Below, one piece after another: positions 1-54,677 of a stretch of DNA of 54,677 bases (its first letter is position 1; each line of letters opens with the position of its first letter). The notes under the pieces are model-generated. The model was not told the DNA's origin. It did not search any database and saw only the letters and a list, made by a program, of their open reading frames with translations. Where the stretch lies: assembly GCA_001938485.1 (NCBI GenBank), contig MQRK01216544.1, positions 28,637 through 83,313 of the forward strand, in the 5' to 3' direction. The translations under genes were made by a program, and so were the position numbers. The stretch comes from Girardia tigrina. Lineage: Eukaryota.

Positions 1-112
1 CGATACACCTACTATTTGATTCCACCTACTATTTTAATAGTAGGTGGAAAATTTTTTGAAAACTTCATTACACCTACTATTTCATGTCCACCTACTATTT
101 GATGTTATCCGT
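1..112. mobile_element. Right end of a TA-flanked MITE with internal CACCTACTATT repeats (same family as 29544-29909)
   Basis: Bases 1-114 are nearly identical to 29798-29911. The copy ends ...atgttatccgt followed by TA. Confidence 0.8.
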
Positions 113-509
113 TAATTAGTAGTTGTTTTAATAATTGGAAAATTAGGCGGGTAATTTGAGTAGAGCTAAAGAATTGGGGAGTTAAATAAATTCTCATTTA
201 TTATCGAACTTTGTCTTTTGATTTTGTCGCAACAATTTCCTTATTTGAATTTGAAATATAAATGATGTTTTACTGTGATTATTAATTGGTATATTTTATA
301 AAAATCATCCTTTAAACACTAGATACATTTTGTAACATTTTGTCTACTCATAACATAACGGAAGATTGCAAAAAATAAACATTTTGAATTTAGAACTAAA
401 ACCAAAAATTTCAAATCCATGTTATATATGCTAAATTAATGTGTTTAAATAATCGTTAGTTATTTTGTGTATAAGTTAAATATATCATTATAGAATCTAT
501 CGCGGCTAA

Positions 510-1400
510 AATGAGCCACTTAAAATTTTCAGATGTAGTTCTTCCGTTTGGTGGAACTAATGATTTAAGTATATAGCACCGAAAATTGGAGTGAATTGGT
601 AATTATGCGGAATAGGTAAAATGGTTGTTTTCGAATTGTATTCTGGATTACCGAGCGGTGAAAGAGGATTATGGAACAGCAGAAACAGTAGCACTGAAAT
701 CATGAAGCCCGAGTCCACGGGATGCTTACGAAGAATTTTGAAACGCTCTCTTCAGCCAAAATAGTCAAAAGAATAACTTGTAGCTCTACTGAAGTGGTTA
801 ACAACAATTTTATGTAACGGGAGGAGCCATAAGAGTTTTTCTATTTCTAGCTTTTATGACCAGCCTTCCAGTTGTTGTATCAAGGCACATAGAATCATAA
901 GTATTGAGAAAGAAACATATATTGCATGAGTTGATTCTGATTGCGAATCATCTTCAACGAAACTAATGCAACATTTGCGGGATGTCAGCGGCTGTTATAC
1001 CATGGAAGCTAATGCGATGTTAAGAATTGTAATAAAGGAGAATACATTGTTCGAAACTGCAAGACGGCAGCTACGCCGACTCATTGTGGCTCAGCTGCTA
1101 CTCAGGCTAAATCATGTTTTTATTTTTTTATTTTTGCATCAAGTGTTCATGGTGTTATCGAAATCCATAAGAAGATTAACAAACCGTTACTGTGGCACGG
1201 GTAAGGTGTCAGTAAGTCATAGTATATGACTATCGGTAGTTGAAGTTCACACTTGGTAGCGAATCGTGAGGCAGTTGTGGAAACTAGATGTTCAACGATA
1301 ATGATAGAAAGCTTAGTATGGAAATTGGTATTGGGTTTACAAGTTAGTGATAATAATATCCATGCTTTTTATGTACGTGGGACAGTCTTACAAATAAACA
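510..1400 (+). pseudogene. Highly decayed Ty3/Gypsy gag-protease remnant
   Basis: Broken frames read FSDVVLPFGG..., AFMTSLP (gag-like), a degenerate zinc knuckle CNKGEYIVRNC (~1028-1060) and AVVETRCST (~1271-1297), which resembles the aspartyl protease ALVDTGCS motif. Confidence 0.45.
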
Positions 1401-1439
1401 GCACTCATCAAGTGTGACTCGCCTGCAAGATAGGTACTA

Positions 1440-2233
1440 AAACCGTAATCCTACAACGTACTTTTACAGCCTCTGGTAAATCCCCAAAAAATCCTCCTAC
1501 CTCCTCTTCCCATCATGCTTGGCAGTATGCGGCTTATCATCAAAGTGCTTGGGAAAGATATTGCAGCGATCACTTTCCTGACACACAAATTTCCAAGTTT
1601 TGAGCGAATTTAGGCAAAGAAATGGAGTTTTTGATGACCCGCAGATTAAAGAACTCATGAAAGTTAATAATTTTGCTTTATCGCTGAAACAAAAAGAGAA
1701 CACAGCGTGGCAAGCTTTCAAGACAAATTTTAGCAATTTCTTAGATAATCATCGGAGTTCCTAGGATCTAAACGAGTTTGAAAAACTTCATCAAAGCTTT
1801 AAGCTTCTTGGTGCTCGTATATCATTAAGGTTACCCTTTCTCAGTTCCCACTTGGATTATTTCCCAACTAACTGTGAATATTGAAGAACCAAGACATTCA
1901 AGTGATGGATGAGAGATATCAAGGTAGATGGGATACAAATATGCTCGCTGACTATTGATGGTGTTTAAAAAGAAAATCTCCATTTGTGTGACATGCACAA
2001 AAGGCTTTGAAACTATTTTTCTGTCTAACTGAATGTGTTTAAAAATATCGTGTTTGCATTTTGGTATTAATTATGTCATTTCTTGTGTTCAAAATCAAAA
2101 CTGGTCTGTAGAACAGAAACTAGAGTCAAACCAGTAAAATGGGTGAGAATTCCAAAATTAGCATACCAAAAATATAGTAAATGAGCATAGAAACACTGGA
2201 ACTCAGAAAAAATATTTAAAACGCAGACCAGTG
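1440..2233 (+). mobile_element. 3' half of a Chapaev3-like (CMC) DNA transposon, pseudogenised
   Basis: Broken frames give KILLPPLPIMLG, GVFDDPQIKELM, AWQAFK..NFL.NHRS, LGARISLRLPFLSSHLDYFP and RYQGRWDTNMLADY, all typical of this transposase C-terminus. The element ends ...CAGTG followed by TTA (TWA-type target). Confidence 0.7.
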
Positions 2234-2801
2234 TTATTATTCTGTTAATTAATATTTTAAACTCCAAAAATAAACTAGCAGAGAGATTACAAAGACGGTT
2301 CAATAATAAATAATACAGAAAACGAAAGATGTCAATCAGGAAAATAGTCAAATAAAATATCAAATCACTCTAAATATTTCGGAACAAAAACTCTAAAATT
2401 TTGATTATGTTTGAGTATTTATAAATCTCTTGTAGATGGAAAGCTCTTGTAACGACTACTCGACATAAATTAATGATTTTTACTTTCGAATTAGGAGTGG
2501 GAGGAATTGTGACATTTCCTGTTTTCAGTTTCCAAGTTATTTAACTTACATCCAATTTAATTGTACAGTACTATAATTAAATATTTTGTATTATATTTGT
2601 TTAAATAAAACAAATATTGTAGGTATTATTAAATCCCTTTAAAAAATGTTATTATCAATTTGTAACAAGTTAATTTAATTTAATTTAATCGCACCGCTTA
2701 GGTGGAGTTAGTATAAAAAAGCTATTAAATAAAAACTAATATTTAGTTGATTTGATAAGAAAGCCTCCCACTTAAAATGAATTCGAAAATTGTATTTATC
2801 A

Positions 2802-4300
2802 CAGTAGTAGCGTGCAAAAGTCTGTGGACAGTAAAAAATCCCAATTTTCCAATTTAGCGATGAGTTTATAAGGTGGCAAGTTTAAATGTTGACCAAAAAT
2901 GTAATTTCTATAGGCTTTTATGCTAAATAAATCTTTTTTAATTTTGTTAATATTTTTTATGACAAACACTTACTTTCCAAATTTTAACCCGCGCAAAACT
3001 TTGTGGAGAATTCAAAATTTTATTAAAAAGCAAATATTTTTGACAATTGATAGAAATTGTAAATTTTATTATTATTTTGTAACATAACTTTTTAAGCTAA
3101 AACTGCTTTATAACATTCAGGCATTGAGTCGACTAATTTGTTAATCACATCCAAAGGAATGCTACTCCAAATATCTTGAATTTTTTCGTAGAGTTCGTTC
3201 TTATTTTTGGACTCATTGCCTTTCAAATGACGATCAATGTATTCCCAAATATGCTCAATAGGATTTAAGTCCAGGCTTGGTTATGGCCACTTCAAAACAC
3301 GAATTTTTTTGTGTTTGAAAAAAACTTGTATCGTTTTGGCCGTGTGCTTTGGATCATTATCCTGTTGAAATACCTAACCTCGGGAAATTTTATCTATTTT
3401 AAAAGGTAACATTTTAGTACCGATGATATCCTTGTACTTAGATTGATTCATTATGTGCGATATATTGGACCAAATCTCTTACGGCTTAAGGCACCAAAAA
3501 TCAACACATTACCCCCTCCATGTTTTACCATAGGTAGGTGATATTTTGGATCAAATCTTTTACCAACAGGTCGTCTTACATACTTAATTCCTTACATACT
3601 TAACTCTCGAAGACCATAAACTACAATTTATCAGAAAAAGAATCTTAGACCATTCTTTGGGCTTCCAGTTAAGATTTTCCTTTGCACACTTGACTCGGGT
3701 TTTTTGATGGTCAAAGACCAAATAAATTTTCTTTCCGAAGAAGACATTTTTTAGTTTCAACACAACACTTAACATTATAGTCCTTCCTCATTATTTCATT
3801 CCATTCAACAGCATTCTTTCGAGAGTCTGATTTCGATAATCTTGTAAGAATTCTATCATCTTTTTGTGATGTTACTCTCTGCCTTTCACTGCACGGCTTG
3901 TTGTCTATGGTATGACGCTGATTTTATCTCTCGACAAGACTACGACTGCAGACTTGCTAACATTATAAAGCTATGCAATTTCTCTGTAAGATTTTTTTCC
4001 TATACAATAAGCACCAACAATCAATTTCTTGATATCTTCTGAAATTTCTCGACCTGAGGTCATCCTAAATGTTACTTTATTTGATTAATACTTAAATTTA
4101 ATTAGCATTTACTTTTTTTAAACAATGAATTTTATGCATTGTCCACAGACTTTTGCACAGGTTAAAATTAGAAGATTGAATGTTCGTCATACAAAATATT
4201 AATAAAATTAAAAAAAATTTACTTAGCGCAAAAGCTTATAATTTTTTTTTGTTATTTAAGACCATTTTTTCATAATGTCTTGCCAAAAAAAGTTATTGCA
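2802..4300 (-). mobile_element. Tc1-like (DD34E) element with IR/DR-type ends; transposase pseudogene ~4063 to 3073
   Basis: Minus-strand motifs: [42 protein letters not shown]. The motif gtgcaaaagtctgtggaca at ~2812 recurs degenerate at ~2991 and inverted at ~4140-4158. The upstream outer end is not clearly intact. Confidence 0.8.
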
Positions 4301-4954
4301 GTTTAAAACCCGGTAGTTACTTTATATTTTATAGTAAACTAGGACAGTTCGGAGCAGAAAGATGTGATCAGTACAACCATCATATGGGCTTAAACCTTTC
4401 TGAAGTGGATATAGCAGATCATTCTCGTTGATCAAACCAATCATTTACTTACATAAAAGAGTAGTTAAATTTAATAAACGCGTTCCTGTAGTGCAATCCC
4501 ACGCCATGATGATGGTAAATGATACTCTCAGTCTTTTACAGATTTTGGAATCATCAAGGTTATATAATTTTTCCAAGATTCTGGAGTAATGAAGTCTTTG
4601 AGTATCATTTTAAATAGTTGATTGACCTTTGCCAAGCAACAATCTCATCAGGGGTTGTGATATGAAATATAAATCACAGTCTTTGTTTATAAACGCGTGA
4701 GATTGATTGTTGCTTGGCAAAGGTCAATTAACTATTTAATTTCATCAGGGGTTGTGATATGAAATATAAAGCACAGTCCTTGTTTATAATAAGCAGGGTC
4801 AAGTATATACGTAGGTTCATGCATCATTAATTTATTGTTAAGAAAGTCCGTGAAATTTACGGGAGACGGATATGAGTTACCCTTAACTATATATATGGCT
4901 GGGGGTTTCATATTCCGAATTAAATAGCAATGATCTAAAATACTTTTATAAAAG

Positions 4955-5124
4955 GGGTACGGGACATTTCGACGCCAGAAATTATTTCATTTTAATCCTA
5001 AAATTCCTAATTAATAACAAATTATTTAATATTTATCCTAAAATTCCTAATTAATAACCAATTATTTCATTTTATTCCTATTTCATTTAAATCCTAATTT
5101 CTAAAGTCGAAATGTCCTGCTTCA
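4955..5124. mobile_element. Small Mutator-type MITE
   Basis: Imperfect TIRs with core ggacatttcgac / gtcgaaatgtcc. Exact 9-bp direct flanks ttataaaag at 4946-4954 and 5125-5133. Internal tandem repeat of atcctaaaattcctaattaataac. Confidence 0.75.
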
Positions 5125-6511
5125 TTATAAAAGACCTTAATGCACGAGGACCATAATAATAAAAAATTATATAATTAAACATGGAATTTAAAAAAAAAGA
5201 TTTAATTCAAATTTTAAAATATTTTGAACAATTTGACATTAAATTGAAAAAAAAAGCAATTCCAATTTTTTAATTTTCTGAAATTAATTTAGTGTTCAGT
5301 TTTAGGATTCTTAGTGTTTTGTTTAAATAAGGCAAAACGTGTAAAATTTAAATATCAATAAATCTTTTTTAAATTAAATAGTTAACATTTTTAATTAATA
5401 GATACAAACTTTTTATTGATTTAACTAAAATTTTAATCAAATATTTTAAATTTTACCTGTATTTATATGCTATAATAAATTTAATCAATAAATAAAGAAT
5501 AAATTTCTTTTAATTCAATTCAATTTAAATTTTTGAAAATTAGAATTAAAAATCTTTATTTTTAAAATATTGGATTTAAATTATTTGAAGGATGGATTAA
5601 ATTGGGTAAACAACCAAGTAGTTCATATAAGAATTAAAAGTTTATTTTCCTGAGTTGTATATTTAAGACTAAATTTCAGATGAAATTTGAAATTTATTTC
5701 CCAAAGTTTTTGTTCAATAAATAAATAATAAATTTTTAAGTTACATACATGTTCAAATAATGACGGACAAATAATCAGTTTAGTAGAAAATGAAACAGAA
5801 AAATTGTAGGTTACCTAGATATAATTGTTTTTTTTAATAGTAAATTGAAATACTAACCCATTAAGTACTTTTTTATAATTCGTTGAAAAGGTTTGGAAAT
5901 TTAAGTCTTATGCAATGTTCGCTAAAATCATGATAAGCTTTTATTCATAATAAAACAAAATTCTGAAAAAATGCTATTACATTTAATAAATTTAAATTAA
6001 TGTTCTCATGTTAAAACATTTGTCCTTGATGGGTTAACGAGCTCTAAATATTTTTTAATAATCATTTGTAACTTTTAAGCTTCCATTTCGTGTAATATTA
6101 ATATTTAAAAATGCTGTTTTAAATTTTTTATTCTTTTCAGGAATGATAACAATAATAAATAACAGGACTATTACCTAGCATTATTAGAGCATTAATAATA
6201 TCACCTGGAGAAAAAAATTCGTTCGAAAAAAAGAAAGCATTAGAATTAAACAAAAGATATAATTTTTACACGAAATTCAAATTGTGAAAATATAAAACAT
6301 AACTTTTACATATTCAAATGCATGAATGTATGAAAATAAATTGCTAAAATTCAAGATAAAGGAATGTAAACAGTAGTATAATGGTAAAACATAGCCAACA
6401 GATAAAAACTGGAATAAATATTAATATCAATATGGGGAAATAAAAAAACCATGATTCGACAAAAAAAAAGCATTTTTTTAAAAAGCACTTCATATAACAA
6501 TCGATATTTGT

Positions 6512-6527
6512 GGTCCTAAAGAGGACC
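6512..6527 (-). promoter_or_regulatory. Histone mRNA 3' stem-loop
   Basis: Minus strand reads AAAC-GGTCCT-CTTT-AGGACC-ACAAA (6-bp stem, 4-nt loop), ~37 nt downstream of the H2A stop. Confidence 0.9.
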
Positions 6528-6564
6528 GTTTTATCATTCTCAAGTTTCAGATAGTATTGAAAAA

Positions 6565-6948
6565 TTACTTTTCCTTTTCTTCAGCTTTCTTTGGCAATAA
6601 AGCACCTTGAATATTTGGCATTACTCCACCTTGAGAAATTGTAACTCCACCCAACAATTTGTTCAATTCCTCATCATTACGAATTGCCAATTGCAAGTGT
6701 CTCGGAATAATACGAGTCTTTTTGTTATCTCTGGCAGCATTACCAGCTAACTCAAGAACTTCGGCAGTCAAATATTCAAGAACTGCAGCCAAATAAACTG
6801 GAGCTCCCGCTCCGACTCTTTCAGCGAAATTACCCTTTCTTAATTTACGATGAATTCTTCCGACAGGAAATTGAAGACCAGCGCGAGAACTACGGCTTTT
6901 AGTAGTAGATTTAGCTCCTTTAGTTAATTTACCAGCTTTTCCAGACAT
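6565..6948 (-). CDS. H2A: Histone H2A, intronless, replication-dependent type
   Basis: Intact 127-aa ORF with [71 protein letters not shown] and LLPKK. Stem-loop downstream; no SQ(E/D) H2A.X tail. Confidence 0.97.
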
Positions 6949-8719
6949 TTTAAAAATTATTTATGTTTCCATGAATTTTCTCTCTTATTTATGTAAAAAA
7001 ATGTATGTAAATATCATTACGTTGAGGTATTTAATTTGAAAAATATTTTAAAATTTGAATATAAACATATTTTGAAAATTAAATTGGCAGCGTAATACAC
7101 ATAAATAAGCTTTATAAAAACTCGGTAATCTTTTTTAAGAGTTTATATAATTTTAAAAATATTTTTAATGTTTTCATTTAAAAAGTTTCGAAATATTGAG
7201 CTATTTTTACCTTACTTAATTGATTATTAATATTATTAAAATAACATTATAATCCTTTTTAAGTGTGAATTCTTTAATTTCAATCAATTCTTTTCGTAAA
7301 GTAATGTAATCTTTTAAATTTTTTTTTGCCTTTTTTGAGAAAACAATAAATGTATATTAAAAGATTCGATATTATATTCCAATATCCAGGAGGTTCCTTG
7401 AAAAGAAATGCTACAATTCATAGATAATATGGATCATAAAATGTATAATTAAACTGATCCTCAGCTTCAAAAATATCTAGCAAAGCTTTAATGAATTGTA
7501 TATTAGTTTGATTAAAAATCATTTGTAAAAAATATTTTCCAAAACTAATTATAATTGAAGAAATAGTCTTTGTTCACAAGGCGTCAATAGAAATTATTGT
7601 TGAGAAAACGAAATTGTTTGACGAACAATTATGATTTCAACTAAAATCATACACTACAAACAGTAACAAAGTAAGAATTAGTAATTAAAACTTAAACCTT
7701 TTTTCTTCTATTTATATCGTTTGAAAAAGAACTAATAAAAGTGTTGAAGGAGACATTCTAAATTACAGAAAATGATCTCTACAAATTATTCATTAATTTA
7801 GGAATTTTAAAAATTTATTTAACTTTTTAACAGAATGGCGAAAATAACGATATTTTAATATACTAAATTACAAATGGATATAGAGGAATGAAACAAAAAT
7901 AGAAAATCGTCGCACTGGATTAAGTTTCTGTTATTTTACCACATTCATCATTATCTATATCTGCGTCTTCATTTGTAGGTTAATCCTCATTTTCAGAAAG
8001 GCGTTTGATCTCAATTTCAAATAAAAACGGTTAAAAAATTAACGCAAAAACCCTGCATTTCAATAAACGGCGCCCCGTTTATTCAAGGAAATACGGTATC
8101 TCTCTTCGTCTGTTTGTGTGTTTCCGTATTTGCTACAAATTTTACAAACGATTTTCATTAATTTTCCATAGTCCGATTGAGCTGAAATTTTCCCTTATTG
8201 TGTAATTTCGATGACAATACATGAATAAATTAAAAGACTTACTAAATAAATGAATAATTAGAGAAAAAAAGCGTTTATCGGATTATTCAAAAAAATGTTT
8301 ATAAAGTATCTAGACTTTTGTTTAAAAATTGTCAATTAAATTTGTTTTTTCATAACTTTTTTTTCTTCATAACTTTTTAAATTTTTATTTTTTTTCTTAA
8401 TAAATATATTTTGGATTCCTTACTGATGATAGTTAATTGAGTTATTGTTAATTGTCTAAAATTGACATTTATTTTCTTTTCTGTTTTATTAAAAAATCCA
8501 AAATCGTTACAATGTTCCGATTAATAAATATACTTTTCCATCGACAATACACAAATTTTAAATTTAGAGCCTCTTCAAACTTTTATTTGAAAGATTTAAA
8601 CAATACGCATTTATTATAAAACATGCATTATAAAAAACAATAAAAACATACGCTAAAAGTCATAAAAACATTCAAACATCATACCCAAATTACACGAAAT
8701 AAATAATCATAATTTACAA

Positions 8720-11420
8720 ATTATCTTTACATTTGTATTCTTCAAGCTGTAATTTATATATGCTTGTATGTGGTTTACTGATTAAAATTGCTGGACCTGT
8801 GTAGAGATCTCCATCTTTTGTTGTGCTTTCCTTATTTATTGATACATAGTCTCTAAGTTCAAAAGTTCTCATTGTTGGTATTTTATTTTGTTATGGTATT
8901 TTATTTTCATATTTCTGAAATCTTTCCACCAATGTTTCAATTTCCGTCCCCAAATGATTTCTATTGGGGATATTCCTGTACTTGCCTGGACTGTACTATT
9001 TATCATGAATTCAATATCGGGTAGAATTTTGCCCAGTCTTTGTGAACTATATCTTATTAATTCAATCAATAATTTTTCGAAACTGTATTTTAATCATTCA
9101 ATTTACCTGATGATGGTAATATAACTTGAATATATTATTTGACTGTTAAATCTGTTTACTATTTATTGTCGCGATTCAAATGTCTTACCTCTATCTAAAT
9201 GAATTTCCTTAGACTGACCATTTCTCCAAATCCATCTTTCTAATAGTATTGTCCATATAGTATTTTTTCATCTTGATGAATCCCAGAATTTAAGCATATA
9301 AACCCACTAAAATGATCAATTATTTCTAAAATATACTCATATTCATAATCAATTCTCTTTGCCGATCCACAAAAGTGAACATATATTTTTTGAAATGGCA
9401 CAGGTGATATATGTTTAATGGTTCCATGACAATTCGACACAAGACAATTCGACACACGACAATTCGACACAAGACAATTCGACACAAGACAATTCGACAC
9501 AAGACAATTCGACACAAGACAATTCGACACACGTACAATTCGACACAAGACAATTCGACACATTTTTTTAATGGGACAAATATTTTATTTCGACATTTTT
9601 AAATTTCGATTAGTTTTTTTTAATTCAACACTTTTTTTTAATTCGACCAATAACTAAAATGAAATATTTTCATTATTAATATACATTTTTTGAAACTCGA
9701 CATTTTCAATAACTATATTTTTGGTTAGACTAATGAGTTTTTCTGTATTTAATATGAAAAAATATCAATTTAATATGAAAAAAAATCAATTTTTATGAAA
9801 AAATATGTATTTACTATGAAAAATATGTATTTAATATAAAAATATTATTTTAATATGAAAAAATCAAATTTTATTAAAAAATATGTATTTAACACGAAAA
9901 ATATGTATTTAATATAAAAATATTATTTTAATATGAAAAAAATCAAATTTTATTAAAAAATATGTATTTAACACGAAAAATATGTATTTAATATAAAAAT
10001 ATTATTTTAATATGAAAAAAATCAAATTTTAGTAAAACATATGTATTTAACATGAAAAATATGTATTTAATATAAAAATATGTATTTAATATAAAAATAT
10101 CATTTTAATATGAAAAAAATCAATTCTCACATATTTTTTATCAACTTATATTGAGGGTGCTCTTGGTAGAGCTCCTCAGTTTCCAATAAAATGCTGGAAC
10201 CATTTCGATTCTGCTGGTTAGCAGACACCAAAAACTAAAAATTGTTGTGAAGATTTCCACAATTTTCTTAATTCTATATTTCAATGCAGCCACCCCAGTG
10301 TTTGGACCTTGCTTGATGGACTTGGAAGAGATATAGCTTGTCACAGACTGACTTTGGCAAATGCTCTGTCAGGTCGCCCTGTGGTTGTAAAGAAAAAATA
10401 TGTATCATTGAGTGAGGCTATTGCAATGGCTGTGCAAGAATACAATTTGAATGCTTCGAATGATGAAAAACTGAAATACTTGCGTTGGCTAGTTAATTTG
10501 CAATGGATAAAATGTTAAAAATTAACTTTTACTGTGTTGAATTAATAAATGTGTAGAATTAAAAAATTTTGTCGTCTTATTGACATTTTTCATATTAAAT
10601 TGATTTTGTATATAAAATATACAAAAATTGAAATCTACGTTCAAAATAATATGGCAGGCTGAATTGTAAACGAATGCATTTTTAAAACATTAGTTCATAT
10701 TAAATTGATATTTTTATATTAAATACATATTTTTCATATTAANNNNNNNNNNNNNNNNNNNNNNNNNNNNNNNNNNNNNNNNNNNNNNNNNNNNNNNNCA
10801 TATTAAATACAGAAAAACTCATTAGTCTAACCAAAAATATAGTTATTGAAAATGTCGAGTTTCAAAAAATGTATAGTAATAATGAAAATATTTCATTTTA
10901 GTTATTGGTCGAATTAAAAAAAAGTGTTGAATTAAAAAAAACTAATCGAAATTTAAAAATGTCGAAATAAAATATTTGTCCCATTAAAAAAATGTGTCGA
11001 ATTGTCTTGTGTCGAATTGTCTTGTGTCGAATTGTCTGTGTCGAATTGTCTGTGTCGAATTGTCGTGTGTCGAATTGTCTGGTTACCATGTTTAATAATG
11101 TCTACTTTTTGTTTTCGAAATAAATGTCTTTCTTTTTCTACAGGTTGAGCCTCTGCAGCATTTGTTCATTCGCACTATTCATACCAAGATCATCTTTGAG
11201 ATAAGTATACACTTTTTACTACGCGCGTGACATAATGGAGATTGGTTGTAAAAGAAATATTGTATAAATATTAGAATAGTTTGTGTAAATTTTTGGTTGC
11301 TGTGAGTGAATTTCATTCTGTTACTTATATCTATTGGAATCCATGTGCAACCCGAGAGTAACAAGTTCTACTATATATGTGCGCATAATTTCTGAGGTCT
11401 GTTGTTTGTTCTGTGTAACT
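8720..11420 (-). pseudogene. Ty3/Gypsy integrase remnant, split by the MULE insertion at 9420-11087
   Basis: Motifs PFQKIYVHFCG, YILEIIDHFSGFI, LPDIEFMINSTVQASTGISPIEIIWGR and a GPY-like YTGPA. The LCHA zinc-domain part lies beyond 11088. Similar to the integrase in the 52570-54021 ORF. Confidence 0.7.
9420..11087 (+). mobile_element. Non-autonomous Mutator-like (MULE) element with long TIRs
   Basis: Exact 9-bp TSD atgtttaat at 9411-9419 and 11088-11096. GG...CC termini and ~340-bp TIRs containing 15-bp (aattcgacacaagac)n arrays. Internal ~10150-10518 encodes a MULE C-terminal remnant (PQFPIKCWNH...PKTKNCCEDFH...HPSVWTLL). Confidence 0.88.
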
Positions 11421-11822
11421 CTGTAATGCTGGACAACCGGTGTGCGTCACGGGTAAGAGAAATTTATCAATTAGATTTGGTGGAATAGTATCAATTTAAT
11501 CTCGTAGGATTTAAAAACTCATGAAAATTTCATATTACAGTAATTTTCGATTGTTTACTATTGATAACAGGGTGCGCAAACTCTTGACAGCAGTTCTACA
11601 ATTTCAAAAACAAATATTATTGATTTTCTGTGGTTAGTTATTGTTACAGGGTGTGTCCAGTAGGTATTAAGCATCGACCGAGATTGTTGTAGAGGATTCA
11701 ACGAAAATCAGGTGGTATTATTCATTTTTGGTAAACGATTTTCAAAAATTCTGGATATGGAATTAATTAATTTTGATTTTAGACACTCAAGGGTACTTGG
11801 GCCGTTCAAAGATCATCTAAGG

Positions 11823-13797
11823 CAGTGGTTACCTAAATTCCTTGCCAGGCGCCCCCCTAAATACAAAGAAACATTTTGGCGCCCCCTACATGTTCCACCA
11901 GGATATATGGTGTTATAGAAACGCTTAAATTATTATTATTATTAAGATAATTTTTAAATTAAATTTTAATTTAACACATGGACTGTGTGTTTCATCGTAA
12001 ATTCTCAGTCTACTTCCATGTTTGAAACGCATTCTACCTATCTATAGAAAACTTCATGAAAATAGGTTAAGCCCGTTTATTTTAAATATTCAAATCTACA
12101 TCATCTTCATTCAATTTGTTCTTAATCTCAATATTTAGGTAAGTAGGTTGAGAATACTGTTCATAAATGGTCACTCGGCTTTCATGATACTTAAAAACCT
12201 TGTTCCCATTTATGAATGTCTTTTCCAAGGGGTAAGACATCGTTGATATGTAATTACAATAAATACTTGCATTTGCTTTTGAATAATTTTTATACTTAAT
12301 ATTTGTACACTAACCATCTTTCGATATTTATTTATAATAAATTTCATTTTATAAATCTGTTTCAAACTGTTTGAAACAGTTTTAGATTAATAAATAAATA
12401 GATCAATGTAGTTAATGATAATTCTCAGTTGTTTAAATAATCGAAAGTCTCGGCGGGCGTTTAAAAGGAAAGTAAATCTTACTGACTTTTGTTTATTGCT
12501 TTACTTTTCAGCTTATCATTTTACAATCAATTAATTATCTAATTTTACCAACTACGTAAGCTATTTTACAATAAAAATGTACTTATTTTATTCTTGTTTC
12601 AAGATACCACTCAAAAATGGATAAGTGGATAAGTAAGAAACGCAAGGCAGATGACTCCCAAGACGCGTCTAAATCCAGTGAAAGTAATTCAAATGAAGAG
12701 GCCCAGTCAATAAACATTGACAACTTCAATGTTAAGAAAAAGTTCATTCCCAAAAGATGTAAGTTGAGGAAGTATCAAGAAGATTATATAAAATTTGGCT
12801 TTACATTTAATTAAATTGGAAGTACATAACTTCCACAATGCGTTATTTGCTCGGAAATTTTGGCTAATGACAGTTTAAAACCAAAGAATTTATGGCGACA
12901 TTTAATAGCAAAGCACCCAATTATTGCTGAAAAGCCTGTCGAGTATTTTGAACGTAAGAGCATGGAGTTACAAAAGCAAGTAGCTCTCATGAACAAAATA
13001 ACAACGACATCATCAAGAGCTCTCCTTGCTTCTTTTGAAGTGTCGTATTTGATAGCAATCGACAAGAAGCCTCATATAATTGCAGAAACTCTTGTGCTTC
13101 CATCTGCAATGAAAATGTGTGAAATTATATATGGCAAAAAATTCTCAGAGGCTATGGAATCAATTCCATTATCAAACAACACTGTTTCTCGCCATATTCA
13201 AGAAATGTCCAATGATATTAAAGAGCAACTAATTGCTCGTCTTAAAGTTAGTGAGAAATTTTCCCTGCAAATTGACGAATCCAATGTAGTTGGCATGGCT
13301 GAACTACTTGTTTACGTGAGATCTTGTTTTGGTGATAAGTTACTGGAGGATATACTTTTTTGCCAAGTGCTTACTCAAACAACCACAGGAAACGATATAT
13401 TCAATATGCTAAATAACTTAATTTTAATTCCTACCTGTGTAAGAAGGCATTTTCCTCAATGGTAACAATTAAAACTAAATCTCGAAACCGTCTCCAAGTT
13501 GAAGGAGATCTTCGTCTTTCATTGTCACCAATTCAGCCAAGAATGGACCTTCTTTATTCAAATATACAATCCCATCCTTCCCATTAATTGTAATGATTGC
13601 ATATGACGCAATACTTTGCTTATTATTAATAAAGTAAAAACTTTTTTAATATATTCTTTTTATTTTATTATTTTATAATCAAATTATGTTAAAATTTAAT
13701 ACAGTTTGGTCTAGTATTTGTTCCCCAAAAATGTCTCAGCGCCCCATAAATGTTTCTGCACCCCATAAGGGGGCACCCCCCACTTTGGGAACCACTG
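11823..13797 (+). mobile_element. Buster/Charlie-type hAT transposon, internally deleted (ZBED5/SCAND3-like transposase fragments 12617-13587)
   Basis: TIRs cagtggtt... / ...aaccactg with exact 8-bp TSD atctaagg (central TA) at 11815-11822 and 13798-13805. BED finger CVICSEIL...LWRHLIAKH, FSLQIDES, then a direct jump to the C-terminal IKTKSRNRL...HPSH*. In-frame stop at 12812. Confidence 0.92.
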
Positions 13798-14586
13798 ATC
13801 TAAGGGATAATCACAGTTACGAGTCTATCGATAGGGCTATACTGGATATTAGTGTTGTGATATTGGTTTTTATTCACTTCTCTTTTAATAAATATTTGTT
13901 CTGATATCTTCATGTTCTGGTTTTTTCTTTTTGTTATTGTTGGTCTTCTTTTTTTTATTGATAAGATTGGAGTTTAAACAAGGTACGGAGCACAATAAAA
14001 ATATTTTATCTGGACTCGATAGCAACAAATCACAACAAAAAACCCCAATTCAATCCAAACCAACCAATGCATCAAAGCAAGAATGAAAATTATTCCAAAA
14101 ATTTATCATTCAAAAATCATTCGAGATAACGAAATTATAAAAATCAATTTTGACAACAATCACTTAATTTAATGCATATGTATTTTAAGAAAAATTGTTT
14201 CTATGAAGAAGAATTATGTTAATCTGATGTGTTAAAAAGAAATATATTTTTCACACATTTTCTCTGATTGATATTTACGAAAATAATATTTTATTAATTA
14301 AATCTATAGAATTCTAAATGATGAAGAATATTAAAATTTTGAATCTAAATCTCGATCAAAAACCTTGGATTTATTCATTATGAATTTCCCCTGCAGTCAC
14401 CATTCACATGTGATTTATTCGAAGTCTCGGAATCCAGAAGAATCATTCAATCGCTAAACAAATAATCTTACGTCATATTTGGAACGAAACAACCGCCAGT
14501 CGTGGATTAAACGAGAGAACCGACTCAGTTCGAAAGATTATCGAGCGGGATACGAATCACGATCAACATTGTCGCTAATTATCCGA

Positions 14587-14691
14587 CTAATCAATACTGC
14601 ACATGGGCTAATCAATACTGCACATGTGCTAATCAATACTGCACATGTGCTAATCAATACTGCACATGTGCTAATCAATACTACACATGTG
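14587..14691. repeat. Tandem repeat, 5 x 21 bp (ctaatcaatactgcacatgtg)
   Basis: Five contiguous units starting at 14587, 14608, 14629, 14650 and 14671. No spacers. Units contain the palindrome gcacatgtgc across their junctions. Confidence 0.95.
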
Positions 14692-15034
14692 TAGCTTACC
14701 TAGGCTTAGTGCAAGTGTGCAAAATCAATAATTTCACAATTGTACAAAGTGCAATATATTCATGTTTTTATATAATCTAGTTTAAAGTGGGGCAGAATGC
14801 CCATAGGGTATAGCCTAAGCTAGTAAGATATCGAAAATCAGCATGAACACATGTAACCCTAGGGAGAAACCCATATAGCCGGAATATGATCTTAGATTCT
14901 CGAAAAAAAAACAATGCATAATGCTTTATTTAGATGTTGTGTTTTATAGTGTAAAGTGAGGGAGAATCCCCATAGGGTATAAAGGGTGAAGAAAGCAAAA
15001 TATCAAAAATTTGTTTGAACAAATGGATAGTAAC

Positions 15035-16094
15035 TCATATATGAATAGTCAGATTCAATATCAACATTTTTGAAAAAATCGATACGTAGTGCTTTTTCGA
15101 ATATATGCACATTATGTGTGCAAATATTATATTATAGATATGTATTATATTATGATATTTGATGTGACCAGGGTCACCGATATCGGTCGCGTGGATTATT
15201 GCGTCCGCCCCGGTCACGTTTAATTTGCCGCCCGCGTGACAGAATCCGTTTTGATGGTGATTGTTGTTGTGATTGTTGCTGTTGCTGTGGTTACCGGTGT
15301 TGATCGGAGCGATTTGTAGCGGCCCCGAGCAACTCGACGACAAATCCACCGCTCCGATATTCCCATAGCAATTCATCGGGACCGACGAAAATTCTGATAG
15401 TTCTTCGGCTCTTCGCTTTTTCGACATCAAATATTTAGAATTCGATCCGGCGGTGATTATTTTCCGATTGTTATTGGAATTTTTGGCGTTATCGACCGAG
15501 GAAGAAGCGATCAATGTCGACGAGCAGCAATCGGACAACAACTCCATCCCGACTATCGGACCGCCGTTCCTTAAATACGCAAAACTTTTCGCGGGATTCG
15601 CGGCGAATGGAAGTGGTTCATTTGACCCATCGATTTGATTCGAGCGTTTGGTCGATTCTTCACTCGAATAATCGATCGATTTCGGTTCTGCATCAAACGC
15701 GTTGCACATGTTGATGTTGGCAGCAATTTTCTCTTCTCTCGCTGACTTGAGCGCGCTGATCTGCAGATAGTCGGCACATACGAACATGTCGATGCAGTGC
15801 TCATTGGACACGCTAGCGCCACGACCCGCGCTGTACAGGAACAGCAGACAGTTCCTGATTTCCGCCGCCGACACGATTTCACTCAGCTGCGTTTGCTCCG
15901 CATTCGGATTGAAATTCAAGAATGCCTTGAAATATTCGGAACCGGCGTAAAGAAAAAATCTGTGACAGCGAATTCGCTGTTCGTTCACCACGATCGAGAA
16001 ATCACTGAACAAACAGATCTCGAACAAATGCAAATTGTTCGCTATGATGTGATTGAGGCGTTTGTCGTGTTTGAATAAAGAAATTGGAATTCAT
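15035..16094 (-). pseudogene. GC-rich chimeric ORF: Kelch-like BTB/POZ domain fused to an unrelated low-complexity segment
   Basis: FSDFSIVVNEQRIRCHRFFLYAGSEYFKAFL...LLFLYS...ADYLQISALK is a clear BTB signature. It breaks off at the start of the BACK region (NINMCNAF). The frame is open upstream to ~16090 and the nearest ATG (16094) is out of frame. Confidence 0.7.
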
Positions 16095-16199
16095 TTTTTA
16101 ATCAAAATATTTATTAAATTACATATCACTTAAAGAAAACTCTTAATTGGTTGCTACTGTTGATGCTATTTAGTGAACACTACAATATTATACTATGTT

Positions 16200-16900
16200 A
16201 TCAACCAATATCGTATCAACCATTCAAAACATTACCGTATCCAAGGTGATATCGTCATGCATTCATCGTGTCAACGTATTGTATCCATCATGTTAACGTT
16301 TTGCTTCCATCATATCAATACACAGCTGAACATGTAAAAAATACTGAAAATGCTGAATAATATATAAAGTACTTAAAAGAACTACATTATCAATCATTAC
16401 CATCATGCTATCAACCATCACATTTACCTTAACCACCATAAAAATCACCATATCAATTATCAAATATACCTTATCAGCCATATATCAACCTTCAAATATA
16501 CCATATCAACTATTAAATATACCTCAACAACCATCAAAATCACCTCATCAAACATACCACCAACCATCACATTTACCTCAACAACCATCAAAATCATCAT
16601 ATCAACTATCCAATATACCTTATCAGTCATACAATCAACTATCAAATTTACCTCAAAAACCATCAAAATTACCATATCAACCATTAAAAACACCTTATTA
16701 GCCATATCATCAACCATCAAAATTACCATATACCTTATCAGATATATCATCAGCTATCAAATATACCTTAACAACCATATTATTAACCATCAAAATCACC
16801 TCTTGAACAGCCATTTGTATATAAAAACCTTCAAATCTACCTTAACAGCGATAAAAAGTGACCCTAATTGTATCAACCATTATCTTATCAACCTTTAGTG
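16200..16900. repeat. Degenerate C/A-rich minisatellite (~21-bp unit, e.g. caaccatcaaaatcacct...)
   Basis: Recurrent accatcaaaat / atcaactatcaaat motifs with strong strand bias. The translation shows a 7-aa periodicity (QQPSKSP / QLSNIPY). Confidence 0.8.
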
Positions 16901-16934
16901 ATTCACAACACAGTTCAAATGTTTCTATGGTGTT

Positions 16935-17228
16935 TTATATGTTATATATTATATTATTATCTATTTGTAATATATAATGGTTATATAGCACACTGAAACT
17001 TGATTCATCAAAGTATATGCAATCTATGTTGATGAAGATATATGTAATGCATGTCTTATAGTATATACCTCTACTCATATATTGATATACATAACATAAA
17101 ACATCACCGTCAACGAAAATATTGATTGGTTGCACAATTGTACATCTTTCTATTGCGGAACTATATTTCTCATATTCATATATATCTATAGTATTAATAT
17201 GTTGATCATAATCATTTATGATTTCCAT
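16935..17228 (-). CDS. Hypothetical small ORF (97 aa, Ile/Tyr-rich)
   Basis: ATG-started open frame in very AT-rich DNA, co-oriented with the 17613-18002 ORF. No recognisable motif. Confidence 0.3.
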   Translation of the reverse strand: MEIINDYDQHINTIDIYEYEKYSSAIERCTIVQPINIFVDGDVLCYVYQYMSRGIYYKTCITYIFINIDCIYFDESSFSVLYNHYILQIDNNIIYNI

Positions 17229-17612
17229 AGATTGTATACTAATAAGTGCATTACCTCACGGACATTATTTCTAGTGAATGATCCACTTGTATATATAGTA
17301 CATATGTAAATAAATAAATGTTCTTTATAACCTTGTTACATTTTAATTCAATTAAAGGTTAATAAAATAATTATTTCAGAAAGTAACATGTAAAACATTT
17401 GTTAACGTGATGATAATAATTCAAGTTAATCTATACTATACACAAATGCAAAAATTCTCCATTCATTTCTAAATTCAGCTTTACTATCTCTAATACATAT
17501 TTCATTTATGTTACTATATCAATTTTAACAAATGTATTAACCTATTTTATATAAAATCAAGACTAAATTATTACAAGATTTATTAACACAACAATACAAT
17601 TTGTATAAACAA

Positions 17613-18163
17613 TTAAATACAACGAATTTCTAACAATTTCCATATTGGATAATTTTTACCATCTTTTTCTTTTCTTCCTTGTATGCATATTTTGATAAAT
17701 GCTCTGGAATAATTAGACAAGCCCATTGCTGGTATGCCATGACCCCTAAAATCTCTGAATTTTAATCCATCGTCTGAACGTAAATTTTGTTCTCTAAGCT
17801 GACTCAGCTTTCCATCTGGTCTTGCTCCTACTTCTTGTAGGGCTACATTTAGAAGATCATAATTGCGATCACTTATACCCATTACATGGAAGTTGAATTT
17901 ACTCTTTCTAATATGTACTGGATCAGTCAATTCAATTAATTTTGGACATTTCAAAAACTGTATATGGTATCCCTTATAGTTTGTTGATGGTTTAAACGCC
18001 ATGTTGATGGATTTATTTGTGAAGTCTTCTTTATTCGCATTGTCTTTCTTAGTGAATATTTTGTTTGAGCAGCATTTATCTCTTCAGCAACTTAGTTAGT
18101 CTTTTTAAATCTTTCATTATCAATGTGCAACTTTACTTCAGCAGCAGTTTGATTTTGATACAT
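17613..18163 (-). CDS. Hypothetical protein (129-aa intact C-part; disrupted N-extension from ATG 18163)
   Basis: Complex, protein-like composition. The upstream frame MYQNQTAAEVKLHIDNERFKK has one stop and a frameshift before MAFKPS. Confidence 0.5.
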
Positions 18164-18713
18164 CTTGAAATATTAAGAGAAAAAAATGATTTGAGTATGG
18201 AGCGAAAAAAAACTCACCATTTTCTTAACCAGATTTTAAAATAATGGCAGATGTCTGATTAGAAATTTAAAATATTGATTAAATTTTAAATTTTAAATTC
18301 AAATTCAAATTTGAATTGTAATCATTACGTTAACATTCATTTTTAAGAAAGCAAAATATGAAAATGGCGACATGGCTCTGAAATAAAACCTTAACAAAAA
18401 ACAAAGGTTTAATCATTAAAGAGACAGAAACGGTGTTAGATCCAGTTACCACTATGTCAAGTGGAAAAATTATGAAGATATCCTGTTCTCAGGTTCAACC
18501 TCTCAGAAAAGTAATCAATATATGAAAATTCTAATTGCACATTCACATAGAGAATCAAAATGTGTATCAAACACATGATATCGATTTTTGACACTAGTAC
18601 TTTTAAAAAATTTTATGTATTGATTTTTGCACTTGCACATGTGCAACTTAGAAAGCACTGTGCTAGCACATTAGAAATGTGCGGCACAATGTAGATTAGC
18701 ACTTTTTTATTCG

Positions 18714-19074
18714 GTTGCTATGGAAAGGTTGACGGTTGCTATGGATACGGTAAGCGTTACCATGGTTACAACAGCCTTGAATCGCTGTATCCGTTGGTAA
18801 TGAAAAACGTCCCTTGGTTACCGTTGCTATGGTAACTAAGACCTTGGTTACCGTTACCAAGTGAACCGAAACCGTTGGCAAGGTGATCGGAACCGTTGCA
18901 AGGGTGATCGCAACCGTTACTAGGGTGATCGCGAACGTTACTAGAGAATCACCGACCAATCAGAAGTGTTTTTGGTTAATCGCGACCTTTGCTAGGGTAC
19001 CGGGAACCAATCAGAAGCGTTTCAAAGTGAGCCGGAACCGTTGCTATGGTTAACGCGACCGTTGCCATGGCAAC
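18714..19074. promoter_or_regulatory. Array of RFX X-box-like motifs with two CCAAT (NF-Y-type) boxes
   Basis: Perfect GTTGCCATGGCAAC at 19061-19074. Strong variants at 18735, 18756 and 18823; weaker ones at 18714, 18853, 18874, 18895, 18916, 18937 and 19040. accaatcagaag at ~18955 and ~19006. Confidence 0.65.
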
Positions 19075-22060
19075 GGGTGACTGGACCACCCCCCCGGGGG
19101 TCAATTATTGATTGAGGGTGAGTCCCAATTTTCCCCTACTAAAATATTCTTTGAAGGGGTTTGTAAGAAAATTAAATATTAAAAATTTTTTTTAATAACT
19201 TGTTTAAATAATTTTACTTTAAAATAATTTTTACTTTTAATTTTAAATGGAAAAAATAATTTTCTGGAAATAAATATAGTTAACATAGTGAACTAAGGGG
19301 TTAATTAGACATTTCAAATAAATGTGCCCAAATAAATTTTCATTCCACTTGAAACTTTCTTACAAGCCATCACGGCATGTGTTCCGCCCGATTGCTCTGG
19401 TTGCTCTGAAGACGGGACGGAGGTAGCAGAGGTGAGTACTGGGAGCTCGGACTCGTTGTGCTGGGGGTCCATATCATATTGAGTTCGTTCAAACAGATCA
19501 TATTTAGTACAAAAACAAATTTAATTGTTCACAATAAATCGAACGTAATAAAAAATTTCAAATCGTTTCTTTAACAACAAAATTAATCAAATCACTTTTC
19601 TCTTTTTATCACCCAAAATGTAATTGTTTTTATCAACAAATGATTCAATAGTGTTCCACCTGATTTTCGAGTTGCCTCGAGAACCAGACGGAGGAAGCAT
19701 GTGGTAACGATGAACATTTCCGGATAGCGTGCGGGGCCCGTATTTGATAGCATAATCTTCCCTTCTTCGATAGACACAAGTAAAAAAGAATTATCTGATT
19801 GAGCACATTCACCAATCGGGACTTGATACGATACTGTATGATTCCGCAAGTATTAAATTGGGTGCATAAATATTGTATCAAATTATATCTGAGCATTTTG
19901 TTTCGCATTTCATGCAGGGCATCATTGAAATTTGAGATCAATTCACTCATCAGCTGTACGATTACAGCTTGAAAAGCAAATGTTTCAGTTTGCCTATCCG
20001 TCATATCAATTTTTGAAGTTGGTATTTCAGGACTCGATAAAATAAAAATCGAGTAACTTCATCTTGAAAACTGAACTGGTGCTTTTGGCACGAAACTCTT
20101 TTCTCTCAGACGTGAATTTCGTGAAGCAAATCATGCTGGCTTTCGACATACCATCAAATTCGAAATATTCATCGAAATAATTATAAAAGATATTAAACAA
20201 CGCTTCTTCGAAATTCTTAAATTTTAAATGTCAAAAAATGGCCGATTTAATCGACGCCAGAGCGCAGTTAAATTCGATTACATTATCAATAAATTTCAAA
20301 TTTGAAAATCGATGTGAGTAACGATAGAAGTTTTTAAATTATTGCAATTGTTGGGAGCGTTGTTGAGTTCATAAAATTTTTTGAATTTACAATCTTATCA
20401 AATTAATAATTAAACAATTACATTCCATAACATATGTTAAAATTATATATTAATTCCATAGATATGTTAAAATAAGATTTTCAGAAATTTAATATAAAAA
20501 TTAATTTATGTTAAGAAATAAAATAAATTTTACGGTAGGTTTATAAAAAGATTTATGCAAAGATTTATTATAAATTAAAAAAAGTTAATTTCAATTTTGA
20601 TGAAAATATTTAATTGAAATAAAATCAAAAGTAATATAAAGTTTAATATTTTATTCGCGAAATGAAAGTAAACTAAACTATTTTTTTGGTAACTTTTATT
20701 TTACACGATTAAATCGAAGTAAATTAAAAATGTAATTATATCTTTTTAGAAATTGTAATTGGAATCAAAATATAATTGTAAAACAATTAAATCGACTTAA
20801 ATGAAAATGCGATTTTAATTTTATTTTGGAAAGCGTAATTATTAATGGAAATATAATTTTATTTTTTTATGTAAAAAGGGGTAATTTAAAAGTTGTTAAA
20901 TTAAACGAAATTGCGATTTTAAATTCTATTTTCAAAACATTATTTTACTAAATCTAATGTAATTTTAAAACTATTATGAAAACGAAATGACAAATGCTAT
21001 TGTGTAGAATTGGGAAATTTAATTGAGAGACAGGTAAATTTAAATGTACATTAAAATTGAAATTTAATAAAATTGAAATTAAATCTTTGTGACAAAATTT
21101 TAATAAATTCACTTTATATTTTTTATTAAAAAAAGTATAGAATTTTAATTCGCAAAAAATATAATAACCATATTTATATAAATTCTTATTTAGTTTGTGT
21201 AAAAAAGAAAGAGCAAATGTTCCTCGAAAATATTTCTTTAAAAAACTTAAATTGCGGTAGAAATAAAGTTTTGTGTTAATGACAACTTCTTTTGATCAAG
21301 AACCCAATAACAATTATATTGATTTTTAACAATAATTAAAAAATTGATATTTGGATGAAGATTTTTCAATCGATGCAATATTTTATTTTTTCAAAAAAAG
21401 TTTCAGCTGCAACTTACAAATTTTCAAATTTACAGCAAATATTTGGAAATTCCCACTTTATCATCATACTTCAACAAACAAATTCTCATAGCGATGACAA
21501 CAACAAATTCGTTCGAAAATTATCTCTCTTACTCAAAATATACAAAATCGTCAATTATCAAAGCGAAAAACAATCTCTGTCAAAATTTCGCCACATAAAC
21601 AATTTTAATCTTCAATGACGCCTTGAAACAAACGCATTTTTTAACCATTTATTTTCATTTGTATAATTTATTTTTAATTTAATTACTTTTTTTCTCTTAA
21701 TATTTATTTACAATATATATAATTATATAACAACAAAAAATAAATATATTACAGGATGTCATTTCAAATTAAGGGTTAAGTGTTCCTATTCGAGACTTCG
21801 AGAAAAGAGAGAGAGAATTAAATTCTTATAATAATAACCAAAACATTATATAAATTATGATAACAATTTTGAACTCCGAACAAATAGTTTTTATCAACAT
21901 TTTTAAAAAATGAACATCAATCACTAACATAATAAATTTGATTCAGTTTTATAATTTGAAATAAACGAACAAGTTATTTTGTTTGACTCTATTATTTATT
22001 TCATTTGATATTAATTTCAGTATTCAAAATAAAGCATCAACACAATTCATCATCTCAAAA

Positions 22061-22105
22061 ATGCTATTAAAACAAAATATTTACAAAATTAAATCTTTTA
22101 CTCAA
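22061..22105 (+). CDS. BCKDHA: BCKDHA-like exon 1 (putative mitochondrial transit peptide MLLKQNIYKIKSFTQ)
   Basis: ATG followed by a GT donor at 22106. Joins exon 2 in frame via a 45-nt intron ending ttag at 22150. Basic, acid-free peptide. An alternative start at ATG 22157 is possible. Confidence 0.55.
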
Positions 22106-22150
22106 GTAATTTTTGTAATAAATAGTTGTTTTTATAAAGGTGGAATTTAG

Positions 22151-22321
22151 AAATGGATGTACCAAAGATTCTCATCAAATCAAAGAAGCTCAAATTCAAT
22201 TTCGAATGAAATTTATTCTAATAATTTGGAATTTTTAGAAAGAAACAGTCGTGAAAAAATTCCAACTTACCGAATATTGAATGATGACGGCTGCTTGATA
22301 AATAACAACGAGGAACCAAAA
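22151..22321 (+). CDS. BCKDHA: BCKDHA-like exon 2
   Basis: NNLEFL...IPTYRILNDDGCLINNNEEPK matches E1-alpha KLEFI...[20 protein letters not shown]. Donor gtaaga at 22322. Confidence 0.85.
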
Positions 22322-22489
22322 GTAAGAAGAGTTTATTATATTATATATAAGACGTAATGATGTAAGATATTAACAACCGAGAAATACAGAAGATAAAAGG
22401 TACCAATTTAGGAATCTTACAATCTATCTAACATTTGTCTATTTATCAGAATCCAAACACACAAGACCAAGATGTTAGGAGTATTGAGT

Positions 22490-22975
22490 CAATTTTTATT
22501 TAAACATTTATTATTATCACATTTAGAGTCATTAGAACTCTCGGAAGATCGTTCACAACTTCACATCGTTCTATTTGGTTTTGTTATTTCTATTTTTAAT
22601 AATGATTATTCGATCAATGTTTCTAAATCTTTCTAAAATATTTAATTTCCAAAAATATTTATTAAAATTAATAACTTTAACCATTTCTTTACAATAACTC
22701 AAAATAATAAAAATATTTTATCCAATTTTACAAAAATTTAATTTTAAATTTCATTAAATTAAAAGTATATATTATAAAAAATATACTTAAAAATTTTCTA
22801 AACTTATAGAAATATCTTAATTAAAATATGCGAATTTCATTAGTTTATTTTATATCCCTTTAAATAATTTCTATTTTATTTTTAAAAATATTAAATTGAT
22901 TGCGAAAATTTAAACTTATCAGATTATTATCATTTCGTTATTATTATTTTAATTATGTTTGAATAGTTAATTACC
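22490..22975 (-). repeat. LTR-like repeat fragment homologous to ~51400-51750
   Basis: Shared blocks atcacatttagagtcatta..., ttggtttt..tatttcta...atgattattcga and tttaattatgtt.gaatagt. Confidence 0.6.
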
Positions 22976-23802
22976 GTGAATTTTTCTCCATTTTTGGAAT
23001 GCATTAATATAAGTTTTGCAGTTTATGTACCAAAATAAAGGATCTACGACAAAACGCCACGGACCAAAAGTTGCGAATTTAAACACCGTGTGGTAAAAAA
23101 AGCCACGTGTTAAAAACGCCGTGGACAAAAATGCCGATTTTAATAATTAAATTATTAAAATATTAATATTATTAAAATGAATGTTATTAATTATTCAATT
23201 TATTACTAATTTACTTAATATTTTATTTATAATTTATTTAACTTTAAAAAAATAAAAATAAAGACAATGATTTATTTTAATGAAATATTTGAGAAAATTA
23301 AAAAATAACAATAATCAGATAAAAATATAATAATTTATTCCATTTTTTCCAATAACTTTTACAAACAATATTAATCGTCTAGTAATTACTAATTATGAAA
23401 TTTAAGAAAGCACCAAAGACTGAATGAAATTTTTTTACAGTGACATGATAATGGTATATAAATTTTAAAACAATGGTGGACTATACCGCTTAAATATTCC
23501 ATAATGTTTCTCTCTCTATAGTCTTGTACAATTTTCCATAATCATCTCAAGGCTTCTTTATAATTTTTCCTTTCTGGATTCGCTTCCATACCTGAAATTG
23601 TTTGCTCAAATTTTATTTCATTTGAATTCTGCTCCTTTTTCAAGTTTTTATCAGCTAGAAAAAAAGACCACCCGCGGGTCATCAAGGGTAGGGGAGTGGG
23701 TTCGATAGCGTCGTTATCTAATTTATTATTTTTATCTTTGTTTTTACTATTATTATTTTTATCTCTATTATAATTCTTGTTATTTTTATCTTCATTATTA
23801 CT

Positions 23803-24531
23803 CTAGTTATTTTTATCTTTATTGCTTTTATTTTTGTTTGTATTATCCTTAATTTTATTATTATTTTTGTAATTATTTTTATTATTTATTTTTATATAAA
23901 TATATATAATAATAACACAAGGACATACGTTTATTAATCGTCCGAAAGCGCCGACCAACTTTGGAATATCTGAATACTTGGTCTTTCTTTCGCAATTATT
24001 GGAACCACTTGAGGAGCCACCGATGAAATAATCTGGTTGAAACAATTTCCCAAGATTCGAATTCAGAGCGTAATCGAGAGTGGTACTATTCAATTCAACC
24101 ACGACGCTGATCGGCACACACTCTCCATGAACTCCCGAAGTAATGTAAACGTCAATTCTCTGTAATTGCAAATCACTGTCGCTTTCGTGAACGCCAGTGA
24201 TCGGTTTGACACCGTCTATGTTGGTGATTATTTTCCAAAACTTCATTCCCATACTGTTTTTACAACTTTGAAATATTCTCATTAATTTATACCATTTATC
24301 ATGAATGTCTTCACAAAATTTGATATGCAATCTCCAATCGAGAATTATTACATGATTATCTTCAAATGTCTTTACAAAATAATCCACATTAAAAATATAG
24401 TCGAATGGCATGAATAATTTTCTTAGATAATAATTGAAATCAATATTTCTCATATCATTCTTTATTATTATATATTTACAAATTAACGGAGTTACCGCGA
24501 ATATAAAAACAATATTAAACGTTTTAAACAA
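23803..24531 (-). CDS. Hypothetical protein (up to 242 aa; first ATG ~24453), unassigned
   Basis: Long uninterrupted frame with complex composition in AT-rich DNA. The last ~35 codons run into simple AT repeats. Confidence 0.5.
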   Translation of the reverse strand: MFKTFNIVFIFAVTPLICKYIIIKNDMRNIDFNYYLRKLFMPFDYIFNVDYFVKTFEDNHVIILDWRLHIKFCEDIHDKWYKLMRIFQSCKNSMGMKFWKIITNIDGVKPITGVHESDSDLQLQRIDVYITSGVHGECVPISVVVELNSTTLDYALNSNLGKLFQPDYFIGGSSSGSNNCERKTKYSDIPKLVGAFGRLINVCPCVIIIYIYIKINNKNNYKNNNKIKDNTNKNKSNKDKNN

Positions 24532-24570
24532 AACGTTAATTTCAAATATATATCTATATATATAACCATC

Positions 24571-24576
<6 letters not shown>

Positions 24577-24627
<51 letters not shown>

Positions 24628-24677
24628 NNNNNNNNNNNNNNNNNNNNNNNNNNNNNNNNNNNNNNNNNNNNNNNNNN

Positions 24678-24703
<26 letters not shown>
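24577..24703. repeat. (TA)n microsatellite spanning an assembly gap
   Basis: Directly visible. Other (TA)n runs at ~29525-29543, ~45607-45639 and ~52340-52368. Confidence 0.95.
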
Positions 24704-24709
<6 letters not shown>

Positions 24710-26430
24710 TACATTAAATTAAATTTAACTTTTTTTGTAAATAACATTTTCTTTTAAAAAATGAAAGAAAATATTTAACTAGAAATTTATTTAAAAAAAA
24801 CGAAACCAAACAATATCTATGCCCCTCCATCGATTTGATTTGGTGGAATTACCCATGAAATTCATTTCGATGAAAGAAATGCCACGAATATGGAAATTTA
24901 TACTTACTGCTACAAATAAAAATAAAATTTATAATTATTAATAAGAATGGCGTTTTTCGTAAAAACAGAAATGTTGCAAATTGTTATCAATTTAAATGGA
25001 GATTAACATTATTAGGAAAAAATTACTTGTATTTAAAAAAATAAAACAATTTTTGTTTGCGGCGTTATTGACACGCGACGTTTTGTCGTGATACCCAAAA
25101 CTATCATTATATAATCAGTAGTGCCACCAAGTAATAATGGAAGGTGTTATATACAGAAGTTGCGTGTGAGACTTAAATATTATTTTCAGACCATTTGATT
25201 TTATTTATAAGTTCTCAAACTTCACTCTCCCAATAATTTTAAAGTCAATTATGCAGAATTTTGAAATACATTTTTACTGTTTTCTTTTTTACAATTTAAA
25301 TAATGTTCAGCAATATTGCTTGTCAATTAAAGTGAATCATTTTGTTCAATCACCTTTGATCTTCGATCCACTTGTAGAGATGATGACAAACCTCCATAAT
25401 TGTAACAAGAAAAAAGGAGAAGATTATTTTAAAATTCTTTGAAATCGTTTTCAAATTATGGAGGTCTTACAAATAATTTCAATTGATCCAAAAAAATATT
25501 TGAGCCTCATTCTCAACTTCTTTTAAAAATATCTTCAAAATGAAACCATGTCATTATTGATAATATAATAGCTATTCTTACATAATATAATATTTTATTT
25601 ATTTATTTGATAAATAACCTGCAAGTCTAATCTTAAGTTTTTTGACCGAAAATAATGACATTCACAAATTTTAGTAGATTGAGTTCTTAGTATTTAAAAA
25701 CTGATAATGTAACATTAAAAAATATTTAAACTAATTTTTATTTAAATAAATATTTTTATAATTATATAATAATAAAATATAGTTGTATTCAAAGTTTCAA
25801 TAAATATTAATATTAAAAGGTAAAAGTCGGTCAAAACAAACTATTTTTATTGCCATATTCTTTTAAAAGGCCAAAAACCGTGTTTCAGTTCCATTCTTTT
25901 ATTTGATTATTTACTGTACTTAGAATTCACTGTACCGAAAAAGCCGCTTAATAAGTAACGGTTTATGACTTAATTTGTATGAATAATAAAACTAACCTTG
26001 GAAATAATGTCTATGTTAAATAATAAAACTAATCATAAAGCCTTTGGAAATAATATCCCTTCAATCTGAATGGTGACTAACCCTTTGATGTAAGAGAGAT
26101 TGAAGCTTGTTGTGATTAAAATACCTAACCAGATTTTATTATTAATCAAACGAAAATATAACATTAAAAAAGGTTAAAATAAATACTATGAAAAGTGAAT
26201 TATTATCCTGATAGTTTCAGAATAAAAATATTTATATATAAAAATGGCAAATGCGAAAATAATATGATATTCTTTCAACAAAAACAAAATGAATAAATTT
26301 GAGAATTGTGTTTTAAATTAGTTATTATTTATTTTAAATTCATATTAATAAATAAGGGCTGGGAAAAAGTTTCGTTTTTCTACGTCGCCGAAGTCTTATG
26401 AAAATCATTTAACCATCTCTAATCGATTTA

Positions 26431-27698
26431 TTAGGTGTATAACTTAGTTTTTTGGATTTTTTTTTGCAGAACAGACAAGTTTATTTATATGACATAATAA
26501 GTTTTATTTTAATCAAAATATTTTCCATCGTTAATTATGACTTTCGACCATCTTTCAGGCAAATTATGAATTCCATCGAAAAAAAAGTTTTGGTCTTTTG
26601 ATACGATCCATTGTTCCAGCCATTTTTTATATGTTCCTGGTTTCTGAAGTGCTGGTCCCGAAGAGCGCTTTGTATTGATCGGAACAGATGATGATCTGAT
26701 GGGGCACGATCTGGTGAATAGGCAGCATGCGGTAGAATTTCCCATTTAAGTGCTTCCAACGTGTTTTTTACTTGTTTTGCGACATGTGGCCGAGCATTGT
26801 CATGGAGCAAAATCACTGTGCGCTGTTNNNNNNNNNNNNNNNNNNNNNNNNNNNNNNNNNNNNNNNNNNNNNNNNNNNNNNNNNNNNNNNNNNNNCGAAT
26901 TCAGCAGCTCATAGTACAGTACACCTTTCTGATCCCACTAAATGCACAACATAACCTTGCTTCCATGAATGTTTCTTTTTGCTGTTGACGTGGACGGTTC
27001 GCCGGGATGAACCCTCGATTTCTTGCGTTTAGAGTTAACATAATAAATCCATTTTTCATCTCCAGTCACAATACTATGCAAAAACGACCATCTTCGTTGT
27101 CTTGTAAGCAATGAATTGAATATCAGTAATCGACTTTCAATGTTAGCTTGATTCAATTCATGTGGTATCCATTTTCCTTCTTTTTGAATCATTTTCATAG
27201 CATGTAGACGTTTACTTATGGCTGCTTGAGTAACATTTAACTGTTTTGCAAGCTCTTTCTCTGTTTGAGTAGAATCTTCCTTCAGTAATGATTCCAAATC
27301 TTCATCTTCGAATCTTTTTGGTTGACCGGAATGCTCTTTGTCACTTACATCGAAATCTCCACTTTTGAAACGTTTATACCAGTTCTCTCAAGTCTTTTGA
27401 GTTGGTGCATGTTGACAATAAGTTTCTTCACGAAGCCGAAAATTGTCTGCAGCTTTTTTCTTTTGATTAAAGTAAATCAGTAGTGCTTCCCGCAAATGCT
27501 GTTTTGTTGGTATGAAAGTTATCATGCTAAAACGCGATTAAAAATATGTTTATGACGCATTTAAGGTCAATGACCTACGTAATTTTAATGCCTCGATTTC
27601 AGCACTTTAAAAATCTGTACGAACGACTGTAAAATAATGCTTATTATAAGGGTTACACCATCTCTTAGAAAATCCAAAAAACTAAGTTATACACCTAA
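26431..27698 (-). mobile_element. mariner (DD34D, mauritiana-like), near full-length, frameshifted
   Basis: ~30-bp TIRs ttaggtgtataacttagttttttggatttt with TA TSDs. Motifs WIPHEL, IVTGDEKW, LLHDNARPH, YSPDRAPSDHHLF, LPERWSKVIINDGKYFD. Confidence 0.95.
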
Positions 27699-28949
27699 TA
27701 ATTTATATTTATTGATTTACCTTAGAAAATTTAAGCAAGGAAGATTTACCCGAGAAGTTTTAACTTTGATCTTCAAATATTTTCTTACTGATAAAAAGGA
27801 AATTATTTGTGCTGGGCCCCTATATTTTATACATATAAATGGACCAGATTTACAAAATATAACAAAGTAAAGTTTAGAAGAATATATTTTTGAAAAAAAG
27901 AACAGTTTTAGTAGATTAGAATTTATTTTATAAACTTTTTTTAATACTTTTTTGTAAATGCAGGTTTAAATTTTTCTCTAGAAATTGTTTTTTCATAGGT
28001 TTTAAGTTTCCTTTTTTTATTCAAAAATAACGTATTACTACTGAACACATAGTTCAACTTTTGTTTCAAAAGTTTTAGTGATAGAAAATAAAGAAAAAAC
28101 TGGATGAGTTTTGTTTTGGTATTGTTGAGTTTTTGTTGATATTCGCAAAGAAGATTGAAAGCATTTGCCAAAGCTGATTATCGCATTATACTCCAAAAGC
28201 TTGCTGCTGTACTGGTTGCCTACTTGAAAACGGTTTCTAACCACATTCACGAATAGGTGCGGCATGAGTCAAACAAAAATTCAAAACAAAAGAATTTTTA
28301 ATGTTGAAAAAAGTGAATATAAAAATAATGAAACAATAAAAAAATTATGATTCTGTACATTTAAAGAAAAATTGACTCATTAACTCAGTTAAAATATTTT
28401 TTCAATTTCAGTATATTTTTAATTTTAAAATCATTATTTTAGTCCCTAATTTTGCTGGAATGGCCGCTGTTAGGAATTAAAAATGTTAGGAAAATTTATG
28501 AAAGAAGGTTATATTAAATATGTACAAATTAAAATTTTTAATAATTAAATATGTAACATTCGAAAAAAATAAAATTACTAAAATTAAGAAGATCAATTAA
28601 ATTGCTAATAAAAATTTTTTGAGAGTTTTAATGTAATATAAAAAGTAAAAAAAGTGAAACGATTTTAAAAAAGTAATAAAATTAAATGAAACGATTAAAT
28701 ATTTTAAAGTGTTATCGTAATTTAAAATTGATTATAGAAGTAATAAAAATTTAAGATTTATAAAACAAATAGTTTCTCAAAAAAATTTGTTTAAATATTT
28801 TTTTGTGGTATAATAAAAGTTTTAATGTCTAATGCTACTAATAATTCCGACGATGTCCCAAGAACCACTAATAGCCACCACCTTCATACTAAATTAACAT
28901 TAGTTTTTTCGCTTACATGACACATTATTTCATGAAAGTGAAAACTAAT

Positions 28950-29450
28950 TTAGAAGAGTGAGCAAAACAAGTCAAATGAACCATTGGAAGTTGAGCAGTG
29001 ACTCAAACACCCAATCTATGAGGAACTATTAAAGAAACTATGGTAAACAAGGTTTATCTGCTTCGTTGTAAAGACATCAACTTTTGTTGTTCACTTGTGA
29101 TTAATGGAAAGAAAGATATTTTTGGTATTATTGATAGATGTAGAAGATATATAGTTTTAAGAGCACTAAGCAATCAGGATGACATGTCAGTAATGAAAAC
29201 AATTCCTCAAAAGTGAAAATTTAGAATATGGGCACCAATTTGTGTAAAGAGGGGATCATTTGAAAGTTTCTGAGTTACAGATAGTTTTAGAATTTATGGA
29301 GTCTAGGTTAGTGGAAATAAATATCTCAAACACGTATCCTGACAATAGAAATAAAATATTGCATTAAAAGTCACCTAAAATAAAACAAATTTTGCGAATT
29401 TCCTTTGCAAACTTGAATTCAGCATAAATGAATCTACTCAAAGTTGGTTT
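28950..29450 (+). pseudogene. Decayed Ty3/Gypsy integrase fragment
   Basis: GKKDIFGIIDRCRRYIVLRALSNQDD and LEFSINESTQ parallel the integrase at 52570-54021. Confidence 0.6.
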
Positions 29451-29543
29451 AGCAGTTAAGTATTATTATTATTGTATTATTCCTACACTTAGTATTTTAA
29501 ATTTATATTATAATTTTAGCATTCATATATATATATATATATA

Positions 29544-29909
29544 ACGGATAACATGAAATAGTAGGACACCTACTATTTTAATAGTAGGTGGAAAAAAAAT
29601 TGAAAAGGCGCCCAATATTGGTTTACACCTACTATTTGGTGCTNNNNNNNNNNNNNNNNNNNNNNNNNNNNNNNNNNNNNNNNNNNNNNNNNNNNNNNNN
29701 NNNNNNNNNNNNNNNNNNNNNNNNNNNNNNNNNNNNNNNNNNNNNNNNNNNNNNNNNNNNNNNNNNNNNNNNNNNNNNNNNNNNNNNNNNNNAAAAACGA
29801 TACACCTACTATTTGATTCCACCTACTATTTTAATAGTAGGAGGAAATTTTTTTGAAAACTTCATTACACCTACTATTTCATGTCCACCTACTATTTGAT
29901 GTTATCCGT
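29544..29909. mobile_element. TA-flanked MITE with CACCTACTATT repeats (contains a gap)
   Basis: TIRs acggataacat / atgttatccgt, inserted in a (TA)n run. Second copy at window start. Confidence 0.82.
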
Positions 29910-29974
29910 TATATATATTAATATATATATAAAGATTTCATTAATATATATAATCTGAAAATATCACAATAACA

Positions 29975-30306
29975 AAGACAAGAAAAACCAGGAAAAATAT
30001 TTCCGAAGAAACATTCAACAACGTACTGCGTTTACATGATCAAGGAGTGGATGTATCAGATCGTATCAGAAGACAAATTTATAACTCAGAAGGGTGTTAA
30101 AAATCTTTAGATATAATCGGACATTTCCTTGTAAAATTTAGGTATTTTTAACCCTGCAAATACCAAAATTTTACAAGGAAATGTCCGATTATATCTGAAG
30201 ATTTTTAACATCCTTCTGAGTTATGGAGTTGTCTTCTGTTACTTCGGAAGTTTCTGTTTCTTTATTATGTTTCTTCGGAAACATTTTCCTGGTTTTTCTT
30301 GTCTTT
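29975..30306. repeat. Foldback / nested inverted repeat
   Basis: Outer arms ~29975-30012 and ~30268-30306. Inner arms ~30068-30147 and ~30158-30238 with a ~10-nt loop. Confidence 0.85.
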
Positions 30307-30309
30307 ATA

Positions 30310-33085
30310 TAGATCTCGCCGCGCTGAATAAGAAACACTTTTAACCACCTGTTCTTAAAGCCTAGAACTCGAGATATTCGACATTTTTAGGTTTCAAAAT
30401 TTTTTTTGAATTTTATGTCAAAAGATAAAAAAAAACAAAGGGTGAATTTATTATTTATTCATCAAAGTCATCACTAAAATGATAATCAATGTAAAAATGA
30501 TTAAAATAAAGTAGTGATTTGTACCAGGAACAAATAAGAAAATGTATCTCTCCGCATTACAACTGCAAACATGTTAGAGGCACATTATTGAAACAAAAAT
30601 CTGTAGGATTTACAAACTGTTCATAATCATCAATGTAACCGCAACAAAACCAAGCATATTTCCAAGTATTGACATATCTTGGAGATGAAAATTGATTATG
30701 AATAAGAGAGTGAATTTTGATGATTTCATCTTTTAAGTAAAGCGGTAGATTAATCGAATGAAGTAACACAAAATCTGAAAATTTACGATAATAGTTTTTG
30801 TATACACGCAAAAATATCTATCTAAAGGTTGACACATCCCTGTAGTTTTAGGTGGAATCATCACGATTTTCAAATTCTTATTCTGTTCTTCAGAAGCCAT
30901 CTTCAAACTGTCATCATTATAACAGCTCCATGAATCAACAAGTAGAAAAGATTCTTCGCCAATATTTGGGAGGAAAACCTTCCTTATCCACTCATGTAAA
31001 TGCGCCTTACCCAATTTACCCGATGATGATGCAAGTAGATAGATGTTATTTGACCTAAAAACCTTTTTCGCAACTTGTGAACCGAACTTTCCTCCAGCTT
31101 CTTGAAGAACGAGCAACATTGGGGATAGAAGACTACCACTCGCAGATATAATAGGTTGGATCGTATATGAATGAGTTGTAGCTTTTACTTGCTGAACAGC
31201 CACTTCAACAGTTTTTGATCCACAGGGTGCGAGGGTTCTTCCACTGTGCATTTCATAATTGAAACCAAATTGGTCAGTGTTGTAGACATCTGTAAGTGCC
31301 ATTTCGGCGATCTTTTTCTTTGTTTCTCCAACAAAGACAGTGGCTGATACAACATAATTTTCCATTAAATGCGATATTTTCAATGATATCATTTTGTTTA
31401 TTTTTCTCGATACAATCAGATTATGCTTTTTAAATTTGTGGAGCCAATGTGATTTGGCTTTAAAATTAAGTAAAGCTTGTGAGGAATGTTTTGAATTGTG
31501 TGTTGATATTGTGCATGTTGTATATTGATTCGGATTGCGCCTCTCCTACACAGATGGATGATTGGTATTTTCTTTGATTCTTTTTCTAATTAAAAATAAT
31601 TTAATTTAATTTAAAGTAAAAATATTTAAAATAGTTTTTGAATGTATTATTTATTTTTTAATGTAATTTAAAATTTTAATATATTAATTTAATATGTTCC
31701 TTTTAAAAAATGTTTAGATTTAATTTTAACCAATTAGATTCTTTATAATTAATAATTTTTATTCACAGATATTCATTTATTGAAAATAATTAGTTTGAAC
31801 TCATAAATATATTGATCAAGAGAGATGTCAAATAGTGAATGTGCTTGTGATATTAATAAAGGTTGTAAAACTCATATTGATGTTGTTAATAATGATATTT
31901 TTCGTGCTTTATCCAATGCCCATCTTCTTAAATCGTTTTCATGAATTATCATTTGCTTCGCAGTCAAACCTTTAAAAAGATCGGAAGTATGCTCTCAAAC
32001 TTTCCTAAGCTTTAGAGCTCATGAACCTCCTTTGTTTACAATATCTGCAAAACGATAGAGTTGTCGCCTGTCCTTGATGAAACGAAATCTGCGTTTCACA
32101 GTGGCAAAATGTAAAAGTTTCTTCTTTCCTGATTGCCAATATTCGACTGCAGCCCGCATTTGTTCAAAACTTATTTCATCAGTAGGACTACTGAAATTCT
32201 CATCATCTTCGATGGAAGAACAATCGTAGTCATCGCTATACGAAATATCGCTTGCATCAAATTTATCATCTTCAAATTCCGATGCATCTTGCATTATTAA
32301 ATTTGATTCGGTGGTAAAGACGATTTCTTCTCCAGTCAAGGAATCATCAAGAAGTTGCTTGATATGGACAAGTAATTCCATCGGTGTTGTCCCATTCTTC
32401 AATCGGTCTACAATATTCGCAATTAATTCCTCGGCCATCTTATGGGATGGTTCTTTAAATCAAAAATAATTGTTTCCTTGACTTACTTTATGTTATTTAT
32501 CACAAAAATGTATGTAGTCTTTCTTAAAAACCAACAAATTGAACACAATTTTAAATAAAATTTATTAACTACTTTAATGAAAACTAGTACATGAAATTTA
32601 GTGAATAAAACGTATTGATAACGAGAGAACATCTTTGGTGCCTAGGTAATTATATACGTTTAATAAACGTTGATTACCATAGAAATTTGCTTATATACAA
32701 ACAACACAGCAATATAGAAAAAAATGTCACGACAGCTTCGCTACGCGAAGCAATGTGGTTACTTGATGACTATGAACAGTTTGTAAATCCTACAGATTTT
32801 TGTTTCAATAATGTGCCTCTAACATGTTTGCAGTTGTAATGCGGAGAGATACATTTTCTTATTTGTTCCTGGTACAAATCACTACTTTATTTTAATCATT
32901 TTTACATTGATTATCATTTTAATGATGACTTTGATGAATAAATAATAAATTCACCTTTTGTTTTTTTATCTTTTGACATAAAATTCAAAAATATTTTGAA
33001 ACCTAAAAAAAAGTCGAATATCTCGAGTTCTAGGCTTTAAGAGCAGGTGTTTCAAAGTGAATCTTATTCAGCGCGGCGAGTTCTA
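30310..33085 (-). mobile_element. Tc4/Tc5-like (pogo-related DDE_1) transposon with ~320-bp TIRs; disrupted transposase ~32438 to 30455
   Basis: TIRs tagatctcgccgcgctgaataag... / ...cttattcagcgcggcgagttcta. CENP-B-type FKAKSHWLHKFKK, NTDQFGF, THSYTIQPIISASG, LLVDSWS, IPPKTTGMCQPLD. Confidence 0.88.
31478..31900 (+). mobile_element. LTR-like insertion interrupting the Tc5-like transposase
   Basis: Begins TGTGAGGAAT and resembles the reverse complement of 51770-51882 (tctcc...cagatgga..ttggtattt). The transposase frame resumes on both sides (WALDKAR | QALLNFKAK). Confidence 0.65.
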
Positions 33086-33929
33086 TATATGTACCAAATT
33101 TCATCGAAATCGGGCTGCGCGGGTTCAGGAGGTTCCCTAGTTAGTAAATTATTATTATTATATTATTTAATTATTTTTTCCTGGCGACTTAAAGTCGTTA
33201 GGGTAATTTAATATTTAATTTGAATTTACACTGATCAATTAATCGATCAGAAATAGAATAGTTGTTAAAATTAAGAAGTTGTAAATTTGTGGATTGATTG
33301 TATTAACTGTAACTTATTGTTGAATCTCTATTCGTGTATAATTCTCCTTCCCAATTTTTATTGTTGTCAAATCAAATCAGAAGATCCAAAGAAATAACTT
33401 ATTAAATCAAAAAAGTAATTATCGAAGTATCCATAACAAGAAAAATAATTCTGCAAACATTAAAAAATATATAAGAACAAATTTAAGGAAATCCATAATA
33501 ATTCTAAGTGAAAATGTCATTATATTGCTGAAACAAACTGAAAGTTTACATTGTGAAGTAATTTTCATTTCATTATATACGTTCTTAAAGCTGTATTTGT
33601 TATAATGTGATAAACCTATTATTCTTTTTTATCCTTCCGTTGACTAAATAGTATCATTTGTTATTCATATTTTTCATAACTAGTAAAAATAACGTTTGAT
33701 ATATTACATTAAACTTTAAATATTCTATTAAATCATATTAAATAGAAGGGAATCAACAATTTATTTTTGATTAAAGTCATTGTGATTTCTCTTTTAAACA
33801 AATTTTTAATTACGTTCATTGTTAAAAATAGGGTAATTATTAAATTTAGTTTTCTTTCATCAATACGTCTATCTTTACAATTATTATCCTTATTATTATT
33901 ATTATTACTATTATTATTATTATAAACAA

Positions 33930-34400
33930 ATAAACGCCATTTAAAAATATATTTTAGGATAATATATTTCGACGGTTTAACCGTCATCATCAGATCACTG
34001 ATTATGTTCTTTTTTATTGCTTTTATATAAGAAATGAATGATTATGCAACCACTTACGTAATTCTAATCGAAAACTCTTAACAAATTAGTTGAGAGTGCT
34101 GTTTGAACATTGATTTTAGGATCACATGATCTTATCAACAATGCTTCACATGACACTCTCTCCCAATAATTTTTAAAATGCTTGCACAAAATCTTAAAAT
34201 CATTTATGCTTAAAATCATTTGCAGAGATGACGGGCAGTCTCTCCGATGTATGTGGCATTGCACCCATTACATGTGTATTGATAAACAATGTCCGAACAC
34301 AATCCTAAAGGAGTATGTGATTTATTGCAAAACATATTCTCAACTTTAAATGATTGAGAAATAATTTTTAAATTTAAAATGTTATCTGTTGATTTCAAGA
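33930..34400 (-). mobile_element. Penelope-like retroelement 3' remnant (GIY-YIG endonuclease plus pLTR)
   Basis: IVYQYTCNGCNATYIGETARHL, then SCEALLIRSCDPKINVQ. Confidence 0.8.
33954..34000 (-). ncRNA. Minimal type I hammerhead ribozyme motif
   Basis: Minus strand: AGUGAU-CUGAUGA-U-GACGG-UUAAA-CCGUC-GAA-AUAUAU-U-AUCCU. Conserved core, 5-bp stem II and palindromic stem III, just downstream of a Penelope GIY-YIG remnant. Confidence 0.7.
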
Positions 34401-34678
34401 TCGAATTCTTGAAGTGTATTATTATTATTATTGTCCCTATTATATTACAATTCGAAATTTTAAATTTCAGAAGGAAAGAATTACTTTTAATATTCAGTAG
34501 ACAGTCGAATAAAATTTATCTTGGTTGACTTAACTGTTACATAAAAAAGATTTATTCACAAGAAATTCAAGGAAAAGCATTTTAGAATATAATTTAAAAA
34601 TAAATTTCAATAATTGTATAGAATATAATTTTTAAAATATGTTTTAATTCAAGGACGTCTATAAATTCTTCTTTTTAG

Positions 34679-34841
34679 ATATGCAAAAATATTTTAGTTC
34701 AAATAATGAAAACCATGGTGACCTTAAGGATACTCGATCAAAAGGTAAATGAACAACAACAAAAGAATGCCATTAGCTTCTACCTAACATCAACTGGAGA
34801 GGAAGCAGCACAAATTGCTTCTGTGGCTGCCCTTCATGATG
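34679..34841 (+). CDS. BCKDHA: BCKDHA-like exon 3 (absent from the ORF track)
   Basis: Acceptor ttttag. Translation ICKNILVQIMKTMVTLRILDQKVNEQQQKNAISFYLTSTGEEAAQIASVAALHD. Donor gtaagt at 34842; phases are compatible with neighbours. Confidence 0.9.
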
Positions 34842-35266
34842 GTAAGTTTACTTCAAATATTTGTTTTTAGTTCTTAATATTATTTGTTTTGTTAAATGTA
34901 AACATAAAGTTTACTTAATAGCACTATCGAAACATATGAACAATTTTGTTCGGGTTTCATAATTAAACTGAATAATATTTCAAAATTTTCGACAGTCAGT
35001 CTTGTTTGTACTTGAGAAAACTGCAAAAATGAATACCTTAAAAAAATATTTAAATTTAAATTCATGTTCAACAATAATAATAAATAATATATTATGCCGA
35101 ATTCACGAACTAGTTAAAAATTTTGTCGCATTCCAAAAATAGGTAAATAATTTTGCCAAGTTCTCTAACTAGGTTATTTTTGTTAAAAATATTAAATAAA
35201 ACAATGAGGGCATAAAAATAAATAATACAAAGACTTCAAAGGTAATCTTTTTATCCATAGTTATTA

Positions 35267-36447
35267 CAGTATGATTCATAAGTCTGTTCACCCCCATTAT
35301 TTTTTGAGAAAAAGATCAAATTTTTAACAAAACATTTATTACGTGGAACTTTCAATACTTAGTTGAATGTCCTTTAATGTCTTTTATCCTTTTTAATCGC
35401 CTAGGCATGGATTGAACAAGACTTTTACAATAGTCTTTTGATAGTCCGTACCATATTTTTTGAACAGCCACCCACAGCTCTTCTGACGATGTGCACCTTA
35501 TCGTCTGTAATTTCCTTTTTAAAAGTCCCCATATATTTTCGATAGGATTTGCGTCTGGTGAATTGCCTGGCCATGGTAAAAGATCGACTTCCTTCTTTTT
35601 TAAGAAATTAAATGTCGACAGTGTGGTGGTGCAAGATCTTGCTGAAAAATGAATTGTTGTTTTGGATATACCAAGCACTTTTCAATAATATCAATGTCAT
35701 GTATTATAGTTTCATAGTACATTTGAGCATTCATTGAACCTTCTACTTTTTTAAGAAGACCTACTCCGTTTGCCGAAAAGCACCCCCATACATGAACTTT
35801 GGGTCCATGGCTCATGGTTTCATGGATATTTCCGAGTTTGAGCCTTTCATTTCTAGTTCGTCTGATCCAACATCTACCACGATGATTATAACACTGGAAA
35901 ATGCATTCATCGCTAAATATAACAGAATACCAAGTTTCTTTATCCCAATTTTGATATAATGAAGCCCACTGCATTCTTCTTTGTCTCTGTTTAGCGGTAA
36001 GGAAAGGTTTCTTTACAGATTTGAATGCCTGTATTCCATATTTCTGTAAAATATTCCATATTTCCATGATTTGCCTTCACGTGGCTGATCTTTCACTTCT
36101 CTTGTTTTTAAATACTTCGCTCATATTTTTTGCATTCCACGTTTTGAAACATTTCTATTATATCTTGTAAATAGTTCGACCTTTATTTGATTCCATGTAC
36201 TTCCTGCATTTTTAAGAGCAACAATCATTCCACGCTCAAATTAACTAAATACTCTTGACATTTAATTTATCTAAAATTTAAAAAAATAAGTCATTAATGA
36301 AAATTTCAATATTTAAAATATAAATTCAAATGTTCAGCATAAAATCTGTATATAAACAAATATTCAAAATTAATATGACGTCAAATTTTTAGTTAGAAAA
36401 TAAGTAATCAAAATATGAGGGGGTGAACAGACTTATGAATCATACTG
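35267..36447 (-). mobile_element. Tc1-like (DD34E) element, internally deleted and frameshifted
   Basis: Perfect ~29-bp TIRs cagtatgattcataagtctgttcaccccc with TA TSDs. Motifs VIFSDE, VHVWGCFS, FQQDLAPPH, WPGNSPDANPIENIW. Confidence 0.95.
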
Positions 36448-36619
36448 TACTAGCTGACTTGTAAACCTATGTATTTTAAACATATTTGCACTTATATTTG
36501 TACATTCTTTTGTACATAAACACTTTTAGTAACCTTAACCAGTACCTATAGAAGATAGTCTTAGTATTTCTCTTAACAAAATCTCTTTATTTGGAAAATT
36601 TGTTAAATTCAGTTTATTA

Positions 36620-37740
36620 TAATTTGTTGCTTGCATACATTTTTAGTAACCAATTATCTATGATACCCTGAGCTGTTCCGATTTTTCATTTGCCATTTCT
36701 TTCCTCAATAATTACTCCTATTACATTTGCAGGATCACTTTTACCTCTATCAAATGAACTAATATTAATGAGAGCATTTTTTCTTACTCTAAAAGAACGT
36801 AACTTTCGATTTGATCTTTTAATCATTTTAGAAGCTTGATTTAATAAATTTGCATTTTCTCTAAATTTCTTAGATGGTGGACAATTATTTTCAACTGTTA
36901 TAGATGTTTCATTGACTTACTCAATTTCTGGAGTGAATTCATTCGTTATAGTTTCCTCATCTCTTGTAAAATGTCAGGATGAGAAGGTAAATCCACATCT
37001 TTATTAATTTGTCAATATCGTGCTGTGTAATATTTAGAACATTCTCTTTTTCATTATTTATTAAATCTTCAAAATCTTTTTACAGAAATACCATTTGCTA
37101 TTTTCCTTATAAAACCAAGCAGAACTATAGGTGATGAAGTCATTTTATCTTTCTGACTAAACATAAAAGTGTGGCATCCATTCTGATAGCTTCGTGGTAA
37201 GTGATATTCATACCCATTGAATGATATGAAGCCCATGTATCCATGAACTAGTCTTATGATCAAGAATTCAAGTATTAAAAAATTATTCAATATAGAGTTA
37301 CTACGTTCTACTTAACTCTAACTTTGAGTATGTACTAGTATGTGGTCTACCATTAACAAGAATTAAATTGGGCCACATATATCTAAGTTCTTTTTATGAT
37401 AGTAGCCGTTAATTCTTAAATACGTGGGATATCAAAATCTATAAATATGCAACTTCCATAGTTCTTTTTGAAGTCAAGTGTCTTAAAAAACTATATTTGG
37501 TCAAATATTACTTATACGGCAATATAAATCGGTAATTTCCAAAAGGTAAACTGAAAGTAAACTAAACCCACCTTTCATCTATGATTTAGATCATACGTTA
37601 CAATAGGACAAATTAAAATTCGAGTTTCTGATAGTTTGTTTGGTTTTCTCGTACACCTTTCACATTGTGCAATACATTTTATTAATTGTAGCCATCGATA
37701 TATTTGTATACCGTTTGGATAACATAGTGGTATTTTATTT
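36620..37740 (-). pseudogene. Decayed Ginger2/SCAND3-KRBA2-type integrase-like transposase
   Basis: Fragments LRHLTSKRTMEVAY, MWPNLILVNGRPH...VERSNS and DRGKSDPANVIGVII...KIGTAQGII. Confidence 0.5.
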
Positions 37741-37759
37741 TTAAAAATAAAAACATGTC

Positions 37760-38300
37760 ATTTAAAGAAAATCTTTTTATTTTTAACCACAATTAATTTC
37801 GACGGTATAACCGTCATTATAAAGAAATTATGAATTTAAAATCTGTTTAAATAGATAAGCAATAATTACGAAATCAATGAATAATTGTGCCATATAAACA
37901 TACTTAATACGGTTTTTGAGAGACCCGTTTGTACATTAATCTTAGGACTTACAGATCTCACAGGCCACTCTCTTCCAATAATTATTATATTGACAACACA
38001 TAATTTAAAAAAAATATTAATATTTATAAATTCAATCGAATTTCAAACTTTGTGTGTTCTGCAACAGTACTTCCACCAACATTATAACTATACTCTTGAA
38101 TTATTTTAAAGAGATGACGTGACATCTCTCCAATGTATGTGGTATTGTACCAATTATGTGTAAATTGATATACGAGAATCGATTACAATTCAAATGGGGT
38201 TGGAGATTTTTTACAAATTAAATTTTGGATTTTATATGTTTGCAATATTATTTTTACGTTAAAGGCATTATTTATACATTTTAAAATTGAACTTTAAATT
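37760..38300 (-). mobile_element. Second, more decayed Penelope-like remnant
   Basis: VYQFTHNWYNTTYIGEMSRHL. Degenerate hammerhead copy at ~37791-37825 (GACGG-TTATA-CCGTC-GAAA retained, CUGAUGA mutated). Confidence 0.7.
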
Positions 38301-38371
38301 GACCAAATCTTTCGGAATATGAAAAATTCAAAACGTATTTTAAAATCGGTTAATTTTTAAAACATGTATAT

Positions 38372-39420
38372 TGTGAGACGTGGTTGCAACATCAATATCC
38401 GAATTCATTTTTTTTAACACCAAACTTTATTTATATAACAACAATTCACATATTTAAAACAAATTTTTCGGTTAATTTAATTATCTCGCCCCATATAAAT
38501 CTATTAAATTCTTTTCGATTCAATTTTTAAAATCTTGCAAATTTATTAAATACATTTCACATTAAAACTAAAAATTCTTGCAAATTTATTAAATACATTT
38601 CACATTAAAACCAAAAATTTATTTTAAAATTTATTTAAATTGCTTAATACTTCTATTAAAATATATAAATTGTTTTGACAATAAAAATATTTTTATTTAT
38701 AAATAAATATTTAATGGTTTTCTTATCATTTTTGCCTTGCTTCTGTTCATATCTTTATGTTTCTATGCTTCATTTTGTTTTTGGTCATCTGTTATTTTAT
38801 CTCCAAATTTTGCTTCTAGTTCATAAATTAGGTGTATTCTATAAAACTCATCCTTTTCTCTTTCTATTGTCGTTAGCCAACGATATCCTATACAGAAACA
38901 CTGCTGTTAAGGTACAATTCTTATCATTTGAGGTCTTAGTTGTTCTATCACTACAAATTTTTTATTTTTTGTAGTCTTTTCTACCTTAAATATAACTTCC
39001 AACTCTCCCACGACATTCATCTGTGTGCCGTTTGCTGCTGTCAATCTTTGATTAGTACTGTTAATCGTTGCTGCCTAGAAATTTCTTGCTAATTCTGCTG
39101 TTATCACACTCATAGCAGCTCCTGTATCAAGCAAACATTCGATTTCTTCTTTTTCTATAATTACTGTTATACTGGAACGTCCCTGAAGTCTGTCATACGA
39201 AATTTTCCCCTGTTTATCTTCCAACGCCATAATAATCATTGCATCACCTGTTTGTGTCTCTACTGATGAATTCTTCATCCATCATACTCGTCTCCATTAG
39301 TTGAAGGTTTTCGTAAATACTTTCCTCTCTAAATTGACACCTCGTCGATCCTTTTTCGTCTTTTTCATTTTCATCCTCTCTATTTACTGCTTCTTGTTTC
39401 TTTTCTTTCATAATGTCATT
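38372..39420 (-). mobile_element. Gypsy LTR fragment (38372-38732) abutting a protease remnant
   Basis: 38372-38732 is highly similar to 51010-51325. ISYDRLQGRSSI...CLLDTGAAMSVI parallels the protease at 49463-49885. Confidence 0.75.
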
Positions 39421-39971
39421 ATCTAAATTTTTTGTTAGTTTACTATTTTAATTCAAAATAATCTTTTTTAAAACTATTTAAATTTTGATCAGCGAACCAA
39501 ACATTAATTACCTCCTCATAATTAACAATTTAATTACATCTTCATAATTTTAGTAATTTATTTTTTCAAAAATTACATATTTAATTATAAATAAATTTTA
39601 ATTTGTACATATTTCATTTAATCTTCTTTTGAAAATTTTCCTAGCATTTTAAATTCCTAACAAAAATAATTTTTTTATCTACTAAATTAATTTATTCCTT
39701 TAATTGATTAAATATCCCTATTTTGAGAGCCTCTTGTTTACCACTAAAGTCCTTGAAACAAGTTCTTCGTTATTTATAAAACTTCGGTATTATTTATGTA
39801 AATTAAGTTCCCACTTGTTAACTCCAGATTTGTATTATTATTAAATTAAATAGTTAGCATCGTGAATCAAAAGCTGTAATTCATTTAATGATAATAGATT
39901 ATGATCATATAAAACATAAAAACTTCAATAAAGTATCGAAATTTGAAAAGTTAAATGAATTATAATTACAG

Positions 39972-40166
39972 ATGATATGGTCTTTTGTCAATATAGAGAA
40001 CCAGGGGTCGCCCTATGGAGACACTACAATATTGAGGATATGATAAATCAGTGCTTTGCAAACAAGGATGATTTAAATAAAGGAAGACAAATGCCAGTTC
40101 ATTATGGAAGCAAAAGAGCGAGTTATTTTAGTATCAGTCCATGTCTTGGAACTCAGTTACCACAAT
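39972..40166 (+). CDS. BCKDHA: BCKDHA-like exon 4
   Basis: DMVFCQYREPGV...KGRQMPVHYG...ISPCLGTQLPQ. Acceptor acag, donor gtatga. Confidence 0.93.
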
Positions 40167-40419
40167 GTATGATTGTTAAATGATTGTTTATTGATTAAAA
40201 TTAAGAAAAAAATTTGAAGTAAAGAATTTTAAAGAAATTATTACTATTAAAGCAAATTTGTTGCTGATGTAATTTAATTTAAATTAATGATGCTTCAATA
40301 TCTTTAAAAGATGTTTTTAAAAAATATCTAGCAGCATATAGTAAAAACATTTCATTATTATAAATTAAATATCAATAAAAATAAATAAATAATCTTACGA
40401 AAAAACCAATGATGATATA

Positions 40420-41641
40420 TTAAGTCGTCAAGTACAAAATTTGTAGAACTAAAGTCAAAGTTTATTAATAATTTACCAATACAAATATTTATGTCAATCA
40501 TCAAAGTATTCACCCATATTATCGACACACCTTTGGCATTTGAGCGGCAGCTGTTTGTGGCCATTTGAATAAAAATTTAGGGGACACGAATCTATAAATT
40601 CCTGGAAGGACATTTTTACAGCATCTTATGAATGAATTTTTTCTATTAAAAAGTGGTTTAAATGAAGAAAGAAATATTAGTGAGTTAGGTCTGGTTAGAA
40701 TGGAGGATGAGGCAGAAGTTCTAACTCAAGTTCTTGTAGTTTTATCACAATATTAAGAGAATTATGTGATTTTGCATTGTCGTGGAGCAAGATGGAAGAC
40801 GACCTGCTTACCAAATGCGGTTGTTTTTCTTTCAGTTTATGTATCATATCTTCCAATTGGTTGCAGTAGACATCCACTGTGATCGATGAACCAGGTTTTA
40901 TGAAGCTATAATAGATGAATTTTGCTACAGACCACCAGACACTCACAATAAGCTTCTTTTGAGGAATTTTGTGCTTTGAACTATGTTTTAGAGCTTCATT
41001 CTTGTCCAAGCAGCATGCTAAACATTAGAGATTATCACATTGAATTCGTTTTTCATCCAAAGTGACGATTCGATGCAAAAAGTGATGATATTTATTACGA
41101 AAAAGCATAATCAAGATTGTCTCTAAACACCGCTCTTCAATCAACTCATGTGAAATCCACTTATTCAACTTTACCAATTTGAGCCAAGTGATTCAATTTT
41201 GTTTGTTTTGAAACAGCAAACGTTAGCGATAAACCATGAGCACTTTGGGATGGATCAAACTCCACAGTTACAGTCAGTTTTTCATTGTCTAACTGTGTTT
41301 CTTGGCGACATCATGACTCACTATTGAGGTTAAAATTACCTTTCACGAATTTACTGAACCAATTTTAGGCTGTCTGCTACGTAGTAGCATTATATACAAA
41401 TACACTATTGATATTTCACATGGTTTATTATGCTGAAGTTGCATGTAGGAACTCACACTTAATAATAGTCCGAATTTCTGCTCTTTCCATTTTTATAATA
41501 TTGATTATTAAAACAAGTTATCAATAATTTGAATTAATTTTTATTGATGTATTCAATAGCCAAGATAAGTAATCATTGTCAAATTATAAATATTTGAATT
41601 TATTATAATCATGTCTACAAATTTCCTACTTGACAACTTAA
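40420..41641 (-). mobile_element. mariner (DD34D), decayed
   Basis: Imperfect TIRs ttaagtcgtcaagta...aaatttgtaga / tctacaaattt...tacttgacaacttaa with TA flanks. Motifs WISHEL, KLIVSVWW, LLHDNAKSH, LPHPPF. Confidence 0.88.
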
Positions 41642-42352
41642 TAAAACAGCTCGTGAACGCAGCGAATCGAAGGATGGATATCCCAATCACACAAAGTCTC
41701 TTTGTTCGAGGAAACAAACGTAATAACCAAACAATTGGTATCGTTATTATTCATATTCAATCAATGAATATTGACACAGGTCTCTAAAGGACAAAGTCTT
41801 TCGCTATTTTTATTTCTCAATATTTCAGTTAATAAGTATGAACTTCTCTCTTTGGCAATTTAGGGATAATATCAAAAAAAGATTTCTGGTTTCTTCTATG
41901 ATTTTCTGTTTACTTATAAAGCTATTCGGTATTAACTGGTTTCAGCAGTAGTTGTTAAAAGTTTGTTGGGAACTTTCTCCAAATTCTCGTTTATTCTGGG
42001 TCTTATAAATTCTTCGTTTTGTAAACACCATATGCAATTAATAATTAAAATTTTTAAATTAATCAATCAATATTTCTTTTTAATTTTATTTGCTATATTT
42101 CAAATAAATATAATTACTCTTATCGTCAATGTTCTTTTCCTCACCATAATTTTTTTAATTAAGGACTAGGGTTATTATTTATTTATTATTTTTTATGAAG
42201 GGTGTTTTTTATTTTTATATTTTCTTCCCCTAATAAGATCACATAACTAAATATACAAATACATTAGTTTACAACAATAAACAGATCACGAAGAATAAAG
42301 TCAATGAAATTTTATTGATCAAATTGATTTGCGTATGTGAGATAAAATTCAT

Positions 42353-43337
42353 TAGGGTGAACCAAAAGTTTTTTAAAATTTTTTATGTTTTTTTCCATTT
42401 TTTTTATTAGCTTACTTTCTATATAGGTATATATAAATATGTATCCATGGAATTTAGAAACCTGTTTTTGAAGGCTTTTTACTCAATCGATTTTCTTCAA
42501 ACTTTGCACACTTACTCATTCCCGATAACAATAAATGATTATGTAAAAATTTGATCGAAAAAAAACTTTTTAAGATCCTAAATCGGGAAAAACGGAAAAT
42601 TTGGAATTACGTAACAATTTTAATTGCAAGATCTATTTATAAATTATCAGTAGTTTATATTAATTTTTAACGTGTTTTTGTAATTAAAATTTTTAAATTT
42701 TAAAAACTTTGTTAGCAAAGTAGAGTTCTGTCTGCATAAAGAATGGATATAAAAATTTCAATTTTTTGATTTACTAATTGTCTATTTGTTTTTCTACTAA
42801 ATAAAGATCTTCCATATCCATGTGTTATATAATATTTTAAAATTCTTGAATTACTCTAGTATAATATATATTACAAAATTTATTCTATTCTTTATTATAT
42901 TTTCGTAACCCCTAGATATATTATGCAAAATAAAAAATTCGTTTCTTTTACGCCTTTATTGAACATAACATAAAAATCTGCGGAGACCAACTTTTGAACT
43001 TGTTCGAGCCGTTCAGGTGTTGTAGATGTAGCTGGGCGCCCTGACCTGGGGAGATCTTTAAGGCTCCCAGTCTGCTGAAATCGCTCAAACACTGCATTTA
43101 TCGTCGTAAACTTAGAAGTGAGGAAGTAAAATGAAAATGCCACTGTATTCATACCTCTTCATAATGCTGAATTTGATAATTTCTCTTATCAAGACGGCGT
43201 CGTGTCAAGATATCATTCATCTGTATACAAATGAGAATAGTCAGTGTTAAAACCTATATATAAATTTCCGCGAAATAAAATGCCTTTCTGGAAAGAGATT
43301 AAAACAAACATCCTCCCATTACTTTTGTAACACCCTA
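42353..43337 (-). mobile_element. Tc1/mariner-family deletion derivative (HTH remnant)
   Basis: Ends tagggtgaaccaaaagt / acttttgtaacacccta. RFQQTGSLKDLPRSGRP at ~43015-43085. Confidence 0.65.
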
Positions 43338-44195
43338 TATTTAATTTAATAATTTTTTTGTAAAGAATAATCTTTTATTTATTTTATCATTAAGTATAGT
43401 AATTTTAATGATAATTACAACATTCCATGAATATAGTTTTTTTCTTTTGCGATGAGAGCGCTAATGTTTTGAAGTTCTGCTTCTGCTGGAAAAAAATCAA
43501 ATTAGTATATTTATTTAAGAATTTTTTACTTAAACGGTGTTTTTTCTGTACGAAAAAGATAGAATTTAAAGGAATGAAAATTATAAATTTGAATTACATT
43601 ACACGATATGTAACAAAGGAAACATACATGATGAATTACTATATCGTTCTTGGTTTTTTATCCAACACTAAGTCAGATAAAGTGTAAATATATATTAATT
43701 AAACTGATGAAAATCGATGACTATTCAAAATCATTTAATTAGAGATTTACTTAGAAATACGGTTACACTAAGTTCATTATGTTTATCTTATTTTAATGGA
43801 TTCAGATTTATAAATTGAAATTCTGAAAGAAGAAAATTGCATTGTAACTTAAGCTAATAAATCAAAAAATTAAATTTTTTATATCCATTCTTTATCCAGG
43901 TAGAACTCTACTTACCAACAAAGTTTTAATTAAAAAAATAATTTAAAAAAAACAATAAAAATTATTATAAACTACTTATAATTTTTAAGTAGATATCTTG
44001 CAATTAATATTGTTCTGAAACTCCGTATTTTTCATTTTATTCCCATTTTTGAACCTTAAAAAGTTTTTTTCGATCAAATTTTAACATAATCATTTATTGT
44101 CGAGAATGAGTAAGTGTGCAAAGTTTGAAGAAAATTGTGCGTTTCATTTGAATCACATAAAGTTATTCTTGAATAACATGAAGATACTCCGATGA

Positions 44196-44524
44196 TTGGT
44201 TCATCCCACATCGCCAGTTCTGCTTACCAAAAATGGCCCACTAGGCATTTGTATTCGATGTACATCTTCAACAAAAATATTAAAGAGAGGCGCACTTCGA
44301 ACCCATTTAAAGTTTGAGAATAAGTTGAGAGCATTTCGCGCCAAATACTTCTAATCATTCGCTTTACCAGGTTCAACTACGGAATCATAAACGCCAGTTA
44401 TCCTGAGGGAAACTTCGGAAGGAACTAGCTACTAGATGGTTCGATTAGTCTTTCGCCCCTATACTCATGTCCGACGATCGATTTGCACGTCAGAACCGCG
44501 GCGGTCCTCCATCAGAGTTTCCGC
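44196..44524 (-). rRNA. Orphan 28S (LSU) rDNA fragment, ~330 bp, probably pseudogenic
   Basis: Reverse complement contains universal LSU blocks CTGACGTGCAAATCG, ATAGGGGCGAAAGACTAATCGAACCATCTAGTAGCT, CCGAAGTTTCCCTCAGGATA and AGTGGGCCATTTTTGGTAAGCAGAACTGGCG. Confidence 0.95.
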
Positions 44525-44836
44525 TGAAAAAGTATTAAAATGTTGCGAAAAATGTTTTTTTAATAAGTAAAGTAGGGAAATATAAGCATAAGTAATCAAA
44601 CTATGTATTATAAGTTCAATTTATATAATTAATCTTTCTGTTAGCGTTTTCAAGAAAAACGCACTAAAACCCTTATCCCTCTCCAAGAAATAAAGAGTTG
44701 ATACTCTTAATCATAAATATCAACAAAAATTAAATAAGTTAATAAAAAATATTATTTTCAATAAAATTACTTTGAAAAAATATTAAAACTTTTTTTATAA
44801 TTTTAAATTAAAATTTTTAAATAACAATAATAACAG

Positions 44837-45043
44837 CTGTTGGATTTGCTTATATGAACAAATTATCAAAGAACAATCAATGTACGATCACCTACTTCGG
44901 AGAAGGGGCTGCTTCAGAAGGGGATGCTCATGCTGCTTTTAACTTTGCTGCAACATTGAAATGTCCCGTAATATTTTTTTGTAGAAATAATGGTTATGCA
45001 ATTTCTACACCAATTTCTGAGCAATATGCAAGTGAAGGAATAG
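44837..45043 (+). CDS. BCKDHA: BCKDHA-like exon 5 (ThDP-binding motif)
   Basis: VGFAY...[40 protein letters not shown]. Acceptor acag, donor gtaatt. Confidence 0.95.
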
Positions 45044-45096
45044 GTAATTAAAGTTTGAATGTGCAAATTTTTAAAGTAACATATGTACAAAAACAG

Positions 45097-45238
45097 CTGT
45101 ACGTGGTCGCAGTTATGGAATGATGGCGATAAAGGTGGATGGAAATGATTCGTTAGCTGTTTATACAGCAACCAAAGAAGCACGAAAGATTTGTGTAGAT
45201 CACAATCTTCCAGTTTTAATTGAAGCAATGACTTACAG
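45097..45238 (+). CDS. BCKDHA: BCKDHA-like exon 6
   Basis: [31 protein letters not shown]...[10 protein letters not shown]. Follows a 53-nt intron. Confidence 0.93.
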
Positions 45239-45278
45239 GTATTCTTATATAATTTAAAAGTTTAAAACATTTAGTCAG

Positions 45279-45450
45279 GGTGGGTAAGCACACGGCTAAT
45301 GAAACTTGTCAAGAATATCGATCAGATGATGAAATAAAATATTGGAAAACGTATCGCGATCCAATTAAAAAATTAAATAATTTTTTAATGACAAAAGGAT
45401 GGTGGAATGAAGAAATGAACCAAACATTTGAAACAGAAACTCAAAAAAAT
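45279..45450 (+). CDS. BCKDHA: BCKDHA-like exon 7 (terminal exon not found in window)
   Basis: VGKHTANETCQEYRSDDEIKYW...DPIKKLNNFLMTKGWWNEE. Follows a 40-nt intron; probable donor gttaat at 45451. Confidence 0.88.
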
Positions 45451-45604
45451 GTTAATAATATTAATTTTATATTTCAATATACATAAATGCTAAGACGTTT
45501 TATCACATTCATAGTAAAAATTTACATTTTACATATAAAGTAATTCAATAGTCGTTTACTAAATCTATTTTGTGAATCCTATAAAGTTACAAACAATTGT
45601 AAGA

Positions 45605-45641
<37 letters not shown>

Positions 45642-46799
45642 AAGATGTATTAGAATTAATTAGATATGGCTAAGATAGATAATTTGCAGCTCGCACAATT
45701 CGTCACTCATTAAATAACAATAGCAAGCCTAACACGTTCCTTATACCAGGAATACTCCAAACCCTTAAGCTTCTACTCGAAAGTAAGACTTTTGTACTTG
45801 ATATTTCCTTGTTAAATTTAAATTTCGACAATATAATTTTGACTAAATGCTAAAAATTAAAAGAAATAAAAAAATAATTCAAAATAACCTTGCCATATTG
45901 TTAGATTCCTTTTAATAAAGATTGGATTATAAGAAGCATCGTTTGACAAGGAAGTAAAATTATCAAAAATTATTTTTATGTTCTTCCGAACAGACAATAA
46001 AAATAACCAACTGAAAGATTAAATTGGATTATGGAGGGTCGATAAATGAGGTCCCACCCGTATTTTCGTTTCGATTCATAAGTGTTGTTTAGGTAATTTT
46101 TAGTAAAAATATAGATTTTATTTTGTATTTTAAAAATTTTTATAATGATATGAAGTACATCTTTCTTTAAAAAGATTTTTTAAATATTTTATGAACTAAT
46201 GTTTCATATCCGTTTAAATATTAAAATTTATTAAATTATTTATTTAAAAATTTAAAAATTTAAAATGGAAATCTATAACCTTCGTCAGTATTTATATAAA
46301 AAAGAATTTTGATAATTTTTATTTAAAATTCCTTTTTTTCCACCATTTTCATCAAAAACCTTAGAAATCTTTGCTTAGCGATCATTTATTGAATTTTATA
46401 AAATTTTTTACTGTTTACAAATATGAAGGACTATTTAAGAAAACAAAAAGAATTCAAAAAGAAAAAAACAAGTCAAATCATTTATTCCGAAACTTCTTTA
46501 TCATTTTTAACATTCGAACTGAATGTTTGTTATAAATAGTACAAAATGTACAAAAACAAGTAATTGACAAATACCTTGTATGTCAGAATATTCATCGAGT
46601 TGTAGAGAAGAAATGATTGTCAAATACTACGATGAGGGCGGTTTTAATTTCATAATGAGAAAGAAGACATAAAATATATATATAATAGTTTATCTAAATA
46701 GGAAGATGTACCTCTCTTAGCACACAAAGTGACTTTCACTCGGCGACACATACTTTGAGGCACACGAGAACAAACGATACGTATGGCAGAGGAGGACAA

Positions 46800-47600
46800 C
46801 CATATTCTCTAACATTTTTCCCCCAATGCCTCTTTGGGAACATTTTGTTTTTGAACCTCACGTTTCAACAGGTTCCAGGCTGTCTCTATCGGATTTATGT
46901 CTGGGCTTTTTCAGGCCCAGACAACCCGGTTTCTCTATTGTCCTCCAAGTGTGATCGTGTTTTTCTTGAGGTTTGGCATGAAGCGTGGTCTTGTTGGAAG
47001 ATCACTCGTCAATGCCATACCAGTTCTCTGCCTGTGGGAGATGACAGGTGTCAATGACTTGATAGTATTGTTGGGATGCAATTAAACCTTCCACCCTGTG
47101 TAGACGTCCAAGTCCTCTGCTGAAGATACATCCCCAGATCATCATTCGAAGAGGATATGCTTGTGCACTTTGCACATGTCCTTCTTTGAACGAAGTTGCT
47201 CCTGCAGCGACCTACTTCCATCATTGTACCACCAGCGATGACATCCTGCAATGAAACCAAATCAAGAGAAGATATTCCATGTTATAAGAATAATAGCATG
47301 TCATTACTGTACTGATTGCATTATTTACCTTGCTCCATTTGTCTGCTGTCCAGTGAGCATTTTAGCTTTGCCTACTGAAGTCGTTGTGCCATCATTCGAT
47401 TTGTGAGCAAGGGAATCCTCTTTGATCGATAGGCAAGTCTTCCTACATGCAAAAAATGCTTTCGAATTCGACGTGCTGATACATTGATGCAGGCTCGCCA
47501 ATCGTTTTTTTCCATTTCCACTGATTTCATTTTCTGATCCATCTTGCTAAGTACGATGATGCGATTCGAAAGTTGCTCTCCAATGAGTTTCATTCTACCA
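46800..47600 (-). pseudogene. Tc1-like transposase remnant
   Basis: VSARRIRKHF...PLLTNRMMAQRL, MIWGC, FQQDHASC, WA*KSPDINPIE. TIRs not identified. Confidence 0.75.
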
Positions 47601-48331
47601 CATATTTAAATACGTATTTGATTTTTTAATAGTTGTATTATTATATCATTTTTTAATTTTAAAATATTTAATAAGTATATTAACATTAAAATATTTTACC
47701 TTTTAAATTAAAAAATATAAATTATTTTGGCGAGATGAAAATTTAAATTAACCCCTCTTTAAGAATTTTCTCAATTTTTTCACGTTTTGATCTAAAATTC
47801 TTCCATCTTCATTTATTAGTTTATACCTTCTGTCGTGTATTTTCTCTACCACTTTATACGGTCCTTCATATTTATCTTTACTCTTTAACCCCGTTTCCAC
47901 CTTGACTAGTACTTCATGTCCAATTTCGAAATTTCTTCTGGTTGTTGTGTCTTCTTTTTCTTGCTGTAACTTTATGTCTTGACTATGCCATCTTTCTCTG
48001 TATATTTTCTTACCGAATATAATTTCCGCTGGGCTCTTACCTATTGTTTTCTGAAAAGTTGTGTTTAATGTGAATTCTATTTCCGGTAGTAGTTCCTCCC
48101 AGTCTGATCCTTTCTTTGTATGTAACGATGCGTTTAAATATTCTCTAATCGTCCGAAATTGTCTTTCTACTATTCCATTCGTGTTATGATGGTACAGACT
48201 CGAGTAACACATTTTTATATTCATTGATTCTGCCATGTCTTTTATTACCTTCGATTCGAATGTCTTGCCACAATCTGTATGTATTTCCTTCGGTGCTACA
48301 AATCTCAAGATCCATTCGGTCATTATGTTAG

Positions 48332-48915
48332 GGTTTCGAAAAATTTATATGAACACTTTTGACAAAATTTTATGTAGAAAAAATTTAAAATAATTCTTTT
48401 GGTAAAATTATTAATTTTAAACAAAATAATATTCAGTTTAACAAAATTTGGAATTTAAAATTAAAAATATTTTAATCTTTGTTTTATTTTATCAATTTTC
48501 AAGGCTGATGAAAATTACTATATAAACAGCAGCAAATTTAGTTTAGTTTGCCCAAAAAATTCTCTAATCAAAAACAAAACCAAGGAAGCAAGTAAACTCG
48601 TTATATAGAATTATTTTTTATTTATTATTTTTTTTAAAATATTCTTCTTTTTTAAACCATAAGTATCCTGTATGGGTGAAAAAGGTTTAACACATTGACT
48701 GCTGTTGACATCATGCACCGAACGTCTGCTACGCGCGCTACGCGTGGGACAAAAAAGTTTACTGCCGCGCGGCAGGCATATCTCATGCGCGCAGCAGAAC
48801 AATAATTACTTAGCGTCTTAGTAATGTAAGCCAAAGTACGAGATATCTCGTACTTAGCGTCTAACTAATGAATATTGAAGTACGAGATATCTCGTACTCA
48901 GCTTTCAATGTGTTA
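48332..48915. mobile_element. Insertion in the element A integrase with piggyBac-MITE-like terminus
   Basis: Integrase frame interrupted between SKQNEITI and NIMTEW. Two gtacgagatatctcgtac palindromes; inverted pair taacacattga (~48688) / tcaatgtgtta (~48905-48915). Confidence 0.55.
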
Positions 48916-51379
48916 TGGTTATTTCATTCTGCTTGCTAATGGCTGTCAAAGATATGTGTACCTACTAAACTGATCTATGATTGCAACAATATACTTTTTT
49001 CTTCTCCAAGTTTCCTTTAGTGGTCCACATATGTCTATGTACACTTTCTCAAATGGTTCGTAGCGGTCGTTAATGTTTTATTTTTTTGGCATGCTTCACA
49101 TTGTCCAATTACTTCTTTTATTATTTCATTCCGATTGATCATGTCATAATTTTCAGAGATGTATTTCGTTACTTTCTCTGCACCCGCGTGCGACAATAAC
49201 GTATGTATTTGTATAATCATTTCTTCTCTTTTTGATTTTGGTATCCAAATTTTCCCCATGTTTGTTCTTATTATGCGGTCTTCAATCGTAAGCTTTCTGT
49301 CTTTACCTGAACTTGGGTCTCTTTTAATTTCTTCTATTTCTTCTTGTTATTATTTGATATCTGCAATTTTCATAATTTCCATGGCTCTTTTGAATCTTTC
49401 CTCGTTTGTAACCTTACGTCCAAATTTAGGTTCTAAGTTACATACTTGATAAAATTGTTCGTTCACACCAGTTTCTTTCTTTTTCCAATGTAACTCGGTT
49501 CCAAACGCCATCTGAGTTCTATTCCTCCTAGTATATCTGGTTTTACGTCATTTACTACAATGAACGTTATATTTCTCCGTTTTTCTTTAAAATCTACGTT
49601 CACTTTAATTTTACCCATACAATCTAGTTGACTACTGTTCGCACAGTTTAATTTAATATCTGCATTTTCTAATTTTACGTTCGTTAGTTTCTCAAAAATC
49701 TTTCTGTGGATTACATTTACTCTTGCACCTGTGTCTAATAAACAATCCTCCACGTTCCCTAGTATCATCAACTTTACACTCGGCCTGCCTTGCATTCTAT
49801 CATACGATATATTTTCTGCTTTCCATTCATCTATTGACAACATCCTGACATTTTCTTCTGTGTTCTTTTCTTCAATTGTTCCCACTAAACTTCGTCCAAG
49901 CTTGTCCTCAAAAGTTTATTTCTTTATAAATTTCCGTACTTTATCATTTACTCTTGCTTCGCTTATCTCAACATTCCTTTCACCGTCTTCTTGAATGTTA
50001 TTCACAAATCTTCGATTATCTCCTCGTCTTATGTCTTCTCTATCTCTATATCTTTGTTGATTGTATTCCGATCCTCAATAGTTATTGTCCCCTGTATTTT
50101 GCTGTCTTCTTCTGCCATTTAAGTTTGTATAACATTCACTTTCACTGTGACCTTTATCTTGACCTCTTTTGCATTCGATGTTTGGACAGTTTCTTCTTAT
50201 GTGTCCCTGTTGTCCACCACCATAACATTTTATTGGTCTCCTTTCCGAACAATTTCTTATCACTTGTCCTTCTTTTCCACTTCCGAAACACTTGATTGGT
50301 TTTCTTTGTCTACACATTTCACTTGTGTGACCTACTTTTTCACAATTTCTACATTTGACCACTTTCATGCCTTGAGCGTATTCTGTAGTGTTTCTACCAA
50401 CTCCTGTCTGATTTTGTCCGTATTTACTGTCTCTTGTTACTGCTTCTCTGTAATTCCGGGGCTTTTTTGCATCCCCTGGTCTCTTACTACATTCACGTCT
50501 TCTGTCACACTTTTGACGTCATGTACTACCTTTATCTTTTTTTTATCTCATCTATTCCTTTTATTTTGTTAAGTCTGACTTCCTTTTTTATGTCCACATC
50601 ATCACAACAATGCAACAATAATGCTTCCGTTAGGGCCTCTTTTGACAAGTCATGTTTCAAGATCTTGGCTGCGAGCTTTTCTACTTTCTCAAAAAATACT
50701 TCCGGTATATCTTCCTTCATCCTGTACCAGCATGACTCAGTCAGGCCTTCGAATAGTGAGGAAGTTCGAGAGAATGCCTTTCTCAATCGATCTTTATAAC
50801 CTACTATTGTCTTATCTACCGCTTTGTATCGATCTTTCAGATCGCTCTCCAACAAACAAACGACTATTGTCTCTTGTTTGGCCTTCGCTATTCCTGCAAA
50901 ATTAAAGAATGTTTCACATTCTTCAATAAATGTCTCCACATTATCGCCTTTCCTGTACTTTCAGGTAACAGTTGACCCGTGAAGATATCCATTGCAGCGT
51001 TAGTCGCCATGTGAGAAGTGGTTTCAATATCAATATCAGAATTCATTTTTTAACACCAAAATTTATTACTATAACAACAATTCACATATTTAAATAAATT
51101 TTTCTGTTAATTTAATTACCTCGCCACAAATAAATCTATTAATTTTTTTTCAATTCAAGTTTTAAAATCTTGTAAATTTATTAAATAATTTTCACATTAA
51201 AACTAAAAATTTATTTAAAATTGTTTTATAACTTCTATTAAAATATATAAATTGTTATGACTGTAAAAATATTTTTATTTATAAATAAATATTTAATATT
51301 TAAAGGTTTTCTTATCATTTTTAATTTTAAGATATTTAATAGATACATTAAAAAGATATTTTTTATTTTTAAATAGATT

Positions 51380-51882
51380 ATTAAGAACATTTAAACAAGT
51401 CCCGTTTGAATTATTATTACAATCACATTTAGAGTCATTATGACTCTCATAAAGTCTTTCATCGTTTGCCATCCTTCTAATTGGTTTTCTTATTTCTAAC
51501 TTTAATCATGATTATTCGAACAATTTTTCTAATTTATTTTTTAAAATATTTAACCTCTAAAAAATATTAATTAAAAAATATTAATTTTTACCATTTCTCA
51601 ATAAATCCCAAAATAATCAAAATGTCATCAAATTATCAAAAATGCATTTAATTTAAATTTTACTAAAAATTATTAAACTTAATTTTAATTGTAAAATTAA
51701 AAAAATGAACTTATCAAATGATTATTTTAATTATGTTCGAATAGTCAATCACTTTAAATTTAAATTTAAAAATACCAATTTCCATCTGGGTGGGAGAATC
51801 ACCATTCTAAATTCAACATACTTAAATCAACATACAACATCCATACATTTACACATTCAAACAATTTAAAATATTCCTCACA
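51380..51882 (-). mobile_element. Solo-LTR-like sequence apparently nested in the 5' LTR of element A
   Basis: Starts TGTGAGGAAT on minus at 51882. Homologous pieces at ~22490-22975 and ~31478-31575. Confidence 0.55.
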
Positions 51883-52049
51883 TGGATATTTAATTTTTTT
51901 ATGATTTTCTTTATTATATCATTTTTAATTTTTAAAATATTTAATAAGCATATTAACATTAAAATATTTTACCTTTTAAATTAAAAAAAATAATAATTTA
52001 TTCTGGCGAGATGTAAATTTAAATTAACTCCTCATAGATGATGAGTACT

Positions 52050-52336
52050 TTTTCGAGAAGTAGTTACATTTTAAATTGCAATATAATATATTTAAAAATT
52101 CAAACTATTTAAAAGAAGTTATTAATTTTTTAAAGTAAAAATGTTAAAATAAATTTTTAAAACCAATTGAATAAAAGTTTATTTAAATAAAAATCATTAA
52201 AATAATTGTAAGAACTTTCCATTATAAAGAGAATTACACAAAATATTGCAAAATTTATTATTATTCAAATTTGTGCTAAAATACAATATTAAAACAAATC
52301 AGGAGTTTATAAAATTAATCTGGATCCAAATTACAA

Positions 52337-52371
<35 letters not shown>

Positions 52372-54677
52372 ATATGATAATTTAATATAAATAGTAATAT
52401 ATAGTTAATTTTCCTCACACCTCCCTTCTTTAAAAGGTTTTAGTCACTATATTTCGACATATCAATCTGCCTGTTTTATTTTCTAATTCTACACTCCGGT
52501 TGTGTATATTCCGAATAATCCGATATGGTCCTTCATATCGATCTGTTCCTTTTAATCTATTTTCAACTTTCAACAATACCAAATCCCCTTGTTTAAAACA
52601 TCGTTTCTGTACATATGTTTGAGGTTTTTTGTTTTCATTTGTTGTACTTCATCGATAATTTTTTTATTGTCAAGATCATAACGGCGCGATCTATCCAATA
52701 TTATCCGTTTTCCGAAAACAATTTCTGATGGGCTAAATTTTGTTGTACTCTGCTTAGAAGCATTAATACTAAATTCAATTTCCGGTAAGATATCAACCCA
52801 ATTTTTCCTATCGGTATCCTTCAATGTTGCATTTATGGCATCTCTAATAGTACGGAACTGACGTTCTATAATTCCATTAGCGCTGTGGTGATATGGGCTC
52901 GAAAATTGCAATTTGATTAACATTGATTTGGTAAAATCTGTAAAAGATCTTGATTCAAAAACTTTTCCTCGATCTACATGAATACATGCCGGAGCTCCAA
53001 ATTTTAATATCCACTGCCTCATAATCGTTTGGATTGTAGTTGTATCATCTTGAGTATTAACAGCTGTCAAACTTATATATCGACTGAATCTGTCTATGAT
53101 TCCCAAAATGTATTTCTTTCCATTTATTGCTGGCATTGGACCACAGAAGTCTACACATATATCATCAAAGGGTCGTTTTGATATTAGATTGATCGTTTCT
53201 TCTTTTGTTGATTTTGTGTATGTTTTTGATAATTTACAACTTATACAACTTCTTACTATTTGTTCAACTTGTTTTGAAATATCCTCCATAGTGTATTCAT
53301 TCATCAAGAAGGCATATGTTTTCTTGACTCCCGCATGACACAAAAATTTATGGAAAAATGTAATGCAATCATTTCTAGAGCTTTTTGGTATCCAAATTTT
53401 ATTGTCAACTGTTCTAATACATCCGTCTTTAAATGCAAAATCTTGTATTAATCCTTCTTTTATCCCGCTCATAATTCCACGAATTTCATCATTGTTCTGT
53501 TGCCACGGAATATGCAGTTCTTCTTCATCTAATACCAGCATTCGAGTTTGTTGCTTACTTATTTTAGCTTCTTCATGTTTTGTCATACATTGGGCACACA
53601 TAATAAATTCTTTCCTCGATAATGCGTCCGCATTTTGATGTAATTCACCTTTTCTGTATTCAAAAATCATGTCTAAGCTACTCAAGTAGTTCATCCAGTT
53701 CTGAAATTGTGATGTAATTGGCTTTTTTGACGTCATCATAAAAACAATCGCTTTGTGATCTGTTCTTAATTTAAAACGAGTCCCATACAAGAAATGTTTG
53801 AAATGTTGTGTGAAGTGGACGATTGCCAATAATTCTTTTCTAGTTATGCAATATCCTATTTCATGTTTCGACATTGCTTTAGATCCATAAGCATTAATTC
53901 GTTCTTCTACGTCGTCATTTACTTGGGATAAAACAGCTCCAATCGTATCGAAAGACGCATCCGTGTCCAAAACAAATGTCTTCGTGAAATCTGGATACAT
54001 TAGTACAGGTGCTCTCGTCAAAGACTCTCAACTTATTAAATGCTGCTGAATGTAAATCCGTCCAAAATAAAGTGTCTTTAGAAGTACTACTCATGGATTC
54101 CAAAGGTCTTGCTAATTTAGAATAATTTGAAATGAATTTCCTATAATAGTTGCATAAACCCAGGAAACTGCGAAGCTTTTTGACGCATTTTGGTTGTTGG
54201 AATTCCCAAATGGTTTTCATTTAATTTGGATCTGTTTTTATACCTTCTCTATTCACCACATGACCAAGGAAGTGTAGTTCATTTTGAAACAATTTACATT
54301 TCTCTGGGTTAATACGTAGACCTGCTTCTTGTACCTTTGAGAAAAACTTTTCCAATCTATCTAAATGTTCCGTTTCGGTTTTGGAGAATATCAGAATATC
54401 GTCCAAATATACTAACGCTTCTTTCCATAACATGTCTTTAAGAACATCATTCATGAACCGTTGGAAAGTTGCAGTTGCTGCAGCTATGCCAAATGGCATT
54501 CTTGTAAAACAGTACTGCCCCGTCTTCGTTGAGAATGCCATTTTTAATTTTGAAGAAGTTTCTAATTCCACTTGATAGTAAGCGTTTCCTAAGTCTATCG
54601 AACTGAACCATTTCATGCCGTTCAATAAATCCAGCATTTCATCAATATTTGGCATCGGAAATATTGGTCTCTCAGTA
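52050..54677 (-). mobile_element. Ty3/Gypsy element B: RT, RNase H, integrase, PPT and 3' LTR (continues beyond window)
   Basis: RMPFG and YLDDILIFS (RT); LDTDASF and ELLAIV (RNase H); HAG...CISC, DFCGP, VDRG, NGIIERQFRT (IN). PPT AAAGAAGGGAGG at 52420-52431, then LTR start TGTGAGG at 52419. A few stops and frameshifts (54221, ~54025, ~52575). Confidence 0.93.

Follow-up and report, generated by a model that had tools for sequence, protein, structure and literature searches.

An array of candidate RFX/MYB-type and CCAAT sites beside a virus-type gene in Girardia tigrina: a possible terminal repeat of a decayed integrated element

In a window of 54,677 nucleotides from the genome of Girardia tigrina (the whole stretch of DNA analysed here), a GC-rich block lies within AT-rich DNA, and the question raised by this locus is what the block is and which host factors it may once have recruited. 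An earlier note on the same DNA had described it as a helically phased array of RFX X-boxes and CCAAT boxes at a sharp, virus-like terminus. Our preferred reading, to which we assign a probability of roughly 0.5, is that an integrated virus of Maverick/Polinton-like kind left the block behind as an orphan terminal repeat, predicted to recruit host factors as an enhancer/promoter. The coordinates of the features are collected in Table 1.

Table 1. Features in and around the GC-rich block (positions of the window).
Feature	Position	Strand	Remarks
Five 21-bp tandem units and flank	14587..14783	+	inverted relative of 18553-18702
Broken gene for a T7 gp2.5-like SSB (a protein of the type binding single-stranded DNA)	17613..18220	-	homologues, breaks, fold
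AT-rich presumed promoter of the SSB-like gene	18221..18400	-	presumed from position
Inner subterminal segment	18553..18702		CACATGTG and ATCAATA words; degenerate inverted relative at 14647-14783
Inner run, three 21-bp units	18714..18769	+	1-2 mismatches, without MYB core
Second zero-mismatch X-box	18823..18836	+	consensus scan
Central run, five 21-bp units	18853..18950	+	weak X-boxes, 3-4 mismatches each; MYB-type core in 4/5
CCAAT box 1 (ACCAATCAGAAG)	18955..18966	+	sequence
CCAAT box 2 (ACCAATCAGAAG)	19006..19017	+	sequence; second copy of 51-bp unit
Outer run, three 21-bp units	19019..19074	+	units 19019, 19040, 19061 with 6, 2, 0 mismatches
Perfect 18-bp palindrome	19059..19076		X-box 19061-19074 and an MYB-type site on each strand
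Branched (two-eared) hairpin	19083..19125		encloses the C/G palindrome described earlier
Candidate element end	19135..19140	-	5'-AGTAGG on minus (CCTACT on plus); equals tuatara Maverick end motif
Candidate 6-bp target site AAAATA	19141..19146	+	no partner found

The GC content of the block (18714-19140) is 49.9%, compared with 28.8% for the whole window and 16.3% for 19141-19300. The array, its coordinates, the perfect X-box at 19061, the two CCAAT boxes and the runs of exact 21-bp spacing (18714/18735/18756; five units from 18853 to 18937; 19040/19061) were all borne out. A unit at 19019 lengthens the outer run to three, and additional units outside the runs (18793, 18823 and 18988) bring the related units in 21-bp register to 14, spanning 18714-19074; the one at 18823 was absent from the earlier list. 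Mismatches were counted against GTTRCYATRGYAAC, which we take to be the X-box consensus and on which all mismatch counts rest; it is an IUPAC string used in place of a weight matrix. Scanned in this way, the block was enriched in X-box-like sites, with six sites at up to two mismatches against 0.02 ± 0.13 in dinucleotide shuffles (0/1000 shuffles reached six) and 10 sites at up to three mismatches against 0.18, while the rest of the window holds 4 and 23 such sites, respectively. Four of the 14 units have 4-6 mismatches. The 21-bp autocorrelation of the block is 0.452, compared with 0.249 ± 0.022. As for the CCAAT boxes, ACCAATCAGAAG was located at positions 18955 and 19006, and the 54,677 bases contain no further CCAATCAG; the two represent one module duplicated (51-bp unit, 31/51 identical). 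No second copy of the block was found in the window. A coding origin of the array was ruled out by stops or frame breaks in 6/6 frames, with no open frame running through it. Judged from its sequence, the array is a real cluster of candidate host transcription-factor sites, composed of RFX/MYB-type repeats and CCAAT boxes. Elsewhere in the window, 21-bp arrays unrelated to the X-box array are present at 14587 and 16482-16705.

Constraint within the repeat is uneven, unlike that of a neutral minisatellite (p 0.001-0.017). When the register was taken from spacing alone, the eight adjacent unit pairs differed at 54 positions, never at GTT or at the A at +6, and the R and Y positions varied as the X-box allows. 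Within the unit, conservation peaks at ACCGTT (p 0.001 over 6 columns and 0.005-0.017 over 7-10); constraint is concentrated on motif positions, and this focus is common to the X-box and the MYB-type site. Substitutions that spare the motif columns set the array apart from the generic 21-bp minisatellite against which the earlier note had proposed to weigh it.

The conserved core would fit MYB as well as RFX. Nine MYB-type YAACGG sites overlap the units; shuffles contain 1.0 ± 1.0 (at most 5) and the remainder of the window 13. Two central units carry the MYB core and lack the RFX half-site. The combination of MYB and CCAAT sites is the usual make-up of G2/M promoters. The same element end could accordingly have been read by MYB, together with NF-Y, with cell-cycle or stem-cell/meiotic timing and with the X-box look partly a by-product of a palindromic seed. 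We regard this version as somewhat unlikely: no MYB core is present in the three inner units, which nevertheless retain 12-13/14 X-box positions, two units are full X-boxes, and the A at +6, which MYB does not need, never changes between neighbours. The two readings are compatible, and both can hold. RFX, the reader proposed earlier, keeps X-box matches above chance in its favour and is no longer the sole candidate, given the nine overlapping YAACGG sites; we rate binding of the array by RFX in vivo as slightly favoured. The related proposal that the sites face one side of the helix holds within runs and fails across the whole array. Gaps of 37, 30, 30, 51 and 31 bp between runs break the 21-bp register, which puts the central run out of phase by about 0.19 turn; two units are 0.33-0.48 turn off, and the phase resultant over the 14 units is 0.63 at 10.5 bp/turn.

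At the outer edge of the block, the compositional step is genuine and most likely falls at 19139. The abrupt end placed previously at 19140 stands as a true step and not as an exact base, because the support interval covers 19126-19168. The 5'-AG end motif of Maverick/Polinton elements is present there as the family variant AGTAGG, read from 19140 to 19135. In the Maverick table of PMC8097293 (supplement), AGTAGG occurs 37 times and CCTACT 41 times, and 27 of the 30 rows listed are tuatara elements. Of 53,339 control positions, 719 have the end of one or another of three Maverick-type hexamers no more than 10 bp away, and the chance of such a motif within 10 bp of an edge is 0.5-1.4%. The C/G palindrome noted earlier is present inside the two-eared hairpin, whose stability is marginal: it folds at -10.8 to -11.2 kcal/mol, as well as which 16/5,411 49-nt windows fold, and with the X-boxes excluded its z is only -1.2 to -1.9 (equalled by 19 to 53 of 500 shuffles). 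The edge can be taken just as readily for that of a long terminal repeat (LTR), and a rolling-circle end also fits. Signatures of these kinds were found at control positions as follows: CTACT at 20/1,337, a purine tract before TG at 15/1,337, and TG..CA with a 5-bp duplication at 30/1,337; the LTR, CTACT and purine-tract signatures were all noticed after the fact.

Adjoining the array is the broken SSB-like gene, missed in the earlier note, which starts 494 bp inside the array and is read away from the candidate end. It comprises an ATG at 18220, a putative 54-bp GT-AG intron (18217-18164) and a coding part at 18163-17613 interrupted by one in-frame stop (18094-18092) and one frameshift (around 17993-18008). 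This copy is dead. Its presumed promoter and the region upstream of histone H2A share the word ATTACGT. Seven relatives of the protein were identified at 70-84% identity, which points to a family, as expected of a multi-copy element. The structure model (pLDDT 93.8) was built from an alignment of 23 sequences, none with an informative name, after two of the 13 representative matches (P0023 and P0030) had been excluded as repetitive false matches; it describes a minimal 128-residue domain ending at the last strand. Among solved structures it matched DUF2815 (Z 8.7, rmsd 2.9, 105 aligned), the Enc34 SSB (Z 8.2, rmsd 3.0, 103 aligned), T7 gp2.5 (Z 8.1, rmsd 2.9, 108 aligned) and ASFV CP312R (Z 7.3, rmsd 3.8, 124 aligned). 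A Z near 8 is a level rated common by the tool, and the case for the T7-like fold lies in the gap to the next row (Z 5.3) and in the fact that the top rows all belong to one family. On the basis of this model, the product is predicted to have a T7-type OB fold and to bind single-stranded DNA. In addition, 23 viral structure models matched at E <= 0.001 (18 named, 5 unnamed), and judging from their names we take 18/18 of the named ones to be nucleocytoviruses.

Other searches gave less. Foldseek against solved structures returned a best E of 0.13, with the Enc34 SSB in the top rows. Pfam matched 0/1 of the SSB-like window frame, with only weak matches for its homologues; the protein had no PHROGs match below E 0.02 and no match below E 0.1 in a sequence search of solved structures, and its first Atlas match (E 0.87) was to an unrelated family. 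Relatives were found neither in phage or plasmid records nor in prokaryotic genomes. T7-like SSBs are described as virus-specific in the cited passages of PMC4889955. Together, the adjoining T7-like SSB fold and the Maverick end hexamer support the earlier view of the edge as the terminus of a virus-like element, and the array and the SSB-like gene probably belong to one element.

The block may form the outer portion of a terminal repeat. Its element would be decayed, integrated and DNA-virus-like, most likely of Maverick/Polinton type, and only one end and the first gene would survive in the window. The 21-bp unit, an RFX half-site fused to an MYB-type core, would have been amplified by tandem duplication, and the unit-plus-CCAAT module duplicated once. 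In the intact element, host RFX and/or MYB together with NF-Y would bind beside the genome end, open chromatin and drive the inward-reading first gene, whose product would be an SSB for single-stranded replication intermediates. The bound factors may also assist initiation at the genome end. The array would in this way resemble those portions of adenovirus and AAV terminal repeats to which factors bind. A role in replication initiation seems unlikely to us, and timing to ciliated or germ cells is doubtful.

Polinton class as such falls slightly short of even odds. The length of the putative terminal repeat, 430-590 bp, lies within the range given for Maverick terminal inverted repeats (402 ± 276 bp), and accessory ORFs flank the core of Mavericks, according to the material cited. 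The earlier note had pointed to the 5'-AG of Maverick/Polinton ends; the window holds no partner end, no 6-bp duplication and no core gene. For these reasons, and because the SSB type is atypical of protein-primed viruses, the element is not assigned to Polinton; the SSBs of such viruses are described as having no relation to the OB fold (PMC4889955, cited passages). The apparent intron of the SSB-like gene also counts against Maverick, whose intact vertebrate ORFs are intronless in the source consulted. The paired termini and 6-bp target duplications that the Polinton idea called for were looked for within the window and neither was found: it contains no inverted copy of the end or of the array and no left end with AAAATA plus AGT, a combination restricted to positions 36283 and 36397, on the right-hand side of the block. 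The duplication would be impossible to see if the left end were lost, and no convincing left end was found in 13800-18715. In Pfam searches of 148 + 134 + 13 + 13 frames, no protein-primed polymerase, packaging ATPase or adenoviral-type protease was matched; integrase (rve) matches were confined to gypsy-type pol frames (47751-54027). Capsid and PZ/PW/PM genes had no family match in the window, and Pfam may not model them.

The inverted comparison of the inner subterminal segment with 14647-14783 scored 57 against 31.6 ± 4.4 in shuffles (0/300), the best tile in the window. The region 14587-14783 may be left over from the other end, or it may belong to a related element; its outer neighbour (14300-14600) bears no likeness to the array (195/300 shuffles as good). 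The idea that a minisatellite at 16380-16900 is a decayed version of the array in inverted orientation was rejected, with one unit matching at 15/21 and profile scores no better than background; its periods of 12, 21, 33, 42, 54 and 75 suggest a coding repeat. An ORF at 16938-17255 gave a weak PTEN_C2 match (E 0.005), an unusable model (pLDDT 48) and no homologue at 58-186 residues. A PTEN_C2-like domain as a Polinton trait found no support in the portions of Polinton papers searched. No RNA family was matched in the window at gathering score, nor in 14200-19400 at E 0.5.

Beyond the identity of the reader, the main competitor is an LTR, a distinctly unlikely reading in which the block is a U3 enhancer, either of a solo LTR (18589-19127) or of a minus-strand 3' LTR behind a polypurine tract, inserted next to the SSB-like gene; the RFX/MYB/NF-Y sites would then drive retrotransposon transcription, as in vertebrate LTRs. 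LTR sites for NF-Y, MYB and RFX1 are reported in the cited part of PMC10968565, and gypsy elements are present in the window. The 539-bp segment 18589-19127 starts with TG, ends with CA, has 5/7 inverted end bases and is bounded by ATTTT on both sides; 18628-19127 likewise has TG..CA ends with the ATTTT duplication, whose size is within the 4-6 bp expected of an LTR. A TG..CA frame with a duplication was found at 190/1,337 control positions, and at 30/1,337 with the inverted match too. On the minus strand, 19128-19140 forms a purine tract before TG, and one AATAAA (18706-18711) follows the array. Against this, each signature is found at 1-2% of control positions, the duplication and purine-tract readings are mutually exclusive, no primer-binding TGG follows the CA, gag-pol lies on neither side and there is no sister LTR. 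Furthermore, the inverted similarity to 14647-14783 continues about 35 bp past 18589, and a virus-specific gene 370 bp from the LTR would be left as coincidence.

A further alternative, which we consider improbable, is the end of a rolling-circle or rolling-hairpin element, either a Helitron-like transposon or a parvovirus-like or other small DNA virus, with the T7-like SSB replacing RPA, the hairpin as termination or origin, and the array as promoter. An intron is compatible with a Helitron gene, so that of the SSB-like gene suits this reading. The canonical Helitron 3' end is CTRR; here, the branched hairpin, 43 nt long compared with a GC-rich Helitron hairpin about 10 nt from the end, stops 10 nt before CTAC followed by T, and CTAA (19139-19142) is followed by A. 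CTAC departs from the canonical form, and such words lie within 10 bp of 164/1,337 control positions; the hairpin is only marginally stable, and 15 unpaired bases lie outside it. Neither Rep, RepHel, helicase, NS1, VP nor any other capsid gene was matched in the window, and the hairpin is not terminal, as a parvovirus element would require. In the passages cited, certain Helitrons code for RPA, which is an SSB, and take up pieces of genes (PMC6431247), some carry arrays of host-factor sites (PMC6927752), and the RFX site of AAV belongs to the D sequence, within a terminal repeat that is T-shaped (PMC5760533).

That the block is a GC-rich minisatellite without function, expanded from a single palindromic seed, is very improbable. 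Tandem Repeats Finder does report 18870-18944 as a 21-bp repeat, the window contains the two unrelated 21-bp arrays given above, and once one unit matches a motif all its copies match; what speaks against it is that substitutions spare the motif columns, that two unrelated motif types are interleaved, and that the block adjoins an end motif and a virus-type gene. The suggestion that the block, whatever its origin, has been co-opted and today serves the BCKDHA-like gene of the host as an enhancer can be set aside as extremely improbable: the 3,011 bp to the right that favour it were counted to the first recognisable exon (a weak match, E 0.11) and not to the true first exon, an Hsp90-like pseudogene with its own 5' region intervenes (E 0.0025), the element's own gene starts 494 bp away, a housekeeping mitochondrial enzyme would have no obvious use for such an enhancer, and the block bears no sign of host selection. 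Later BCKDHA-like exons match E1_dh at 34679, 39959 and 44821-45483. A pattern search found no heat-shock elements before the Hsp90-like piece, and an ORF at 23806-24441 was ruled out as a viral gene, being a tubulin fragment.

That viruses and transposons carry host-factor sites in their terminal repeats is a known principle, which the array taken by itself illustrates well without being a discovery. Less expected in an animal genome is the pairing of a Maverick-type end with a gene for a T7-like SSB, since the cited passages of PMC4889955 describe this SSB family in phages and in nucleocytoviruses, but not in protein-primed systems. The literature searched gave no description of an RFX/MYB array in Polinton terminal repeats or of a Polinton-borne T7-like SSB; for RFX sites in terminal repeats, the AAV paper was the one relevant among those listed. 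Such an SSB may be annotated in supplements or in Repbase. Should further copies bear out the link, the family of this SSB would become a marker for overlooked integrated viruses of animals, and the array a testable proposal for their expression trigger. An undescribed family of integrated DNA viruses of animals, with Maverick-type AGTAGG ends, a minimal spliced T7-like SSB and an amplified composite RFX/MYB plus NF-Y array tying viral expression and replication to host cell state, is an unlikely but attractive extension; if true, it would offer a direct handle on what switches Polintons on, the proposed states being multiciliated differentiation, meiosis or the stem-cell cycle. Planarian Polintons are de-silenced in epidermal and neuronal differentiation, and an RFX/MYB array could explain a pattern of this kind (PMC8532177, part cited). 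The block hints at how integrated elements borrow host factors, with binding and class as candidates.

Compared with known systems, the SSBs of T7 (gp2.5), Enc34, ASFV (CP312R) and nucleocytoviruses share the fold predicted here (Z 7.3-8.7 over 103-124 residues) at 6-13% identity, whereas our gene lies in an animal genome with a host-style layout. The acidic tail of gp2.5 is absent from the minimal 128-residue domain. The SXY module of MHC genes uses the vertebrate RFX5 complex. As described in the cited part of PMC7753138, an X-box-like site is followed there by ATTGG on the same strand, as in our block, at 17-18 bp compared with 27-28 bp from the end of the 14-mer here, the X-box limits not being on one definition. 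LTR U3 enhancers (ERV-9, PERV, Cer-SERV-2; PMC10968565, part cited) resemble the block in their repeated host-factor sites with CCAAT, size of about 500 bp and possible TG..CA ends; in contrast, our block lacks an internal domain, primer-binding site and sister LTR, and a gene of DNA-virus type lies next to it. The Caenorhabditis Helitrons that carry arrays of heat-shock elements (PMC6927752, part cited) are likewise mobile DNA with many copies of one host-factor site; the factor is another one, and our block has neither a canonical CTRR end nor RepHel. The AAV2 terminal repeat, in the passages of PMC5760533 cited, has one weak site in 145 nt, compared with 14 units in 360 bp here, where Rep and capsid are missing and the hairpin is neither terminal nor more than marginally stable. 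It nevertheless provides the precedent for RFX at a viral terminal repeat, since RFX1 and RFX3 bind its D sequence, an X-box-like site by a branched hairpin, as here, with host factors at the genome end. From the tuatara Maverick our element differs in showing no second end, duplication or core genes in the window and in its T7-like OB-fold SSB with an apparent intron; it agrees in its identical terminal hexamer, in a length within range and in an accessory gene beside the end, and, with 96% of vertebrate Maverick loci degraded in the part of PMC8097293 cited, the decayed orphan state seen here is shared as well.

The array of X-box (RFX) units and CCAAT boxes in the GC-rich block at 18714-19140 (GC content 49.9%) is a real feature, and everything that the earlier note listed in it was present at the positions claimed. 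The array comprises fourteen related units, with first bases at 18714, 18735, 18756, 18793, 18823, 18853, 18874, 18895, 18916, 18937, 18988, 19019, 19040, and 19061. Comparison with an X-box consensus gives zero mismatches for two of them, a single mismatch for one, two mismatches for three, and three mismatches for four; the other four carry four to six. Sites with at most two mismatches number six in the block against 0.02 in block shuffles (0/1000 reach that count), confirming the enrichment, and four more lie in the remaining 54 kb of the window. The 21-bp autocorrelation of the block was 0.452 compared with 0.249 ± 0.022, and the two occurrences of CCAATCAG in the window searched were confined to the block, within a duplicated 51-bp unit.

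When nothing but the exact 21-bp spacing was used to fix the register, eight pairs of adjoining units showed 54 differing positions, with zero changes in GTT and in the A six bases further on, and free variation at the two degenerate X-box positions. Across units, change was lowest in ACCGTT, at p 0.001 over six columns and 0.005-0.017 over wider windows, and no open reading frame runs through the array. This avoidance of GTT and A shows constraint on the repeat at the DNA level, and such non-random constraint at motif positions sets the array above a plain minisatellite. MYB is a rival to RFX as the reader: nine YAACGG sites overlap units (1.0 in shuffles, maximum 5), the most conserved columns are ACCGTT, and four of the five central units (18853-18937) carry a MYB core though they are poor X-boxes; however, the inner three units (18714-18756) are X-boxes without it. 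Judged by its motifs, the unit is best called a putative composite of an X-box and a MYB-type site. The suggested phasing on one helical face holds within runs, where the 21-bp spacing is exact, but fails for the whole array, where inter-run gaps of 37, 30, 30, 51, and 31 bp put the central run 0.19 turn out of phase and two units out by 0.33-0.48 turn. As unrelated 21-bp arrays exist nearby, the period needs no helical cause. X-box to Y (CCAAT) spacing is 27-28 bp, compared with an MHC-type 17-18 bp in the available text of PMC7753138, where the X-box limits are possibly defined differently.

Beside the array lies a broken gene absent from the earlier note, with an inferred 54-bp intron, one stop, and one frameshift, predicted to encode a T7 gp2.5-like protein that binds single-stranded DNA (an SSB). 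A search among 50% representatives gave 13 matches, two of them false; seven out of 13 candidates were relatives at 70-84% identity, and none of the relatives had a Pfam assignment or an informative name. Structure prediction for the unbroken domain together with 22 relatives yielded a model with pLDDT 93.8, and its best matches among 48,161 solved chains were DUF2815 (Z 8.7, rmsd 2.9, 105 aligned), Enc34 SSB (Z 8.2, rmsd 3.0, 103 aligned), T7 gp2.5 (Z 8.1, rmsd 2.9, 108 aligned), and ASFV CP312R (Z 7.3, rmsd 3.8, 124 aligned), the fifth dropping to Z 5.3; a repeat comparison gave the same picture. Viral structure models matching at E <= 0.001 numbered 23, including 18 named ones, all from nucleocytoviruses, and the model of Tetraselmis viridis virus S1, a Polinton-like virus, ranked 43 (E 0.005). 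A tree built from 18 rows placed the copy in the window within a supported (98/96) group of ten close relatives. According to the accessible part of PMC4889955, T7-like SSBs are virus-specific, and viruses with protein-primed polymerases have SSBs unrelated to the OB fold; the gene thus supports a virus-like element and fits poorly with a textbook Polinton. A 28-bp word of the presumed SSB promoter (18308-18335, minus strand) recurs inverted at 17400-17427 (plus strand), 900 bp off (24/28 identical, E 0.006); the extended alignment was not significant (31/300 shuffles).

The GC step of the edge is most likely at 19139 (support interval 19126 to 19168), and the minus-strand reading of the block begins AGTAGG. 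In the portions of PMC8097293 available, vertebrate Maverick ends are mostly (AGT)2 or (AG)3, and the supplementary table has AGTAGG 37 times and CCTACT 41 times, tuatara elements forming 27 of the 30 rows listed. A Maverick-type hexamer ended within 10 bp at 719 of 53,339 control positions. Two copies (98% identical) of a 114-bp repeat made of CACCTACTAT words, at 1-114 and 29798-29911, account for many CCTACT hexamers of the window. The end hexamer and an adjoining virus-type gene favour a Maverick-like terminus, whereas the window contains neither an inverted partner nor a 6-bp target duplication for an end at 19140, nor a second copy of the block, and the frames scanned gave no polymerase, ATPase, or protease match; the block is therefore not classed as a Polinton. 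A degenerate inverted relative is restricted to the inner 150 bp (18553-18702 against 14647-14783, score 57, 0/300 shuffles), and the outer neighbour of 14647-14783 has no likeness to the array. The stretch 14587-15025 forms a second motif-rich module, related to the block's inner flank.

Other readings of the edge are of similar rarity. An LTR would be framed by TG..CA at 18589-19127 with ATTTT on either side (30/1,337 control positions) or by a purine tract preceding TG (15/1,337). A Helitron end or AAV-like terminal repeat would account for the branched hairpin at 19083-19125, which stops 10 nt short of CTAC followed by T, but this hairpin is marginal without the X-boxes, 19 to 53 of 500 shuffles being equally stable. 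The edge itself is one copy, and the balance favours the Maverick-like reading because of the adjoining DNA-virus gene. That the block enhances the BCKDHA-like gene is a weak idea, since an Hsp90-like pseudogene lies between; this piece is oriented toward the block and ends about 200 bp before it, and no continuation was found across the block on the far side.

The window is an AT-rich animal scaffold (GC content 28.8%) with remains of hAT, Tc1/mariner, pogo, and gypsy transposons, and the BCKDHA-like gene has transposon-filled introns beside introns of only 40-55 bp. CpG observed/expected is 1.7 around the BTB-domain frame vs 0.46 in the SSB-like gene. One frame of the minisatellite at 16380-16900 reads as Tyr-Gln-Pro-Ser heptads, and no homologue of the 106-codon frame at 16938-17255 was found.

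Features of the window, by position
Feature	Position	Strand	Remarks
Histone H2A	6568-6960		
Inverted-repeat transposon	9428-11080		222-bp perfect arms, 15-bp subterminal arrays
hAT with BED finger	about 11825-13812		inverted-repeat transposon
21-bp tandem units	14587-14691		five near-perfect copies with CACATGTG and ATCAATA
76-bp direct repeat	14778-15025		follows the 21-bp units
BTB-domain frame	15038-16090	-	E 1.6e-12
Minisatellite	16380-16900		strongly strand-biased; GC skew to -1.0; periods multiples of three
106-codon frame	16938-17255	-	weak PTEN-C2 match, E 0.005
SSB-like gene	ATG 18220, coding part 18163-17613	-	starts 494 bp inside array; reads inward
Hsp90-like pseudogene piece	19350-20060	-	N-terminal match E 0.0025, with deletion
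E1-dehydrogenase (BCKDHA-like) gene	22151-45483	+	exons scattered across 23 kb
Beta-tubulin-like fragment, divergent	23806-24441	-	in BCKDHA-like intron; runs into Asn/Lys-rich repeat
Pogo-like inverted-repeat transposon	30306-33089		212-bp arms
28S rRNA fragment	about 44200-44530	-	E 1e-64; in BCKDHA-like intron; undetected by whole-window scan

We put at about one in two the probability that the block is an orphaned terminal repeat with an array that brought in host RFX and/or MYB together with NF-Y; these factors would switch on the inward-reading SSB gene, possibly with cell-type timing, and perhaps assist initiation at the genome end. The adenovirus origin uses host factors. For RFX at a viral end, the available text of PMC5760533 offers a precedent in AAV. 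RFX arrays in Polinton ends and a T7-like SSB in animal Polintons were not described in the accessible parts of the literature searched (including 10.1101/2023.08.22.554363, 10.64898/2026.10.13.758929, PMC11296320, PMC11131425, PMC11161782, PMC11464507, and PMC3014272), and supplements or repeat databases may contain either. It seems rather unlikely that the T7-like SSB marks, and the RFX/MYB array gates, a new family of integrated viruses in animals. Host-factor site arrays are known, from the portions available, in LTRs (PMC10968565) and Helitrons (PMC6927752; PMC6431247), and the block may work like viral terminal repeats that carry host-factor sites.
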